From positions 4,320,001-4,384,000 of the forward strand of contig OY969695.1 of the NCBI GenBank assembly GCA_963701965.1: a stretch of 64,000 nucleotides of DNA, given 5' to 3'. This document shows, one piece after another, positions 1-64,000 of the stretch (the stretch's first letter is position 1; each line of letters opens with the position of its first letter). The position numbers were made by a program, and so were the translations under genes. This DNA is from an uncultured Gemmatimonadales bacterium. GTDB taxonomy: Bacteria > Gemmatimonadota > Gemmatimonadetes > Gemmatimonadales > Gemmatimonadaceae. Below the pieces are notes generated by a model. That model did no database searches and had not been told where the DNA came from. It saw nothing but the letters and a program-made list of their open reading frames with translations.

Positions 1-1
1 G

Positions 2-2429
<2,428 letters not shown>

Positions 2430-2437
<8 letters not shown>

Positions 2438-4328
2438 CGACGCCGAGTGGCTGGAGACGGACGGACTCGGCGGCTTCGCGTCCGGTCCCGTCGCCGGCCC
2501 GCGCACCCGGCGCTATCACGGTCTCTTGGTCGTCGCCCGCCGGCCGCCGTCCGATCGCTTAGTGCTCGTCAACGGATTCGACGCCTGGGTCAGCACCCCC
2601 AATGGCACCTGGCCGCTCACGACGCAGCGGTATACGCCGGACGTCGACGCGCCGGATGGGCCGCACCGGCCGGCCGATTTCCAGAACGAGCCCTGGCCGA
2701 CGTGGACGTTCGTGCTGCCCGATGGCGTCCCCGTCATTCAAGAGATCATCATGACGCGCGGATCGCCGGCCGTCGCTGTCGCCTGGCGCCTGGCGCGCCC
2801 GGCCCCCGGCGTGACGCTGACAGTCCGACCGTTCCTCACCGGCCGATCCATGCACGCGCTGCATGTCGAAAACGCCAACTTCCGTTTCGAGGCGCACGTG
2901 GACGGCGAGTGCGTGCGATGGCACCCGTACGACGGCGTGCCGGCGATCGTCTCGCACGCCAACGCGACGTACGCGCACGACCCGCAGTGGTACCGGCACA
3001 TGCAATATGACGTGGACCGCGCCCGGGGATACGACTCCGTCGAGGACGTCGGTGCGCCGGGGACACTCACCTGGGACCTCTCCCGCGAGCCCGCCGCCTG
3101 GGTGCTGGCCACCGAGGCCGATGCCCGCCCCGCGCTCGATCGCCTGGCGCGCATCAAGAGCGACGAACGCGGGCGGCGCGCCGCGCTCGGCACCGCGCTC
3201 CGGCGGGCGGGCGACCACTATCTCGTCAAACGCGGCATTGGAGACACGATCATCGCCGGCTACCCATGGTTCGGCGACTGGGGACGCGATACGTGCATCG
3301 CCGTGCGCGGTCTGTGCCTGTCGACCGGCCGGTTCGAGGAAGCGGCGCGCATTCTCACGGAGTGGTCGGCGCACATCTCGCGGGGGATGATTCCCAATCG
3401 GTTCCCGGAAGGCGGCGACCCCCCCGAGTACAACTCCGTCGACGCCTCGCTGTGGTTCGTGATCGCGGTCGACGAGCTGTTCCGTCTGGGCGGTCGCAAT
3501 GTGCCGTACGCCGCGCCACTCGTCGACGCTGTCGTGTCCATTCTGCATGGCTACGTCGACGGCACGCGCTATCGCATTCGCGTCGAGGGCGACGGGCTCC
3601 TGGCCTCCGGCGAGGCCGGCGTCCAATTGACGTGGATGGACGCGCGCGTCGGAGACCGGCTCATCACGCCGCGCATCGGCAAAGCGGTCGAAGTGCAGGC
3701 ACTCTGGATCAATGCTGTCGCCATCGCCGAGACGCTCGATCCGCCCCATCAGGCCGAGTGGACGGCCCTGTTCGAGCTGGCCCGCGCGTCGTTCCGGGAT
3801 CGCTTCTGGCGCGCCAATGTGGGATGGTGCTATGACGTCGTCAATGTCGATCACGAGAGCGGCGTCGTGGACGCGTCCTTCCGCCCGAACCAGATCTTCG
3901 CCATCGGAGGGTTGCCGCGCCAGCTGCTCGGCCCCGAAGACGGGCGGCGGCTGGTCGACGCGGTCGAACGGCGACTCTGGACGCCGATGGGCCTGCGCAC
4001 GCTGGCGCCGGACGAACCGGGATATCGCGGGCACTACGGTGGCAACCAAGCCACGCGCGACGAAGCGTACCATCAAGGGACGGTCTGGCCGTGGTTGACC
4101 GCGGCCTTCGTCGAGGCCTGGGTGCGGGTCCGCGGCGACACTGATGACGCGCGCCGCGAAGCCGGCGAGCGATTCGTGGTGCCTTTACTCGATCAACTCG
4201 CCGCGGGACCCGGCGTGGGCCATCTGCCGGAGGTGGCCGACGGCTCAGCCGGATACAATCCCGGAGGGTCGCCGTTCCAAGCGTGGTCCGTCGCCGAGCT
4301 CTTGCGGATCGCGCTCGTCGTGCTCTGA
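2430..4328 (+). CDS. Amylo-alpha-1,6-glucosidase / glycogen debranching enzyme family
   Basis: ATG at 2430 overlaps the upstream stop. EWLETDGLGGFASG, TRRYHGLL, AGYPWFGDWGRDT, LTWMDA, AYHQGTVWPWL, QAWSVAE. Confidence 0.9.
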
Positions 4329-4334
4329 CCGGTC

Positions 4335-4865
4335 GTGGTCGTCATCGTCCCCTACGATCCAGCGTGGCCCGCGCAGTTCCGCGCGTTGCGCGATCGCGCC
4401 GCCGCCGCGCTGGGGCCGCTGGCGCTGGCCATTGAGCACGTCGGCAGCACCGCGGTGCCGGGCCTCGCCGCGAAGCCGGTGATCGACATGGACGTCGTCG
4501 TCGCCGACGCCGCGTGCCTCGGCGAAGCGATTCAACGGCTGGCCACGCTAGGATACGTACCTGAGGGCGACCGCGGCATTCCGGGTCGCCAGGCGTTCCG
4601 GTGGCCGGCGGGCGAAGCGCGCCACCATCTCTATATCTGCCCGGCGGACAGTCCGGCTCTTGACGACCATCGGACGTTGCGCGACTACCTGCGCGCGCAT
4701 CCGACCGTCGCTGAAGACTATGCGCGGCTCAAACGGCGCGCCGCCGAGCAATACGCACACGATCGCGAGGCGTATATGCGGGAGAAAGGACCGTACGTCG
4801 ACTACATCACGGCGGAGGCACGAACGTGGGCGCAGACGACGCGGACCGATACGACGCGGTCGTAA
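4335..4865 (+). CDS. GrpB-family (UPF0157) protein
   Basis: YDPAWP, IEHVGSTAVPGLAAKPVIDMD, RDYLR..P...Y..LK. Confidence 0.9.
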   Translation: MVVIVPYDPAWPAQFRALRDRAAAALGPLALAIEHVGSTAVPGLAAKPVIDMDVVVADAACLGEAIQRLATLGYVPEGDRGIPGRQAFRWPAGEARHHLYICPADSPALDDHRTLRDYLRAHPTVAEDYARLKRRAAEQYAHDREAYMREKGPYVDYITAEARTWAQTTRTDTTRS

Positions 4866-6211
4866 TCGGTGCCGGGCAAGCGGGCGTCCCGTTGGCGGTC
4901 GCGTTGGCGAAAGCCGGTCGGCGCACGGCGATCATCGAGCGGGCGCACGTGGGCGGCACGTGTGTCAACGAAGGATGCACGCCGACCAAGACCATGGTCG
5001 CCAGCGCGCGGACGGCGTACGTGGCACGGCGCGCGCACGAATATGGCGTCGGCACGGGCGATGTCAGCGTCGACCTCAATGCCGTGGTGGACCGCAAGCA
5101 AACCGTGGTCGATGCCTTTCGGAGCGGAGGGGAGCGCCGCCTGGCCGCCGCCGGCGTCGAGTTGATCCGGGAGGATGGGTCCTTCGTCGGCCCGAATGTG
5201 CTCCGCGTGGGCTCGCGCACGATCTCCATGGCGCTCTCGGTGATCGATGTGGGTGCCCGGCCGTCGCGTCCCGACATTCCGGGTCTCGCCGACGTCGGCA
5301 CGCTCGACTCGACGTCGATCATGGAGCTCCGGACACTCCCGCGGCACCTCATCGTGCTGGGCGGCGGCTACGTGGGCGTCGAGTTCGCGCAGATGTTCCG
5401 GCGCTTCGGGAGTCAGGTCACGATCATTCACCGCGGCAAGCAGTTGCTGCGGGACGAAGATCCCGATGTCACCGATGCGCTGGCCGCCATCCTGCGCGAC
5501 GAGGGCGTGGCGATCACCCTCGTCGCTACGATCGTGCGCATCGAGGCGCGAGCCGGAAACGCGATCGCGGCGACCGTGCGCACTGCCGGCGGCAATGAAA
5601 CGATCGTCGGTTCCCACCTGCTGGTCGCCACCGGCCGCACGCCGAATACGGAGACCCTCGGTCTCGATGCGGCGGGCGTGGCGCGTACCGCCGGGGGATA
5701 CATCCGCGTAAATGACCGGCTCGAGACCACTGCCCCAGGGATCTACGCGACGGGCGACGTGAATGGCGAGCCGGCCTTCACGCACATCTCCTACGATGAC
5801 TATCGGATTCTGCAAAGCAATCTGTTGCACGGTGGCAGCGCCTCGCGCGCCGGCCGGCTCGTGCCCTACGTCGCCTTCACCGATCCGCAGCTAGGCCGCA
5901 TCGGTCTGACCGAGACAGAGGCCCGCGCCTCGGGCCGCGCCGTAGGCATTGCCCGCCTGCCGATGAGCGCGGTCGCGCGCGCCATCGAAACCGGCGAGAC
6001 CCGCGGGATGATCAAAGTCGTCGTCGACGCGGCGACCCGGCGCATCCTCGGCGCCGCCGTGCTTGGCATCGAGGGTGGCGAGATCATGGGCGCGCTGGAG
6101 ATCGCGATGATGGGAGACGTGCCTTACCCGCGCCTGCGCGATGGCATCTTCGCCCATCCCACTCTCATGGAATCGCTGAACAACTTGTTCAGCGCGGTGG
6201 AGACTGGCTAG
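4826..6211 (+). CDS. Class I pyridine nucleotide-disulfide oxidoreductase (RclA / mercuric-reductase-like)
   Basis: VIGAGQAG, GGTCVNEGCTPTK redox dithiol, GGGYVGVE, HPTLMESL. No C-terminal Cys pair. Confidence 0.85.
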   Translation: MGADDADRYDAVVIGAGQAGVPLAVALAKAGRRTAIIERAHVGGTCVNEGCTPTKTMVASARTAYVARRAHEYGVGTGDVSVDLNAVVDRKQTVVDAFRSGGERRLAAAGVELIREDGSFVGPNVLRVGSRTISMALSVIDVGARPSRPDIPGLADVGTLDSTSIMELRTLPRHLIVLGGGYVGVEFAQMFRRFGSQVTIIHRGKQLLRDEDPDVTDALAAILRDEGVAITLVATIVRIEARAGNAIAATVRTAGGNETIVGSHLLVATGRTPNTETLGLDAAGVARTAGGYIRVNDRLETTAPGIYATGDVNGEPAFTHISYDDYRILQSNLLHGGSASRAGRLVPYVAFTDPQLGRIGLTETEARASGRAVGIARLPMSAVARAIETGETRGMIKVVVDAATRRILGAAVLGIEGGEIMGALEIAMMGDVPYPRLRDGIFAHPTLMESLNNLFSAVETG

Positions 6212-6672
6212 TCGAGCGAGAAGGGGAGAACGACGGGTCCCTGCGACCGGGTCGCCGAGCGACGGGACAGCGCCGGCCAATGGCGGGCCGCATCGTCCAA
6301 TGCCGCGCGCCGCGCCGCGTCCCACATGGGGTCGAACGTCGTTGCCTCGCAGTGGGAGCGGACTTCGATGGCCGTGGCGAACGTCGCGCAGTGCGCGTCG
6401 AGCTGCGCCGCCCCATCGCCGTCCTCGGTGGCCAACCGCTCGCTGATGACGAACCAACTCTCGGTCGTCAGAATGACGTCGATGCCCACGTTCCGCGACA
6501 TCCGGACGCCCTCGCGGCCGTCCGCGCGCCCGCGCCCGATCGTCCAGCCAAACGCCGTCCGCGGGCCATCCTCACTCAGAATGAGGATCGACGTTGGTGG
6601 ACCCAGGTGTGCGCGAACCGACTCCGTAGCCGCGCTCAGCTCGTCCCGTGATGCGATCGCGGGCTCCGTCAT
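6208..6672 (-). CDS. Hypothetical protein
   Basis: 154-aa ORF filling the gap, protein-like composition, no recognised motif. Confidence 0.5.
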   Translation of the reverse strand: MTEPAIASRDELSAATESVRAHLGPPTSILILSEDGPRTAFGWTIGRGRADGREGVRMSRNVGIDVILTTESWFVISERLATEDGDGAAQLDAHCATFATAIEVRSHCEATTFDPMWDAARRAALDDAARHWPALSRRSATRSQGPVVLPFSLD

Positions 6673-6720
6673 ATATGGTGACAGACTGAGGCGAGTTCCG
6701 GACCAGGGTGGCGATCGGCG

Positions 6721-6748
6721 TTAAATTGTTATTGTTTATGGGGTTAAC
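6721..6748. promoter_or_regulatory. AT-rich putative promoter/operator between divergent genes
   Basis: ttaaattgttattgtttatggggttaac stands out in a GC-rich background, about 100 bp upstream of the DUF4956-ppk1 operon. Confidence 0.35.
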
Positions 6749-6843
6749 TGGTCGGGGCCGGCGCCGGAACCCGTCTCCGCTCTCGCGGATTGCGGCGCTG
6801 GCGGGCGAAGTGCAATAGGACAGCATACCCTTCACCACCAATC

Positions 6844-7905
6844 ATGCGTACCCGCACGCTCCAATTCTGCCTCGCGCTCGTCGCATGGAGCCTCGCTGCC
6901 ACCGTTGTCCTCGTCGCCGTCCCGGCGAGGCCGTTGGCGGCGCAAGAGCAGCAACAGCCGACGGAACCCGACACCGGGGAGCTCGCGCAGGACGATAGCG
7001 CCGACCGGTTCGACCAAGTCTTCCAGCAGGAGCCCGTCAAAGGGCATGGGCGCAAGATCGTCCGTCCGGGCGCCGATCTCCATCCGACACTCGTCTGGCG
7101 TCACGGAGCGACGCGGGCGACTTTGCTGGCCCTCTGCGGCGCGCTGTTGCTCGCCTTGCCGATCGCCGGAGTCTACGAGTTCACCAGTCGCCAGCGGACG
7201 CAGCTCGACCGCTCGCTGACGCAGAGCATCCTCCTGCTGCCCCCGATCGTGTCGGGCATCGTGATGGTGGTGCAGGGCAGTTTGGCGCTGGCGTTCAGCC
7301 TGGCGGGCGTGGCGACGACCGTGCGGTTTCGGAGCTCGCTCAAGGACACGAACGACGCGGCGTACATCTTTCTCGCCATCGCGATCGGGATAGCGGCCGG
7401 CGCGCAAGCCCTCGACATCGCGGTCGTCCTGTCGCTGGGCGCCTGCGTGGCGGCCCTGGCGATCCACTATATCACGCTCCTCATCCATCACCCGACGATC
7501 GCGGTGCCGAAAAATGGCCCACAGCGGGGGCCCGTGCCGCTAGGCGTCCCCAGCGCGAATCCCGCGGCGCCGGTGGCGCAGCATGATGAGCGCGATGCGA
7601 TCATCACCGTCTCGACGCCGCACGACGACAAGGCGCGCGACGCCGTCGAATCGCTGCTCGACGGGCTGGCCAAGCAGTGGCACCTCGAGAGCCTGCAGAA
7701 TGACCCGACCACCGATGTCCAGCTCCGCTACGCGGTGCGCACCAAAAAGCGGGTCGACGCGGATGCGCTGGTCGCCGCCATCACCGCTGCCGGAGCGCAG
7801 CAGGGCTTCCGCGCCCAGGTCGAGCATGGCGCCACGCCGGCCGAGCCCATGACCGACGATACCGAATCGAAGACCGGGGCGCCGGCATCCGTGGCGACAG
7901 CCTGA
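6844..7905 (+). CDS. DUF4956-family membrane protein
   Basis: Signal-like N-terminus; SLALAFSLAGVATTVRFRSSLKDTNDAAYIFLAIAIGIAAG; C-terminal soluble domain. Confidence 0.8.
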   Translation: MRTRTLQFCLALVAWSLAATVVLVAVPARPLAAQEQQQPTEPDTGELAQDDSADRFDQVFQQEPVKGHGRKIVRPGADLHPTLVWRHGATRATLLALCGALLLALPIAGVYEFTSRQRTQLDRSLTQSILLLPPIVSGIVMVVQGSLALAFSLAGVATTVRFRSSLKDTNDAAYIFLAIAIGIAAGAQALDIAVVLSLGACVAALAIHYITLLIHHPTIAVPKNGPQRGPVPLGVPSANPAAPVAQHDERDAIITVSTPHDDKARDAVESLLDGLAKQWHLESLQNDPTTDVQLRYAVRTKKRVDADALVAAITAAGAQQGFRAQVEHGATPAEPMTDDTESKTGAPASVATA

Positions 7906-9017
7906 TGCGGCCGGGCGGCGTCGCCGCCGGCGTTGCGCTGGTGGCGATCGTCGCCGGCGCGGCGAACGCGCCCGTCGGGACGCCGGCGCCGTCCCGCGGC
8001 GCATCCCAGGATAGCGATGACGTCACGCTCTTCTTGATCGGCGATGCCGGCGTGCCCCATGCGGGATTCGAGCCGGTGCTGGCGGCGCTCCAGCGCGAAG
8101 CATCGGTGCCGACGGGCGGGCAGCGGGTGATCGTCTTTCTCGGCGACAACATCTATCCCCGCGGACTGCCGGACAGCGCCGACCGCGGGCGTGCCGAGGC
8201 CGAGCGGCGCATCGGCGCACAGGTGGCGGCCGCCGAGTCGAGCCAGGCGACGACGATATTCATCCCGGGGAACCACGACTGGGATGCGGAGCGGACGGAC
8301 GGGTGGCAGGCGATCCGGCGCGAGGGCGACTATATCCGCCGCACGAGCCAGAATCGCGTGTTGTTCCTCCCCGCGAATGGCTGCCCGGGGCCGGCCGTGT
8401 TCAATGCGGGGACGCGCGTTCGTCTCCTGTTGCTCGATACGCAGTGGTGGCTGCAACCAAATCCGAAACCAAACGGGTCGACGGCCGAGTGCCCGGCGGC
8501 GACGCCGACGGGTATTGTGGACTCGATGCGGACGGCGATCGCGAGCGCCAGCCGTCGCGCCGTGGTCGTGCTCGCTCATCATCCGTTATTCTCCGGCGGC
8601 GCGCACGCCGAGCACTGGCGCGCGAAAGACTATCTTGGATTGGGACCGGTGATCTTGTTTCGCCGGTTGCTCAATTCCCCGCAGGATTTCAAGAGCGGGG
8701 CCAACACTGCGATGCGTGAGGCCATCCTGAGCGCGTTCAAGCCACTGCCCCCATTGCTGTACGTGTCAGGGCACGATCACGGTCTCCAAGTATTGGCGGG
8801 GACGGAGTCGCCGGGACCCGTGCGCTACATCGTCTCCGGCGCGGGTACCTACGAGCATCTCGACCCGGTGCAGCGCATCGATCAAACGCTCTTTGAAGCG
8901 CACAAGAGCGGGTATGTGCGTCTGGATTTCCTGCGCGCCGGACACATTCGTCTGTCCGTCCGCATCGTCAATGGGAAGGGTGTGGTCAACGAGGCGTATG
9001 CGGATTCGATTCCATGA
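7905..9017 (+). CDS. Secreted calcineurin-like metallophosphoesterase
   Basis: LIGDAG, LGDNIYP, PGNHDW, HHP, SGHDH motifs; signal peptide. Confidence 0.9.
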   Translation: MRPGGVAAGVALVAIVAGAANAPVGTPAPSRGASQDSDDVTLFLIGDAGVPHAGFEPVLAALQREASVPTGGQRVIVFLGDNIYPRGLPDSADRGRAEAERRIGAQVAAAESSQATTIFIPGNHDWDAERTDGWQAIRREGDYIRRTSQNRVLFLPANGCPGPAVFNAGTRVRLLLLDTQWWLQPNPKPNGSTAECPAATPTGIVDSMRTAIASASRRAVVVLAHHPLFSGGAHAEHWRAKDYLGLGPVILFRRLLNSPQDFKSGANTAMREAILSAFKPLPPLLYVSGHDHGLQVLAGTESPGPVRYIVSGAGTYEHLDPVQRIDQTLFEAHKSGYVRLDFLRAGHIRLSVRIVNGKGVVNEAYADSIP

Positions 9018-11659
9018 ACGGTGGCAGTCGCGTGCAGCGCGTCGTGATGGGGCTGATGGTGATCGCGGGTACGCTCGGCGCGCAGGAGCAGAAACCCGAT
9101 AGCGTCCGACTACCGCAAGCGCGGCCCGCACCCGGACGGATCATTCCCGCGCCGCCGCCGCCGAGTGCCGACACGCCCGAGTCCGTGACCGTGGTTCCGG
9201 GCCCTGAATACCGCGCCGGGTGGCTCCGACGGACATTCGCCGGACCCCACTATCGCGACCTGTGGCTGACGCCCATTCGTCTTCCCGTCCTCGATCTCGC
9301 GCGCTACGCCGGTGGTCTGACGCCGCTCGAGCACGGCGGGGGCCAGCAGACGATCTCGCTGCACATGAAAGGCGCCGACGGCGTCACCTACGTCCTGCGC
9401 TCGGTCGACAAGAGGCCCTTCGTGCCGGAGAACCTGCGCGGCACCGTCGTCGAGGATGTCGTGAACGATAACACCAGCGCGGCCCATCCGACCGGGGTGC
9501 TGGTCGTCGCGCCGTTGCTCAATGCCGCCAAGCTCCTGCACGTGCCGCCCACGCTCGTCGTCATCCCGGATGACCCGCGGTTGGGTGCCTTTCGGGCGGA
9601 GTTCGCCGGGATGATCGCCGAGCTGGAAGGGCGTCCCAAGACCGGGGACAACGAGAAGGAGCTCGAGGACGCGCAGAAAGTCGAGAAGACCGAGAAGCTG
9701 CTGGCCGAATTGGCCAAGAGCTCGTCCAATCGCCTGGATGCTCGGGGCTATCTCACGGCGCGCCTGATGGACTTCTACGTGGGCGATTGGGATCGTGGCA
9801 GCACCCAATGGCGGTGGGCCCGGTTCGGCGAGAAGGGCAACCACATCTGGAAGCCCATTCCGCTCGACCGCGACTGGGCGTTCCAGCGCGCCGACGGCAT
9901 CGTGCCGGCCGTCGCGCGCTCCGCTCGCCCCGAATTGATCGTGTTCTCTGACGACTATCCGCCACTCATCAGTCTGACGTTCGCGGAGTGGGACCTCGAC
10001 CGGCGCTTGCTCCAGGAGCTCGAGCGGCCCGCGTTCGATTCGACCGCTCGATGGCTCCAGGGCGTGCTCACCGACTCGGTGATCGCCGCGGCCGTGGCGG
10101 CGATGCCGCCCGAGCACCAGGCCAAACGCGGGGCGTTCATGCGGCGCGCGCTCGAGGCTCGGCGCGACAAGCTCGGGTCGCTGGCGGCCGACTTCTATCG
10201 ACAGTTGGCGTGGGGCGTCGACGTGCGCACGACGGCCGAGGCATCGATCATCGATGTCAACCGCTTCGCGGACACGATGGCGCTCACGTTCCGGAGCAAG
10301 GACGCGGCGCCCACCGACCCATATTACTCCCGGCGATTCGTCAATGGGGAGACGCACGAGGTGCGCCTCTACGTCAATGCCAGCAACGACAGCATCACCG
10401 TGCGCGGCGGCGGCGACGGGATCAAGCTGCGCGTGATCGCCGACAGCAACGGCACGGTTCTCGTCGACTCCGCGGGAGCGCAGGCCGGGGCGTTACTGGT
10501 GTACGACTACGGGCACGCCGTCCGAGTGATCGATGGGCAGGCCGTCGACGTCGACAGGCGCCGGTGGACGGCCCCTCGGGTCCAGCCCGGAACGTTGGTC
10601 CGCAATGTTGGGCAGCAGTGCACGACGCTGCCGGGAGCGCGCGGCGGGTCTGATGCTGGTGCTGTCATCGGCGTCACGGTGACCTGCAACGAGTTCGGAT
10701 TCCGCCGGCAGCCGTGGGCGCTGAGCAACGCGATCACGGTCGGCTTCGGGAGCGCTGCCGGTGGCGGCGGACTGGATTATTTCGGGCAGCTCCGGCCGGT
10801 CGGCGGCCACCAGGTCTGGTCGGTGCACGCGTTGGCCGTGAGCTCGCAGTTCGTGTGGTTCTTCGGGGAAGGGAACGAAACCCAGTTCAAGGAGTTCGGC
10901 AACTTCTTCGAGCCGTTCTACCGCGCGCGCGAATCGTATTTCCAGCTGAGCCCCGCGCTCACGATTCCGTTCGACCAACACACCACGCTCAGTGTCTCGC
11001 CCTATCTCCGGTACTGGCAGACGAGCCGCCTCGGCGGATTCGTGGATTCCGTGCGCCCGTATGGCGTGGGGCCGTTCGGAACGATCGGCGGGACGGTCGA
11101 TGCCCAGTACGATACCCGCGACAATGTCGCGTTCACGACGCACGGCCTGCTGCTCCACGCGACCGCGGGCGGTGCGCCCGCGGTGTGGGACGCCGTCGAT
11201 GCATATGGAAAGATTCGCGGGACGGCGGCGACGTACCTGACGTCCGCCGCCGTGCCGTTCCAGCCGACGCTGGCGCTCCGCGTGGGAGGCGAAAAGGTCT
11301 GGGGGAGTGCGCCATTTCAGGATATGGCGCACATCGGCGCCACCGCGCCCGGGGTGCCGTTCAGCGTCCGCGGCTACATCGCCGGCCGTTACACGGGCAC
11401 GGCCGCGGCATTTGCCAATGCCCAGCTGGAGATTCCCATCGCCCGGCCGCGCATCCTGCTGCCGACGACGATCGGCGTCCTCGTGATCAATGACATCGGT
11501 CGCGTCTTCGTGCCGGGCGAGCACTCATCGGCGTGGCACAACGGATTTGGCGGTGGCATCTTCGTAGCGCCCTACGACCGGGTGTTCACCACCAGCGTGA
11601 CGTTGGTGCACGGCAGCGACGGCACGCGCTTCTACTTCGGCTACGGGACTGGATTCTGA
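9014..11659 (+). CDS. Outer-membrane protein: N-terminal kinase-like (CotH/HipA-like) region plus C-terminal BamA/TamA-type beta-barrel
   Basis: Signal peptide; GGGQQTISL..YVLRSVDK, DFYVGDWDR..QWRW, PLDRDWAF; barrel motifs DTRDN, VRGY..GRYTG, DIGRVF; terminal F. Confidence 0.7.
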   Translation: MNGGSRVQRVVMGLMVIAGTLGAQEQKPDSVRLPQARPAPGRIIPAPPPPSADTPESVTVVPGPEYRAGWLRRTFAGPHYRDLWLTPIRLPVLDLARYAGGLTPLEHGGGQQTISLHMKGADGVTYVLRSVDKRPFVPENLRGTVVEDVVNDNTSAAHPTGVLVVAPLLNAAKLLHVPPTLVVIPDDPRLGAFRAEFAGMIAELEGRPKTGDNEKELEDAQKVEKTEKLLAELAKSSSNRLDARGYLTARLMDFYVGDWDRGSTQWRWARFGEKGNHIWKPIPLDRDWAFQRADGIVPAVARSARPELIVFSDDYPPLISLTFAEWDLDRRLLQELERPAFDSTARWLQGVLTDSVIAAAVAAMPPEHQAKRGAFMRRALEARRDKLGSLAADFYRQLAWGVDVRTTAEASIIDVNRFADTMALTFRSKDAAPTDPYYSRRFVNGETHEVRLYVNASNDSITVRGGGDGIKLRVIADSNGTVLVDSAGAQAGALLVYDYGHAVRVIDGQAVDVDRRRWTAPRVQPGTLVRNVGQQCTTLPGARGGSDAGAVIGVTVTCNEFGFRRQPWALSNAITVGFGSAAGGGGLDYFGQLRPVGGHQVWSVHALAVSSQFVWFFGEGNETQFKEFGNFFEPFYRARESYFQLSPALTIPFDQHTTLSVSPYLRYWQTSRLGGFVDSVRPYGVGPFGTIGGTVDAQYDTRDNVAFTTHGLLLHATAGGAPAVWDAVDAYGKIRGTAATYLTSAAVPFQPTLALRVGGEKVWGSAPFQDMAHIGATAPGVPFSVRGYIAGRYTGTAAAFANAQLEIPIARPRILLPTTIGVLVINDIGRVFVPGEHSSAWHNGFGGGIFVAPYDRVFTTSVTLVHGSDGTRFYFGYGTGF

Positions 11660-11663
11660 CCTG

Positions 11664-13754
11664 ATGACGACGGCGTGGCGGCCACCGGATACCGACGACG
11701 TCCACGATACGCTCCTCGAGTTCAACGCCCACGTGTTCGAGCTGGCCCGGCATCCCCGCACGCCGCTCGGCGAGCGGGTGCGGTTCCTGACGATTCTCGG
11801 CAGCAATCTCAATGAGTTCTTCACCGTGCACGTCGGCGAGGCGAAGGCCTGGCTCGCCGCCCAAGGCGCTTTCGGGGCCGATGGCGGCCCGCGCGCGGCG
11901 AGCGTCCAGGCATTGATCCGCGAGACCATGCAATCGGCGCGGGCGGCCGGCGCGCTGTTGCGGGGCGCGCGCGAGTGGTTTCGGAACGAATGCCGGCCGG
12001 CGTGCGCGGCAGCCGGGGTGCGGCTGCACCAATGGGATGAGCTCACCGATACATCGCGCGCGGCGGCCGCCGCGTTCTTCGACGCGCAAGTGCGACCCGC
12101 GCTCGGCAACGGGGTCCCGCTGCGTCCGGTGGGCCCCGACGGCCAGGGGATGCCGCACCTTGCCTCATTGGCCCTCGCCTTGGTGGTGACCGCGGATACC
12201 GACGACGCGCTGTACGTCATCCCGATTCCCGCGACGCTCTCACGGGCGGTGGAACTCATCCCCCATGCCGAATACATGGGACTCGAGGACTTGATCCGGG
12301 CGCACGCGGGGGTCCTGACGCCGGCCGGAGCCGGAGCGCACGCGTTCGTCGTCCGCGTGACGCGCGCGTCGGACACGCGACTCGGCCGGTCGCCGGCCGG
12401 TGATCCCGTCGAGACCGCGCGGGCTCTCCTGGCGCGGCGTGAGATGGCGCCGGTCGTGCGATTGGAAGTGAACTGCGCGATGCCGGACGCCGTCCGGAAG
12501 CGACTGCTGGTGCTCTTCCGCGCCGAAGCCCAAGCGGTCGGCGTGGAAGGGTCGACCCTCGACGCGTGCGACGTGTTCGAGACCGATGGCCCGGTCGTCT
12601 CGCTGGAGGGGCTGGATCGCGTGGCGTCCATTCCACGCACCGACTGGGGTTACCCCGCGTTCGCGGCCCGGACGCCGGTACCGGTGGAGCAGTCCCTGTG
12701 GGAGCGCCTGGGAAGCGGCGACGTGTTCGTGCATTTCCCGTACGACGCGTTCGCGTCCTCGATCGCACGGTTCTTCGACGAAGCCGCCGACGATCCGGAC
12801 GTCGTGGCGCTCCGGAGCACGATCTATCGGACGGATCGACACTCGCCGGTCGTCGTCGCCCTGGCGCGGGCGGCCCGGGCCGGAAAGGATGTGCTGGTCG
12901 TCGTCGAGCTGATGGCGCGGTTCGATGAGGCGAGCAATCTCGATTGGTCGCGGCATCTCTCCGAAGCCGGATGCCGCGTGGTGCACGCGCCGCCGGGTCT
13001 CAAGGTGCACGGCAAGATCGGGCTGGCGATCCGGCGCGAGGGTGGCGCCAACCGCGGCTACGGTTTCGTGAGCACGGGCAACCTCAATGCCGTGACCGCG
13101 ACCCGCTACACCGACTTTGCTCTGTTGACGGCGCGCTCCGACCTGGTCGGGGAAATCGCGACGGTGTTCGATGAAATCGGCTCGGGCGATATGAGCAACC
13201 GGTACACGCGACTGCTCGTCTCACCCACGACCATGCGGACCGCGTTGATCGCCCTCATCGAGCGCGAGGCATCGCGCGGCGCCGCGGGCCGCATTCGCGC
13301 CAAGCTCAATGGCCTCAATGACGATGATATCATCGAGTCCCTCTATGCCGCATCGCGGCAGGGGGCGCGGGTCGACCTCGTGGTGCGCGGCCTGTGCCAG
13401 TTGCGGCCCGGCGTCCCCGGCTTGTCTGATCACATCACCGTCTCCAGCATCGTCGGCCGGTTTCTGGAACACGGACGCATCTATGCGTTTGGGGGCGCGG
13501 GCGGCCCCATCGACTATTACATCGGTTCGGCGGACTGGCGCACCCGCAACATCGCGCATCGCGTGGAGGTGGCGGTGCCCGTCGAAGATCCGGACGCCCG
13601 CCAGCGGATCGAGGAACTGCTCGAGGCCGAGCTGACCGATCCCACGCGCTTCGTCATGCGGACGGATCGTTCGTATGGGCGGGCCGAGACCGACGCCGAG
13701 AGCGTGCAGGAGCGCTGGGTGTCCGGACTGCGTCAGCCGCCGGCGCTGGTGTAG
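11664..13754 (+). CDS. ppk1: Polyphosphate kinase 1
   Basis: NLNEFF, VHFPYDAF, TIYRT, VELMARFDE, LKVHGK (phospho-His), GRFLEHGR, GSADWRTRN..RVEV. Confidence 0.92.
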   Translation: MTTAWRPPDTDDVHDTLLEFNAHVFELARHPRTPLGERVRFLTILGSNLNEFFTVHVGEAKAWLAAQGAFGADGGPRAASVQALIRETMQSARAAGALLRGAREWFRNECRPACAAAGVRLHQWDELTDTSRAAAAAFFDAQVRPALGNGVPLRPVGPDGQGMPHLASLALALVVTADTDDALYVIPIPATLSRAVELIPHAEYMGLEDLIRAHAGVLTPAGAGAHAFVVRVTRASDTRLGRSPAGDPVETARALLARREMAPVVRLEVNCAMPDAVRKRLLVLFRAEAQAVGVEGSTLDACDVFETDGPVVSLEGLDRVASIPRTDWGYPAFAARTPVPVEQSLWERLGSGDVFVHFPYDAFASSIARFFDEAADDPDVVALRSTIYRTDRHSPVVVALARAARAGKDVLVVVELMARFDEASNLDWSRHLSEAGCRVVHAPPGLKVHGKIGLAIRREGGANRGYGFVSTGNLNAVTATRYTDFALLTARSDLVGEIATVFDEIGSGDMSNRYTRLLVSPTTMRTALIALIEREASRGAAGRIRAKLNGLNDDDIIESLYAASRQGARVDLVVRGLCQLRPGVPGLSDHITVSSIVGRFLEHGRIYAFGGAGGPIDYYIGSADWRTRNIAHRVEVAVPVEDPDARQRIEELLEAELTDPTRFVMRTDRSYGRAETDAESVQERWVSGLRQPPALV

Positions 13755-14521
13755 CGGCGGAGCGCGCTCGACCACAGCCACCGGGTGAGTCCGAGCGCGA
13801 TCGCGGCCACCAGGACGGCAATGAGCGCGATGCGCGGCGGGTACTGTCCGGTCAGCGCGGCCGCCGGAACCGTAGTCGTCCACGCGATCGGCAGGAGATA
13901 CACGAACAGGATGCGCAGGGCGCCGGGGTAAGCCGACACCGGATAGCGCGCCGCTTCGTACACGCTGTCGAACAGGACGGAGAGATTTTCCACGGCGACG
14001 AACCAGAATGCCGCGCTCATGAGGGTCAGCCACAGGGCGTAGACGAGCGCCGCCGCGGCGATGAACGTGATGCCGAACGCGGCGATCTGGACCACCGATG
14101 GCGCATGGCCCGATGCGCGCCACGCCGCGTAGCCCGCGATCGCGAGGCCGGCAATGACGTCGGCGAATCGCCACACGTCGAGCCGGCGAAACGTCGTGTA
14201 CAGCTGGGCATCGACGGGCCGGGTGAGTACGAGGTCGAGCGAGCCGGTGCGCACGGCGCTCGCGAGTTGACCAATGCCCGGCCGGAAGATCGCTTCGACG
14301 AGACCGGCCAGCGCGTTGAATACGCCGAGCAGCACGACGACCTGCCAGTAGCTCCAGCCGCCGAGACGTGTCGCGTGACTGAAGAAGAGGCCGAGCGTGA
14401 GCAGCGCCGTCAGGAGCCAGAACGCCGTGCCCAGCAGGCTGGCCACGAAGTTGCCCCGGTACTGCAGCTCTTCGGCCGCGTTGACGCGCCACAGCGCGGC
14501 GAGCACGCGCCACGTGATCAT
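13733..14521 (-). CDS. ABC-2 family exporter permease
   Basis: ATG at 14521. ELQYRGNF, VRTGSLDLVLTRPV, ARYPVSAYP, RRYTSAGG. Confidence 0.88.
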   Translation of the reverse strand: MITWRVLAALWRVNAAEELQYRGNFVASLLGTAFWLLTALLTLGLFFSHATRLGGWSYWQVVVLLGVFNALAGLVEAIFRPGIGQLASAVRTGSLDLVLTRPVDAQLYTTFRRLDVWRFADVIAGLAIAGYAAWRASGHAPSVVQIAAFGITFIAAAALVYALWLTLMSAAFWFVAVENLSVLFDSVYEAARYPVSAYPGALRILFVYLLPIAWTTTVPAAALTGQYPPRIALIAVLVAAIALGLTRWLWSSALRRYTSAGG

Positions 14522-15321
14522 CCGCCCACGGCTCCATAGCGGCGAATGCCGCGCCACCAGACCAACCGGTACGCGCCCCACCACACCACGCACCAGAGGA
14601 TCTGCGCGGCGAATCCACTGGCCAGGACATCGGCCGAGCGGGCCGTCCCGGTGAGGACATCGGCGGGGAAGGCGAGCATCGACGGAAACCAGAGCCAGTG
14701 CGCGACGCGCTGGACGCCCGCGGGAAGAAGCGTGAGCGGCGCGATGCGACCCGAGAGAAAGAGCGCGACGCCGAATTGCAACTCCGTCAGCGCCGTCGCC
14801 CGCGTCGTCCAGAACGCGAGGAGGCCGATCGCATAGCCGTTGAAGAACCGGATCCACGCCGCCAGCGCCACGGCGGCGGCCGCCAGCGCCCACCGGCCCG
14901 GGGCGAACGGCAGGCGGGCCGCGGGCCACAGGGCGGCGATCAGCACCCAGGCGGCGACCACGAAGATGGCGGCGCGGGCTTTGTAGGCGATGTTGTCGGC
15001 GATCGCTTCGTGCACGGGACTGATCGGGCGCGCGATGCGAAAATTCATCTCGCCCTCGCGGATCCAACTGTCAATGTACCAGGCGTCCCACGCCGCGGTG
15101 AGTTGGCCGATCAGTGTGACCGCGAAGAAGTAGCGGGCGAAATCCGTCTGGTCGTACCCGCCGACCGCACCGCTCCCGGCGATCGACCACCAGATCCCGA
15201 GCGCGACGGTCGGTTCGGCGATGCCCCACAAGAACCAGATCGCAATGGTGGCGCGGTATTGCAGGTCGACCAGCCAAGCGGCCCGCAGCAGCGCGGCGTA
15301 GCGCTGGATCCACACCGTCAT
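14518..15321 (-). CDS. ABC-2 family exporter permease
   Basis: LQYRA, IREGEMNFRIARP, LSGRIAPL.LLP, GIRRYGAVGG. Confidence 0.88.
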   Translation of the reverse strand: MTVWIQRYAALLRAAWLVDLQYRATIAIWFLWGIAEPTVALGIWWSIAGSGAVGGYDQTDFARYFFAVTLIGQLTAAWDAWYIDSWIREGEMNFRIARPISPVHEAIADNIAYKARAAIFVVAAWVLIAALWPAARLPFAPGRWALAAAAVALAAWIRFFNGYAIGLLAFWTTRATALTELQFGVALFLSGRIAPLTLLPAGVQRVAHWLWFPSMLAFPADVLTGTARSADVLASGFAAQILWCVVWWGAYRLVWWRGIRRYGAVGG

Positions 15322-16292
15322 TCGCGGAACGCCAGTTGGATCACTTCCTCAATGGGCGGGTCTTCGACCACGAGATCGGTGACGGGGACGGCGGCCAGCA
15401 ACCGCGCGCTGATCGCCGCGGCCTGGTCGCGCGGAATCTCCAGCTGGGCGCGCGGAAACGTGAAGTCGATGACGGTGCCGAACCCGGCGAGTTGCTGTCG
15501 CGTCACGCCGTCGCCGAGGACGAGCGCGAGCCGCTTGATCGGCTTGAGCCGCGCCGCCAGGGCGTCGAGCGCGCCATCGTACAGCAGGCGGCCGCGGTTC
15601 ATGGTGAGGACGCGCGACGCGAGCGCGGTCACGTCGGCCATGTAGTGCGACGTGAGCAGGATCGTCGCGCCGTGGCGATCGCGATACGCGGACAGGAACG
15701 CGCGGACGGCCGCTTGCGCGGTGAGGTCGAGGCCCAGGGTCGGCTCGTCGAGGAACAGGATTTCGGGCTGGTGGAGCAGGGCGGCGGCCAGCTCGCATTT
15801 CATCCGTTCGCCGAGCGAGAGCTGCCGCACGGGTTTGTCCACGATGTCGGCCAGGTCGAGGAGCGCGATCAGCTCGTCGCGGCGTGCCCGATACTCGGCG
15901 GCGCCGATCGCGTAGATCGCGCGATTGAGTTGGAACGTCTCGTCAGCCGGGAGGTCCCAGAGCAGCTGTTGTTTGTTGCCCAGCACGAGGGCAATGCGCC
16001 GCTTGAACGCCGACCGGCCGGCCGCGGGATCGAAGCCCGCGACGCGGACGTGGCCGCTGGTCGGGAACAACAGCCCGGTGAGCATCTTGAGCGTCGTCGT
16101 CTTGCCGGCGCCGTTCGGCCCGAGGAACGCCACGATCTCCCCGGGCTCGATCGAGAACGAGACGTCGGCCACGGCCTCGACCGACCGGTACGTCGGTCGC
16201 GCCAACGCGACGATCGCGCTCCAGAGACCCCTGGCCCGCACCTTCACCCGATAGACCTTGCCGAGTGTCTCCGCGACGATGATCGGTGGCAT
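15318..16292 (-). CDS. ABC exporter ATP-binding subunit
   Basis: Walker A GPNGAGKTT, signature LSLGERMK, Walker B ILFLDEP, TSHYM. ATG at 16292. Confidence 0.95.
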   Translation of the reverse strand: MPPIIVAETLGKVYRVKVRARGLWSAIVALARPTYRSVEAVADVSFSIEPGEIVAFLGPNGAGKTTTLKMLTGLLFPTSGHVRVAGFDPAAGRSAFKRRIALVLGNKQQLLWDLPADETFQLNRAIYAIGAAEYRARRDELIALLDLADIVDKPVRQLSLGERMKCELAAALLHQPEILFLDEPTLGLDLTAQAAVRAFLSAYRDRHGATILLTSHYMADVTALASRVLTMNRGRLLYDGALDALAARLKPIKRLALVLGDGVTRQQLAGFGTVIDFTFPRAQLEIPRDQAAAISARLLAAVPVTDLVVEDPPIEEVIQLAFRE

Positions 16293-16463
16293 GCGGAAGT
16301 ATGGCCCTCGCTGTCGCCGCTGGGATACGCGGAGTGCCCTCCGCCGAGGACAGCCTCCTCGACCCAATGGATGCGTGCATGGCATAACTGGCGACAGAGC
16401 AAACGGTTAGATAGGGGCGGATAACGGTTGCGCTAGGCGCGAATCTCGCTTCGCGCCCTTGGC

Positions 16464-16781
16464 ATGAGCGTGTCGACGGAAACCTGCGCCGCGCTGCGCT
16501 CGGCAATCATCGACCAAGTCACCAAAGATCCCGAGCCCGAGTTGGCCGCCCTGGACGATGTGATCCGGCGGCTGACCAGCGAGGGGCACGATCAGCACTT
16601 ACGGGTCGAGCAGTTGCTCTTGGTGCTCAAGTCCTGCTGGCACGATCTGCCATTGGCCATCCGTCGGTTGCCGCGGGCGCACCCCGACGTTCTTCTCGAC
16701 CGCATGGTCCAAGGCTGCATTCGCTCGTACTACGCCAATGCGCGCGTCCCGCGCCGTTCGGGTCGCATCAGCCGGACCTGA
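16464..16781 (+). CDS. Small helical hypothetical protein
   Basis: 105-aa ATG ORF (EQLLLVLKSCW...MVQGCIRSYY). Confidence 0.6.
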   Translation: MSVSTETCAALRSAIIDQVTKDPEPELAALDDVIRRLTSEGHDQHLRVEQLLLVLKSCWHDLPLAIRRLPRAHPDVLLDRMVQGCIRSYYANARVPRRSGRISRT

Positions 16782-16784
16782 CGT

Positions 16785-17114
16785 GTGAGCGCGAAGGGTG
16801 CGACTGCCACGGTCTTCGGGTTCGAGCGCGGCGAGTACGTCGACGGGTTCCGGCGCTTGGGGCTCACACTCGACGAAGCGCTCGCGCTCGCCGATCAGTT
16901 GTTCGCGTGGTCACCGCCCCATGTCGCCGCTACGTCCGAGGCATCGATCGCGATCGCGCTCGATCCGGACGTGCTGGCCGCGCTGTCGCTGGTGAGCATG
17001 CGCTGTGACCGGCAGATTCGCGCCGCGCTCGATGCGCTCCCGCCCGCCGCGCGCGCCGGCACGGTGCTCCGGTTCCGGCGTGCACGACTGCAGCTCGGCG
17101 GGCGCGCCGAATAG
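16785..17114 (+). CDS. Hypothetical protein
   Basis: 109-aa GTG ORF directly after the previous gene, followed by a small hairpin (17116-17133). Confidence 0.5.
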   Translation: MSAKGATATVFGFERGEYVDGFRRLGLTLDEALALADQLFAWSPPHVAATSEASIAIALDPDVLAALSLVSMRCDRQIRAALDALPPAARAGTVLRFRRARLQLGGRAE

Positions 17115-17162
17115 GGGAAACGCCGTCGTTTCCGTAGTGAGCGCATTCTCATAACTTGGGGC

Positions 17163-18665
17163 ATGTTCTTCTGCCGAGGCGGGGAGTCTCACGCCTGGAC
17201 GGACTCCGATGATGCGGCCAAGTGTTGCAACGGCTATGTGAGGGCCGTGCGTGTCGCCCGTGACGCGGGCGGACACGTCGAGTTGGTCTACTACTGGCGC
17301 CCGTCCGCACCCGCGGCTCCCGCGCCGCGGACCGAGACCGCCGCGGCCGGCATCGCCGGCACGGTGACCCCGCGCGCGCCGTCGCCGGTGCTGACGGTGA
17401 GCGATGGCGCGGCTCGCTCGCACGGGACGGAAAGGACAGACGGGCAGGACGACGGCGCGTTGCGTCATGTCGCGTTCTTTCGCGCGCTGGGCGCCACGGA
17501 GGCGGGGACACCCGAGTGGGAAGCGACATCGGCCGGTCTGGTCGTGCTGCGACTGCTCGACCGGTGGGCCTGGCGCCACATTCCGGAGCGGGCGCCGACG
17601 TTTCGCGAGTTCGTCACGGTGCGGCGCGCCATCGCGCGCGTGCCGGCTGGCCCGGTGCGCGATGCCCTGGAGCTGTTGGCGGCCGCGGTCTCGGTGTTTT
17701 CCGGATCGCGGCCGGCGCCGGTGAACGATTGCCTCATGACGTACGCGCACGCGCTGCGCGATGCGGCGCAGTGGGGCCTCGCGGCCAATGTGTACGACAC
17801 GATCGTCGGCAACGCGCAGGGGACGGCGGCGGCCGCGCTCGTGCCGGAGTGCGCGGTGCGCGCCGCGTTCTGTCTCCGGATGTTGGGGCGGCTGGACGAC
17901 GCGGAGGCCGCGTATCGGCGGGGATTCGAGGTCGCCACGGAAAGCGGTGACCGGCGCAGCGCGCTCCTGGCGCGCATCGGTCTGGCGAGTGTGACCGCCC
18001 GCCGGGGCGCGCTCGCGGACGCGGAGCAGTTGCTCAATGACGTGATCGGAGAGGCGGCGGGGACGGGTCTCGACGCGGTACGGGCCGCGGCGTTGCACGA
18101 TCGTGGCGGCGTTGCGGTCCTGCGGCGGGAGTACGAGGCCGGGGCGCTGCTACTATATGAAGCCTTCGCGCTGTACCAGGATGCCGCGAACCGGGACCGC
18201 GCGCTCAACGACCTGGCGACCGCGTTGGCGAGCCTTGGCCTGCGCGGGGCGGCGCGGGACGCGTACTTCGTCCTGCGCGCGACGTCGAATCAACAGGATC
18301 TGCGGTGGTGGGCTGGGCTCAACCTCATGCGGTTGGCGGTCGGCGACCGGAATGAGGCGGAGTTCGAGCAGTATCGCGGCTTTCTCGTGGCGGAACGGTT
18401 GACCGGAACGCATGCGGCGCACTACGAGCTGTTTGTGGGTGAGGGCCACCGCGCGTTCGGACGGCGCGAGCGGGCGCGCAGCGCCTTCACGCGGGCGGTG
18501 GAGTTGGCGCGACGGTTTCGCGTCCCGTCGGTGCTGGCCAGCGCCGAGGCGGCGCTGGTAACTCCGGAGTCGGCGGCCGGGCGCCCGAGTTCGGAAGACG
18601 CGCCGGCCGGGGCGGTCGCGCGGATCGTGACCGCCATGCGTGCGCTGGCGGGCGCCGCGTCGTGA
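17163..18665 (+). CDS. TPR-like alpha-solenoid protein (paralog of 29392..30513)
   Basis: Repeated helical pairs (AFCLRMLGRLDDAEAAYRRG; LASVTARRGALADAEQLL; ALHDRGGVA). Start uncertain. Confidence 0.7.
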   Translation: MFFCRGGESHAWTDSDDAAKCCNGYVRAVRVARDAGGHVELVYYWRPSAPAAPAPRTETAAAGIAGTVTPRAPSPVLTVSDGAARSHGTERTDGQDDGALRHVAFFRALGATEAGTPEWEATSAGLVVLRLLDRWAWRHIPERAPTFREFVTVRRAIARVPAGPVRDALELLAAAVSVFSGSRPAPVNDCLMTYAHALRDAAQWGLAANVYDTIVGNAQGTAAAALVPECAVRAAFCLRMLGRLDDAEAAYRRGFEVATESGDRRSALLARIGLASVTARRGALADAEQLLNDVIGEAAGTGLDAVRAAALHDRGGVAVLRREYEAGALLLYEAFALYQDAANRDRALNDLATALASLGLRGAARDAYFVLRATSNQQDLRWWAGLNLMRLAVGDRNEAEFEQYRGFLVAERLTGTHAAHYELFVGEGHRAFGRRERARSAFTRAVELARRFRVPSVLASAEAALVTPESAAGRPSSEDAPAGAVARIVTAMRALAGAAS

Positions 18666-19495
18666 CAATGCGGGTCGAGTTGGGACGGGAGGCGGCGCCG
18701 ATGGACGTGGCCTTCGCGCTGCCGCCCGCGGGCGTCATCGCGTTGCTGTCCGATCGCTTGCTGCAGACGCTCAAGGTCGTCGTCGCCGGGCGCCACAATG
18801 TGATCGCCGTCGAGACGCTCGCCGAGCTGGACGCGGTGCTCCGGGCCGGGGTCGCGGATTGCGTAGTGGTGGACCCGCAAGGGCCGGGACGGCCGGGGGC
18901 CCAGAGTCTGACGCCGCTCTTGGCGCGGTATCCCGGGGTCCATGTGGTCGTGTATACGACTCTGACCGCGGCGTCAATGCACGACGTCGCGGCAATGGGG
19001 TTGCGCAATGTGGTGCTGTTCAACTGCGACGATCGGACGGCCTATTTCCGCGACTTGTTGGAGACGGCGCCGTCGGCGGCGTTGACGGACTCGGTACTGG
19101 CGCACATCGCGCCGGCGCTCTCGCAGTTGCGGCCGGAGTTGCGCCACGCGATCGCCGAATTGTTCCGTGCGCCGGAAACAGTGCGAACGGTCGAAGCCAT
19201 GCGCCGGATCGCCGGGCTCTCACGCATGACGGTCGGGCGCGCGTTGACGCGGGCCGGGCTCGTCTCGCCGGGGCCCATGATGCGGGCGGCGCGGGTGCTG
19301 CGGGTCTACCACTATGTGCGCCGTGGCGGTCTGCGGCTCAAATGGATCGCGCCGCGCCTTGGCTACAGCTCGCCGCGCAAGCTCGCCGACGAGTGCAAAG
19401 CGGTCGCCGGTTTGACGCCGAGGCTGCTGGTCAAGACGGTCGAGCCCGAGGAGTTCGCCGCGTACGTGGCGCGCCGACTCCAGCGCGGGTACTGA
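18662..19495 (+). CDS. AraC-type HTH regulator with N-terminal receiver-like domain
   Basis: DCVVVDP...VVVYT receiver-like region; C-terminal IAPRLGYSSPRKL...VAGLTP matches the AraC second HTH. GTGA overlap with the upstream gene. Confidence 0.75.
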   Translation: MTMRVELGREAAPMDVAFALPPAGVIALLSDRLLQTLKVVVAGRHNVIAVETLAELDAVLRAGVADCVVVDPQGPGRPGAQSLTPLLARYPGVHVVVYTTLTAASMHDVAAMGLRNVVLFNCDDRTAYFRDLLETAPSAALTDSVLAHIAPALSQLRPELRHAIAELFRAPETVRTVEAMRRIAGLSRMTVGRALTRAGLVSPGPMMRAARVLRVYHYVRRGGLRLKWIAPRLGYSSPRKLADECKAVAGLTPRLLVKTVEPEEFAAYVARRLQRGY

Positions 19496-19662
19496 TGCCG
19501 GGTCGTCACGGCGCGCTCGTCTGTTTCGGCACCCCGGTGCGTCATTCGCAAATTTTGCGTCTTAGTGCGCCGAAACGGGCGGCCGTGTATTGCAGTGTGA
19601 CAGTTTGGGCAGCATACTGACGCTACAGGCAGTCAGCGAGAGTGCGCCGCTGATCGTTTTGC

Positions 19663-20022
19663 GTGTCGCTCACACCCGAGTTGATGCTCGCTGCGCTGTT
19701 TCGGCGTGGTCCCTCGCCGTCGCGGCTACCAGTGCCGCTGTCGTCGGCCGTGCGGTTGACCGGCGCTCGCCACGTGTCGCGCGCGACGCAGCATGGCGAG
19801 ACGGTGCTGCTCGACCGGCACGGTGGCGTCTACTACGCGCTCAACGAGAGCGGGGCCTTCATCTGGGAGATGCTGCGCGGCGGGACGACGTTCGCGGCGA
19901 TCGTCGAGGCGCTCGACGAACGGTATGACGCGCCGCGGGCACAGCTGACGGACGACGCGCGGGCGCTGCTCGACGCGTTGCTGGCCGCGCGTCTGGTGGA
20001 GGCGGAGGGCGCTCCGGCATGA
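19663..20022 (+). CDS. Lasso peptide B1: PqqD-family RiPP recognition element
   Basis: ETVLLDRHGGVYYALNESGAFIWEML...IVEALDERYDA...LLDALLAARLV. Start could be 19681 or 19684. Confidence 0.92.
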   Translation: MSLTPELMLAALFRRGPSPSRLPVPLSSAVRLTGARHVSRATQHGETVLLDRHGGVYYALNESGAFIWEMLRGGTTFAAIVEALDERYDAPRAQLTDDARALLDALLAARLVEAEGAPA

Positions 20023-20399
20023 AGCGGGTCGGTCTGCCGCAGGCGGCGTGCGTCGTGGTCGCCATCAAGGTGCTCTTGATGGTCTTGGGGTTTGCCCGGG
20101 TGCTGCGCCTGCTGGAGTGGCGCGTGCGGCGCAGCCCCGTGAACGCGGAGCCGGAGCGGCCGGCGGTCGAGGGCGTCGCGCACGCGGTGGTCGCGGCGGC
20201 GATCGTCGTACCGGCGCGCGTCGAATGCCTCGAGCAATCGCTCGCGCTCTGGTTCCTGCTGCGGCGGCGCGGCGTCGGGGCGGAACTGGCATTCGGCGTG
20301 CGGCAGTTTCCGTTTGGCGCGCACGCGTGGGTAACGTATCGCGGCGAGCCGGTGAACGAGGACGTGGACGCGCTGCGCCAGTACGCCGTGTTCGCCTGA
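20019..20399 (+). CDS. Lasso peptide B2: transglutaminase-like leader peptidase
   Basis: CLEQSLAL (catalytic Cys), L.FGV, FGAHAWV (catalytic His), GEPVNE. ATGA overlap with B1. Confidence 0.92.
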   Translation: MKRVGLPQAACVVVAIKVLLMVLGFARVLRLLEWRVRRSPVNAEPERPAVEGVAHAVVAAAIVVPARVECLEQSLALWFLLRRRGVGAELAFGVRQFPFGAHAWVTYRGEPVNEDVDALRQYAVFA

Positions 20400-20419
20400 C
20401 GCGCATGCCTGTGAGGCGT

Positions 20420-22279
20420 ATGCCGGCATTTCTGGGTCTGGTCCGCCTCGCGGGTGGCCGCGTCGACGACACGCTGGACGCGCTCCGCGCATCCCACGCC
20501 GAGGGCTGGTCCTGGTGTGACTCAACGGATCGCTCGGCCGCGCTCGGTCATACGACAGGGGACCCGCGGGCCACGCTGGCACGGGCCGGCGACTGGATGG
20601 CGGTCGGGATGGCGCGCCTCGATAATCGCGACGAGATCCGTGCGTGGTCGGGCGCGCCGGCTGATATCTCCGACTTGCAGGTGATACTGGCGGGGATCGC
20701 GGCGCGCGGCGTTCCCGGTATCCGGAGCATCCTTGGCGACTTCGCGATCGTCGCCTGCCATGCGCGCTCGCGCGACACGATCGTCGCGCGCGACGCGTTC
20801 GGGGTCAAGCCGCTGTTCTACCGCGCGCTGCCGGAAGGGCTGGCGTTGAGCTCCCACGCAGCGCCGCTCGCGGGGGACGCGGACTACGACGCGGACTACG
20901 TCGCCGAGTTCATCCTCAGCGGATTCGACCGCGATCACCGCACGCCGTGGCGCGGGGTCCGCGCGGTTCCCCCGGGGCACTGCATGGTGGTCCGCGATGG
21001 AGTAACGACGCTGACGCGCTATTGGTCGGCGTCGCAGTTCCCGCCGCGGGAGCTGGCGCCGCGCAATGGGGCAGGTGAGGGGAGCCGCGCGGCGTTCCGC
21101 GCGCTGCTGGAGACGGCGATTGCGTCCAACGTGTCGGGGGCTGACGACACCTGGTCGCAGCTGTCCGGTGGGCTCGACTCGTCGACGCTCGTGTCGGTCG
21201 CCGAGACGATGCGCACGGAGGGGAGTGTCCGCGGTGGGGTGGCGGGGGTCATCACCATGGTGGACTCGTTGGATGACGAGTGGCCCTATGCGCACGCGGT
21301 GGCCGAGCGCTATGGGTTGCGGCACGAGGTCGTCAAGGACTACTGGCTGTGGCAGGATGACGGGACGGCTCCGCCGCGGAATGATGTGCCGGACTCGTTG
21401 TATCCGTTCTACGCGCGCAACCGGCGGTTGTGCGAGATCGTGAAGTCGGCGGGCGGGCGGGTGCTGTTGAGCGGGGTGGGGCCGGATCACTATCTAGCTG
21501 GCAACCGGTACTTCTTCGCGGACTGGTTGGCCCAGGGGCGTGTGCTCACGGCGGCGCGCGAGATGTGGCGGTGGTCGAATCTGGCCAAGACCGGGTTTCT
21601 CCGGTTTGCGCTCGACAACGCGATCATGCCGTTGGCGCCGGCTTCGCTCCGCCGCCTGGGCGCGCCGCGGTGGGCGCAGGTGTACGACTGGATCGCGCCG
21701 GACTTTGCGCGGCGGCTCGGGCTCAACGAGCGCACCACCTGGGGCCGGGCGCTCGATGCGCCTGCCGGGCGGAAATACGCCGGGCAGGTCGAGGTCGACA
21801 TGACGCACCTCCCGGTGTGCATCGATCGCGGGGCGTTCGAGGATGGGATCGAGATGCGATACCCGTACCTCTATCGTCCGCTCGTCGAGTACTGCCTGCA
21901 ACTCCCCCGGGAGCTCCGGACGCAGCCCTTTGCCCGCAAGTGGGTGATGCGCGAGGCGGCGAAAGGGATCGTTCCCGAGATCGTGCGCGTGCGCCGGACC
22001 AAGGGCGCCATCAGCGGCCGCACCCGCTGGTCGCTCCGCCGCGAGTCCGCCGTGGTCGACTCGCTGCTGTGCGACTCTATTCTCGCCGAGCTCGGGTGCA
22101 TCGATCCTGTCAAGCTGCGGCGCGCGCTGGATCAGGCCATCGAAGGGGACGACAAAGTCCTGTTCGCCGCGGTCCGCACGTTGGCCCTCGAGACTTGGCT
22201 GCGCGTCACGAATGACCGGTGGGCTGATTGCGGGGCGCCCACTGAATCTCAAGATCTCGCACTCGCCCCCGCCGGGTGA
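20420..22279 (+). CDS. Lasso peptide C: asparagine-synthetase-like macrolactam cyclase
   Basis: ARLDNR, GDFA, ARDAFGVKPLFY, PP-loop LSGGLDSS, LSGVGPD, RYPYLYRPLVE. No N-terminal catalytic Cys. Start 20405 or 20420. Confidence 0.9.
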   Translation: MPAFLGLVRLAGGRVDDTLDALRASHAEGWSWCDSTDRSAALGHTTGDPRATLARAGDWMAVGMARLDNRDEIRAWSGAPADISDLQVILAGIAARGVPGIRSILGDFAIVACHARSRDTIVARDAFGVKPLFYRALPEGLALSSHAAPLAGDADYDADYVAEFILSGFDRDHRTPWRGVRAVPPGHCMVVRDGVTTLTRYWSASQFPPRELAPRNGAGEGSRAAFRALLETAIASNVSGADDTWSQLSGGLDSSTLVSVAETMRTEGSVRGGVAGVITMVDSLDDEWPYAHAVAERYGLRHEVVKDYWLWQDDGTAPPRNDVPDSLYPFYARNRRLCEIVKSAGGRVLLSGVGPDHYLAGNRYFFADWLAQGRVLTAAREMWRWSNLAKTGFLRFALDNAIMPLAPASLRRLGAPRWAQVYDWIAPDFARRLGLNERTTWGRALDAPAGRKYAGQVEVDMTHLPVCIDRGAFEDGIEMRYPYLYRPLVEYCLQLPRELRTQPFARKWVMREAAKGIVPEIVRVRRTKGAISGRTRWSLRRESAVVDSLLCDSILAELGCIDPVKLRRALDQAIEGDDKVLFAAVRTLALETWLRVTNDRWADCGAPTESQDLALAPAG

Positions 22280-22297
22280 AATTCATTCGGAGAGGAA

Positions 22298-22435
22298 ATG
22301 CAAAGCCAGACGACGAAAACCGGCTATGCTGCGCCGAAGCTCGTGACGCAGGGGCCAGTGGGTCAGCTTACTCTCGGAACTGCCACGCTGACGGGGGAAC
22401 CCATTGCAGGCCTGCACATCAGCGGCGAAGTGTGA
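22298..22435 (+). CDS. Lasso peptide precursor A (45 aa), absent from the ORF track
   Basis: Purine-rich RBS ggagagga. MQSQTTKTGYAAPKLVTQGPVGQLTL|GTATLTGEPIAGLHISGEV*: YxxPxL...G motif, Thr at -2, core Gly1 and Glu8. Confidence 0.92.
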   Translation: MQSQTTKTGYAAPKLVTQGPVGQLTLGTATLTGEPIAGLHISGEV

Positions 22436-22439
22436 AAAC

Positions 22440-22479
22440 ACTGACAGAGGGCGGCAGTTGCGTGCCGCCCTCTGTCAGT
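22440..22479. terminator. Perfect 17-bp hairpin shared by the convergent lasso and receptor operons
   Basis: actgacagagggcggca-gttgcg-tgccgccctctgtcagt. Overlaps the receptor stop codon; TGTTTT follows on the minus strand. Confidence 0.75.
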
Positions 22480-25144
22480 ACCCGACACGGACGCCGATCG
22501 ACGCAGTTCGTCCTGGCGTCGCGTACGCGGCGTTCTGCTCAATTGCGTGATTGTTCGCAAGGTTGTCCACGCTAAGAAATCCCGACAGGCGCCGATCGAT
22601 CTGTTGATCGACCGAGAGTCTGAGTTTGACGAATCCCGGAAATCTCTCCAGATAAGCTCGCGGCGTGAGCAACGGTTGCAGGCCGGCAAGCGCACTGTCC
22701 TGCTTTAGCACATTCTGGCTCGTCCAGTAGCCAATATATGTCGCGCCTGCGGCGATCTCGCCGCCCTTCCATGGGCTAGCACCAACCATCAACCCGCCCG
22801 AAGTGAAGGGTACGAGTTGGGCCTGATCGCCGACTCGATAGCTACCATTGTAGTCCGGTCCCAGGTTGGCGATGCGACTCAATGTGTACGAGAACTCGGC
22901 GCTCAGTCGTATCACAGAGATCTGTGCCGAGGCACATGTCTCGAGACCTCTGTTGTCAATCCGGCCAAGATTCTGATATTGAAGTCCGGCTGTATTCGGC
23001 GTGCCTGCCGGAACGATCTCCTGAATGATGAGATTGCGTGCCTGTTGGTTGTAGTATGTGGCTGACAGAGAGCCAATGCGTCCAAAATCAACGTCGATAC
23101 CGACGTCGCCGCCGAGTTGTCGTTCAGGCGCGAGGGCGGCATTCGGGAGTTGGGACGTCCCGCTGATGGTCTGGGCCATGTGCTGTGATGGCAGCCCAGG
23201 TTGAATACCCTCTCCATACGACGCGCGCGCCTTGAACACAACATCGCTAACCGAGTGAACGAACGACAGTCCGAAGCGGGGGGCCACGGCCGTGCCGTAA
23301 GCTGGTCCAATACCGCTGTTGCGATCGGCACGGATTCCTGCGGTCAGAAATAACTGTTCGCGAACCCCGAGCTGCATCTGGCCGAAGGCTCCCGTATTGC
23401 TCACGGGATCGCGATCTAGCAGTGCAACCCCGACAGGAGAGGGGACCGGCACTAATCCGATTACGCTCGGCAAGCCGCTGGCGACAAATTCGTCTATCGT
23501 GCGTTCGTAGTGGTCGAATCCCGCCGTCGCGACCGCGCGCAACGCACGACTCATCAGCCAGGTCGCGGATGTATTGTACGCGATCGACGCCTTGCCTACC
23601 GACCGATCCAGTGCAGCGAGCAGAGTATCGGTCGGTGTCGTGAGTTGCGGCGACGTACGTGCGTATTCAGTCTCTGATCGATCGTATCCGATCGTGAGAT
23701 TGTGCGTCCACCAACTCGACGCGCGATAGTTGAGATTGATTCCATAGGTCTGTTCATGCTCGGCCTCCGTCACGTTCTGAGGCTTCGCGAACTGCGGGAT
23801 GCCGGTGGCCACCTGCTGTGGTGACTCGACGAGGGGAAAGGTCCGCTGTAGGTACCGCGCCGAGAGTTGGATCGACAGTGGCCCTTGATCGAGATGAACT
23901 CCGCCATAGGCGCCGGGGTCTGACGAGTAGTAACCGGGCAGCCAGGCACCGACATGTCGGTACGAGGCCCCAAGGTTGTATCCCGCCCCCTCGCGCGCGC
24001 CTTCCAGCGAGACCGCGTATTGCTGCTGCAACGCGCCGGCGTCCTTGTCCGGGCCCTGGACGACGCCCTCGGCGATGGAGGCGTTGAGGGTAGGACGATC
24101 GGGCGCGCCAATGCCGTGTTTCGTGAAGATCTGCATGACGCCGCCACTGGCGTCGGACCCATAGATGGTCGACGCTTGCGGCCCGCGGATCACTTCGACG
24201 TGGTCGATGCTGTTGACGTCAACCGCGGCGTAGGCGAAGTCCGCCACTTCCACGCCGTCGATGTACGTCTTGATGTTGTTGACGTCGAAGGAGTTGATCC
24301 CCCGCACGGTGATCGTGCTGTAGTAGTCGAAGTTGCCTTGCGCCCACGAGATGCTGCCGGGCACGGAGCCGCGGAAGATCTCGTCCACGCGGGCGTAGTG
24401 CTGCGTCTGGAACTCGGCCGCCGTGATGACGCTGATGGGCGTCGGCAGCTCCTTTTCCTGCGTCGGCACGATCGTCCCGGTGACGACGACGCGCTCCAGT
24501 GAGCCGGTAAGCTGCTCGAGCCCGAAATCCACGGTCGGGCGCTCGCCTGGCGCGATGGTGACGGTGCGGGCCGCCGGGTGGTAGCCGAGGAGGCGGACCC
24601 GGGCCGGGAAGGTGCCGGCCGGCACCGAGTCCAGGCGGTAAGTGCCGCTGTCCGACGACGTGGCCCGCTGCCAGAGGCCATCGAGGATGACCGTCGCCCC
24701 CGGCAACAGTCTCCCGGTGCGCGCATCGCGCACGCGGCCCGTGATCGCCAAGGGCGCCGCCGGCGCGATGATGATGGCCGAGTCGGCCGCCAACTTCGCA
24801 CCCAGTCCCGTGCCCCGCAACACGATGCCGAGAACGCGGCCGAGCGAGGCGTGCGCATCGTGGAACGACACGCGCTGCGGCGCCGCGCTCACCACCGCCG
24901 TCTCGAAGTCGAACGGGATCCCGGTCGAATCGCGGATCAGATCCAGCGCCTGCCGTACCGTGACCCCGCGAAAATCAACCGCGATGGCCCGGTCCAGCGA
25001 TGGCGCCGGCGGCACTGCCGCCGCCGGACGCGCGCGAGCGTCCGGGGTGACCGGTGATTGAGCAACAGCAACGTGCGATTCGATCCCTCCGCTGACCGAC
25101 AGGAACGTCAGCAGGGGAACCCATCGACGAACGGACCAACGCAG
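22475..25144 (-). CDS. TonB-dependent receptor/transducer (STN + CarboxypepD-like + plug + barrel)
   Basis: STN-like N-terminus, TonB box LERVVVTG, plug IDHVEVIRGPQASTIYGSDASGGVMQIFTK, C-terminal NLAN...PGRTASIGVRVGY. The signal peptide is only present if started at CTG 25144. Confidence 0.9.
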   Translation of the reverse strand: MRWSVRRWVPLLTFLSVSGGIESHVAVAQSPVTPDARARPAAAVPPAPSLDRAIAVDFRGVTVRQALDLIRDSTGIPFDFETAVVSAAPQRVSFHDAHASLGRVLGIVLRGTGLGAKLAADSAIIIAPAAPLAITGRVRDARTGRLLPGATVILDGLWQRATSSDSGTYRLDSVPAGTFPARVRLLGYHPAARTVTIAPGERPTVDFGLEQLTGSLERVVVTGTIVPTQEKELPTPISVITAAEFQTQHYARVDEIFRGSVPGSISWAQGNFDYYSTITVRGINSFDVNNIKTYIDGVEVADFAYAAVDVNSIDHVEVIRGPQASTIYGSDASGGVMQIFTKHGIGAPDRPTLNASIAEGVVQGPDKDAGALQQQYAVSLEGAREGAGYNLGASYRHVGAWLPGYYSSDPGAYGGVHLDQGPLSIQLSARYLQRTFPLVESPQQVATGIPQFAKPQNVTEAEHEQTYGINLNYRASSWWTHNLTIGYDRSETEYARTSPQLTTPTDTLLAALDRSVGKASIAYNTSATWLMSRALRAVATAGFDHYERTIDEFVASGLPSVIGLVPVPSPVGVALLDRDPVSNTGAFGQMQLGVREQLFLTAGIRADRNSGIGPAYGTAVAPRFGLSFVHSVSDVVFKARASYGEGIQPGLPSQHMAQTISGTSQLPNAALAPERQLGGDVGIDVDFGRIGSLSATYYNQQARNLIIQEIVPAGTPNTAGLQYQNLGRIDNRGLETCASAQISVIRLSAEFSYTLSRIANLGPDYNGSYRVGDQAQLVPFTSGGLMVGASPWKGGEIAAGATYIGYWTSQNVLKQDSALAGLQPLLTPRAYLERFPGFVKLRLSVDQQIDRRLSGFLSVDNLANNHAIEQNAAYATPGRTASIGVRVGY

Positions 25145-25209
25145 AGCGACGCCTCCCGCGGATCATAACGGAGACCGGTTTTTTCGCTCCCCACATTACA
25201 CGTTGGACC

Positions 25210-26322
25210 TTATCGCCGAAACAGTCGAACTTCCCGCCCGTGGCGCTCGTACGCCAATCCCCGCACGGTCTGGCGCAACGCATCCAGCACCTGCACATCC
25301 GTGCCGCCATTGACCGTAAATGTGACTGTGCGGGCAGCCAACACCGTATCGTCGATGCGGAACTGAAGATCGTACGCCCGTCCGATCTCCTCCGCTACAT
25401 CCCGCAACGGCATGTCCGTGAACACACGCCGCCCGTGCGTCCACTCGAAATACCATGGCGACACCGGCGTCACCACCGTCTTGCCATGCGCCACGTCGAT
25501 CACGCCAATGTACCCACTCCGCACCACCGTCTCAGCGCCACCCACGCGGATCGACACACTGTCCGTCTGCACGGCCACGCGCGGCGGCGCGCCGGCATAC
25601 GCGCGCACATCGAACACCGTACCCAGATCCCGCGCCTCTACGCCCGCGGCCCACACGATAAACCGCCGGTCCGTCCGGTGCTCGACGTGGAACGAGGCCT
25701 GGCCCACGAGTGACACCACGTGATCCGCGCCGCCCCGCTCGAACCCGAACCGCAGCTCGCTCGCCGGCGCCAGCACCACGTCAGTGCCATCCGGTAAGTG
25801 CACCGATCGCGTCTCGCCCCGGTTCGTGGCGTACGCCAGCGACGACGTCGGCGCCGACACCCGCTCTGGCTCCCGCACTGGCGGATGCGTCTCGCGCCGT
25901 ACTACCAGGGCCGTCGCCACCGCGACTACGATACCGCCCGCGACCCCCGAGAGCGTGCCCAGCCGACGCCAGCGCCGCGCGCGGCGCACCCGCGGACCGT
26001 GGGCGAGCCCGCCGTCGATGACCCGCAGATGCTCCACGCCGCGTCCACCCACGCGGACGCGGTCGCCCTCCTGTCCCGCGATCCGATCCTGCAGCTGTTC
26101 CCACGCCTCCTCGGGATCGACTTCGAGCGGTTCCGGCCGCGGACTCAGGCGCGCCCACACCTTCCGGTACGCGCGCACGTACCGCTGCAACCCCTCGTCA
26201 TCAGCGAGCCAGCGCTCCACCAAGCGCCGCTCCGGCAACGTGCTGAGGCCGTCGAGGTAGCGGTGGATCGCCGCCCACCGCAACCGCTCCAACTCCTCAT
26301 CCCGCGGGTTGTCGTTGATCAT
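25210..26322 (-). CDS. FecR-family anti-sigma/transducer
   Basis: N-terminal IHRYLDG..VERWL, single TM helix, TNRGETRSVHLPDGT.V.LAPASEL, LVGQASFHV, RDLGTVFDV, WTHGRRVFTDMPL. Confidence 0.92.
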   Translation of the reverse strand: MINDNPRDEELERLRWAAIHRYLDGLSTLPERRLVERWLADDEGLQRYVRAYRKVWARLSPRPEPLEVDPEEAWEQLQDRIAGQEGDRVRVGGRGVEHLRVIDGGLAHGPRVRRARRWRRLGTLSGVAGGIVVAVATALVVRRETHPPVREPERVSAPTSSLAYATNRGETRSVHLPDGTDVVLAPASELRFGFERGGADHVVSLVGQASFHVEHRTDRRFIVWAAGVEARDLGTVFDVRAYAGAPPRVAVQTDSVSIRVGGAETVVRSGYIGVIDVAHGKTVVTPVSPWYFEWTHGRRVFTDMPLRDVAEEIGRAYDLQFRIDDTVLAARTVTFTVNGGTDVQVLDALRQTVRGLAYERHGREVRLFRR

Positions 26323-26331
26323 CGGCTTTGG

Positions 26332-27006
26332 CTATAAAGACGCGGGACGGCGCCCGTCTGCGTATGACACGTCCGGCAGCCAGGCCGCCAGCTCCCGCCT
26401 CAGCAATGTGTACGCCTGGTGGAGTTGCGTGTCGACGGTTCGAACCGAGACACTCATCAGTTCGGCGATTTGTGCGTTTGTCATCTGCCCCACGCGATGC
26501 AAGACCAGCGTCTCGCGCCGCCGGAGCGGCAACTTCGCGATGGCCCGGGCGATCGCGCTCTGCAACTCGGCGGCGGCGATGGTCGCCTCGACCGGAAGGC
26601 GCGCGGGAATCTCGGGAATCATCCCCGGGCCGAACGTCCCGCGCGATCGCAACACACGCGCGATCCAAGAGCGTTCGACGCGCTGGTGACGGAGGGTCGA
26701 GATGGCGCGCTTGCGGACGGCGCCATACAGATAGGCGATGAGCGACAGCCGGACTGTGAGCCCGTCCCGCTTGTCCCAGAGGTTGAACATCACCTCCTGC
26801 ACGATCTCCTGGGCATCAGCCCGGGACTCCACCAATCCGTTGGCGACACTGACCAGCCACGGTTGATAGTGGAGAAACGCGTCGCGAAACGCGCCCTCCT
26901 CGCCCCGACGGATGCCTTCGACCCACAGCCGATCAATGGCGGCCTGGTCGGGCAGCGTCGCGATCGCCGACGCCGACCGCTCCGAGAAGCGCGGCCGGCG
27001 CGTCAC
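26332..27006 (-). CDS. ECF sigma-70 factor (FecI-like)
   Basis: ADAQEIVQEVMFNLW (region 2), AIAKLPLRRRETLVL..MTNAQIAELMSVSVRTVDTQL (region 4). Confidence 0.92.
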   Translation of the reverse strand: MTRRPRFSERSASAIATLPDQAAIDRLWVEGIRRGEEGAFRDAFLHYQPWLVSVANGLVESRADAQEIVQEVMFNLWDKRDGLTVRLSLIAYLYGAVRKRAISTLRHQRVERSWIARVLRSRGTFGPGMIPEIPARLPVEATIAAAELQSAIARAIAKLPLRRRETLVLHRVGQMTNAQIAELMSVSVRTVDTQLHQAYTLLRRELAAWLPDVSYADGRRPASL

Positions 27007-27074
27007 GTGTCGACACTCATCTGAAGCGGCACCGGCCCATCATCGTCCTCCATGGGGCAATCTGCAAGAAAAGA

Positions 27075-27284
27075 TCACGCCGCGGGCGGCGAGTGGTGCA
27101 GGCCGAGCTCGCCGACCGGCTCCACCCAATCCCGTACCCGCTGGCCTGTGATGCGATTGGCGCGCATCGCTTCGGCGAGGTACCGCAGTCCCTCGAAATA
27201 GGCGACCATCTCGCTCTCGGCCCGCACCCGGGCCTCGAAGATGGGACGGTCGGCCGTGTCGAACGCCCTATAGATCCAATTCAT
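27075..27284 (-). CDS. Small hypothetical protein
   Basis: 69-aa ATG ORF with GAGG upstream, directly upstream of the ECF gene. Confidence 0.45.
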   Translation of the reverse strand: MNWIYRAFDTADRPIFEARVRAESEMVAYFEGLRYLAEAMRANRITGQRVRDWVEPVGELGLHHSPPAA

Positions 27285-27605
27285 ACGCGATAGCCCTCAA
27301 GCCTCGGCAACGTCGAATCACAACGAGACGCACAATGCCGATTCACTGCTTATAGACGGACGGACATCGTGACCGGGTGAATCGGGCCGTTCACCGTCGG
27401 GCCCGCCCTCGCGGGGGCCAGGGTCCCAGGACTTGTGTCGGAACGATCTAGCCGTAATGTTGGGCTCGGTACAGCGCCCCTCGGGGCGTCTCGATAACGG
27501 CAAATCCGGCGAAAGCCGGTGACGCAAAGCTCTGGAGGCTACGGCGCAGACCACCGCGCTATGCCAGTCCGGCCGCCGAACGGACGTCATCGGAGGAAGC
27601 GCGCC

Positions 27606-29339
27606 GTGTCCACGCGCATTCGGCTCATCTTTGGTGCCGCCGCTGGCCTTGCCGCGGCGGGGCAATCCGCAGGAGCCCAGAAGGTCATCGCGGCGCGGTC
27701 GGCCGTGGGAAGGACCATCGAAGCGCCCGTCCAGCGGGAGCAGGAGACCGCGAGTTGGCGGTCGGGGGATGTCATCGTCTGGGTCCGCGTCGCCAAGAGC
27801 GGCGCCATCTCCGTGTTCGCATCGCACGGATATCGATCGGCGTTTGCGCACCCGCTGGGGATTACGGCGGATGAAGCCGACAAATGGGCGGAAGTCGGCG
27901 ATCGCATCGCGGCGGGGCAGGCTGTCGCCGGGTCGATGGCACTTGGCGACGGCGACATCATCCTGGAACCGGGGCGCCTCGGCGACTCGGTGGTCCTGAA
28001 TGTCCGCCTCGGCGGCACTCGGCCGGACGCCATCGCCATCGATCTCGGCACCGTCATGCTGCGCGACGTCGGGCCCGCCCTGCGGAACACCGCCCGCATC
28101 GCCCGCGCCGCCCAAGCCCCGCAGCCCGTCGACCCACCCCCGCAAGCGGCGGCGGCCGCGGCTCCGCCGGCCCCAAGGCCCGGCGCCCCAGCCGCACCTT
28201 CCCAACCCGCGCCAATCTCCGCCGCTGGATCTCCGGTCGCACCACCGGCGCCTGCGGCGCCGGCCGTTCCTCGCGCGGCCGCAGCGATCTCGCAACCTGT
28301 GTCGCCACCCGCCGCAGTGTCCGCCGCGGAATCACCGCAGGCGGCGTAGCGGCACCGGCCGCCGGCGGCGCCAGTGTCCGCCGCGCCGGCGCCGACGGCG
28401 CCGCCGTCGGCCGCCGCCTTGCCGGCCGCGCCAGTGATGGCCGCATCACAACCACCGCCGTCAGCCGCGCCAGCCCCGGCGGCAATCGCCGCTGTCGCGC
28501 CCACAGCCGTGGCGTCGGCGGCTCGGCCGCTACCGGTCGCCGCACCAGCGGCCGTCCCGGCCGCGCCAGTGATGGCCGCATCACAGCCAGCTCCATCAGC
28601 GCCACCGCCGGCGGCAATCGCCGCCGTCGCGCCGACAGCCGTGGCGTCGGCAACTGCGCCGTTACCAGCCGCCGCGCCAGCGACCGCCGTACCGTCGACA
28701 GCCGCAGCGCCGACAGCCGTCGCCGTTGCTCCCCCCGCGCCGACGGCGGCAACACCGGCTGCGGCAGCTCCTACTCCAGTTGCGGCTCCCGTGCCTTTGG
28801 CGCGCCCAGCGCCGCAGGCGCCGGCGCGGCCGGCAGCCGCACCTGCCACACCATTCCCCCACACCGCCTCCACCCCCTTGGCTGCGCCGGCAAAGCGCGC
28901 CCCGATACTGGTGGCGACCGCGCCGGTGTCGCCAGCGACCACGGACACCGCGACGAGGGCGCTGCACCGCACCAGCGCGGGCAGCATCGCCAAGCGGGCC
29001 CCGGGTCGGCTCGCGCGACCGGATGCCGCCGCTGCCGACGCCGCGCGCCTGCCGGCATCGACCGTCGCCAACCTGGTCGAGCAATGGCAGCCCCAGCTCG
29101 ACCTCTGCTACACGGAGTACGGCCTCAAGCTCAACCCGGCCCTGACCGGGACCGTCTCGCTCCGCCTCGCGATCCGCCCAACGGGCGACGTCGGCGCAAC
29201 GACCGTCACGCGCCACAACTGGTCCGGCCGCGGCGGCGCCGAGGCCGAGCTGTGTATCCGCACGCGCGCAAAAAGCTGGATGTTCCCGCCGTCGTCGACC
29301 CCCACCACCCACGACTTCACGGTCGCATTCGCGCCATGA
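27606..29339 (+). pseudogene. Secreted Pro/Ala-rich protein with C-terminal AgmX/PglI (TonB_C-like) domain, interrupted by an in-frame TAG at 28347-28349
   Basis: GGAGG RBS, GTG start, signal peptide (AGA|Q). Both ORF halves share one frame. C-terminus LCYTEYGLKLNPALTGTVSLRLAIRPTGDV...LCIRTRAKSWMFP. Confidence 0.65.
28422..28651 (+). repeat. Imperfect direct repeat (about 95-bp unit, 135-bp spacing) in the Pro/Ala linker
   Basis: ccggccgcgccagtgatggccgcatcaca...ggcggcaatcgccgc.gtcgcgcc.acagccgtggcgtcggc at 28422 and 28557 (PAAPVMAASQP...PAAIAAVAPTAVASA twice). Confidence 0.85.
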
Positions 29340-29391
29340 AGCGCCGAGCCATCTTGCAATCGCCGCCCACGTCGCCGATTGTTCTATCGCG

Positions 29392-30513
29392 ATGCGCGCA
29401 CCGGACGCCGTGGATCACCCGTACCGCGCGCCGCATGTAGCGCCGTCTGTCAGACTGCCGAGCCTTCGGCTCTCCGACACGACGCGCGCTGATGACGGCC
29501 CCGAACCGGCGCGCGCGCTCCTCGCCCACGCCGATCAGTTCCGTCATGCCGAATCCTGGTTGCCGGCGATCGCCGCCTACCGCGCCGCCATCGCGGGCGC
29601 GACCGACTCGACCGATCACATGCTCCTCGCCGAGGCCCACCTCCGCCTCGGCTTCTGCCTGCGCATGGCGGGCGACCTCGGCGCCGCCGCCGAGGCCTAC
29701 GCCGCGGCCAACACCCACGCCCAGGCCACGCGCGACATCCACCGCGCGCTCCTCTCCCGCGTCGGTGCCGCCGTCGTCGTCGCCAGTCGCGGCAACCTCC
29801 CGGCTGCCGCGATGATGCTGGAGGCCGTCGTCCTCGAGGCCGAGGCCCTCGTCTCGACGCAACCAGGCCTCGTCGATGCCATTGCCCGGGCCAAGCACGA
29901 CCGCGGCACGATCGCGCACGACCGCGGCGACCCCGCACGCGCCGTCGTCGACCTCTACGATGCCTATCATCTCTATGGCGACTCGACCCAACGCGACCGC
30001 GTCCTCATCGACCTCGCCCGCGCCTTCGCCGACCTCGATCTGATCGACGTCGCGCGCGACGCCCTCCGGTTGTGCCACGCCGGCGCAGCAGGCCCGGCGG
30101 CGCGTACCACCGCCGCCATCAACCTGTTGGACATCGCCCAACGCGAGGGCGACGAGGCGATGTTCGAGCACCACCGCCGCGCCCTCGCCCACGACATGCT
30201 CGTGCCGCGCCACGCCGCGTTCTATCACCTTTTCGCGGGCGAAGGCCTCCGGCGATTCGGGCACCTGGGCGCCGCGCACGCCGCGTTCGCCCAAGCCCGC
30301 GATATCGCCGCCCATCACGGGTTGGGCGCGGTGCTCATTCGCGCCGACGCCGCGCTCGCCGATGGCACCGGGGCCGATAGCCCGCCGCATGCCCACGCCC
30401 CGCGCACCGCACCCGCGCCGGTGCAGCGCGTCGCCGCCGGCATCGCCGCCATGTTCGCCTCGAGCCCCTACGCCGATCACCCTTGGCCAACGATCGTCGT
30501 CGACGAGCGGTAG
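29392..30513 (+). CDS. TPR-like alpha-solenoid protein (paralog of 17163..18665)
   Basis: GFCLRMAGDLGAAAEAY, AKHDRGTIA, RDRVLIDLA, FYHLFAGEGLRRFG align by eye with the 17 kb protein. Confidence 0.7.
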   Translation: MRAPDAVDHPYRAPHVAPSVRLPSLRLSDTTRADDGPEPARALLAHADQFRHAESWLPAIAAYRAAIAGATDSTDHMLLAEAHLRLGFCLRMAGDLGAAAEAYAAANTHAQATRDIHRALLSRVGAAVVVASRGNLPAAAMMLEAVVLEAEALVSTQPGLVDAIARAKHDRGTIAHDRGDPARAVVDLYDAYHLYGDSTQRDRVLIDLARAFADLDLIDVARDALRLCHAGAAGPAARTTAAINLLDIAQREGDEAMFEHHRRALAHDMLVPRHAAFYHLFAGEGLRRFGHLGAAHAAFAQARDIAAHHGLGAVLIRADAALADGTGADSPPHAHAPRTAPAPVQRVAAGIAAMFASSPYADHPWPTIVVDER

Positions 30514-30579
30514 TTCGCTACGCATCCTCGCGCGATCGCGTATTTGCCGTCGCGTCGGTCTCCGGCCTACATTCCAAGA

Positions 30580-31017
30580 ATGCGTCGTCCACTGTCGCCC
30601 GGCTCCATCGTCGCTCTCGTCGCGCTCGCTGCCTGCGGTGCCACGCTGTGGCCGACGACCTCGGTCAAAGTCAACGGCTACGTTCCCGATTTGTACGGGT
30701 GCGCCGCCGCCAGCGCCCGATCGCTGAAGTACAAGCTGACCGTGACCGACTCCGGCGACGGGCGATTCGAAGCACGCCGGAAATACAGCCTGGCCCGCGG
30801 AGGGCCGGATGTCGATGAGTACGACCGCGCCGACGTGCTCAACGTGACGATCACGAAGTCCGCCAGCGACTCCGCCGGACCCGCGCTGTTCAAGGTGCAG
30901 GCCGGCACGATCTCCGCTCACGGCGAAAAGCGTGGACCGACCGAAGTCACCGAGTACGCGTCACCCGCCGCGCAGCAAGACGCCAAGACCATACTGACGC
31001 GCTGCGCCAGTACCTAG
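30580..31017 (+). CDS. Hypothetical lipoprotein
   Basis: MRRPLSPGSIVALVALAAC, lipobox LAAC. Confidence 0.7.
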   Translation: MRRPLSPGSIVALVALAACGATLWPTTSVKVNGYVPDLYGCAAASARSLKYKLTVTDSGDGRFEARRKYSLARGGPDVDEYDRADVLNVTITKSASDSAGPALFKVQAGTISAHGEKRGPTEVTEYASPAAQQDAKTILTRCAST

Positions 31018-31051
31018 CGGTCCCGATCACTGGGGCATACAATATGGCCCC

Positions 31052-31693
31052 ATGCGCACATACCTCACGGAGTTCATCGGCACGTTCTTTCTCGTGCTGA
31101 CCGTCGGCTTGGCGGGCCTGTCCGGCTCGCCGCTGGCGCCGCTGGCGATAGGTTCGTCGCTGATGATCATGGTGTATATGGGCGGTCACATCTCGGGCGG
31201 CCACTACAATCCGGCCGTCTCGCTGGCCGTGTGGTTGCGCGGCAAGATCGACGGGGCGACGTGGGTCGCGTACGTCGTGAGCCAACTCCTTGGCGCCATC
31301 GCCGCCGCGCTGGTCGTCTACATCATCCTCGGCCAAACGTTCGCCGCGGCTCCCGCCCAGACGGCGAGCACGCTCCAGGCCCTGCTCGTCGAGACGCTCT
31401 ACACCTTCGCGCTGTGCATCGTGGTCCTCGACACCGCGACCGACCCCGACACGGCAGGCAACTCGTACTACGGTCTCGCGATCGGCTTCACGATCGTGGT
31501 CGCGGCCTTCGCGGGCGGCGGCATCTCCGGGGGCGCGTTCAACCCCGCCGTCGGCACGGGCCCGATCCTCGTGAGCGCCATCCTCACCCACGGCACGCTC
31601 GCCAACCTCTGGCTGTATCTCGTCGGCCCATTCCTTGGCGGTGCGCTGGCCGCCTGGGTCTATAAAGTCCAGCACCCGGCACCCGTCGCCTGA
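31052..31693 (+). CDS. Aquaporin / MIP-family channel
   Basis: EFIGTF, HISGGHYNPAVS, ISGGAFNPAV (two NPA motifs). Confidence 0.95.
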   Translation: MRTYLTEFIGTFFLVLTVGLAGLSGSPLAPLAIGSSLMIMVYMGGHISGGHYNPAVSLAVWLRGKIDGATWVAYVVSQLLGAIAAALVVYIILGQTFAAAPAQTASTLQALLVETLYTFALCIVVLDTATDPDTAGNSYYGLAIGFTIVVAAFAGGGISGGAFNPAVGTGPILVSAILTHGTLANLWLYLVGPFLGGALAAWVYKVQHPAPVA

Positions 31694-32832
31694 ACACGCC
31701 GCCGTCCTTCAACCTCCGCCTGCAGCGGCTCACGTGCTTCGCGTGCGGCCGCTCGGTGGGGGCGAGAGAGCTTCGCACCGTCTGCCCAACCTGCGGCATG
31801 CCTCTCCGCGTCGACTATGCGCTCGACGCGGACACGCTGCCGCGCGCCGTCCTGGCGGGCCGCACATCGTCCCTGTGGCGATATCGTGAGGTGCTCCCCC
31901 TCGCCGCGGGCGAGGTCACGCTCGCCGAGGGCTGGACGCCGCTCATCGAAGTCGCCGACGGCGTCTGGGTCAAGGATGAGGGCCGCAATCCGACCGCCTC
32001 GTTCAAAGCCCGCGGCATGTCTTTGGCCGTCTCCGTCGCCCGCGCGCTCGGCGTCCGCGCCCTGTCGGCGCCATCCGCCGGCAACGCCGCGGGCGCGCTG
32101 GCCGCGTACGGGGCCGCCGCCCACATCCCGGTCGTCGTCGCCATGCCGGAGGACACGCCCCGGGCGTTTGTCGAAGAGTGTCGCCTCTTCGGCGCCGAGG
32201 TCCATCTCGTGCCCGGCACCATCTCCAATGCCGGCCGCTGGCTGCGCGAAAACGGACCCGCCGATGCCTTCGACGTCTCCACGCTGCGCGAGCCCTATCG
32301 CGTCGAAGGCAAGAAGACGATGGCGTATGAGCTGTTCGAGCAGCTCGCCGGCGGTTTGCCCGATGTCATCGTCTATCCAACCGGCGGTGGAACAGGGCTC
32401 GTCGGGATGTGGAAGGCGTTCGACGAGATGCGGGCGCTGGGCTGGCTCCCGTCGATGACCCCGCTGCCCCGCTTCGTGTCGGTCCAGGCGGCCGGGTGCG
32501 CGCCCGTCGTCCGCGGATTCACGGCCCGCGCCGATCGGACCGAGCCCTGGGTTGGCGCCGAAACGGAAGCCTATGGACTCCGCGTGCCGGCTCCACTCGG
32601 AGGATTCATCTGCCTCCGCGCCCTCTACGATACCCGCGGGACGGCCATTGCCATCGAGGAGTCAGCGATCGAGCCGGCGACCCGGGCCCTGGCCGCTCGC
32701 TCGGGACTCGACATTTGCCCGGAGGCAGGGGCCGCTTGGGCCGCCTTCGAATGTCTTCGCGAAACGGGCTGGATCGCCCCGCACGAGCGGGTCGTCATCT
32801 TCAATACGGGGAGTGGACTCAAATATCGATAG
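31690..32832 (+). CDS. thrC: Threonine synthase family (fold-type II PLP) with N-terminal Zn ribbon
   Basis: LTCFACG...CPTCG, SLWRY, EGWTPL, NPTASFKARG, SAGNA, PYRVEGKKT, PTGGG, FNTGSGLKY. Start inferred at CTG 31690. Confidence 0.8.
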   Translation: MNTPPSFNLRLQRLTCFACGRSVGARELRTVCPTCGMPLRVDYALDADTLPRAVLAGRTSSLWRYREVLPLAAGEVTLAEGWTPLIEVADGVWVKDEGRNPTASFKARGMSLAVSVARALGVRALSAPSAGNAAGALAAYGAAAHIPVVVAMPEDTPRAFVEECRLFGAEVHLVPGTISNAGRWLRENGPADAFDVSTLREPYRVEGKKTMAYELFEQLAGGLPDVIVYPTGGGTGLVGMWKAFDEMRALGWLPSMTPLPRFVSVQAAGCAPVVRGFTARADRTEPWVGAETEAYGLRVPAPLGGFICLRALYDTRGTAIAIEESAIEPATRALAARSGLDICPEAGAAWAAFECLRETGWIAPHERVVIFNTGSGLKYR

Positions 32833-32964
32833 CACGCTATCTCGTTGGCCGCCGTCGAGTTGGGCCATGTTGTCGCGCGCTGGCCGGTTTGGGGCGGTAG
32901 GTGTATGTTACGAGCGCTATACAACCCCGAGAGCCTGTGAAATCCAGCACACGACCGTACCACG

Positions 32965-34188
32965 ATGAGAATGGCGGAGGCAGCCCCCTCGGTGCCGGTG
33001 GCCGCGTCATCGGACGTCTTTGCGAAGACGCGCGAGTTCACGCGACTAGCCGAAGTCAAAGAGGCTGGGCTGTATCCGTATTTCATCCCGACCGAGGCCT
33101 CGACTGGTACCGAGGTCATGGTCGAGGGGAAACGGCGTGTGATGATCGGGTCCAACAATTATCTCGGACTGACCCACGATCCGCGGGTCATCGCCGCCGC
33201 TCAGGCGGCGATTGCCAAATATGGCAGCGCCTGTACGGGGAGTCGCTTCCTGAACGGCAACACGGACCTGCACGATCGGATCGAGGTACGCCTCGCCGCG
33301 CTAACCGGAAAAGAGGCCGGTCTCGTTTTCTCCACCGGTTTCCAGACGAACCTGGGCGTGATCTCCACGCTGGTCGGCCGTAGCGACACGGCTTACATCG
33401 ACAAGCTCGATCACGCCAGCATCGTCGACGGCTGCTTTCTCGCGGCCGGCGATACCGTGCGCTTCCGGCACGGCGATCTCGCGGAGCTGGAGACCAAGCT
33501 CCAGCGCGCCAAGCCGGGCGGCAAGTTGATCGTCGTCGACGGCGTGTTCAGCATGGAAGGGGACATCGTCGATCTCCCCCGCCTCGTGCGGATCTGCCAG
33601 CAGTACGATGCGCGCCTCGTCATCGATGACGCGCACTCCGTCGGCGTCCTCGGCGCTACCGGCGCCGGCACGGCGGAGCACTTCGGGCTGACGGACCAGG
33701 TGGACCTCATCGTCGGCACGTTCAGCAAATCGTTCGCGTCGATCGGTGGCTTCGTCACCGGCGACCGCCCGGTCATCGACTATCTCAAGCACCATGCCCG
33801 CGCGTTGATCTTCAGCGCGTCCATGCCGCCCTCGGCTTGCGCGGCCGTGCTCACGTGCCTCGACATCATGGAGGCGGAGCCGGAACGGCGTCTCCGGCTG
33901 TGGGAGAATGCCGACTACATGCGCGCGGGACTGCGGTCGCTGGGCTATGATACCGGCGTCAGCGAGACGCCGATCGTCCCGGTGCTGATCGGCAACGATC
34001 TGCTCACGTTTCATTTCTGGCGCTCGCTGTTCGACCACGGCGTGTTCACCAACCCGGTGGTGGCGCCCGCGGTCCCCGAGAAAGAATCGCGGATCCGGAC
34101 GTCCTATTCGGCCACGCACACGCGCGATCAGCTGGACTTCGTGCTCGAGGTGTTCGCCAAAGTCGGCCGGGCGGCGGGCGTCATCTGA
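32965..34188 (+). CDS. spt: Serine palmitoyltransferase-like alpha-oxoamine synthase
   Basis: LYPYF, GSNNYLGL, GSRFLNG, DHASI, DDAHSVG, GTFSKS (PLP Lys); context with GNAT and SDR genes. Confidence 0.8.
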   Translation: MRMAEAAPSVPVAASSDVFAKTREFTRLAEVKEAGLYPYFIPTEASTGTEVMVEGKRRVMIGSNNYLGLTHDPRVIAAAQAAIAKYGSACTGSRFLNGNTDLHDRIEVRLAALTGKEAGLVFSTGFQTNLGVISTLVGRSDTAYIDKLDHASIVDGCFLAAGDTVRFRHGDLAELETKLQRAKPGGKLIVVDGVFSMEGDIVDLPRLVRICQQYDARLVIDDAHSVGVLGATGAGTAEHFGLTDQVDLIVGTFSKSFASIGGFVTGDRPVIDYLKHHARALIFSASMPPSACAAVLTCLDIMEAEPERRLRLWENADYMRAGLRSLGYDTGVSETPIVPVLIGNDLLTFHFWRSLFDHGVFTNPVVAPAVPEKESRIRTSYSATHTRDQLDFVLEVFAKVGRAAGVI

Positions 34189-34205
34189 GCACGGCAACGC
34201 CCGTC

Positions 34206-35318
34206 ATGGTCTCGGCGGCGCGTTCCGACGCCGACCGCGCGGCCTTCATCGAGCTCCCGTATCGCCTGTATCGGGGCAACGCGCAGTGGATCCCGCCGCT
34301 CCGCCGCGATGTCGCCCACATGCTGTCACCGACCCACCCGTTCTATCAGCACGCCCAGGCCGAACTCTTTCTGGCGCGCGACGGGGACGGCACCGTGGTC
34401 GGCCGCGTGGCCGCGATCAAGAACGACGCGCACACCGCGGAACATGGCGACGGCGTCGGATTTTTCGGATTTTTCGAGTCGGAGCGCGACCCGGCCGTCG
34501 CGGCGGCGTTGTTCAATGCTGCCCGCGCCTGGCTCGCCGCCCGCGGACTCACGGTCATGCGGGGCCCCGTGAGTCCGTCGATCAATGACGAAGTGGGTCT
34601 CCTGGTGGATGGATTCGACCACCCGCCGGTCGTCATGATGCCGTACAATCCACCCACGTACGCCGAGCTCATCGAATCCTACGGGTTCAAGAAGGCCAAG
34701 GATCTCATCGCGTACTTGCACGTCAAGGAATCCACCGACGTCGATCGCGTCGTGCGCGCGGCGGACATTCTGGCCAAGCGCAACAAGATCGTGGTGCGAC
34801 CGCTGAACCTGAAGCACTTCCAGGCGGAAGTCGATCGCGTGCGGTTCCTGTACAACACGGCCTGGGAAGCGAACTGGGGGGCCGTGCCCATGACCGACGC
34901 CGAATTCGCCGATCTGGCCAAACAACTCAAGCCCGTCGTCGTCCCGGAGCTCGTCGCGTTCGGCGAAGTGGACGGTCAGCTCGCGGGCTTCGCGCTGGCG
35001 CTGCCGGACCTCAACGTGGCGCTCAAGCACATGGACGGCCGGTTGTTTCCGTTCGGCTGGGCCAAGGCGCTCTGGTACAGCCGCAAAGTGCCGGGCCTCC
35101 GCGTGCTGACGCTCGGTGTCCTGCCGCAGTACCGCCGCACCGGTCTCGCCGAGCTGCTCTACCTGGCGATCGTCCGCAACGGTCTGGCCCGCGGCATGGT
35201 GTACGGGGAATCGTCCTGGATTCTGGAGGACAATTTCTTGATGCGGCAAGCGATCGAGAAGATCGGCGGACGGGCATACAAGACGTATCGCCTCTACGAC
35301 GTGCCGATCAGGAGCTGA
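34206..35318 (+). CDS. GNAT-fold N-acyltransferase, probable bacterial ceramide synthase (bCerS-like)
   Basis: FIELPYRLY..WIPPL, VGRVAA, GFFGFFE, MMPYNPPTY, LYNTAWEANWG, LGVLPQYR, SWILEDN, YKTYRLY. Confidence 0.75.
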   Translation: MVSAARSDADRAAFIELPYRLYRGNAQWIPPLRRDVAHMLSPTHPFYQHAQAELFLARDGDGTVVGRVAAIKNDAHTAEHGDGVGFFGFFESERDPAVAAALFNAARAWLAARGLTVMRGPVSPSINDEVGLLVDGFDHPPVVMMPYNPPTYAELIESYGFKKAKDLIAYLHVKESTDVDRVVRAADILAKRNKIVVRPLNLKHFQAEVDRVRFLYNTAWEANWGAVPMTDAEFADLAKQLKPVVVPELVAFGEVDGQLAGFALALPDLNVALKHMDGRLFPFGWAKALWYSRKVPGLRVLTLGVLPQYRRTGLAELLYLAIVRNGLARGMVYGESSWILEDNFLMRQAIEKIGGRAYKTYRLYDVPIRS

Positions 35319-36301
35319 CGATCGCGGCTCGTGAACGCTCGGCGCTGATCACGGGCGCCAGCGGGTTCGTGGGAGGCCACCTCGCCGAAGCGCTGCTCGC
35401 CGACGGCTGGCGCGTGCGATGCCTCGTGCGGCGCGACAGCAACACCCGCTGGCTTCCGAAAGACCGCGTGGAACTGGCCGTGGGCGAGATCGCGCCCGGG
35501 CCCGCGCTCGACGCCGCGATACGCGGCACCTCCACGGTGTTCCACCTGGCCGGTCTGACATCGGCCCGCCACCCCGCCGACTACACGCGCATCAATGTCG
35601 GCTGCACGCAAGCGGTGCTCGACGCGATGCGCGCCGGCGCCCCGGATGCGACGCTGGTCTTCTGCTCGAGCCTGTCCGCCGCCGGCCCCGCGCGCGAAGG
35701 GCGCCCGTTGAAGGAGACAGACGCGCCGCAGCCTATTGGCCCCTACGGCGTGTCGAAGCTGGCCGCCGAGCGGCTCATCATCGCCAGCGAGCTGCGGCAC
35801 GTGATCGTGCGTCCGCCCGCCGTCTACGGTCCGCGGGACGCGGACATCCTGTTCGCGTTTCGGCTGGCGTCGGCGGGCGTCGCCATCCGCATTGGCCCGC
35901 GGGGCCAGAAGCTCTCCCTCGTCCACGTGCGCGACCTGGCCGCGGGGTTTCTGGCCGCCGCCGCGGCGACGCACGCCCGCGGCGTGTACTACGTGAGCGG
36001 GGATACCCACGCCTGGGAAGAGATCGTTGGGGGTATCGGGGCCGCGGTGGGACGCCGGGCCCGCGTGATCGGCCTCCCGCGGCCTCTCGTGCGGACCGCG
36101 GCGCGGCTCAACCGCCTCGCGGCGCGCATCATCGGCGCCAAGCCGCTGCTCACGCCGGAGCGCGTCAATGATCTGGTCCAGCCTGACTGGAGCTGCGACA
36201 ATGGGCGCGCCCGCCGCGAGCTGGGCTACCTGTCCGGTGTCCCTTTGACCGAGGGGCTCAACGAGACGGCGGCGTGGTATCGGCAGAACGGCTGGTTGTA
36301 A
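35315..36301 (+). CDS. NAD-dependent epimerase/dehydratase (SDR), probable ceramide reductase (CerR-like)
   Basis: ALITGASGFVG lies upstream of the ORF-track start; FHLAG, YGVSK, RPPAVYGPRD. Start inferred at CTG 35315. Confidence 0.75.
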   Translation: MTIAARERSALITGASGFVGGHLAEALLADGWRVRCLVRRDSNTRWLPKDRVELAVGEIAPGPALDAAIRGTSTVFHLAGLTSARHPADYTRINVGCTQAVLDAMRAGAPDATLVFCSSLSAAGPAREGRPLKETDAPQPIGPYGVSKLAAERLIIASELRHVIVRPPAVYGPRDADILFAFRLASAGVAIRIGPRGQKLSLVHVRDLAAGFLAAAAATHARGVYYVSGDTHAWEEIVGGIGAAVGRRARVIGLPRPLVRTAARLNRLAARIIGAKPLLTPERVNDLVQPDWSCDNGRARRELGYLSGVPLTEGLNETAAWYRQNGWL

Positions 36302-37250
36302 CCCACACCAGCGTCAACCCGATCGCGATCCAGATCATCTCGCGGATGCGGCTCACGATCGAGGCGTAGACGCCGAGGTCGGCGGGAAGCCCCAACAAAT
36401 GGAAGATGAGTGAGAGGCCGCCTTCCTTCGATCCCAGCTCGAACGGGACGAAGAAGGTCACGTTGGTGATGAACTGGGCGAACGCGCCGATGGTGAACGC
36501 TGTCAGATAGTCGATCTCCAGGCCCATGGCCCGGGCAATGAACAGGTACTCGAGCATCGACACCGCGCGCCCCAGATACTCGGCGCCCAGCGCGATGTAG
36601 ATACTGCGCCGGTCGTGCACCGCCATGGCCGTGAGCTGCTCGTCGATGCCGATCAGCGCCGCGCGGCGCGGCTCGAGCCGCCGGGCTGCGATCCGTAGCA
36701 CTGGCACGCGGGCCGCGCCGTCGAGGAGCCGCACCACGAATCCGTGGCGAAAAAACCCGCCCAGCACCACGAAGATCGTGGTGAACGCGGCGGTCAGCAC
36801 GACGAGCGAGAGCGTCGTTGCCCGCGAGTGCGGCAGCAGGAGGAACGCGAGCGGCATCGCCGAGATCCAGAACAGGATCTGGCCGAGGGTGTGGATCACG
36901 CGAAAGCTCACGACCGATGCCGCCGACCGCGCCGCGCCGACCCACGGCGTGGCCGCCGCGACGCGAAACGGCTCGCCGCCGAGCGCGACCACCGGTGTCA
37001 CGTAGTTGATCGCGAAACTCGCGACGTTGATCGCGTAGGCGCGCCCGAAGGGCACGGCGTTTCCCATGACCCGCCGCCAGGCGATCGTGTTGAGCACGTA
37101 CACGACGCCCCACGCCAACACGGACGGCAGGATCGCCCACTTCGCCTCGGCGAGCGTCCGGAGCAGTCCGGGCAGCCCCGCGTGGTAAATCAGGAAAATG
37201 AATACGGCCGCCGCGCTGACGAAGACCAGCGCCTGGAGGCGGCGGCTCAC
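36258..37250 (-). CDS. Lysylphosphatidylglycerol-synthase-TM / flippase-like membrane protein
   Basis: AINYVTPVVALGGEPFR, FFVPFELGSKEGG, SRIREMIW; many TM helices. Confidence 0.85.
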   Translation of the reverse strand: MSRRLQALVFVSAAAVFIFLIYHAGLPGLLRTLAEAKWAILPSVLAWGVVYVLNTIAWRRVMGNAVPFGRAYAINVASFAINYVTPVVALGGEPFRVAAATPWVGAARSAASVVSFRVIHTLGQILFWISAMPLAFLLLPHSRATTLSLVVLTAAFTTIFVVLGGFFRHGFVVRLLDGAARVPVLRIAARRLEPRRAALIGIDEQLTAMAVHDRRSIYIALGAEYLGRAVSMLEYLFIARAMGLEIDYLTAFTIGAFAQFITNVTFFVPFELGSKEGGLSLIFHLLGLPADLGVYASIVSRIREMIWIAIGLTLVWVTTSRSADTTPPSR

Positions 37251-38322
37251 GATCGCACGTCGATCTGACTCACGTCCACCTGACTCACGTCCACCTGACT
37301 CACGTCCACCTGACAGCCGGTGGGCGCTGACTCGTACGCGGCCTCGAGGACCGCGGCGATACGCGTGATGTCGTCGAGCGCGGCGTCGGCTTCGCCGCGG
37401 TCGAGCGCGTCGGCGAAGGTGCGAAAGAGCGCCGTGAACCAACCGGCGTAGGCGCGCTTGTCGAGCTGGGCGCTGAAATCGTGCGACACCCGCTGCGGCG
37501 CGGCGCGTCCGGCGTCGCGTTCCAGCGTCAGGATCCCGCCCAACCAATCGATCGTCCCGCGCTCGCCAATGATCCGCACGCGGTTCTCCCGGTGGCTCGC
37601 CGCCCAGGTCAGGAAGAGCGTGGAGAGACGGTCGTCGAACTGGATCACGAGCTGCGCGCTGTCCTCGACCCCGTAGCCATGGTGGCGTAGGCGCCCCGTC
37701 CAGGCCCGCACCGATCGTGGCTCCCCCGCGAGATCGAACAGCGAATACAGCAGGTGGGTGCCGTGGTCGAGCAGGATGCCGCCGCCGCTATCGGATTGCA
37801 CGACGCGCCAGGGCTGGGCATCGCGCGAGGTGCCGCTGTCGGCTCCGGTGCGGTAGACCGACAGCTCGGCCAATGCCAGCGGCCGATCATGTCCTCGTCG
37901 ATCCATTGACGGATCTGCTGCCAGACCGGATTGAAGCGATACTGGTGGCACGGGAAGACAATGCGGCGCGCGCGCCGCGCGGCCGCGACCAATCGCTCGG
38001 CGTCAGCCCGCGTCGTAGCGACCGGCTTTTCGCAGAGCACATGGAGGCCATGCTCGAGTGCCCACAGGGCGAGCGGCATGTGCGACGCGCTCGGCGTGCA
38101 GACGTCGACGAAGTCGAGGGGCCCGCTGGCTAACAAGGCGTCCGGCGTCCGTACGATCGCGATGCCGTCGAGCGGGCCGACGTTGGGGTCGGCGTCGAGG
38201 GCGGCGACAATCCCGAGACGACTGGCGAGACTCTCGTCCTGGCGGAATCCGGGCAGGTGGGCCGTGCGGGCAATGCCACCAGCGCCGATCAGCGCACCGC
38301 GATAGGGCCCGCTAGTCCGCAC
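37247..38322 (-). pseudogene. Gfo/Idh/MocA oxidoreductase with a single-base deletion frameshift near 37872
   Basis: IGAGGIA, DVCTP, HVLCEKP, HQYRF in one frame; GGGILLDHGTH and VEDSA in another. Join at CAT-T(T)G-GCC. Confidence 0.8.
37265..37314. repeat. 15-bp tandem repeat, three copies plus a partial
   Basis: ctgactcacgtccac x3 + ctgac; encodes (QVDVS)n at the oxidoreductase C-terminus. Confidence 0.95.
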
Positions 38323-39205
38323 CAACAGGCTCCGCGCGGGTCGCGTCGACTGTGCGGTCGGCGTCGGCGAGCACGCGAACGGCAGCCCGCTCGGTGTCAA
38401 TGACGAGGAAGATCAGGGCGAGATTCAAAGGAAGAATGGTGATCCACAGCATACCCGCTGGCCATCCGGGCACCGCGGTGACCAGCAGCAGCGCCCAGCG
38501 CGCATTCTGCCCGAGCCACCCGCACCGCGCGACCAACGGCTCGGCGGCAGCCTGATAGACCGCGCGCACGCGATCCGGCAAGCCTTCGCGTCGCCGCCGG
38601 CGCTCCAGACGCACGGACATGGGGAAGATGTGGGCCTGGCGGCGGACGTACGCCGCGAAGAGGCGTGCGGGCAGCGCCCTGCCGGTGGCATCCTCCGGTA
38701 GCTCCAGTTCGCTGCCGCCGCTGTCCCCATCGACCACCGACAGAAACGCGTGCCGGATGAAATCGACCGCGGCGCTTTGCCACGAGTGGCTGACCACCGC
38801 GGCCAACACCAGGCCTCCGGCCGCCATCCATGGCCAACCGCCGTGCACGATCAGCCGGGCCAGGATATGTCCGTAGAGACTCGCGAACCGGGCGTTGTCG
38901 GCCAGTCCATCGAGGATCCGTCCCATGCGCGTCGACGTCCCCCTGATGCGCGCCAGTTGGCCGTCGGCGCTGTCCAGGATGTCGGAGACGATGAAGAGCG
39001 CCCACCCCAGGGCGTTGATCGCCGGGCTCGTGTAGTAGAAGAGGTGCCCGGCGACCAGCCCGATCACCAGGCTCCACATGGTCACCTGATCGGCCGAGAC
39101 GGGCGTCGGCGCCAGCGCACGGGCCAGCCGCACGCCTATGGGCCGAAAGAAGTGGAGATCGATCCACTCCTCGACCGCTTCGCCCTTCGTCGCCAGATCG
39201 GTCAC
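38312..39205 (-). CDS. CDP-alcohol phosphatidyltransferase
   Basis: EEWIDLHFFRPIG; signature DILDSADGQLARIRGTSTRMGRILDGLAD. GTG at 39205. Confidence 0.92.
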   Translation of the reverse strand: MTDLATKGEAVEEWIDLHFFRPIGVRLARALAPTPVSADQVTMWSLVIGLVAGHLFYYTSPAINALGWALFIVSDILDSADGQLARIRGTSTRMGRILDGLADNARFASLYGHILARLIVHGGWPWMAAGGLVLAAVVSHSWQSAAVDFIRHAFLSVVDGDSGGSELELPEDATGRALPARLFAAYVRRQAHIFPMSVRLERRRRREGLPDRVRAVYQAAAEPLVARCGWLGQNARWALLLVTAVPGWPAGMLWITILPLNLALIFLVIDTERAAVRVLADADRTVDATRAEPVGAD

Positions 39206-40542
39206 GCCTTGAATCGCTCCGCCGCCTCGACCAGCACGCCCTTCATCGTCGCCAACGCGCCCATGGCCTGTTCGGTCGTGATCACGAGCGGCGGGTTGAT
39301 CCGCACCTCGGGATTGTAGACCATGGCCAGCACGCCGCGCGCCAGCAGCGTATCGAAGATCCACCGGGCCTGATCCTTGGGGAGCAGCTTGCTGGTGCCG
39401 GGCTGCACGAGATCCATGCCGATCATGAGCCCCCGTCCGCGCACGGCGCTCACGATGGGCACGTCGCGCTCCCAGGATTTCATCTCGGCCATCATCGCAT
39501 CGCCCAGGGTCCGGCTGTGCTCGACGAGCCCCTCTTCGAGAATGGTCTCGATGCTGATGCGGGCCGCGGCTGCGGCCAGCGGATTGCCGCCATAGCTCGA
39601 AGAGCTCCCGCTGGGATTGGCCCACGGCTTGGCCCGGGCGACTTCCTCACGCGCAATGACACCCGTCATCGGGAACCCGCCACCGAACCCCTTGCCGATC
39701 GTCATGATGTCCGGCAGCACCCCATCGTGTTCGATGGCGAACATGGTGCCCGTACGCCCGAAACCGGTCAGCATCTCGTCGGCGATCAGCATCGCGCCAA
39801 TGCGATCCGCAAGACTCCGCAACATGCGCAGATAGCCGGGCGGGGGCACGATGTTGCCCGCCGTTCCCTGGATCGGCTCGACGATGATGGCGGCGACGTC
39901 GTTGGACGTCTCCAGCTCGATCTTCTTGCGCAAGAACTCGACGCAGTGCCACTCGCACGACGGAAAGGTCTTGTCGAACGCGCACCGCGCGCATGACGCG
40001 TACGGGGAGCTGTAGGTCCCGGGCATGAGGGGCCCGAGCTGGTGCTTGAAGTTCGAGCCGAGGAGCGGCAGGACGCCCGCGGTCTTCCCGTGGAACCCAC
40101 CCCAGAAGCCGATGAACTCCGTCTTGCCGGTGTACGACTTGGCCAGGCGGAACGCCGACTCCACGGCTTCGGCGCCGCTGCTGTACAGCTGCGTGCGATT
40201 CAGGTCCCCGGGCGTATTCTCGGCGATGAGCCGGACGAGGGCGACCCGGTGCTCCGATGTAAAGCTCCCGACGTGGATCCGGGCCACCTGGCGCTGCATC
40301 GCGGCGACGAATTTCGGGTGGGCATAGCCCAGACTGGCGACGCCGACTCCGGCCAGCAGGTCGGTGTAGCGCTTGCCGTCGACATCGATCAGCACGGCGC
40401 CTTCGCCGCGGTCGATGCACAGCTTGGAGAAGAGCGCCACGCTCTGCGTGCCCGGCGCGAGATAAGCGGATTCCGCATCGAACGCGGCCAGGGACTTGGG
40501 GCCGGCCGCGGTCTCTGGTCTTGGGTCCACAATCAACGTCAC
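39202..40542 (-). CDS. Class III PLP aminotransferase
   Basis: DVDGKRYTDL, SSGAEAVE, GGFHGKT, VEPIQG, IADEMLTGFGRTG, IGKGFGGG, SYGGNPLA. Confidence 0.92.
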   Translation of the reverse strand: MTLIVDPRPETAAGPKSLAAFDAESAYLAPGTQSVALFSKLCIDRGEGAVLIDVDGKRYTDLLAGVGVASLGYAHPKFVAAMQRQVARIHVGSFTSEHRVALVRLIAENTPGDLNRTQLYSSGAEAVESAFRLAKSYTGKTEFIGFWGGFHGKTAGVLPLLGSNFKHQLGPLMPGTYSSPYASCARCAFDKTFPSCEWHCVEFLRKKIELETSNDVAAIIVEPIQGTAGNIVPPPGYLRMLRSLADRIGAMLIADEMLTGFGRTGTMFAIEHDGVLPDIMTIGKGFGGGFPMTGVIAREEVARAKPWANPSGSSSSYGGNPLAAAAARISIETILEEGLVEHSRTLGDAMMAEMKSWERDVPIVSAVRGRGLMIGMDLVQPGTSKLLPKDQARWIFDTLLARGVLAMVYNPEVRINPPLVITTEQAMGALATMKGVLVEAAERFKA

Positions 40543-40546
40543 AGCG

Positions 40547-41386
40547 CTACGTCCTGGGGTGGAAGTGTTCGTGCAAGTAGTCGGCGATCTGGCGCGCCGC
40601 GTCCTCGCGATACGGCGCAAAGCTCGGCCAGTCGTTGAGATCAATCAACACGGGCCGATCCGGTTCCGGAAACGCCACGTCGCCGCCAAACACCGTGAGC
40701 TTGAGCCGCGCCGCGGCGGCGAATGCCAACTCTTGGAGGCGTTGCTCATCGACCGCCGACTTCGGCCCCTTGGGCCCGTGCTCGGCGTCATACCACTGAA
40801 AGAACCGTCCGTCGGCCACGCCATAAAACTTGACGATCGGCCCGGCGACGTGCTCCTGGAGGGCCACGCGGGCAATGCCGCGCGCCGCAAACGCGCGCAG
40901 CGCGTCGCCGATCTCTTCGCGACGCAGGGACACCACGTCCTCGTTCCGCTCGGCGTGCACGTCGCCGCGCTTGACCCAGACGCGCCTGCCGTCGGCGCCG
41001 AAGCCGTCCAGCTCCGCGTCGCCCGTGGTCGGCACGATGGCGGTGCGGGGGAACGCGATCGCATGGTCCGCCAAGAGCGCGACCAGCCGATGCCGGTGGC
41101 AGGCCAGGACGCTGCTCGGCCGATTGACGATGGCCACGCCATCCTTCTCCAGCGGCACCAACCGCTCGGAGGCTGCCGGTCCCTGGCACATGTTGAGCAC
41201 GAGATCGGCGCCGGCAATGAGATCGAGCACGCGGCCGTCGACGATGTCATCCTCGCCCGCCCGGACCGCGCAATACCCGCGCATCTCGAGGTGGGCCACG
41301 GTGGCATCGAGTATCGCCGTGTCGTTCGTCCGATGCTGATTGGGCGAATACGACGCCTGCCGGTACAGCGCAACCACCTGCTTCAC
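40547..41386 (-). CDS. ATP-grasp-fold protein
   Basis: IVNRPSSV, WVKRGD, LQEHVAGPIVKFYGV, FGGDV, LIDLNDWPSF. Confidence 0.7.
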   Translation of the reverse strand: MKQVVALYRQASYSPNQHRTNDTAILDATVAHLEMRGYCAVRAGEDDIVDGRVLDLIAGADLVLNMCQGPAASERLVPLEKDGVAIVNRPSSVLACHRHRLVALLADHAIAFPRTAIVPTTGDAELDGFGADGRRVWVKRGDVHAERNEDVVSLRREEIGDALRAFAARGIARVALQEHVAGPIVKFYGVADGRFFQWYDAEHGPKGPKSAVDEQRLQELAFAAAARLKLTVFGGDVAFPEPDRPVLIDLNDWPSFAPYREDAARQIADYLHEHFHPRT

Positions 41387-42105
41387 GAAACGTGCGCCTC
41401 GTCCGCGAGCAGGGCGTCGGCCGTGTCAATGTCGCGTTTGTGATCGAGGTCGACGATTTGCGCGACCTCGATCGTCGCCACGCGGGCGTTCTGCTCAATG
41501 AGCGCCGCCAAAAAGTAGCGCATACGCGAGCCACCCTCGCGCCACACGCGGATGGCGGCGCCGCGGGCCCGCGGGCCAAAGACATACACGCCGCCCGTGA
41601 CGCAGGGCGGGGTGACCGCCGCCCCGCCGATCCGCAGCGCGTACTCGTCGGCGCCGCGCTCGACCCACAACGGGCGCTCGTCGTCGACGTAGGGCGTCAC
41701 GACGAGAACGGCATCGGCGCCCTCGCCAATGCGGCGCCCGGCCTTCTCGGAGACCCGCTCCCAGTCCCGGGCCGGCATCACCGTGTCCACCATGCTGCAA
41801 AACACCGGACCAGGCGGGATGTGCGCCATCCCCTCGACCAGCGTGTGCAGCGACGACGGCGTCTGGCACGCGATCACGCGCGGCCGTCCGCGCGAAAGCT
41901 GGACGTCGTACTGCATCGTGTGGATGACATCGGGAAACGTCGCGCGGATCATGCACGTCACGGACTCGCAGCCCAGCGCGTCGAACGTCTCGGCCAGGCG
42001 CACGATCTGCGATCGGCCGGCGACGCGTACAGCTGCCTTGGGCGCGACGACACCGTCCGCGGCCAGACGCGAGCCCTCGCCCCCCGCGAGAATCAAGCCG
42101 TGCAC
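41383..42105 (-). CDS. NTP transferase (nucleotidyltransferase)
   Basis: GLILAGGEGSRL...PK, VDT, DDERPLWV, IVDLDHKRDI. GTG at 42105. Confidence 0.85.
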   Translation of the reverse strand: MHGLILAGGEGSRLAADGVVAPKAAVRVAGRSQIVRLAETFDALGCESVTCMIRATFPDVIHTMQYDVQLSRGRPRVIACQTPSSLHTLVEGMAHIPPGPVFCSMVDTVMPARDWERVSEKAGRRIGEGADAVLVVTPYVDDERPLWVERGADEYALRIGGAAVTPPCVTGGVYVFGPRARGAAIRVWREGGSRMRYFLAALIEQNARVATIEVAQIVDLDHKRDIDTADALLADEAHVS

Positions 42106-42791
42106 ACGACCTCGGGGAGCTCGGTGAGCGCGGAGATCCGCGCCGTCGGCGCGCAGTCGGCGGGCGCCACGCAATCGCGCGCGCTGAGCCAACAGGTGGA
42201 GAGCCCCAGCGACCGCGCGGGGCGAATGTCGGCTTCGACATTGTCGCCCACGATCCACGCTTCGGGCGGCTCGACGTCGAGCGCCGCGAGGGTCGCGTGA
42301 AACACCATCGGATCGGGTTTGGCGATACCGATCACCGCCGAGTCGGTGACCGTGTCGAAGTACGATGCGAGCCCGAGCTCGTCGAGACACAACGACAAGT
42401 TGCCCGTGAAGTTCGAGATCACGCCGAGGACAAACCGGTCGGCGAGCGCGCCCAATACCGCGCGATTGCGCCCGACAGTACGCACGGCATCGCCATGAAA
42501 ACGGTCGGCGACTTCGGCAAAGTCCACGTGCCCGGCGTCGGGGACCGTCGCGCGCAGAATCTCCGCTTGCGTTTCGATCATCGCCCGGAATCCGAGCACG
42601 CGAATCGTCGGTACCTGTTCCAGCGCCCGGTCCGACGCGCGAAAAATGCCGTCGAAGTCATCGAAGCCAAGCGCACCGCCCGCCGCACGATACGCGGCGT
42701 GAAAGCGGGTGCTCCACCGGAGACCGTCGGCGTCGAGAGTGCCGCCGAAGTCGAACAGCACGGCACGGATTCCAGTGGTCGCAGGCACCAC
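42093..42791 (-). CDS. HAD-superfamily hydrolase
   Basis: LFDFGGTLD, ISNFTG, KPDP, VGDNVEADI. Confidence 0.92.
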   Translation of the reverse strand: MVPATTGIRAVLFDFGGTLDADGLRWSTRFHAAYRAAGGALGFDDFDGIFRASDRALEQVPTIRVLGFRAMIETQAEILRATVPDAGHVDFAEVADRFHGDAVRTVGRNRAVLGALADRFVLGVISNFTGNLSLCLDELGLASYFDTVTDSAVIGIAKPDPMVFHATLAALDVEPPEAWIVGDNVEADIRPARSLGLSTCWLSARDCVAPADCAPTARISALTELPEVVCTA

Positions 42792-42905
42792 GGTACTGTA
42801 TCGCTCAGGTAACGACGCGGCAAGCGTAAGAGGGTCGAATACGACGGCTGTGACAAAGGTTACGCGATCATGAATCCCGTGACACGCGAACCTATTCCCG
42901 GCGGG

Positions 42906-44543
42906 CTACGGCGAAGGGCAGGTAAGCCCGGGTTCGCCGAGCGAGGCGACGGCCCGATTGAACGGTGTGCCGGCGGCCATGCCGCGCAAGGATGACAGCG
43001 TGGCGCACGCGTCATCGGGCCGGCCGAGCGCGAGGTTGGCTTCGGCCGATCGATACAGCGCCTCGACACTGTCGGCGCGCGTCGCGAGCCGCGGCAAGAG
43101 CGCCGGAATGGCCGCGAGCGCGCGCTCGGCGCTGACCCGGTCCGCCGAGCGCGGATCCGTCCAACTCTCGAGGCGGTCGAGCACGGAGCGCACGGGTTCG
43201 ACGACGGGAGCCGGCGCCACCGCCGGCAATGACGTCTCCGCGCGCGGCATCGCGCGCAGCGGCGTGCCGTGGAACGCCACCTTCGGCGCCGGCGTTGGCT
43301 GAGCGGTGGCGGGCGGCGCGGGAGCGGGCAGCGGCTCGGCCACCGAGCCCGGAGCCGCGGCCACCGTCGTGGTGGTCGGCCTAGCCGCCGCCGCCGCCGG
43401 TATCTCCCGCTGTGCGATGACAACCACGGCAAGCCCCACCGCGGCCGCGGCAAACCCGGCGGCGCCGAACACCAGTCGCCGCGTCGCCGGCGCCAGCCGC
43501 GGCCGGCGCCGCTGCGCGCGCGGCAACGTGACGGGCACATCGACCGGAACGACGGTCGTGGCGACCGGGGGGGTCGTCCAGGCCGCAATGACGGCGTCCA
43601 AGTCGCGGGCGAACGCTCCGGCACTCTGGTAGCGGTCGGCCGGCCGGCGCGCCAGGACGTGGGCAAACACCTCTTCCAGCTCCACCGGCCAGGCGACCGC
43701 CGGAGCGACCGTGTCGAGCGTCAATGGCGGTTCACTCAGCCGGAGCCGCATGACGTCGAGCGCCGACTCGCCATCCACCGGAAGCCGGCTCGTGAGCAAC
43801 ACGAACGCCAGCAGCCCCGCGGCGTACACGTCGCAACGCCAGTCGACGGTGGCCGGCACCAGCTGCTCCGGCGCCATGTAGTGCGGCGTGCCAACGAAGC
43901 AGCCGGTGTCAGTCACTTGTTGCGTGAGGTCGCCGAAGACCTTGGAAAGCCCGAAATCGACGATCTTGACGTCGTCCAGCCCCTCATCGACCGTCGACGG
44001 CCGCACGATCACATTTTCCGGCTTGAGGTCGCAATGCACGATCCCCAGCGCGTGCGCGGCGTCCAATGCCGACGCGATCTGCAGGATGATGCTCGCCACC
44101 CGGCGCGCCCCGAGCGGGCCCTCCCGCACCAGGAGCCGCGCGAGCGGCTCCCCCCGGACATACTCCATGGCCAGATAGACGAGACCGCCCTCCGCCTCGC
44201 CGAAATCGTAGATCTGGGTGACGTGCGGATGATTGATGCGGCTGGCGTTCGTCGCCTCGCGCACGAAGCGCCCCACCGCCTCGGGATCGGTGCGCAGATC
44301 GGCCTTCAGCAACTTGATCGCGCACGGCCGGCCAATGCGCAGGTGCTCGGCCAGATACACCTCGCCCACGCCCCCCGATCCGAGCTTGCGGCCCAGACGG
44401 TAGCGATCGGCGATTACCAGTCCCGCGAGCGCGTCGGCGGCCAGGTCGGGCAGCGAGGCGCCGTCGTGGGCGCAGAATCGCGTACCTTCCTCGTACTTCG
44501 CGCCACAGGCCGGACAGGCGACGGGCAAGACGATCTCGGGCAT
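42906..44543 (-). CDS. Hanks-type Ser/Thr protein kinase with N-terminal Zn ribbon and a TM helix
   Basis: CPACG..FCAHDG, LGSGGVGEVY, AIK, HCDLKPEN, DFG, GTPHYMAPEQ. Confidence 0.92.
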   Translation of the reverse strand: MPEIVLPVACPACGAKYEEGTRFCAHDGASLPDLAADALAGLVIADRYRLGRKLGSGGVGEVYLAEHLRIGRPCAIKLLKADLRTDPEAVGRFVREATNASRINHPHVTQIYDFGEAEGGLVYLAMEYVRGEPLARLLVREGPLGARRVASIILQIASALDAAHALGIVHCDLKPENVIVRPSTVDEGLDDVKIVDFGLSKVFGDLTQQVTDTGCFVGTPHYMAPEQLVPATVDWRCDVYAAGLLAFVLLTSRLPVDGESALDVMRLRLSEPPLTLDTVAPAVAWPVELEEVFAHVLARRPADRYQSAGAFARDLDAVIAAWTTPPVATTVVPVDVPVTLPRAQRRRPRLAPATRRLVFGAAGFAAAAVGLAVVVIAQREIPAAAAARPTTTTVAAAPGSVAEPLPAPAPPATAQPTPAPKVAFHGTPLRAMPRAETSLPAVAPAPVVEPVRSVLDRLESWTDPRSADRVSAERALAAIPALLPRLATRADSVEALYRSAEANLALGRPDDACATLSSLRGMAAGTPFNRAVASLGEPGLTCPSP

Positions 44544-44599
44544 CGGGCTCACCACCCCCAGGTTACCACGCGTCCTCATTCTTTGCACTGCTCATATTC

Positions 44600-45046
44600 A
44601 TGACAGCCCTCTTCCTGCTGTTCTTCGCCGCCGCCGCCGGTGGCGCCCTGGCCGTACAGGTGGCCATGAACACCGAGTTGGGAACCTGGTTGGGTGCTCC
44701 CGCGGCCGCCACACTCGTTTCGTTCGTGGTTGGCGCGCTCGGCTTGATGCTGTATATGGTGGTCGCGCGCGATCAGTGGCCGACCGTTCGAGCGCTCGCC
44801 GGGGTCCCATGGTGGGCGCTGTGCGGTGGCTTCCTGGGCGCGGCCTACGTAATGTCGACGGTCATCCTCACCCCGCGACTTGGCCCCGCCCTCATGCTGA
44901 GCGCCGTGGTCGCCGGCCAAATGATTGTCGCGCTCCTGCTGGAGCATTTCGGCGCCTTGAACATCCCGCGCCAGCCGGTCACACCGGCGCGGGTCGCGGG
45001 TGTAGTGCTGATTGTGGTCGGGGTGCTCGTGCTGCGGCGGCGGTAG
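44600..45046 (+). CDS. DMT-superfamily small transporter (YdcZ-like)
   Basis: AVQVAMN, ATLVSFVVG, PWWALCGG, AGQMI..LLEHFG. Confidence 0.88.
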   Translation: MTALFLLFFAAAAGGALAVQVAMNTELGTWLGAPAAATLVSFVVGALGLMLYMVVARDQWPTVRALAGVPWWALCGGFLGAAYVMSTVILTPRLGPALMLSAVVAGQMIVALLLEHFGALNIPRQPVTPARVAGVVLIVVGVLVLRRR

Positions 45047-46208
45047 GGCGCGGCGACATCGTGATCACCGCCGGACCCCGCCGGAGGGTGATGAGCGCGA
45101 CTTCCGGCGTGGCGCCAATGCGGAACGGCAACCCCCAGTAGCCGGTCCCGGGGTGTATGTAGAGGAGCGATCCGCCCGACTGGTGCGCGCCCATCGCCAG
45201 CGACTGGAACGGACTGGCGAGGCTCCAACCCAATGCCGGGATCGCGAACTGGCCCCAATGCGTGTGACCACTGAGCGTCAGCGCCACGCCTTTGGTCGCC
45301 AAGGCGCCCCACAGTACGGGATTGTGCGCCAGCGCGATCACGACGGTCCCCTCGGGGACCGCGGCCAGCGCCCGTTCAATGTCCGGCGCGGCATCGCCGG
45401 TCCGGCGGCCCGCCGGATCGCCCGTGCCCACAATGGCGATCCGCGCGCCATCGTGCGTCAGGACGTGCGCCTCATTCACCAGCACCGTCGCGGCGACGCG
45501 CGCGCGCAGGGAGCGCGCGACCTCCGCCCATCCGGCGTAGATGTCGTGATTGCCGGGAATCAGATACACGCCCAACGGCGCGGTCAGCGCATCGGTGAGC
45601 ACGGCAAAATACGGAACATCCTCGGCGCGGTCGTCCACCAGGTCGCCCGTGATGGCGACGAGATCCGGCGTCAAATCCATCGCGGTGCGCGCCACCCGGC
45701 TCAAGTATCGGCGCGACGTCTGCGGGCCCACGTGCAGATCGGAGAGCTGCGCAATGCGCAGCCCGGCGAGTGCCGCGGGCAGATCGGGGAGACTGACCGT
45801 GATGTCGCGCACGACGAGCCGCCGGCTGCCGACATAGCCGGTCACCAGCAACACGATCATAACGGCCAGCACTGTCAGCGCACTAATGCGCCCGCCCACG
45901 AGAGGCGCGCCGGCCAACGCACCGACGAGCAATCCGATGATGCCACCGCCCGCGACCAGGGGCAGCAGCAGTTGCGCGTAGAGCACGGGGCGCACGACGA
46001 AGAGGCGGAACGCGGCGCTCGGGTACCGGCGCCAGCCGCGACCCCGAAGAAACGCGATGAGCGGCGCGGTAGTTGCTGCGCCCACCGCCAATACGAGCCA
46101 GATGCCACCCGGTATTACGTCCTTGGCCAACAGTGCGATCGTCGACCAGCAGAGAACGTAGTACGCGGCGGCCCGCAACGTGCGATTTCGGTAGATTGTA
46201 CGCTCCAG
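44979..46208 (-). CDS. Membrane-anchored metallophosphoesterase (YkuE-like)
   Basis: LSDLH, TGDLVD, GNHD, AHNP, SGHTHWGQ, PFRIG..PEV. Start uncertain (CTG 46208 or TTG 46280). Confidence 0.85.
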   Translation of the reverse strand: MERTIYRNRTLRAAAYYVLCWSTIALLAKDVIPGGIWLVLAVGAATTAPLIAFLRGRGWRRYPSAAFRLFVVRPVLYAQLLLPLVAGGGIIGLLVGALAGAPLVGGRISALTVLAVMIVLLVTGYVGSRRLVVRDITVSLPDLPAALAGLRIAQLSDLHVGPQTSRRYLSRVARTAMDLTPDLVAITGDLVDDRAEDVPYFAVLTDALTAPLGVYLIPGNHDIYAGWAEVARSLRARVAATVLVNEAHVLTHDGARIAIVGTGDPAGRRTGDAAPDIERALAAVPEGTVVIALAHNPVLWGALATKGVALTLSGHTHWGQFAIPALGWSLASPFQSLAMGAHQSGGSLLYIHPGTGYWGLPFRIGATPEVALITLRRGPAVITMSPRPTAAAARAPRPQSALHPRPAPV

Positions 46209-46270
46209 GTGTATCGACCCCCAGCAATCGCCCAGCGACGAACTGGGTTCCCTTATTGCCGAGGACGACA

Positions 46271-47251
46271 ATGTCGACACTGGTCATGGAAACGCGCCGC
46301 CTCGGCGATTCCGATCTCCTGATCACGCCGCTCGGGATGGGGGCGTGGGCGATCGGCGGTGGCGGATGGCAATTTGCGTGGGGGCCACAGGATGACGACG
46401 CGTCGATCCACGCCATCAATCGCGCGCTCGACGCGGGCGTGAACTGGATCGACACGGCCGCGGTCTATGGGCTCGGGCATTCCGAGGATGTCGTGGCGCG
46501 AGCATTGACGGGTCGCGCCGAGCGTCCTTACGTGTTCACCAAGTGCGGGCTGGTCTGGGACGACAAAGGCAACACCATGCGCGTCATCAAGCCCGACTCG
46601 ATCCGGCGCGAACTGGAAGCCAGCCTGCGCCGGCTCCAGACCGACACGATTGATCTCTACCAGATTCATTGGCCCCCGGAGAGCGCCGCGCGCAACGCCG
46701 AGATCGACGACGCCATCGCGGCAATGGTGGACGCCAGGGATCAGGGGAAGATCCGCTACATTGGCGTGTCGAACTTCAATGTCGAGCAACTGGAGCGCGG
46801 CCGGCACGCCGGTGCCGTGGCGTCGCTGCAACCGCCCTACTCGCCGATCAACCGGAAGGTCGAGCAGGCGATCCTCCCGTATTGTCTCGACCACCACATC
46901 GGCGTCATCGTCTACTCGCCAATGGCCTCCGGGCTCCTGTCGGGTGCGATGACGCGCGAGCGCATCGAGCGCATGCCGCCGGACGACTGGCGGCGCCGCA
47001 GCAGCGCCTACCGCGAGCCTGATCTGACCCGGAACCTGGCGGTCGCGGATGTCCTGCGGCAGATCGGCGCGCGGTACGAGGCCAGCGCGGGCGAGGTGGC
47101 CATTGCCTGGACGCTCCGTCATCCGGCGGTGACCGGCGCCATCGTCGGCGCCCGAAGTCCCGGGCAAGTCGACGGGTGGATCGGCGCCGCTGCCTTGCGG
47201 CTTACGGATGCGGAAGTCGCCGAGATCAACCAACAGACGGCCGTCAATTGA
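46271..47251 (+). CDS. Aldo/keto reductase
   Basis: GAWAIGG, IDTAAVYG.GHSE, FTKCG, DLYQIHWP, IGVSNF, YSPMASGLL. Confidence 0.95.
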   Translation: MSTLVMETRRLGDSDLLITPLGMGAWAIGGGGWQFAWGPQDDDASIHAINRALDAGVNWIDTAAVYGLGHSEDVVARALTGRAERPYVFTKCGLVWDDKGNTMRVIKPDSIRRELEASLRRLQTDTIDLYQIHWPPESAARNAEIDDAIAAMVDARDQGKIRYIGVSNFNVEQLERGRHAGAVASLQPPYSPINRKVEQAILPYCLDHHIGVIVYSPMASGLLSGAMTRERIERMPPDDWRRRSSAYREPDLTRNLAVADVLRQIGARYEASAGEVAIAWTLRHPAVTGAIVGARSPGQVDGWIGAAALRLTDAEVAEINQQTAVN

Positions 47252-47703
47252 GCACCGCCCTTCTCGTCCTGGCGCTGCTGAGCGGCGGACCACCGCAGCA
47301 CCCGGATCCGGCGCTCTCGCCCAGCGAGGTCGTCGGCATCGTGCTCCGCGCGTTGCAGCACAACGACGACCCGCACCCCAATGCGGGCATCGAGACGACC
47401 TTCGCGTTCACCTCGCCCGCCAACCGCGAGGAGACCGGTCCGCTGGAACGGTTCGCCCTGCTCGTGAAGAACCCCGCCTACCGGACGATGTTGGACTTTC
47501 GCAGCGTCCATCGAGACGCGATCAATGTCGTCGGCATGCGCGCCCGCCAGCGCGTCGTGATCATCGGGCGGAGCGGAGAACGGGCCACGTATATGTTTCT
47601 GCTCTCCAAGCAGCGGGACGAGCCCTATCTCAACTGCTGGATGACGGACGGCGTCATTCGTCAAGAGGATCCCGAACCACCGCCGGGGACGACGGCCACG
47701 TGA
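47248..47703 (+). CDS. Secreted hypothetical protein (DUF4864-like)
   Basis: TTGA overlap; PDPALSPSEVV..LRALQHND, FAFTSPAN, CWMTDGV. Confidence 0.65.
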   Translation: MSTALLVLALLSGGPPQHPDPALSPSEVVGIVLRALQHNDDPHPNAGIETTFAFTSPANREETGPLERFALLVKNPAYRTMLDFRSVHRDAINVVGMRARQRVVIIGRSGERATYMFLLSKQRDEPYLNCWMTDGVIRQEDPEPPPGTTAT

Positions 47704-47761
47704 GTTTCTCACTGTGGGAGCGTTACACGTCCGCGACGCCCACCGGCTACACTAGGCACGA

Positions 47762-49135
47762 ATGATCGTCGCTCCGCAGATCTATCGTGAGTACGATATT
47801 CGCGGGCTGGTCGGCTCGGAGGTCGATGCCGACACGGCCCGCGATATCGGGCGGGCGTTTGCCGTCTATCTCAATGACGCGCGCGCGCGCGGTCCCATCG
47901 TCGTGGGCCGCGACAACCGCCCGAGCGGCACGGCCCTCCGCGATGCCTTCGTCGCCGCCGCCACCGCATCGGGTGTCTCCGTCATCGACATCGGCGTCGT
48001 TACCACGCCCGAGCTCTACTGGGCGTTGGAGCACCTCGACGTGGCCGGCGGCGTGCAGATTACCGCGTCCCACAACCCGGCCCCCTACAATGGGTTCAAG
48101 CTCTGCGTGGGGACGCACGCGCTCTACGGCGACGAGATCCAGGCGCTGAAAGCGATCATCGATCAAGGGCGCACGCGCACGGGAGACGGATCGGTCCGCG
48201 AGGAGTCGATCGACGAGCGCTATCTCGACGACTTGGTGGCGCGCATCGGACCACTCGCGCGTCCGCTCTCCGTCGTCCTCGACTGCGCAAACGGCATCGG
48301 CTCGGCGCTGGGTCCACGCTTGCTGCAGCGACTGGGCGTACGGGTCGTGGACTGCCTGCTCTGCACCAGTGACGGTCGCTTCCCCCACCGGCAACCCGAT
48401 CCCAGCCAGGCCAAGAACCTGGCCGAGTTACAGGCCGCGGTGTGCGCGGGCCGCGTCAATGTCGGGATCGCGCTCAATGGGGATGCCGACCGCATTGGCG
48501 TCGTCGACGAGCATGGCGAGATCGTGTGGGGCGATCGCGTGCTGGCGATCTACGCCCGCAATGTGCTGGCGCGCCCCGGCAACGCGGGCAAGCCCGTGAT
48601 CTTCGACGTGAAATGCTCCGACGCGCTCGCCGAAGCCATCCGGTCGGCCGGTGGTCGACCGGTCATGTGGCAGACGGGGCACTCCTTGATCGAGGCCAAG
48701 ATGCGGGAGCTGTCCGCGCCGCTCGCCGGTGAGCTGTCCGGCCATATGTACATCGCCGACGGTTACTATGGCTTCAATGACGCGATGTACGCCGCCGGTC
48801 GACTCCTGTCGATCATTGCCGCGTCGGGGAAGACCGTGACCCAGCTGCTCGAGGGGGTTCCCGTCTACCCGTCGACTCCGGAGATCCGGATCGACTGCCC
48901 GGACAATGTGAAATTCGATATCGTCCAGCGGGCCATCGCGCACTGGAAGGCCGATCACACCGTCATCGACGTGGACGGGGCGCGCGTGCAGTTCAACGGC
49001 GGCTGGGGACTCATTCGCGCCTCCAACACCCAGCCCGCGCTCGTGCTGCGATTCGAAGCGCGCACCACGGACGAGTTAACCGCGATCCAGAGCGAGATGT
49101 CGGAGTGGTTGCGCGCCCAGGGAGTGACGCTCTGA
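47762..49135 (+). CDS. Phosphomannomutase/phosphoglucomutase
   Basis: REYDIRG, TASHNP (phospho-Ser), NGDADR, GELSGH, RASNTQP. Confidence 0.92.
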   Translation: MIVAPQIYREYDIRGLVGSEVDADTARDIGRAFAVYLNDARARGPIVVGRDNRPSGTALRDAFVAAATASGVSVIDIGVVTTPELYWALEHLDVAGGVQITASHNPAPYNGFKLCVGTHALYGDEIQALKAIIDQGRTRTGDGSVREESIDERYLDDLVARIGPLARPLSVVLDCANGIGSALGPRLLQRLGVRVVDCLLCTSDGRFPHRQPDPSQAKNLAELQAAVCAGRVNVGIALNGDADRIGVVDEHGEIVWGDRVLAIYARNVLARPGNAGKPVIFDVKCSDALAEAIRSAGGRPVMWQTGHSLIEAKMRELSAPLAGELSGHMYIADGYYGFNDAMYAAGRLLSIIAASGKTVTQLLEGVPVYPSTPEIRIDCPDNVKFDIVQRAIAHWKADHTVIDVDGARVQFNGGWGLIRASNTQPALVLRFEARTTDELTAIQSEMSEWLRAQGVTL

Positions 49136-49596
49136 TGCAACTGGCTGTGGCATCCGACCACGCGGGCTTCTCGCTCAAGCAGGACGTGGCCGCGGCCTTG
49201 CGCGCCGCCGGCCACGACGTGGAAGACCTGGGCACGTACGACGAAACGCCGGTCGACTATCCGGATTTCGCGGAAAAGATCGGACGCGCCGTCGTCGAGG
49301 GGCGCGTTGCGCGCGGCGTGTTGATCTGCGGCAGTGGGGTTGGAGCGGTCGTGGCCGTCAACAAGATTCCCGGCGTTCGCGCCGGATTGTGCCACGACAC
49401 GTACTCTGCCCACCAGGGCGTGGAGCACGATGACATGAATATCCTCGTGCTCGGGGGACGGGTCATCGGCTCCGAAGTGGCGAAGGAGCTGGCCCGCACG
49501 TTCGTCGGCGCGAGCTTCTCGCACGAGGAACGGCATGAGCGGCGGCTGGCGAAGGTCCAGGCGATCGAGGCGCACTATCTTCGGGAGACGACATGA
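49135..49596 (+). CDS. rpiB: Ribose-5-phosphate isomerase B
   Basis: SDHAGF, DYPD, CGSGVG, HDDMN, RHERR. Confidence 0.95.
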   Translation: MQLAVASDHAGFSLKQDVAAALRAAGHDVEDLGTYDETPVDYPDFAEKIGRAVVEGRVARGVLICGSGVGAVVAVNKIPGVRAGLCHDTYSAHQGVEHDDMNILVLGGRVIGSEVAKELARTFVGASFSHEERHERRLAKVQAIEAHYLRETT

Positions 49597-51266
49597 CGGC
49601 GCTGAAGGCGGAGTTGGGCAGGTACGCGGATGCGGTGGCCAAGACAGTAGCGCGGGCGCGCAGCGAGCGCGTGCTGGAGCGCATCAACAGCGGCGACTAC
49701 ACCCTGTGGAAACCGCAGCCCGCGGAAATCACGAATCGCCTCGGGTGGCTCACCATCGCCGATCGGATGCGGGACGCGCTACCGGCCATTCGCCATCTCG
49801 TCGATGCGGTGCGGACGGACGGCTATACGAACGCCCTCTTGCTCGGCATGGGCGGCTCGAGCCTCGCGCCCGATGTGTTTCGCCGGACGTTCGGCGTCGC
49901 GCCGGGCTATCTCGATCTGGCGGTCCTTGATAGCACCGATCCCGCCGCCGTGGCCACCGCGGTCAACGATCGCGACCCGGCCAAGACCCTGTACATCGTC
50001 TCCACGAAATCCGGTGGCACCGTCGAAACGTTCTCGTTTTTCCGGTACTGCTATCGGCGGGCCGTCGCCGCGCTGGGCGCCGAGCGGGCCGGGGCCCATT
50101 TCATTGCCATCACGGATCCCGGCAGCGCGCTCGCCGATACGGCGGCCAAATACCAGTTCCGCGCGACGTTCCTCAGTGATCCGGAGATCGGCGGGCGGTA
50201 TTCGGCGCTGTCGCCTTTTGGTCTGGTGCCCGCGGCGCTCGTCGGGGTCGATATCGATCGTTTGCTCGACCGCGCGGTCAAGGCCGAGGGCGATCAGGAG
50301 ACGGCGCTGGAGCTCGGCGCCACTATGGGCGAGCTGGCGATCGCCGGCCGTGACAAGGTGACGTTCGTGTGCTCGCCGACGATTGCGCCGTGGGGCGCAT
50401 GGGTCGAGCAACTGATCGCTGAGAGCACGGGCAAGGAAGACAAAGGCATCCTGCCGGTGGCCGACGAGCCCTTGGGGGCGCCGGCGGTGTACGGGGAGGA
50501 CCGCCTCTTCGTGTCGCTGCGCTTGCCGTCGGATGCGAGCCACGATGCGGCGCTGGCGGCTCTCGGCGCCGCCGGCCATCCAGTGGTCCGGATCGAGCTC
50601 CACGACCCGTACGACCTGGGCGGTGAGTTTTTCAGTTGGGAGCTGGCGACGGCGGTCGCGGGATGGCGACTCGGCATCAATCCGTTCGATCAGCCCAACG
50701 TCGAAACCGCGAAGGTGCTGGCGCGACAGATGGTGGCCGCCTACGAGAAGAGCGGGGCACTGCCGCCGCTGGCGCCGACCGCGACAGCGGACAACGTGTC
50801 GGTCTACGCCCCGTCGGCTGGACCCGACGTGCGGTCGGTCGTCACGGCCTTCATGGGGCTTGTGCGTCCGGGCGACTACATCGCGCTGCAAGCGTGGATC
50901 GCGCCGTCGCAACTGGCGACCGACGCGCTGCAACAGATCCGCGTGGGCCTGCGCGACCGGTTGCGCGTGGCCACGACCCTCGGATACGGGCCGAGATTCT
51001 TGCACTCGACCGGGCAGCTGCACAAAGGCGACGGCGGGCAGGGCGTCTTCATCCAAGTCGTGACGCCGGCGCCGCCAGCCGCCGCCGACGTCAAGATTCC
51101 CGACACGGCGGACGCCAATGCCTCGACGATGACGTTCGGCGTTCTCAAGCAGGCCCAGGCGCTCGGCGATCGCCAGGCGCTACTGGATCGCGGGCGCCGG
51201 GTGCTCCGCATCGACGTGCCATACGGACGCGCCGGGCTCGACAAACTCGCCGCGCTGCTCTCGTGA
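49593..51266 (+). CDS. pgi: Glucose-6-phosphate isomerase (stand-alone PGI of the tal-pgi type)
   Basis: GMGGSSL, STKSGGTVET, IGGRYSALS, EQLIAESTGK, NPFDQPNVE, GPRFLHSTGQ. Confidence 0.9.
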   Translation: MTALKAELGRYADAVAKTVARARSERVLERINSGDYTLWKPQPAEITNRLGWLTIADRMRDALPAIRHLVDAVRTDGYTNALLLGMGGSSLAPDVFRRTFGVAPGYLDLAVLDSTDPAAVATAVNDRDPAKTLYIVSTKSGGTVETFSFFRYCYRRAVAALGAERAGAHFIAITDPGSALADTAAKYQFRATFLSDPEIGGRYSALSPFGLVPAALVGVDIDRLLDRAVKAEGDQETALELGATMGELAIAGRDKVTFVCSPTIAPWGAWVEQLIAESTGKEDKGILPVADEPLGAPAVYGEDRLFVSLRLPSDASHDAALAALGAAGHPVVRIELHDPYDLGGEFFSWELATAVAGWRLGINPFDQPNVETAKVLARQMVAAYEKSGALPPLAPTATADNVSVYAPSAGPDVRSVVTAFMGLVRPGDYIALQAWIAPSQLATDALQQIRVGLRDRLRVATTLGYGPRFLHSTGQLHKGDGGQGVFIQVVTPAPPAAADVKIPDTADANASTMTFGVLKQAQALGDRQALLDRGRRVLRIDVPYGRAGLDKLAALLS

Positions 51267-51949
51267 TTCGCGCGGTACTGTTTGATCTGGACGGGACGTT
51301 GGTGCAGACGGAGGCGCTCAAGGCGATCTCCTACGCCAAGGCGGCCAAGGCGCTCAAGCCCGGGCTCGACGAGGCCGCCGTCATTCAACAGTACGATGAC
51401 CTCATCGGCCGCTCCCGAAACGAGGTCGCCCAAGCCCTGGTCGAGCGGTTCGATCTCGGGGAGTCCGCCGAGGAGTTCGTCGCGCAGCGGATGCGCATCT
51501 ACGATGAGATGCTGCGCGACGGCGATCTGGTCCGGCGGCAGGAGTATCCCGCCGCGACCGCGCTCCTCCGAAAGGTCAAGGGCGAGGGGTATCCGACGGG
51601 GCTGGCGACGATGTCCTATCCGCCGGAGACGGCGATCGTGCTCGACGCGCTCGGCATTCGCCGCTATCTCGACGTGATCGTGACCCGCGATCAGGTGGCG
51701 CGCCCAAAGCCCGATCCCGAGATCTACTGCCTCACGGCGTCCCGACTCGCTGTCGCGCCGGCCGACTGTCTCATCGTCGAGGACTCCGAGCCCGGTGTCG
51801 CGTCGGCGTTGGCGACCGGCGCGGTCTGTGTCGTGATCCCAAGCGAGCTCACCCGGAACCGCGTGCTGGCCCGTCCCCCGGGGCCGCGCGAGCACATCGT
51901 GACCGACCCGGCCGATCTCGATCGCATCGTCGGGTCCCTCCTGTCATGA
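51263..51949 (+). CDS. HAD-family phosphatase
   Basis: LFDLDGTL, KPDPEIY, VEDS. GTGA overlap with pgi. Confidence 0.9.
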   Translation: MIRAVLFDLDGTLVQTEALKAISYAKAAKALKPGLDEAAVIQQYDDLIGRSRNEVAQALVERFDLGESAEEFVAQRMRIYDEMLRDGDLVRRQEYPAATALLRKVKGEGYPTGLATMSYPPETAIVLDALGIRRYLDVIVTRDQVARPKPDPEIYCLTASRLAVAPADCLIVEDSEPGVASALATGAVCVVIPSELTRNRVLARPPGPREHIVTDPADLDRIVGSLLS

Positions 51950-52180
51950 CTTGAGGTAGCCGATGATGATCGGGTGCATCCAGTCCCCGCCCTGGAACGC
52001 CACGACAGCCGTGTCCGATGTCGGGCCCGATGTCATGCAGGCCTGGGCCCACAAGGGTGCCGAGTCGAGCCACGGAAACTCTATTTGGACGCGACCTCTG
52101 CCATTGGGGTCAGCGGTGCTCAGGACGACGGCGAGTTGGACTCCGGGGACGTGCTGCAGAACGGATTTGGGCGGGGCCAT
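51944..52180 (-). CDS. Stand-alone Gp5/VgrG OB-fold (phage baseplate V-like) mini-protein
   Basis: AVVLSTADPNGRGRVQIEFPWL...WA...VVAFQGGDWMHPIIIG, 78 aa. Confidence 0.7.
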   Translation of the reverse strand: MAPPKSVLQHVPGVQLAVVLSTADPNGRGRVQIEFPWLDSAPLWAQACMTSGPTSDTAVVAFQGGDWMHPIIIGYLKS

Positions 52181-52305
52181 GGGATGTGATTCCGGAGAGA
52201 GGGAAGACCGGCATACGTAACAGTATGTCATAGGCGGCTCAACCGGGAACCTCCTATCTTTCCCGGTTCTTCAAGCCGTCTACCACCTTGCGAGGATCGG
52301 ACGCG

Positions 52306-53220
52306 ATGCAATTGGGAATGGTCGGATTGGGGAAAATGGGCGCCAACATGACGACGCGCCTCGTCAAAGGTGGCCATACGGTCGTCGTATTCGACCGCGA
52401 CGCCAAGGCGATCGCGACGTCGGCTTCGGGCGGCGCCACCGCCAGCGGATCGCTCAAGGAGTTGGTGGGAAAACTCACCGCACCGCGCGCCGTGTGGATC
52501 ATGGTTCCCGCGGGCGAGGCCACCGAAGCGACCGTGCGCGAGTTGGCCGGCCTCCTGTCGTCCGGCGATACGATCATTGATGGCGGGAACAGCAACTACA
52601 AAGACGACATGCGCCGGCAGGTCGAGCTCACGCCCAAAGGGCTGCACTACGTGGACGTGGGCACGAGCGGCGGCATTTGGGGATTGGCCGAAGGGTACAG
52701 CCTGATGATCGGCGGTGATGCGGCCGCCGTGGAACGGTTGCGGCCCATCTTCGAGACGCTGGCCCCGGCCAAAGCACAGGGCTGGGGACGCGTGGGTCCC
52801 ACCGGCGCCGGGCATTTCGTGAAGATGATTCACAATGGCATCGAGTACGGTCTGATGCAGGCCTACGCCGAAGGGTTTTCGATTCTGGCGCACAAGAAGG
52901 AATTCGGCCTCGACGTCGCCCAGATCTCGGAGATCTGGCGGTATGGGAGCGTGGTGCGCTCCTGGCTGCTGGATCTGGCCGCCAACGCGCTCAAGGCCAA
53001 TCCGACGCTCAAGGGCATCGCGCCCTACGTCGTCGACTCTGGTGAGGGGCGGTGGACGGTGGCCGAGGCGATCGATCTCGACGTGCCGGCGCCCATCATC
53101 ACGCAATCGCTCATCGAACGCCTGCGGTCGCGCGACGAGGATTCCTACGCCGACAAGATGCTCGCGGCATTGCGCAACCAGTTCGGCGGCCACGCCATCA
53201 AGTCCGAGGCGGCATCATGA
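52306..53220 (+). CDS. gnd: 6-phosphogluconate dehydrogenase (decarboxylating, short type)
   Basis: GLGKMG, DGGNS, GTSGG, HFVKMIHNGIEY, DSGEGRWT, RNQFGGH. Confidence 0.95.
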   Translation: MQLGMVGLGKMGANMTTRLVKGGHTVVVFDRDAKAIATSASGGATASGSLKELVGKLTAPRAVWIMVPAGEATEATVRELAGLLSSGDTIIDGGNSNYKDDMRRQVELTPKGLHYVDVGTSGGIWGLAEGYSLMIGGDAAAVERLRPIFETLAPAKAQGWGRVGPTGAGHFVKMIHNGIEYGLMQAYAEGFSILAHKKEFGLDVAQISEIWRYGSVVRSWLLDLAANALKANPTLKGIAPYVVDSGEGRWTVAEAIDLDVPAPIITQSLIERLRSRDEDSYADKMLAALRNQFGGHAIKSEAAS

Positions 53221-54686
53221 CGGTCGACCAGAGCATCTTCGTCGTCTTCGGAGGATCCGGGGACCTCGCGCATCGCAAGATCCTCCCGGCGCTCTTTCAG
53301 CTGCACAAGCACGACCTGACCGGTGGCAAGAACCTCATCGTCGGCGTTGGCCGCACCGGTGATATCGACGACGCCAAATATCGGGAATGGGTCCGCGACG
53401 CGGTCTCGGCCAATGCGGCGGCGGCCGACGTCTCGGCGTGGCTGGACAGCGCCGTGTACTACCAGAGCATAGGGGGATCGACGCCGGCCGACTTCAATGC
53501 GCTCAAGACGCGGCTCGAGACCTTGGAGCGCGAGCACGGGCTCACCGGCAACCGCGTCTTCTACCTCTCGCTGCCGCCGCAAGCCTTCCCGTCGACGATC
53601 GCCGGCCTCGGCGCCGCGGGGCTCAACCAAAGCGCCGGCTGGACGCGCATCGTGATCGAGAAGCCGTTTGGCCGTGACCTCGATTCGGCGCGCGAGCTGA
53701 ACCGGCTCGTGCATCAGTTCTTCGACGAGGCACAGGTCTATCGCATTGATCACTATCTCGGCAAAGAGACCGTTCAGAATCTGCTCGTGTTCCGCTTTGC
53801 CAACGCCATGTTCGAGACGCTGTGGAATCGGGATCACGTCGAGAGCGTGGAGATCACGGTCGCCGAGGAGCTGGGCGTCGAGGAGCGCGCCGAGTACTAC
53901 GAGCACGCCGGCGCGTTGCGCGACATGGTGCAGAGTCACCTGACGCAGCTGTTCGCTCTGGTCGCCATGGAAGTGCCGACGGCGTTCGAGGCCTCGGCGA
54001 TCCGCGATGAGAAGATCAAGGTCCTGCGGTCGATCGCGCCGTTGGGTCCCCACGACGCGGTCCGCGGCCAGTACGTGGCGGGCCAGGTCAACGGGAAGCC
54101 GGTCATCGGCTATCGCGGCGAGCCGGATGTCTCGCCGACGTCGAACACCGACACCTTCGTCGCCGTCAAGCTGAGTCTCGACACCTGGCGGTGGCAGGGC
54201 GTGCCGTTCTACATCCGCACCGGGAAGCGCATGGCGCGGCGACTGACCGAAATCCGCGTGCGGTTTCGCCAGGCGCCCGTGTGGATGTTCCGCTCGATGG
54301 CCGGGACGCAGCCCACGGCCAACACGCTGGTGATCACGTTGCAGCCGAACGAAGGGTTCCGTCTGTATTTCGACGTCAAAGCGCCGGGCGAGCCATTTCG
54401 CCTGGAGCGGCTGACGCTGCACTTCAACTACGACGAGCAGTTCAAGACGCTGCCCGAGGCGTATCAGACGCTGCTGCTCGACGTCCTGCGCGGCGACCAG
54501 ACCCTGTTCGTGCACGCCGACGAAGTCGAAGCGTCGTGGCGCGTCTATGCGCCGCTGCTCGCCCTGCACGATACGCCGCCGTTCTACGCCGCCGGCACGT
54601 GGGGACCACCGCAGGCCGCCGCGGTGGTGCCGGAGCGCGAGCCGCGGGAGCAGCTCGAGCGGGCCGGAGCGGGTGCCGCAGCCTGA
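53217..54686 (+). CDS. zwf: Glucose-6-phosphate 1-dehydrogenase
   Basis: FGGSGDLA, EKPFG, RIDHYLGKE, RWQGVPFYIRTGK. Confidence 0.96.
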   Translation: MTVDQSIFVVFGGSGDLAHRKILPALFQLHKHDLTGGKNLIVGVGRTGDIDDAKYREWVRDAVSANAAAADVSAWLDSAVYYQSIGGSTPADFNALKTRLETLEREHGLTGNRVFYLSLPPQAFPSTIAGLGAAGLNQSAGWTRIVIEKPFGRDLDSARELNRLVHQFFDEAQVYRIDHYLGKETVQNLLVFRFANAMFETLWNRDHVESVEITVAEELGVEERAEYYEHAGALRDMVQSHLTQLFALVAMEVPTAFEASAIRDEKIKVLRSIAPLGPHDAVRGQYVAGQVNGKPVIGYRGEPDVSPTSNTDTFVAVKLSLDTWRWQGVPFYIRTGKRMARRLTEIRVRFRQAPVWMFRSMAGTQPTANTLVITLQPNEGFRLYFDVKAPGEPFRLERLTLHFNYDEQFKTLPEAYQTLLLDVLRGDQTLFVHADEVEASWRVYAPLLALHDTPPFYAAGTWGPPQAAAVVPEREPREQLERAGAGAAA

Positions 54687-55410
54687 GATTCGTGCGGTCG
54701 CCGACGCCGGGGCGCTGAGTCGGGCGGCCGCCGATTTCGTGGCGGCCGCCGCGGGGTCGGCCATCGCCGCGCGCGGGCGTTTCACCCTCGCCCTGTCGGG
54801 CGGCAATACGCCTCGCGCGTTGTACAGTCTCCTCGCCGCCCAGTACGCCGATCGCATCGACTGGGCGTCGACACGACTCTACTTCGGCGACGAGCGTTGC
54901 GTCCCGCCCGACAACGCGGACAGCAACTATCGAATGGCCGACGAGGCTCTTCTCTCTCATATCACGGGTCTCCGCGATCACACGGCGCGCATAGAGGGCG
55001 AGCGCCCGCCGCCGGAGGCGGCGTCGCGCTACGACGCGCTGTTGCGACGCGATTTCCCCTCGCTCTCTTCGGGCACGTTTGACGTCGCGCTCCTCGGCAT
55101 CGGCGACGACGGCCACACGGCTTCGCTTTTTCCCGGCAGCCCCGCGCTCGATGAGACCGCGCGCTGGGCCGTGACGGCCATGGCCCCGCCGGAGATGACC
55201 ACCCGCCAGCGCGTGACACTCACGTATCCGGTCTTCGACAATGCGCGCGCCGTCGTCTTCCTGTGCGCGGGAGCGGGGAAGCGCGCGATCCTGTCGACGA
55301 TTATGGCGGAGGCGGGAGGGAAGGCCACCGCGGCGCATCCGGCCGCCCGTGTCACAGCGCGCGAACAACTGATATACCTCGCGGATCGCGCCGCCCTGTC
55401 ACAGGACTGA
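54673..55410 (+). CDS. pgl: 6-phosphogluconolactonase
   Basis: LSGGNTP, GDERCVP..SNY, LGIGDDGHTASLFP, RVTLT. Confidence 0.95.
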   Translation: MPQPEIRAVADAGALSRAAADFVAAAAGSAIAARGRFTLALSGGNTPRALYSLLAAQYADRIDWASTRLYFGDERCVPPDNADSNYRMADEALLSHITGLRDHTARIEGERPPPEAASRYDALLRRDFPSLSSGTFDVALLGIGDDGHTASLFPGSPALDETARWAVTAMAPPEMTTRQRVTLTYPVFDNARAVVFLCAGAGKRAILSTIMAEAGGKATAAHPAARVTAREQLIYLADRAALSQD

Positions 55411-55435
55411 CAGTTTCGCCGGCTAGTGTCCCGGC

Positions 55436-56363
55436 ATGACTCCCCGCATCGTGGTTCTGATGGCCGCCCTGCTCGCGGCCACGCGCCTTCCGGCGCAGAC
55501 GAGTTTCCTCGTGATTGGCGACTGGGGTCGCGATGGCGCCGGCTACCAGACCAAGGTCGCGACCCAGATGGCTGCTGCCGCCACCCGACTCGGCGCCAAG
55601 TTCGTGGTCTCCGTGGGCGACAACTTCTACGAGACCGGCGTGAAGACGACGCACGACAACCAGTTCAAGACATTGTTCGAGGACGTGTACAAGGCCAAGT
55701 CACTGCAGGTTCCCTGGTACGTCGCGATCGGGAATCACGACTATCAGGGGAACCCGCAGGCGGAAATCGACTACGGCAAGATCGACCCCCGCTGGCACAT
55801 GCCGGCGCGCTACTTCTCGGTGCGCGAGAAGGTCGATGACACGACCACGGTCGAGTTTTTCTTTCTCGACACGTCGCCCTTCGTTACCGAGTATCACACG
55901 GAAAGCAAGTACAAAGCCCGTGTGGCGGGCATCGATACCCGCGCCCAGGTGCATTGGCTCGACAGCGCCCTGGCCGCGTCGAGATCACAGTGGAAGATCG
56001 TCGTGGGCCACCACCCCGTGTATTCGGCCAGCCCGAAGCATGGCGACACGCCCGAGTTGATCGCGTCCATCCAGCCGCTGCTCGAGAAATACCACGCCCA
56101 GGTGTATCTCTGCGGCCACGACCACAACCTGCAGCATTCTGGAATCCGGCCACGTCGACTATTTCGTGTCGGGCGGGGGCTCGGAAGCGCGATTGGCCGG
56201 ACACACACCGCGCACCAAGTTCAGCGCGACGAGCGCGGGCTTCCTGATCGTGGAGCTGAGCGCCGCATCTCTGCACGCGCAGTTCGTCAATCCGATGGGC
56301 AAACAGCTCTACCAGACGGCGGTGGCGCGCAATGGCGCCACCGCCGTCTCGTCGCTCAAATGA
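55436..56363 (+). pseudogene. Secreted purple / tartrate-resistant acid phosphatase with a single-base insertion frameshift at about 56137
   Basis: GDWG, GDNFY, GNHDY, GHHP, CGHDHNLQH. Removing one T restores LESGHVDYFVSGGGS...GF, ending at 56363. Confidence 0.8.
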
Positions 56364-57777
56364 TCTGCCGGCAGTCCCGGCCGCCGATCATGTCGATGAC
56401 GCCGAACCCGTAGAGCGGATCCACGCGTATACCCGTGAGCGCGTCGGAACCGACCAGGATGCAGTGCATCGTGTTGTACATGAGATTCGGCGCGTTCTTC
56501 GGCTGATCCGACCGCAGCACCGCCGCCTCCGCGGTCACGTGGGGCGCGGCGGCGCTGGTGCCGTCCGCCCAGATGTAGAACGACTTGGCGGTTGTGCACG
56601 TCTGGAGGGCCGGATTCACCGAGAAGCTGCTGCAGGCCCCGACGATCAGATCGGCCATCGTTTGCTCGGAGGGATCCGTCGCGAAGTCACCGCCGGGCGC
56701 GAACAACGTCACGGCCGGATAGCCGAAGTCGGAATAGCTCGCGATGTTGTCGAAGTTCTGCTGTCCCATGGGTCCGACGGCGCCGACGCTGATCAGGTAG
56801 TTGAGCTGGCCAGGGATGTCGACGGAGTCCACCTGCGGGAGGTTGAGCGCATCGTTGCCCGCCGCCGCCTGCACGTTCACGCCATGGTCCCAGGCGTACT
56901 TCACGGCGCGTTGGAACGCGACGAAGAGCGGCGTCAGGCCGGGGTCCTTCTTCGAGATCACGGCGCCGAAGCTCATGTTGATGGCATCGAGACCGACGTC
57001 GGCGGCGTAGACCACCGCGGCAATGGCGTCGGCAAACGAGCCCTGGCCGTTCTGATCCAGAACCTTGAGAGCGACGATTTTCGCATCAGGCGCGACCAAT
57101 GCCATCCCGATCCCGTTGCTGACCATGATGCTCGCGGTCCAGGTGCCGTGGAAGTCGAGATCCTCGATCCCGGGCTCGGTCACGACGAACGATTGGCTCA
57201 GGCCCATGTCGACCTTCTTCGCCAGGTCCTGATGGGTATAGTCGATGCCGGTGTCGAGGTCGCCAATGAGGCGGCCCTTTCCCCGCTTCGTGAGGGTGTA
57301 CGATTGCGGCGCGCGGATCAGGCGCAAATTCCATTGGAACTGGTTGAAAAACGCGGCTTGTGTCGGGTCGCTCCGGCTCGTCACGCCCACCGGACCCACG
57401 GATTGTTTGAGGTGGGTCGCCTTGAGCTGGGGGACCTTGATCACGTAGTCGGGCACGATCCCCAGCACATCGGACCGGCTGGCCAATGCCGCCGCGGCGC
57501 CGGGCGTCAGGTCGCGCGTCACCAGCACGCCGATCGGTCCGTGCATCCGCTCGACGCGCCCGCCCATCGCCAACACGCGGGCGCCGACGCTGCCCACGAC
57601 GTCCGGCGTGACCCCATCCTTCATCACGATGATGTGACGCGTCTGGTACGCCGGCGACAGCTGCGATACGCTCGGGCTGGCGCTGGGTCCCATCGGCCGG
57701 TCACTCGAACAAGCAATCGACGACAACGCGAGACCGGCAGCGAGTACCCTGCCGGTAGTCGACTTCGGGATGTGCAT
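56356..57777 (-). CDS. S8 subtilisin-like serine peptidase, lipoprotein
   Basis: Lipobox SIAC; triad DLDTG, FHGT, GTSAAAPHV; AAAGN oxyanion motif. Confidence 0.92.
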   Translation of the reverse strand: MHIPKSTTGRVLAAGLALSSIACSSDRPMGPSASPSVSQLSPAYQTRHIIVMKDGVTPDVVGSVGARVLAMGGRVERMHGPIGVLVTRDLTPGAAAALASRSDVLGIVPDYVIKVPQLKATHLKQSVGPVGVTSRSDPTQAAFFNQFQWNLRLIRAPQSYTLTKRGKGRLIGDLDTGIDYTHQDLAKKVDMGLSQSFVVTEPGIEDLDFHGTWTASIMVSNGIGMALVAPDAKIVALKVLDQNGQGSFADAIAAVVYAADVGLDAINMSFGAVISKKDPGLTPLFVAFQRAVKYAWDHGVNVQAAAGNDALNLPQVDSVDIPGQLNYLISVGAVGPMGQQNFDNIASYSDFGYPAVTLFAPGGDFATDPSEQTMADLIVGACSSFSVNPALQTCTTAKSFYIWADGTSAAAPHVTAEAAVLRSDQPKNAPNLMYNTMHCILVGSDALTGIRVDPLYGFGVIDMIGGRDCRQII

Positions 57778-57800
57778 GTACGATCTCCGCGTGCGAGGCG

Positions 57801-57844
57801 AAAAGACGGGGGCAGCGAAGTTGTAGGTCTCTTGCTACCCCGTC
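57801..57844 (-). terminator. Imperfect hairpin followed by TTTT on the minus strand
   Basis: Minus strand GACGGGGTAGCAAG...CTTCGCTGCCCCCGTC-TTTT, between the hypothetical gene and the S8 start. Confidence 0.4.
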
Positions 57845-57882
57845 AAGCAGCCTTGGCCTTCACGCGCGGCGAAGTCGCGGAT

Positions 57883-58356
57883 CTAGCGCAGCGGCGAGAT
57901 CGACGCGCTGATGCGCGCGGGCGGCCGGGACTCGTGGGTGATTCGGCCCGCGCGCAGACCGGGCCAGGCGCGGACGGCGTGATCCAACGCCGCGGCGCGC
58001 GCCATGTCGCGAACGGCATCACCCGTCCACGACTCGCAATGCCGTCGGATATCCCGGGTGGAATTGAACAGCGTCACCGACGCGTCCAAGCGCGTGGCGC
58101 CATCGGCCAGTCGGGTCTCGGATCGCTCGGCGACGCCGTATGCCGTCGTCTCCGAGTACAGGACCTCGACGGTGACGGTGCGCGTGGAGCCGGTGTCCTC
58201 GGAGCACTCGACGAACGCGGCGCCGAGCTTCCATCCCATGAAGGAAACGGCGGGCCCGCGGTCATCGACGAGCACCATATGCGTCGCGGCGCCGAACTGC
58301 CGTTCTGCAAGGCGAAGCGCGTCGGCATCGGGGCGGGAAGGTCGGATCAGATGCAT
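57883..58356 (-). CDS. Hypothetical protein
   Basis: 157-aa ATG ORF divergent from dinB, filling the gap. Confidence 0.5.
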   Translation of the reverse strand: MHLIRPSRPDADALRLAERQFGAATHMVLVDDRGPAVSFMGWKLGAAFVECSEDTGSTRTVTVEVLYSETTAYGVAERSETRLADGATRLDASVTLFNSTRDIRRHCESWTGDAVRDMARAAALDHAVRAWPGLRAGRITHESRPPARISASISPLR

Positions 58357-58477
58357 ATCGGAGCACGGAAAGAAGCAAGCAGCGGACCCAGCCGTTGGGT
58401 CGCTCGTTTGGGCCGCGACCGATACCTGCCGTTGCGCGCGTGCGACAGGGTGCGGCAGTGGGGATAGTTTGATAGCC

Positions 58478-59692
58478 ATGGCCCGGCGCATCCTGCTCGC
58501 GGACTGTGACCAGTTCTTTGTCGCGGTCGCCCGCTTGGCCGATCCGGAGGGCGCCGGAACCGCCAAGCTGCTGATCGTCGGCGGGACGCGCGAGAGCCGC
58601 GGCGTGGTTTGCTCGGCGTCCTATGAGGCGCGGCGATACGGCGTGCGCTCGGCCATGCCGATCGCCCGCGCGCTCCGGCTCTGTCCGGACGCGGTCTGCG
58701 TGCCGGTCCCGCGAAAAGCGTGCATCGAGAAGAGTCGCGCGGTGGCCGCCGTGCTCCGGCGGTTTTCTCCGGTGGTGGAACCGGCGTCCGTCGACGAGCT
58801 CTATCTCGATCTTACGAACACCGAGCGACTGTATCGCGAGGAATCCCTCGCCGATACCAGCGTGCGGATTCGCGAGGCGGTCCAGGGGGAAACCGGCTTG
58901 TCGGTCTCCATCGGCGGCGGGACGTCGAAGTTCGTCGCCAAGCTGGCGACGGAGCTCGCCAAGCCGCGCCCGGGCACCGGCGCGACCGGCGTGCTGATCG
59001 TGGCGCCCGGCGATGAGGCCGAATTCGTGCGGCAGTTCACTTTGGCCGATCTGCCGGGCGTCGGCCCGCGGTTCCAGGAGCGCCTCGCGCGCCTCGGCTG
59101 GCGCACGGTCGCCGACGTCGCGGCGCTCGATCTCGCGGCGCTGACCCGCAACCTCGGGCCGCGCGCCGGAGAATGGTTGCACCAGCGCGTCCACGGTATC
59201 GATACCGCCCCGGTCCACGCGCACGAGCGGGTCAAGTCGATCAGTCGCGAGGAAACGTTCCCGCGCGATCTTGCCGACGACGTTTCGCTCGAGCGCGAAC
59301 TGGCGCGGCTCATTGATCGCGGCGCCGCCGATCTGCGGGAAGCCGGACTCGCGGCGCGAACGATCACGGTCAAACTGCGAGATTTCGACCGGACCACCCG
59401 ACAGGCGGGTCGTACCCTGCGCGCGCCCATCATCTCCGATCGCGCGATCGCGCCTGTCGCCCGCGCGTTGCTCGCGCGTCTGCGCGCGGACCGCCGCGTG
59501 CCAGCGCGACTGATTGGCCTCGTCCTCTCCCAGTTCGACGGCGCCAGCCAGCTGGATCTCTTGATCGACGAGGACGAGATGGAGGCCGACCGCGACCGCC
59601 GGCTGGCCCGCGCCGTCGACACGGTGCGGGAGCGCTTCGGGCGATCCGCCATCACCCCGGGCGTGCTCGCGGCCAAGCCGAAGGCGCGTTAG
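58478..59692 (+). CDS. dinB: DNA polymerase IV (Y family)
   Basis: LADCDQFFVAV, VCSASYEARRYGVRSAMP, ASVDELYLD, AKLA...KP, LPGVG, KSISREETF. Confidence 0.95.
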   Translation: MARRILLADCDQFFVAVARLADPEGAGTAKLLIVGGTRESRGVVCSASYEARRYGVRSAMPIARALRLCPDAVCVPVPRKACIEKSRAVAAVLRRFSPVVEPASVDELYLDLTNTERLYREESLADTSVRIREAVQGETGLSVSIGGGTSKFVAKLATELAKPRPGTGATGVLIVAPGDEAEFVRQFTLADLPGVGPRFQERLARLGWRTVADVAALDLAALTRNLGPRAGEWLHQRVHGIDTAPVHAHERVKSISREETFPRDLADDVSLERELARLIDRGAADLREAGLAARTITVKLRDFDRTTRQAGRTLRAPIISDRAIAPVARALLARLRADRRVPARLIGLVLSQFDGASQLDLLIDEDEMEADRDRRLARAVDTVRERFGRSAITPGVLAAKPKAR

Positions 59693-59695
59693 GCG

Positions 59696-60421
59696 TCACC
59701 GGGGCACCAGGGCGAACACCAACGTCTGCCGCACCAGTTGCCGCACGCGGCGATTGGCGTAGAGCGCGGGTTGGTAGCGGCTCGCCGCCAGGGCCTCGCG
59801 CACCGCGCGCGCGAACGCCTCGGTGGCCTCGATACCAGCATCCGTCGCGACGACCCGCACCGATCCTCGCTCCGCGCGGCCCGCCGTATCGATCACGAAC
59901 TCCAGCGTCAAGTGCCCTGGGATGCCGGCGTCCCGCTGCGCGTCGGGGTACCTGGGCACCGGGGACCCGGGAAGCAGCGCCGCCGGGATGTCGACGGCGT
60001 CGGCCGCCAGCGGGCCGCCGCTGGTCTGGGATCCGGGCCCGGAGCCGGCCCGCGTCGGCCGTTCCCATACGGTGTCGGCGCCGACGGATCCCATCGGCGG
60101 TCCCGCATGGATGTCGGGTGGGACAAAATCTGGCGCGACGATGACCGGGACATCCGGAACGGCGATCGGTTTGCCAACTCCGCTGCCAGTCGCCAACGGG
60201 GTGCCCGGGGCGACCGGTGGGGTCGAGAAGATCAGCAGGGGTCGGGGCTCGGGTGGGGCCGGGTGGGTGTCGCCGCGACGGGCCGTGGCGACGACGGCGG
60301 CCGTGATCAGGAGGGCGTGCAACGCAACGCTGGCCGCGACGCCGGTGGGTCGGGATGCCGCTGGGGGGGTGACCAGGGGGACGCTCCGGTGGAGGACTGG
60401 AGGCGAACGTAGGTGCTCCAC
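59696..60421 (-). CDS. TonB-family energy transducer
   Basis: TM helix with SVALH, Pro-rich linker, PRYP...G...LEFVIDTAG, YQPA. Confidence 0.85.
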   Translation of the reverse strand: MEHLRSPPVLHRSVPLVTPPAASRPTGVAASVALHALLITAAVVATARRGDTHPAPPEPRPLLIFSTPPVAPGTPLATGSGVGKPIAVPDVPVIVAPDFVPPDIHAGPPMGSVGADTVWERPTRAGSGPGSQTSGGPLAADAVDIPAALLPGSPVPRYPDAQRDAGIPGHLTLEFVIDTAGRAERGSVRVVATDAGIEATEAFARAVREALAASRYQPALYANRRVRQLVRQTLVFALVPR

Positions 60422-60498
60422 CCCACGCGGCTCGTGACAATCGCATGACGTTTCCCACAAGAGTCCATTGCGGGATCATGAGTCGCTAACATCTTCTC

Positions 60499-61107
60499 AT
60501 GTCCACCATCTGGCAAAACCTGCTGCAGTTCGGCATTCCGTGGGAGGAAAAGCTCCTCCGCACGGTCGGCGTCTACATCTTCCTGCTGCTCGGCCTCCGC
60601 CTGGCCGGGAAACGCGAGCTGGGACAGTTCAACCCGTTCGACTTGATCGTGCTGTTGCTGCTGTCGAACACGCTGCAGAACGCGATCATCGGCAACGACA
60701 ATTCGCTGACCGGTGGCCTCCTCGGCGCCGCGATCCTGCTCGTGCTGAACTACGGCGTTGTGCGGTTCTTGTACCGCCACCCGGCCCTGGAACGCCTGAT
60801 CGAGGGCGACCCCGACGTGCTGGTCAAGGACGGGGAGCCCATCGAGCGCCGGCTCCGTCGCGAACTGATCACGCGCGACCAGCTGGAGGCCGCGGCGCGA
60901 CGCCAGGGCATTGAGTCCCTGGAAAAGGTGAGCGTCTGCCGTCTGGAGACTGGCGGCGCCTTGACGTTCATCGAGCGGAAACCGACCGACGACGAAGACC
61001 GGCATGCCGAGTTGGTCGCCCAACTGTGCCGGCTGACGGACCAACAGGCGGCCCTTACCGCGCAGGTACAGGCACTTCAGGAGCAGCGTCAAGAGACTCG
61101 GGCATGA
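60499..61107 (+). CDS. DUF421/YetF-family membrane protein
   Basis: GKRELGQFNPFDL, IEGDPDVLVKDG, LETGGALT. Confidence 0.9.
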   Translation: MSTIWQNLLQFGIPWEEKLLRTVGVYIFLLLGLRLAGKRELGQFNPFDLIVLLLLSNTLQNAIIGNDNSLTGGLLGAAILLVLNYGVVRFLYRHPALERLIEGDPDVLVKDGEPIERRLRRELITRDQLEAAARRQGIESLEKVSVCRLETGGALTFIERKPTDDEDRHAELVAQLCRLTDQQAALTAQVQALQEQRQETRA

Positions 61108-62320
61108 TCGTGTCGGTCAACGGTCCCAAACTCCACAACTGCGGCCACCGTCGCGCGACAAGAACGACGACGAGCATCGTGCCCAACGCGCCGGACACGA
61201 CCGACACGACCGGCGAGAACAACCGCGCCACGACCCCGGACTCGAATCCGCCCAGCTGATTCGATGTCCCAATGAACAGACTGTTGATCGCCCCCACGCG
61301 CCCGCGCATCTCATCGGGGGTCAGGAGCGGCACGAGCGTGCCCCGGACCACGACGCTGACCATGTCCAGCCCACCGATCAGGACGAGCATCGCCAGCGAG
61401 AGCACGAATGACCGCGACAGTCCGAACACCAGCGTGGCCACGCCAAAGCCAAAGACCGCGCCCAGCAACGTCGGCCCCGCGCGCCGCAGTGGCCCGCGCG
61501 CCAGCACGACGGCCATGACCACGGCGCCCACCGAGGGTGCCGCGTCCATCCACCCGAGACCCACCGGACCGACGTGCAGGATGTCCTTCGCGTACACCGG
61601 CATGAGCGATGTGGCGCCGCCCAGCAGTACCGCGAAGAGATCGAGCGTGATCGTCGCGAGAATCAGTTTCGTTCGGATGACGTAACGGACCCCGGCGATC
61701 AGCGATTCGATGGTCAGCGCCCGGTGTTCCCGATCGATCGGCCGATACCGCAGCAGGAACGCGCAGACGAGGAACACGAACGCTCCGGCGGCGCCACACA
61801 GATACACGATCGCCGGGGTGCGCAACGCGCCAATGAGAAGCCCGCCCAGGGCGGGACCGATGACGGCGGCCAGTTGCCATCCGCCGCTATTCCAAGTGAC
61901 CGCGTTGGCCAGCGTCTCCGGCGGCACGAGCGCCGGCAGGATGGCGTTTCGGGTCGGCTGCTGAAACGCCCGCGCCGCCCCCATGACCAGGAAGCACGCG
62001 TAGATGGCCATGACGGGCGCGTGCAGCCACGATACGGCCGCCAGTCCGAGCGACGCCGCCATCATGGCGGTCTGGGCGCCCATGAGGACGAAACGCCGGT
62101 TCACCGTGTCCACAATGTGCCCCGCGGGAAGCACGAGGGCGATCAGCGGGATCACGCTGACCAAACCGACGTATCCCAGCGCGAGCGCCGAGTGGGTGCG
62201 TTCGTACAGCTCCCAGCCGACCGCCGTGCCCTGCATCTCGAAACCGACCGTCCCCGAGAACGCGCCGAGCCAGAAGAGCCGAAAATCGCGCTCTTGCAGC
62301 GCCGCGTACGGAGAGTGCAC
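61055..62320 (-). CDS. MFS transporter
   Basis: RDFRLFW, AGHIVDTVNRR, LDLFAVLLGG, TPDEMRGRV, SNQLGGFESG. Confidence 0.92.
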   Translation of the reverse strand: MHSPYAALQERDFRLFWLGAFSGTVGFEMQGTAVGWELYERTHSALALGYVGLVSVIPLIALVLPAGHIVDTVNRRFVLMGAQTAMMAASLGLAAVSWLHAPVMAIYACFLVMGAARAFQQPTRNAILPALVPPETLANAVTWNSGGWQLAAVIGPALGGLLIGALRTPAIVYLCGAAGAFVFLVCAFLLRYRPIDREHRALTIESLIAGVRYVIRTKLILATITLDLFAVLLGGATSLMPVYAKDILHVGPVGLGWMDAAPSVGAVVMAVVLARGPLRRAGPTLLGAVFGFGVATLVFGLSRSFVLSLAMLVLIGGLDMVSVVVRGTLVPLLTPDEMRGRVGAINSLFIGTSNQLGGFESGVVARLFSPVVSVVSGALGTMLVVVLVARRWPQLWSLGPLTDTIMPESLDAAPEVPVPAR

Positions 62321-62328
62321 GCCGAAAT

Positions 62329-62550
62329 CTACTTCCCGTCCCGTCCCGCGAGGCGATCGAGCTCGGCCCCAAACTCGGCCCACGTGACGCCCATCCCGAC
62401 CAGCAACCGGTCATACGTGTGCAGGAGGCCCCACCGCACGCCGCGCTCAATGCCGCCGATCGCGGGCCGGTCCACGCCACTGAGAAATCCCAAGCGCTCC
62501 TGGCTCACGCCGCGCCGCTCGCGCAAGGTCCGCACAGCAATGCCGGCCAT
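62329..62550 (-). CDS. XRE-family HTH regulator
   Basis: VRTLRERRGVSQERLG..SGVDRPAIGGIERG. Confidence 0.85.
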   Translation of the reverse strand: MAGIAVRTLRERRGVSQERLGFLSGVDRPAIGGIERGVRWGLLHTYDRLLVGMGVTWAEFGAELDRLAGRDGK

Positions 62551-62633
62551 CGCACACGTCAGGCGTCCGCGCGTCGGGTTATCCGCCACTCTAAACTCCT
62601 GTCCAGGGCTGGCAGTGAAATAGCCGTGTGCGC

Positions 62634-62675
62634 CGGTACTGTCAAAGCTGAGTGCTTGCGAATCTGACAGTACCG
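62634..62675. promoter_or_regulatory. 11-bp perfect inverted repeat, putative operator
   Basis: cggtactgtca-N20-tgacagtaccg between the divergent HTH genes. Confidence 0.55.
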
Positions 62676-62705
62676 CTCCGGCTGTTCCCTAATAGCTTCG
62701 GCGCC

Positions 62706-62957
62706 ATGCGCTTACGCATCCCCGAACTCTTCGACGAACGGAAAAAGACCCCCTACGAGGTCGCACGCGACTCGGGCGGCAGGCTGACCGAGGCGACGTT
62801 GTATCGCCTCGCCCGGGAAAAGGGCAGCGTGAAGTTCGTGAGCCTGGGGCTACTGCAGGCGCTGTGCGATGTGCTGCACGTCGAGCCAGCCACGCTCTTC
62901 GAGTACCATCCCGAACCCGTGAAGCAGCCCGCGGCCCGGCGCAAAGCATCGCGTTAG
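62706..62957 (+). CDS. Cro/C1-type HTH protein
   Basis: MRLRIPELF...TPYEVA...TLYRLA...LQALCDVLHVEPATLFEY. Confidence 0.85.
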   Translation: MRLRIPELFDERKKTPYEVARDSGGRLTEATLYRLAREKGSVKFVSLGLLQALCDVLHVEPATLFEYHPEPVKQPAARRKASR

Positions 62958-62986
62958 ACGTCACGCCGAGCGTAATTTCGCTCGGC

Positions 62987-63868
62987 ATGCTGTCTCCGTC
63001 GGAGCTCGCCGTCGCGTTTGGCATTGCCGCGGCCCTCGGTTGGGGCCTCGCCAATGTTCTCTATCGTTCGTCGGGACAACGGGTCGGTGCGCTCCGCGCG
63101 ATGTTCTTCTTCCAGCTGCCGGGCGCGATCGCGCTCTCCGCCTGGCTGGCGGTCGACCATGCGTCCGTGGCCGCGACCATTCATGACGCGCCACCGTGGG
63201 GTTGGCCAGCGGCGGTCGCGGCGGCGGCCATCATTCTCGCGGGGTCGGCGGCCTTCATCCGGGCGCTGACGGTCGGACGCCTGACGTTGGTATCGCCGGT
63301 CGCCGCCAGCTACGCGGCCGTCACCGTGGCGCTGTCGCTCGCGCACGGCAATGCGATCGGCCTCCTATCGGCGCTGGGGATGGCCACGGCGGTCTTCGGC
63401 GTGGCCCTGGCGTCATCGCCCAGCGGGCGTCCGGGCCCGTCGTCGAGTCGCGCGGGACTGGGCTGGGCGGTACTGGCGGCCACCGGGTTCGGTGCCGGAT
63501 TCTGGGTGCAGGGGACATTCGCGGTTCCCGCGCTCGGACATATCCTGCCGGTGTGGACGTATTACGTGCTGGGTCTCGGCGTCGTGTCAGTGATCGCCCG
63601 CGTGCGCGGGCGCAGCCTGTCGCCGCCCGGGCCGGAGCACCGGGGCGTGGTGATCGGCGCGGGGCTTCTCGGCATGGTCGGCTACACCACATTCACCGCC
63701 GGGTTGGGGACGGGGCACGTCGCGGTCGTGACCGTACTCAGTTCGCTCGCTGCGGCGGTCACGGTGCTCGTGGCCCGGTTCGCCCTGCGCGAGCACTTGG
63801 CGCGCCACCAATGGCTTGGTGTCGGGGCCATCCTCGTCGGCATTGGCCTGATCAACGTGGGGCGGTGA
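62987..63868 (+). CDS. EamA/DMT-family transporter
   Basis: AALGWG, LVSPVAASY, VVTVLSSL, LREHL..QWLG; about ten TM segments. Confidence 0.88.
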   Translation: MLSPSELAVAFGIAAALGWGLANVLYRSSGQRVGALRAMFFFQLPGAIALSAWLAVDHASVAATIHDAPPWGWPAAVAAAAIILAGSAAFIRALTVGRLTLVSPVAASYAAVTVALSLAHGNAIGLLSALGMATAVFGVALASSPSGRPGPSSSRAGLGWAVLAATGFGAGFWVQGTFAVPALGHILPVWTYYVLGLGVVSVIARVRGRSLSPPGPEHRGVVIGAGLLGMVGYTTFTAGLGTGHVAVVTVLSSLAAAVTVLVARFALREHLARHQWLGVGAILVGIGLINVGR

Positions 63869-63869
63869 A

Positions 63870-64000
63870 GTGACAGGGCCGATGTGGACGCCGTCCGCGG
63901 AGCGGATTGCCCGGTCGAACCTGGCGGCATTCATCGAGTTCCTGCGTCCGGTCCCACTTCCGGCCGCGTCGGCACCGGGCGCCTTCGACGCACTGCACCG
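63870..64000 (+). CDS. Probable acetoacetate--CoA ligase, N-terminal fragment running off the window
   Basis: GPMWTPSAERIARSNLAAF...FDALHR resembles the family N-terminus; only 43 codons visible. Confidence 0.55.
   Translation, partial: MTGPMWTPSAERIARSNLAAFIEFLRPVPLPAASAPGAFDALH

Follow-up and report, generated by a model that had tools for sequence, protein, structure and literature searches.

The question raised by this locus is whether a lasso peptide and the TonB-dependent receptor encoded beside it form a matched pair that is exchanged as one block. The window, i.e., the whole stretch of DNA analyzed here, is 64,000 nt of an uncultured Gemmatimonadales bacterium (Gemmatimonadaceae; GCA_963701965.1, OY969695.1, positions 4,320,001-4,384,000). 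Judged from its sequence, the locus is a class II lasso cluster (B1-B2-C-A) in tail-to-tail arrangement with the genes for an ECF sigma factor, a FecR-type anti-sigma factor and an STN-bearing receptor. A first-pass annotation, which correctly placed the precursor and receptor genes tail-to-tail, proposed that a low-GC segment at 22280-23760 is a swappable cassette. One recombination would replace the core peptide and the barrel loops together, and the enzymes and signalling domains would be kept. The parts of the locus are as follows.

17163..18665, plus strand: TPR-repeat protein, a conserved upstream neighbour (PF13424 below cut-off); its position is kept in G001, G003, G004, L035, L038 and L040
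18662..19495, plus strand: AraC-type regulator upstream of the lasso genes (PF12833 above cut-off); in-place orthologues are 68-74% identical
19594..19655, plus strand: conserved non-coding element before B1, a candidate promoter; TGAC ... CGC[CT]ACA is kept in 8/8 aligned loci
19684..20022, plus strand: lasso B1, leader-binding RRE (PF05402, 76.7 bits); the ORF is open from 19663, and ATG 19684 is conserved in the start alignment
20019..20399, plus strand: lasso B2 leader peptidase (NF033537, 101 bits, cut-off 33; PF13471)
20420..22279, plus strand: lasso cyclase C (PF00733 above cut-off), with host-like GC3 of 0.86
22298..22375, plus strand: precursor leader, 26 aa by translation, with Y-x-x-P and Thr at -2
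22376..22435, plus strand: precursor core GTATLTGEPIAGLHISGEV and stop, with a predicted Gly1-Glu8 ring
22440..22479, no strand: 17-bp hairpin between both stops (-41.2 kcal/mol, z -7.9), with the receptor stop codon in one arm
22475..24091, minus strand: 22-strand barrel of the receptor (PF00593), GC3 0.65 below about 23983
24137..24454, minus strand: plug domain (PF07715), where most left breakpoints of the relatives fall
24482..25144, minus strand: receptor N-terminus with STN signalling (PF07660, 30.1 bits, cut-off 28.4) and CarboxypepD_reg (PF13620/PF13715) domains, GC3 about 0.9
25210..26322, minus strand: FecR-type anti-sigma factor (PF04773 and PF16344)
26332..27006, minus strand: ECF sigma factor (PF04542, PF08281; TIGR02937 above cut-off)
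22250..24330, no strand: exchanged block mapped from relatives, covering part of the plug, the barrel, the hairpin and the core

The precursor shows the features of class II lasso precursors: a Y-x-x-P leader, Thr at -2, a small residue at core position 1, Glu8, and no Cys. The enzymes are also those of class II, with an RRE (B1), a transglutaminase-like leader peptidase (B2), and an asparagine-synthetase-like cyclase. The top NCBIfam matches of the cyclase are two lasso cyclase models, each below its own cut-off; the best is NF033535 (157.8 bits, under the cut-off of 525). ECF sigma, FecR anti-sigma and the STN-bearing TonB receptor lie in one operon, as in FecIRA systems. The AlphaFold model of the receptor (pLDDT 82, pTM 0.85), from whose DSSP string the strands were counted, has TonB transporters as Foldseek matches. 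The receptor probably starts at a CTG at 25144, followed by a signal-peptide-like stretch; the frame and the GGAGG-CTG spacing are common to the relatives.

The candidate promoter pattern before B1 has 2 matches in the genome. No promoter motif common to the upstream regions of B1 and the receptor was seen by eye in the alignments, and a scan for sigma-70 promoters and terminators gave no excess relative to shuffles. The hairpin between the stops is likely a bidirectional terminator; the terminator scan missed it because it has no T-run.

The base composition is the original clue to a swap. The four 60-bp GC counts of the first-pass annotation (30, 29, 38 and 47) are exact on recount, and the GC content of its segment is 0.584 against 0.671 for the genome; only 70 of 3411 non-overlapping 1.5-kb genome windows are as low as 0.595. 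The GC3 of the receptor gene is 0.90 up to codon 344 (numbering from the GTG at 25015) and 0.65 beyond it. This step, which none of 1000 shuffles matches, is placed at about 23983 (2-log-likelihood range, 23956-24028). The proposed step is real and significant, although it lies about 220 bp beyond the proposed segment end, at the start of the barrel. The best low-GC segment of the window is 22240-24340. The precursor was also suspected to be poorer in GC than the cyclase, and its GC3 is indeed lower (31/45 vs 533/620, p=0.004); that of the cyclase holds at 0.80-0.95 up to the gene end.

Such a dip might arise with no swap at all, either from amino-acid make-up or from faster evolution of the barrel in place. 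Barrels usually vary more than plugs. However, the step persists at fourfold sites, with GC of 0.94 and 0.67 on its two sides, so amino-acid make-up does not explain it. Among the 18 full-length TonB-receptor-like genes of the genome that allow a split at the plug (another 5 hits, short or partial, were left out), a step (0.27) is present only in the receptor of this locus, and the other 17 show differences of -0.03 to +0.07 between the two sides. This receptor-only control was used instead of a genome-wide scan for GC3 steps, which was swamped by wrong-frame and over-extended ORFs. With the tree and triplet results below, which already contradict it for the relatives, an origin of the dip without any swap is extremely unlikely.

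The GC3 drop is present in the block of 10 of 11 distinct loci. This indicates that low GC3 is a standing property of the block and dates no single recent import; a one-off recent import of low-GC DNA is excluded as the sole reading. The low GC3 may be a by-product of long-lived polymorphism or of repeated import. As a trait of all lasso-linked receptors, the drop is weak beyond the genus: GC3 is higher in the N-terminus than in the barrel in 17/21 lasso-linked receptors, by a mean of only 0.02, compared with 5/12 unlinked receptors.

Comparison of relatives reveals the exchange itself. In close pairs, the flanks are 92-97% identical, while barrel and precursor are about 70% identical. For L016 and L017, the identity on the receptor side is 96% (ECF), 92% (FecR), 92% (receptor N-terminus), 81% (plug) and 69-70% (barrel). 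On the lasso side, it is 73% (hairpin and precursor), 88-90% (cyclase), 94% (B), 97% (AraC) and 97% (TPR). Over 16.5 kb of this pair, 3 of 33 windows have identity of 71% or less, every one of them in the barrel. The pair L017/L040 is reversed, with flanks of 75-88% and a barrel of 86-89%. The proteins behave similarly: P0004 and P0010 share 99% in the N-terminus and 73% in the barrel, and P0006 and P0012 share 76% and 92%, respectively. Distant backgrounds can carry near-identical barrels. By identity in windows, a block is shared in a second genus as well, with 65-79% outside and 81-93% from receptor to cyclase (L081/L085).

The trees of the receptor N-terminus and flanks conflict with that of the barrel, and the congruence that the first-pass annotation named as evidence against itself is not seen. 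In AU tests on 8 rows, none of the three flank trees is compatible with the barrel data (p 0.003 or less, delta logL 208-258), and the barrel tree is rejected by the data of each flank (p 0.002 or less). The hairpin and precursor data reject the cyclase/B tree (1e-12) and do not reject the barrel tree (0.13), nor do the precursor data reject the receptor-N and AraC trees (0.08 and 0.10). The flank trees also reject one another. Barrel classes differ at 0.61-0.69 of fourfold sites, compared with 0.07-0.20 in the AraC and TPR genes of the same close pairs. This divergence indicates old alleles rather than positive selection in place.

In 6/6 triplets, the exchanged segment extends from plug to precursor, core included (each 0/100 permutations). 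In window equivalents, the left ends fall at 24283-24521 and the right ends at 22109-22356. Relatives therefore exchange the receptor 3' part together with the precursor and keep the enzymes and signalling domains, as was proposed. The left breakpoints, which had been expected in mid-barrel, are in or just before the plug; breakpoints occur within the barrel too (P0004/L016; 96, 93 and 75%). The core moves, and the leader tends to go with it, so that the precursor is transferred in full. No relative exceeds about 61% amino-acid identity to the barrel of this genome; the swap is demonstrated among the relatives and would, for the lineage of this genome, be an extrapolation from them.

The core follows the barrel rather than the cyclase, as the first-pass annotation predicted. 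In Mantel tests with 8 loci, core DNA correlates with the barrel with r of 0.86 (p 0.0002; 0.84 given cyclase) and with the cyclase, given the barrel, with 0.23 (p 0.21); these p-values are overstated, as the 8 loci represent only about four barrel classes, with 5 loci in one class. The correlation with the barrel is 0.71 for core BLOSUM distance and weaker for core identity (r 0.52). L017 and L039 belong to one barrel class, yet 7/15 core residues differ; L017 and L035 differ by 27% in the barrel, yet by only 3/15 core residues.

Co-inheritance does not by itself imply recognition. The diversity of the barrel could stem from phages or bacteriocins that enter through it, or from a different ligand; the precursor would then be a passenger, the nearest conserved anchor for recombination lying beyond it. 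The stops are only 39 bp apart and share one hairpin, so any barrel swap needs a downstream anchor and drags the precursor along. The leader follows the barrel about as closely (r 0.73) as does the core. Variation is not enriched in the barrel loops, which the first-pass annotation took as ligand-binding: entropy is 0.58 for extracellular loops and 0.59 for strands. Bacteriocin pressure has been proposed for FpvA types in a passage of PMC2777410. Against a mere passenger, the 11 loci carry 11 different cores while core residues G1, G7, E8 and G12 are invariant; Y10, P13 and T25 of the precursor are also invariant in 11/11. Moreover, the receptor belongs to a clade of 31 rows (100/100 support) from several genera, of which 30 adjoin a cyclase, an S9 peptidase or a precursor, compared with 0/11 outside the clade. 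One member, L041, keeps an intact precursor beside its receptor, with B and C absent from the 8 kb examined downstream; these enzymes may be elsewhere in its genome. The passenger explanation is rather unlikely in our view. It is compatible with cognate binding, and both may hold.

Alternatively, the pair could be matched, with a peptide that carries cargo or metal and enters through its own receptor, a private good like pyoverdine or methanobactin, and the ECF relay only tuning uptake. The three-gene relay is the same as in FecIRA and MbnIRT, as far as described in part of PMC3621798, and a siderophore-like role has been suggested for isopeptidase clusters in a passage of PMC9266682. His14 is kept in 10/11 cores. 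An S9 peptidase lies alongside 17/18 of the next-closest receptors. However, the locus has no peptidase to free a cargo: the S9 isopeptidase has no match in 5 congener loci, and the locus itself has just the 39 bp between stops. Its loss from a peptidase-bearing ancestor is suggested by the receptor tree, with the alternative not rejected (p-AU 0.207). The window core contains one His and one free Glu, and no enzyme modifying it for metal ligands is recognized in the sequence of the locus. A carrier is improbable.

The peptide might also be an antimicrobial against relatives with another receptor allele, the local allele giving entry or insensitivity. Lasso peptides can enter through TonB receptors, and the fold matches of the receptor model include the FhuA-MccJ25 structure (4cu4). 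A preprint reportedly describes such entry for PupB and ubonodin. Against this, no ABC exporter is present in the DNA examined of the conserved locus, and isopeptidase-type lasso peptides are mostly without antimicrobial activity according to a passage of PMC9266682. We regard this function as very unlikely. An ABC-2 transporter at 13.7-16.4 kb was considered as exporter and dropped, since none of the 9 related loci searched has a match. In these 9 loci, ppk adjoins a conserved small ORF, and over the DNA examined the conserved locus includes no exporter.

The reading preferred here, to which we give an even chance, is that of a matched lasso peptide-receptor pair, swapped as a low-GC block, in which the peptide would act through FecR on the ECF sigma factor as a private signal of each allele class. 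From their family membership, B1, B2 and C are expected to convert the core to a lasso with a Gly1-Glu8 ring. The mature peptide would bind the plug and barrel, as the lasso-linked receptor clade and the co-inheritance suggest. Based on the domains, the ECF sigma factor would then be activated by an STN-FecR-ECF relay as in FecIRA. Barrel and core would be replaced together, as they are in relatives, by homologous recombination with one anchor in the conserved plug and the other in the leader or the cyclase 3' end. The old alleles with their saturated silent sites might persist because mismatched pairs are selected against and rare types are favoured.

It can be speculated, tentatively, that this is a Gram-negative pherotype system: kin-specific lasso signals would be sensed at the outer membrane by a dedicated clade of TonB transducers, a single pair of crossovers that swaps barrel and core would reset the specificity, and enzyme-less units such as L041 would be matured in trans. 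If true, this would supply the missing function of the non-antimicrobial, TonB-linked lasso peptides. The locus is the system pared to peptide, receptor and relay. The 11 different cores with linked barrels in near-identical backgrounds constitute a natural cross-activation matrix. Such a matrix could show if the receptor senses the peptide, how specific the pairs are, and which of the two roles, signal or carrier, the peptide has. Specific pairs would also provide matched peptide-receptor parts for engineering.

The gene layout is already known from astexin-type clusters. Those of astexin, sphingopyxin I, benenodin and rubrinodin likewise combine lasso genes with a neighbouring TonB-dependent transporter and sigma/anti-sigma pair, and a passage of a 2022 review calls the function of such isopeptidase-type clusters enigmatic (PMC9266682). 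The present locus differs in having no isopeptidase, no GntR regulator (an AraC-type HTH_18 gene lies upstream of B1 instead), and a split B1/B2. Its precursor abuts the receptor stop, and barrel and precursor are exchanged as a block in relatives. Its host belongs to Gemmatimonadaceae, while isopeptidase-type clusters are mainly from alpha-proteobacteria, as stated in part of PMC13352647. No description of an isopeptidase-free swappable lasso cassette was found in the literature searched.

Matching of ligand types with receptor types, mosaic over clonal groups, is described for pyoverdine and FpvA of Pseudomonas aeruginosa in a portion of PMC2777410. FpvA-FpvR-FpvI/PvdS resembles the locus in its STN receptor, anti-sigma and ECF sigma. 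Pyoverdine is, however, a non-ribosomal siderophore with large synthetase genes, whereas the ligand here would be a ribosomal core of 15-19 residues, and the exchange breaks within the receptor gene. The methanobactin system MbnIRT/mbnA shares a ribosomal peptide, an N-terminally extended TonB receptor, and FecR and ECF homologues, and receptor divergence is suggested there to follow peptide structure (PMC3621798, in part). Methanobactin chelates copper, and its system has different enzymes as well as an exporter; the same portion of that source describes no tail-to-tail intragenic cassette.

A likeness in the pattern of exchange exists with staphylococcal agr and Bacillus comQXP, in which the sensing half of the receptor and the gene for the peptide share one hypervariable block between conserved flanks. 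Relatives of the locus show the same co-inheritance of a peptide and the predicted sensing part of the linked receptor. The agr and comQXP receptors are inner-membrane histidine kinases of Gram-positives, and the genes are co-oriented; here the genes are convergent, and the specificity, as predicted, would reside in an outer-membrane barrel. If the pairs are specific, agr-like specificity groups would extend to an outer-membrane receptor.

Among relatives, a block of receptor barrel and lasso-peptide precursor has very probably been exchanged at this locus. The lasso-peptide genes are tail-to-tail with genes for an ECF sigma factor, FecR and a TonB-dependent receptor:

Plus strand: TPR protein, AraC-type regulator, B1, B2, cyclase, precursor
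Minus strand: ECF sigma, FecR, receptor (STN, CarboxypepD_reg, plug, barrel)
Plus strand: precursor, 45 residues; leader with Y-x-x-P and Thr at -2; core GTATLTGEPIAGLHISGEV

The precursor and receptor stop codons are separated by 39 bp and joined by a 17-bp hairpin, which includes the receptor stop. No promoter motif common to B1 and the receptor is seen in alignments. In the AlphaFold structure predicted for plug plus barrel (pLDDT 82), 22 strands are counted from the DSSP string, and its structural matches are TonB transporters. The receptor is probably translated from CTG at 25144, following GGAGG at a spacing that is the same in relatives; ORF callers cut off its signal peptide. ABC-2 transporter genes (13733–16385), between ppk and the locus, are missing at that place in relatives. 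The TPR protein family (17163–18665 and 29392–30513) has 17 matches in the genome, several adjoining AraC-type genes. An Ala/Pro-rich ORF at 28374–29339 contains internal repeats and a C-terminal domain, with no Pfam matches.

The first-pass annotation proposed a low-GC, swappable cassette at 22280–23760. The low-GC segment is real (GC 0.584 versus 0.671 in the genome), and the four 60-bp counts behind it are identical upon recounting. GC of 0.595 or lower is seen in 70 of 3411 1.5-kb windows of the genome. Third-position GC (GC3) of the receptor gene changes from 0.90 to 0.65 at ~23983 (range 23956–24028), and 0/1000 permutations reach this step. The expected step is present, some 220 bp past the end coordinate first given. 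At fourfold sites, GC is 0.94 versus 0.67 either side. Among 23 receptor-like matches in the genome, 18 are divisible at the plug, and the step is unique to this one. The precursor is less GC-rich than the cyclase, as noticed by eye (GC3 31/45 versus 533/620, p 0.004), and cyclase GC3 is high right up to the gene end. GC3 is lower in the barrel than in the N-terminal part in 10 of 11 distinct precursor-bearing loci (p 0.02 or less), the exception being the metagenome locus L041.

The genome contains a second lasso cluster (G000:C1:2888000–2904000; L002, L003), which is on an island of 56–60% GC and has low GC3 throughout. A SusC-like STN receptor, a SusD-like protein and an S9 peptidase converge on its lasso genes (two precursor-like ORFs, cyclase, B2, B1). 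The genes after it presumably resemble conjugation proteins.

Comparison of close-relative loci shows the exchange. L016 and L017 are 92–97% identical in ECF, FecR, receptor N-terminus, B, AraC and TPR, 88–90% in the cyclase, 73% in hairpin plus precursor and 69–70% in the barrel. Over 16.5 kb, 3 of 33 windows are at 71% or lower, all in the barrel. L035 shows the same barrel/precursor trough against L016, L017, L019 and L037. L040 shows the reverse: its background is more distant (75–88%), and its barrel class is common to L017, L019 and L037 (85–89%). Protein-pair comparisons are consistent with this mismatch of flank and barrel. In tree tests of 8 rows (L020, L039, L041 and duplicates were omitted, being divergent, on a short contig or lacking genes), every flank tree is rejected by the barrel data and the barrel tree by each flank, the incongruence of N-half and barrel that had been predicted. 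The flanks are mosaic too. Silent-site differences between barrel classes are 0.61–0.69, near saturation, versus 0.07–0.20 for AraC and TPR in the same close pairs. This indicates that old alleles were moved or kept, not that the barrel evolved fast locally; a history without any swap is very improbable.

Six triplets, picked from pairs already showing the swap pattern, give exchanged blocks with left ends at 24283–24521 and right ends at 22109–22356 in window coordinates (0/100 permutations each). These bounds agree with the window's best low-GC segment, 22240–24340. The core is inside the block in all six, so in relatives core and barrel were replaced together with enzymes and signalling genes kept, as first suggested. 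Among 15 close receptors, loop variability is not above that of strands. The closest relative barrel to the window's own allele is ~61% at best; for a swap in this genome itself, GC3 and the pattern in relatives are therefore the basis of inference. A second genus has the pair L081/L085, 81–93% identical from receptor to cyclase versus 65–79% outside (window identities only), with near-identical precursors. A comparably sharp block is absent from four other pairs compared (L022/L023, L085/L084, L076/L077, L086/L089).

Core DNA distance tracks barrel distance among 8 loci (r 0.86; 0.84 given cyclase), and not cyclase distance given barrel (r 0.23, p 0.21), which is the proposed co-variation. 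One barrel class is common to 5 of the 8, so independent events are few. Core amino-acid measures (r 0.52 and 0.71) and the leader (r 0.73) also follow the barrel in these loci, and core changes scale poorly with barrel changes. The cyclase/B tree is rejected on the hairpin-plus-precursor data; the barrel, receptor-N and AraC trees are all accepted. The precursor might be a passenger of the barrel swap, since hitch-hiking across so tight a junction is the default for any such swap; this reading is considered possible, at rather low probability.

Homologue sources are named Gemmatimonadaceae or Gemmatimonadales. Each of the 5 congeneric genomes has the receptor-precursor-cyclase junction. Full gene order is kept in G001, G003 and G004; the G005 contig that carries the junction is truncated at both ends, and in G002 TPR/AraC are on the opposite side and the contig stops within the cyclase. 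The chromosomal site is fixed, flanked in relatives as well by ppk and by a gene which we take to be aquaporin-like. A metagenome scan yielded 9 loci, 3 of them duplicating genome loci. Seven contain the cyclase, L041 only the precursor, and L043 neither within 4.4 kb. The 11 distinct precursor-bearing loci have 11 different cores, with G1, G7, E8 and G12 invariant. In L041, an intact precursor (9544–9672) adjoins FecR and receptor, with ECF and a TPR gene on the far side, and neither B nor C is found within 8 kb downstream of it. Split or partial tblastn matches suggest frameshifts or assembly errors in L019 cyclase, L080 receptor and B2, and L040 B2.

In a receptor tree of 42 rows (L080, L030 and L031, split or frameshifted, were omitted), a clade of 31 (support 100/100) includes 30 lasso-linked receptors. 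Lasso genes are beside 0 of the 11 receptors outside it, two of which have <350 bp of downstream sequence. The 10 peptidase-free rows are a single clade (100/99), which may have arisen by peptidase loss. Among 18 next-best receptor matches (3 others, with contigs ending close downstream, were omitted), convergent cyclase and precursor-like ORFs occur beside 16, and an S9 peptidase beside 17; two weaker matches have neither convergent cyclase nor S9 peptidase. Together with the precursor retained in L041, the clade is strong guilt-by-association evidence linking receptor and lasso peptide. The receptor is likely to bind the peptide, and allele-specific pairing is predicted with about even confidence.

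A paralogous peptidase-bearing locus of G001 and G005 carries 5 and 4 tandem precursor-like ORFs (L022:5700–6800, L023:5900–6650). Many precursors of the peptidase-bearing loci L075–L092 end alike, in a tail resembling G-x-V-G-F/Y-x-L that may serve as a follower or as a tag for recognition. A BNR-repeat protein is at the usual place of the S9 peptidase in L075:6856–8784.

The likeliest mechanism, to which we give roughly half of our belief, is that the lasso peptide would be an extracellular signal read by the cognate receptor allele and relayed from STN to FecR to the ECF sigma factor. The peptide could instead be a cargo or metal carrier, which is unlikely, or an antimicrobial, which is more unlikely still. 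The agr and comQXP systems are further comparisons. Matched ligand-receptor types are known for pyoverdine and FpvA (PMC2777410), and methanobactin loci have a FecIRA-like relay (PMC3621798). In isopeptidase clusters, too, a TonB transporter and sigma/anti-sigma genes accompany the lasso genes, with function described as open (PMC9266682; PMC13352647). Lasso clusters are recorded in Gemmatimonadota genomes, and TonB is unmentioned in the main text (PMC11316326). No description of a swappable lasso precursor-barrel block was found in the openly accessible literature searched. The pairing of lasso, TonB and sigma/anti-sigma genes is already known, and the precursor-barrel swap block is probably the new part.

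Follow-up and report, generated by a model that had tools for sequence, protein, structure and literature searches.

Does the short open reading frame (ORF) behind the cyclase gene of a Gemmatimonadales lasso operon encode a lasso peptide, and what would such a peptide do when its gene runs tail to tail into that of a TonB-dependent transducer? We addressed both questions in the 64,000-nucleotide stretch of DNA analyzed here, referred to as the window, where an original prediction made from the sequence had placed a hidden precursor. The features of the locus are collected in Table 1.

Table 1. Features of the lasso locus in the window.
Feature	Position	Strand	Remarks
TPR protein	17163-18665	+	upstream of B1
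AraC-type HTH regulator (HTH_18)	18662-19495	+	upstream of B1
B1, RiPP recognition element (PqqD family)	19663..20022	+	PF05402 E 1.8e-21; NF033530 61.9 bits (under the cut-off of 70)
B2, leader peptidase (transglutaminase-like)	20019..20399	+	NF033537 101 bits (over the cut-off of 33); PF13471
C, lasso cyclase (asparagine-synthetase-like)	20405..22279	+	PF00733 E 3e-34; best NCBIfam NF033535, 157.7 bits (under the cut-off of 525)
Shine-Dalgarno-like GGAGAGGA	22289..22296	+	5' of precursor ATG
Lasso precursor A	22298..22435	+	leader 22298-22375 (26 aa), core 22376-22432 (19 aa), stop TGA; Gly1-Glu8 macrolactam predicted
Hairpin, 17 bp perfect	22440..22479	.	between converging precursor and receptor; z = -6.8, 0/200 shuffles as stable
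TonB-dependent transducer	22475..25144	-	signal peptide, STN, CarboxypepD_reg, plug, 22-strand barrel; proposed peptide receptor
FecR-like anti-sigma factor	25210..26322	-	PF04773, PF16344; same place in orthologous loci
ECF sigma factor (FecI-like)	26332..27006	-	PF04542, PF08281

The window ORF is a real precursor gene, closing a B1-B2-C operon. Its translation matched the predicted one exactly (45 aa plus TGA), and the purine-rich ribosome-binding site and 18-nt spacing that had been described were both located: the cyclase stop occupies 22277-22279, the ATG follows 18 nt later, and the Shine-Dalgarno-like octamer lies 5' of it. A GGAG likewise stands 5' of the orthologous precursors. The leader holds Y10-x-x-P13-x-L15-x-x-x-G19 and Thr at -2, and the core begins with Gly1, carries Glu8 and an 11-residue tail, and has no Cys, Phe, Tyr, or Trp, all as claimed; the monoisotopic mass of the cyclized peptide, recomputed as 1803.937 Da ([M+2H]2+ 902.976), agreed with the earlier hand calculation. 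When all six frames of the 5.1-Mb genome were scanned with a strict motif (Y/W-x2-P-x-[LIVM]-x3-G...T-x-[GASC]-x5-7-[DE]), the precursor ORF was the single match. A loose lasso motif matched 15 times. Three of these matches have an SD-like site, and among the three are the window ORF and the first precursor in the second lasso cluster of the genome. The overlapping 99-codon ORF 22276-22575 was considered as a real gene and rejected, in line with its earlier description as spurious; its GC3 is 0.54 versus 0.69 in the precursor, and the precursor frame is the conserved one. No Pfam or NCBIfam family was matched by the window ORF or by six aligned homologs.

A lack of conservation beside homologous cyclases had been named as the finding that would speak against the precursor, and conservation is what was observed. 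All five same-genus genomes examined contain an orthologous cyclase (55-65% identity) with a homologous precursor directly after it, followed by the convergent receptor. Among 43 metagenome loci, the best 23 of which were annotated, 11 were orthologs (55% or more identity); two of these end inside the cyclase, and the remaining nine, four of which repeat genome alleles, all have the precursor directly 3' of it. The precursor is under purifying selection. Across nine distinct orthologs, a set of ungapped 39-codon alleles from which the window's own 45-codon allele is left out, substitutions at codon positions 1, 2, and 3 numbered 253, 276, and 598, and pN/pS was 0.36. Within the core, the nine alleles gave a pN/pS of 0.70 at ring positions 3-6 versus 0.26 in the rest.

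A profile search recovered 41 proteins among 58 candidates, all named merely "hypothetical protein", and these 41 homologs have 41 different cores. Thr-2, Leu-1, Gly1, Gly7, Glu8, and Gly12 are invariant in all of them, Pro9 and His14 each occur in 39, and Cys is found at no core position. Position 13 is occupied by Tyr (24 cores), Leu (9), or Phe (8). Most cores are 15 residues long (34 of 41), the others having 17 (4) or 19 residues (3). In a 40-sequence alignment, the Tyr and Pro of YxxP and Thr-2 are invariant. The YxxPxLxxxG leader motif that had been recognized in the window ORF thus held for the family in part: YxxP, Thr-2, and Leu-1 are kept, while the xLxxxG portion is not, position -11 being Ala in 32 and position -7 Gly in 19 of the 41 proteins.

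According to passages of two earlier papers, class II lasso peptides are marked by YxxP, a penultimate Thr, an acceptor at positions 7-9, bulky plugs, and no disulfide (PMC6784204, PMC7549694); the precursor family carries these marks, which places it among class II lassos as characterized there. The proposed 8-residue Gly1-Glu8 ring is supported by the presence of both residues in all 41 cores, and the precursor very likely encodes a class II Gly1-Glu8 lasso peptide. Of the three plug candidates put forward, Leu13 and His14 remain good ones, whereas Ile15 is the weakest because position 15 varies and can be Ala (3 of 41 cores). Since 34 cores end at residue 15, the SGEV tail of the window core is probably dispensable, Leu13 and His14 are the likely plugs, and the mature product may well be a trimmed form; without SGEV its calculated mass is 1431.77 Da ([M+2H]2+ 716.89). 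We infer a loop from Pro9 to Gly12 with Leu13 and His14 positioned at the ring.

The precursor and its enzymes resemble the fusilassin/fuscanodin-TfuB1 type of lasso with split B1/B2, as described in passages of PMC6784204 and PMC7549694, in the YxxP leader, penultimate Thr, Gly1, acceptor at positions 7-9, lack of a disulfide, and use of an RRE, a peptidase, and a cyclase. They differ in that the core is unrelated to the named peptides found, and in that, in most alleles, the leader is without the Leu of YxxPxL and the core is 15 residues long. The earlier view that the core matches no described peptide was borne out, as a PDB sequence search with the precursor profile gave only chance matches (E >= 0.099) and a full-text search for core motifs gave 0 papers. 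On this basis the peptide is very likely a new class II lasso, though tables of predicted precursors (RODEO, LassoPred) could list its cores.

The biosynthetic genes of the window retain the expected catalytic residues. B2 has its Cys (ECLEQS), His (HAW), and Asp (NED) motifs, and the cyclase has the ATP-binding motif SGGLDSS and no N-terminal Cys; B1 may instead begin at 19684, where an ATG lines up with that of its orthologs. In a family-wide search of 401 genomes, whose tallies take in the genomes marked unpublished G012, G161, and G321 (used for these tallies alone), the B2 family was matched over the cut-off in 261 and the barrel in 170. Many of the weaker lasso-B2-like genes among the 261 may lie outside lasso clusters. 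In G003 (L034:9362-11108), the orthologous cyclase is frameshifted near residue 240, possibly through an assembly error, and several other receptors of that genome are also broken into short frames.

The TPR-AraC pair is a possible regulator of the operon, though it belongs to a module present in multiple copies in the genome. Copies of this module (window 17163-19495 and 29392-30513), in which the TPR protein has a small Cys-containing N-terminus, account for about 17 TPR and 7 AraC-like genome matches, often paired, and the module also occurs near 6 of 21 related lasso clusters. No GntR-like regulator was found 5' of the precursor, a place occupied by the cyclase, with TPR and AraC upstream of B1. 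No dedicated ABC exporter lies between B1 and the sigma gene. The ABC-2 transporter at 13733-16385 was considered as an exporter and rejected, its ATPase (15318-16385) being unmatched in the orthologous loci of G001, G003, and G004. A scan for sigma-70 promoters and terminators was uninformative at the locus.

Downstream, in a region that the original prediction did not mention, the precursor converges on the receptor gene across 39 nt, and all 10 orthogroup loci measured have a hairpin-forming gap of 32-54 nt at this place. The window hairpin is likely a shared terminator, one without a T-run. Translation of the receptor probably starts at the CTG at 25144: GGGAGG lies 7 nt upstream, the signal peptide predicted from this start ends AVA/QS, and 7 of 8 aligned loci retain GGGAG together with the CTG. 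The STN domain scored 30.1 bits, over the cut-off of 28.4, and the structure prediction returned a 22-strand barrel with a plug (pLDDT 88.9).

In cell-surface signaling of the FecA-FecR-FecI kind, the STN domain relays through FecR to the sigma factor. The window encodes the features of a FecA-type transducer, namely an N-terminal STN domain, a plug, a 22-strand barrel, and adjoining FecR and ECF sigma genes, and in its barrel and plug it is likewise similar to the receptor of the microcin J25-FhuA complex (PDB 4cu4), which is among the fold matches of the model. Unlike the known cases, in which a lasso peptide hijacks the iron receptor of its victim, the receptor here is encoded by the producer, beside the precursor. 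A complex prediction with the receptor (675 aa) and precursor residues 16-45 scored 0.00 in two runs, the linear stand-in being one that cannot represent a threaded product. Alignment of the upstream regions of the receptor and B1 revealed no shared promoter motif. The low GC3 in the barrel half was considered as a sign of recent transfer specific to the window genome, an explanation rejected on finding a similar drop in the orthologs. Upstream of the ECF sigma gene, a 69-aa ORF of no known family (27075-27284, minus strand) is conserved with synonymous variation in G001, G003, G004, and L059.

To place the receptor in context, we considered the 28 best barrel matches outside the orthogroup (all with E 1.3e-73 or better). 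A B2-C operon with precursor-like ORFs faces 21 of these closest homologs; five are cut by contig ends, and two are without lasso genes in the DNA examined. The receptor clade is tied to lasso operons across several genera, in 21 of 23 assessable loci. Beside weaker barrel homologs, lasso genes were found in 0 of 14 loci of a chosen sample.

In 20 of the 21 lasso-facing relatives, an S9 peptidase gene separates the receptor from the precursor; the remaining one has a BNR-repeat protein there. The S9 calls come from tblastn for all loci, with PF00326 confirmed on the nine scanned and NF033523, the lasso isopeptidase model, reaching 46-162 bits on the seven scanned (cut-off 400). Given the 32-54 nt separating precursor and receptor at the 10 orthogroup loci measured, no peptidase is present there. 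Across the window genome (G000), no protein exceeded the NF033523 cut-off for a lasso isopeptidase (best 116.9 of 400 bits); the genome has many S9 proteins, one of them in the second lasso cluster. Loci without S9 group as a single clade in the receptor tree (51 rows, quick tree) and again in the cyclase tree (42 rows), each time with an SH-aLRT of 99, and in both trees this clade sits among S9-bearing loci. The simplest reading is that the S9 gene was lost once, a loss argued from parsimony because the trees are only midpoint-rooted.

Several observations were made on the S9-bearing side. At L140:7841-9784 and L149:10373-12328, a BNR-repeat (propeller) protein replaces or accompanies S9 behind the receptor. 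Many precursors of the S9-bearing Gemmatimonadaceae clusters (L137-L162) begin with unusual residues and terminate in a tail of the G-[ST]-[VLI]-G-[FY]-x-[LIV] type. This tail is missing from the S9-less family, a hint that S9 might process or recognize the tail and not the ring; the L042 and L043 precursors, however, come with S9 and are without that tail. The second lasso cluster of the window genome (L037; G000:C1:2890000-2908000) encodes a 1115-aa TonB-dependent receptor, a 449-aa protein without a Pfam family, and an S9 peptidase, and this receptor side faces B1-B2-C and two precursors with cores of about 40 residues that have Glu9 and long acidic tails. The cluster is adjoined by a Ser/Thr kinase and an ABC exporter.

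These arrangements can be compared with the isopeptidase-type clusters of Proteobacteria, which combine lasso genes, an isopeptidase, a TonB-dependent transporter, and sigma/anti-sigma genes, and whose function is still called enigmatic in passages of a 2022 review (PMC9266682). Examples given in parts of that review and of a further paper are astexin-2/-3 with AtxE2, sphingopyxin I, benenodin-1, and the caulosegnins, with rubrinodin having an ABC transporter as well as an isopeptidase (PMC9266682, PMC11006600). The S9-bearing relatives (20 of 21) share the layout outlined in that review, while the seven of their S9 proteins that were scanned stay far under the cut-off of the isopeptidase model. 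The window operon is similar in being class II with a Gly1 core, in having no exporter, and in lying beside a TonB-dependent transporter and sigma/anti-sigma genes (22475-27006, minus strand). In contrast, it has no peptidase in the 39 nt between precursor and receptor, its B1 and B2 are split, its leader carries YxxP, its precursor follows C, a TPR-AraC pair lies upstream with no GntR found, and the phylum is Gemmatimonadota. A cluster with a receptor-sigma module and without a peptidase was not found described in the literature searched, which included passages of PMC13352647, PMC11006600, and bioRxiv 10.1101/2023.06.21.545946. Likewise, no characterized lasso peptide from Gemmatimonadota was found in the literature searched, where parts of one paper mention the phylum in genome counts (PMC11316326). 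We therefore regard the precursors as a new lasso family, in an isopeptidase-type cluster without its peptidase.

Comparison of strains disclosed that variation along the locus is uneven. DNA identity of G001 to G004 and L054 was 0.91-0.98 across AraC-B1-B2, fell to 0.76-0.94 in C and to 0.61-0.76 in precursor and barrel, and was mostly 0.84-0.98 from the receptor N-terminus through sigma. Barrel identity is only 70-95% among strains with 97-100% identity in the AraC and B1 proteins; the more distant L059 (AraC and B1 85-91%) has 88-91% identity to one barrel group. As a control, reciprocal-best pairs of TonB-dependent receptors were compared over the last 500 columns, drawing on the lasso locus and 10 of the 11 plug matches in G004, and on part of the 36 in G001 and of the 40 in G003. 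The lasso receptor was the most divergent pair between G004 and G001 (71% versus 85-99% in nine others) and between G004 and G003 (71% versus 89-98% in eight others). Between G001 and G003 it was the third most divergent of 19 (86%), two controls being lower (72% and 83%).

In tree comparisons, the barrel rejects the strain group defined by AraC and B1 (AU p 3.6e-5), and AraC, B1, and B2 together reject the barrel group (AU p 0.007), which was named after the barrel tree had been seen. The barrel is the only one of nine regions that tracks core similarity (Mantel rho 0.59, p 0.0065 with eight related sequences, or about 0.06 corrected for nine tests). Neither half of the cyclase correlated with core similarity (Mantel p 0.23 and 0.11; eight sequences), and the cyclase, equally adjacent on the other side of the precursor, does not follow the barrel. 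Cores with Gln or Arg at position 5 go with one barrel clade (support 99) and Leu5 cores fall outside it, a pattern noticed post hoc. Core and barrel similarity correspond only loosely: between G001 and L054, 12 of 15 core residues and 74% of the barrel are identical, whereas for G001 and L061 the figures are 8 of 15 and 87%.

The divergence of the barrel is not enriched in its extracellular loops, the two barrel groups having an identity of 0.72 for loops, 0.70 for strands, and 0.51 for periplasmic turns, which looks like block exchange of old alleles and not like loop-focused selection. As precursor and barrel are neighbors, a recombination block can move both without a functional link. The divergent precursor-barrel block and the conflict of the barrel tree with the neighboring genes nonetheless fit a peptide-receptor specificity cassette, and these comparisons suggest that strains exchange precursor and receptor jointly.

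A hypervariable block of peptide and receptor-binding sequence within conserved flanks is known from peptide loci such as agr of staphylococci and comQXPA of Bacillus. Held against this pherotype pattern, in which peptide and receptor co-vary, our locus has the variable block, the conserved flanking genes, and the tree conflict, with a core-barrel correlation that is moderate, not loop-enriched, and confounded by linkage. It differs from those systems, which use Gram-positive histidine kinases and thiolactone or prenylated peptides, in pairing a lasso with an outer-membrane transducer, and its specificity is putative.

These observations suggest how the locus could operate. B1 would bind the YxxP leader, B2 would cut after Thr-Leu, and C would close Gly1 onto Glu8; the chemistry of these families and the invariance of the residues make leader cleavage and cyclization almost certain. 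The tail would then thread the 8-residue ring and be held there by Leu13 and His14, the Pro9-Gly12 segment forming the loop and SGEV probably being trimmed or irrelevant, and such threading with plugs at 13 and 14 seems fairly likely. The peptide would leave the cell from a cluster that encodes no exporter and bind the barrel and plug of the neighboring receptor, which, judging from gene context and co-inheritance, is probably its cognate partner. The STN domain would relay the event via FecR to the ECF sigma factor, as FecA does. Without an S9 peptidase, the lineage would have no cluster-encoded ring opening or cargo release, and the absence of this enzyme favors signaling over cargo delivery. 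Precursor and barrel, exchanged as one block, would define specificity types. On the sequence data we judge it an evenly balanced call that the class II product is the ligand of the tail-to-tail transducer and acts as an allele-specific signal, not as an antibiotic; the complete route, with allele-specific signaling through FecR and sigma, is plausible at somewhat less than even weight. An S9 enzyme encoded elsewhere, in the second lasso cluster or at another place, could act in trans, which counts against the signaling interpretation.

A related alternative, rather unlikely in our estimation, is that the peptide is a siderophore-like carrier that binds a metal or another cargo, is re-imported by the neighboring receptor, and induces its own uptake genes, with release occurring without a cluster peptidase or in trans. 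This "catch and release" is the standing hypothesis for isopeptidase-type clusters in passages of PMC9266682 and PMC11006600. Siderophore uptake uses the receptor-FecR-sigma arrangement seen here, 39 of 41 cores keep the near-invariant His14, and the window genome is rich in S9 proteins, including the one in its second lasso cluster. However, the release enzyme is the one gene absent here, and known isopeptidases act only on their cognate peptide according to parts of PMC9266682. The core, moreover, offers a single His and no free acid but Glu18, which lies in the tail absent from most alleles, and 41 different cores from 41 matches would be unneeded for binding one metal, though cheater avoidance could drive diversity.

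We consider it unlikely that the product is an ordinary lasso, such as a narrow-spectrum antimicrobial, and the receptor an inherited neighbor, whose barrel would diversify under pressure from phages or bacteriocins and carry the adjacent precursor with it. The even spread of barrel divergence would suit such a history, as would a core-barrel correlation that is moderate and borderline once corrected, and single control receptors that are also strongly divergent. It sits poorly with the persistent association of the receptor clade with lasso operons in several genera (21 of the 23 loci that could be assessed) and with the retention of an intact receptor, FecR, and sigma factor in loci without the S9 gene. 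An immunity gene and an ABC exporter are also missing from the cluster (the ABC-2 genes nearby do not lie beside the orthologs), and isopeptidase-type lassos are mostly without antimicrobial activity in the account given in passages of PMC9266682.

That the TonB-dependent protein serves the peptide as an exit through the outer membrane, and not as sensor or importer, appears very improbable. Export by TonB-dependent proteins has precedent, and this role would agree with the lack of an exporter in the cluster and with an ABC ATPase match in only 6 of 21 related clusters; on the other hand, the STN domain, FecR, and sigma factor point to inward signaling, and no cluster gene would carry the peptide across the inner membrane. 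Finally, that the ORF is a chance ORF or a relic is scarcely credible, for although it matches no Pfam or NCBIfam family and its homologs are named only hypothetical proteins, it has the unique strict motif, the Shine-Dalgarno site, the position, the purifying selection, and 41 homologs with invariant ring residues.

The preferred reading, that the product is an allele-specific signal for the neighboring transducer, bears on a wider idea. The standing explanation of clusters that join a lasso to a TonB receptor and sigma/anti-sigma genes needs the isopeptidase to release cargo; a lineage that keeps the receptor and signaling genes without the peptidase separates the two functions naturally. 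At least eight natural peptide-receptor allele pairs exist within otherwise near-identical loci, and these are suited to cross-specificity tests. A broader proposal, which we advance only tentatively, is that this Gemmatimonadaceae genus uses 15-19-residue lassos as strain-specific signals, each read by its own transducer-FecR-ECF sigma set, with core and barrel forming an exchangeable cassette similar to agr or comQXP and derived from an isopeptidase-type cluster by loss of the peptidase. At minimum, the finding contributes a family of small Gly1-Glu8 lassos, with 41 members, from Gemmatimonadota; should the receptor recognize its peptide in an allele-specific manner, the locus would represent lasso-based signaling in a Gram-negative phylum.
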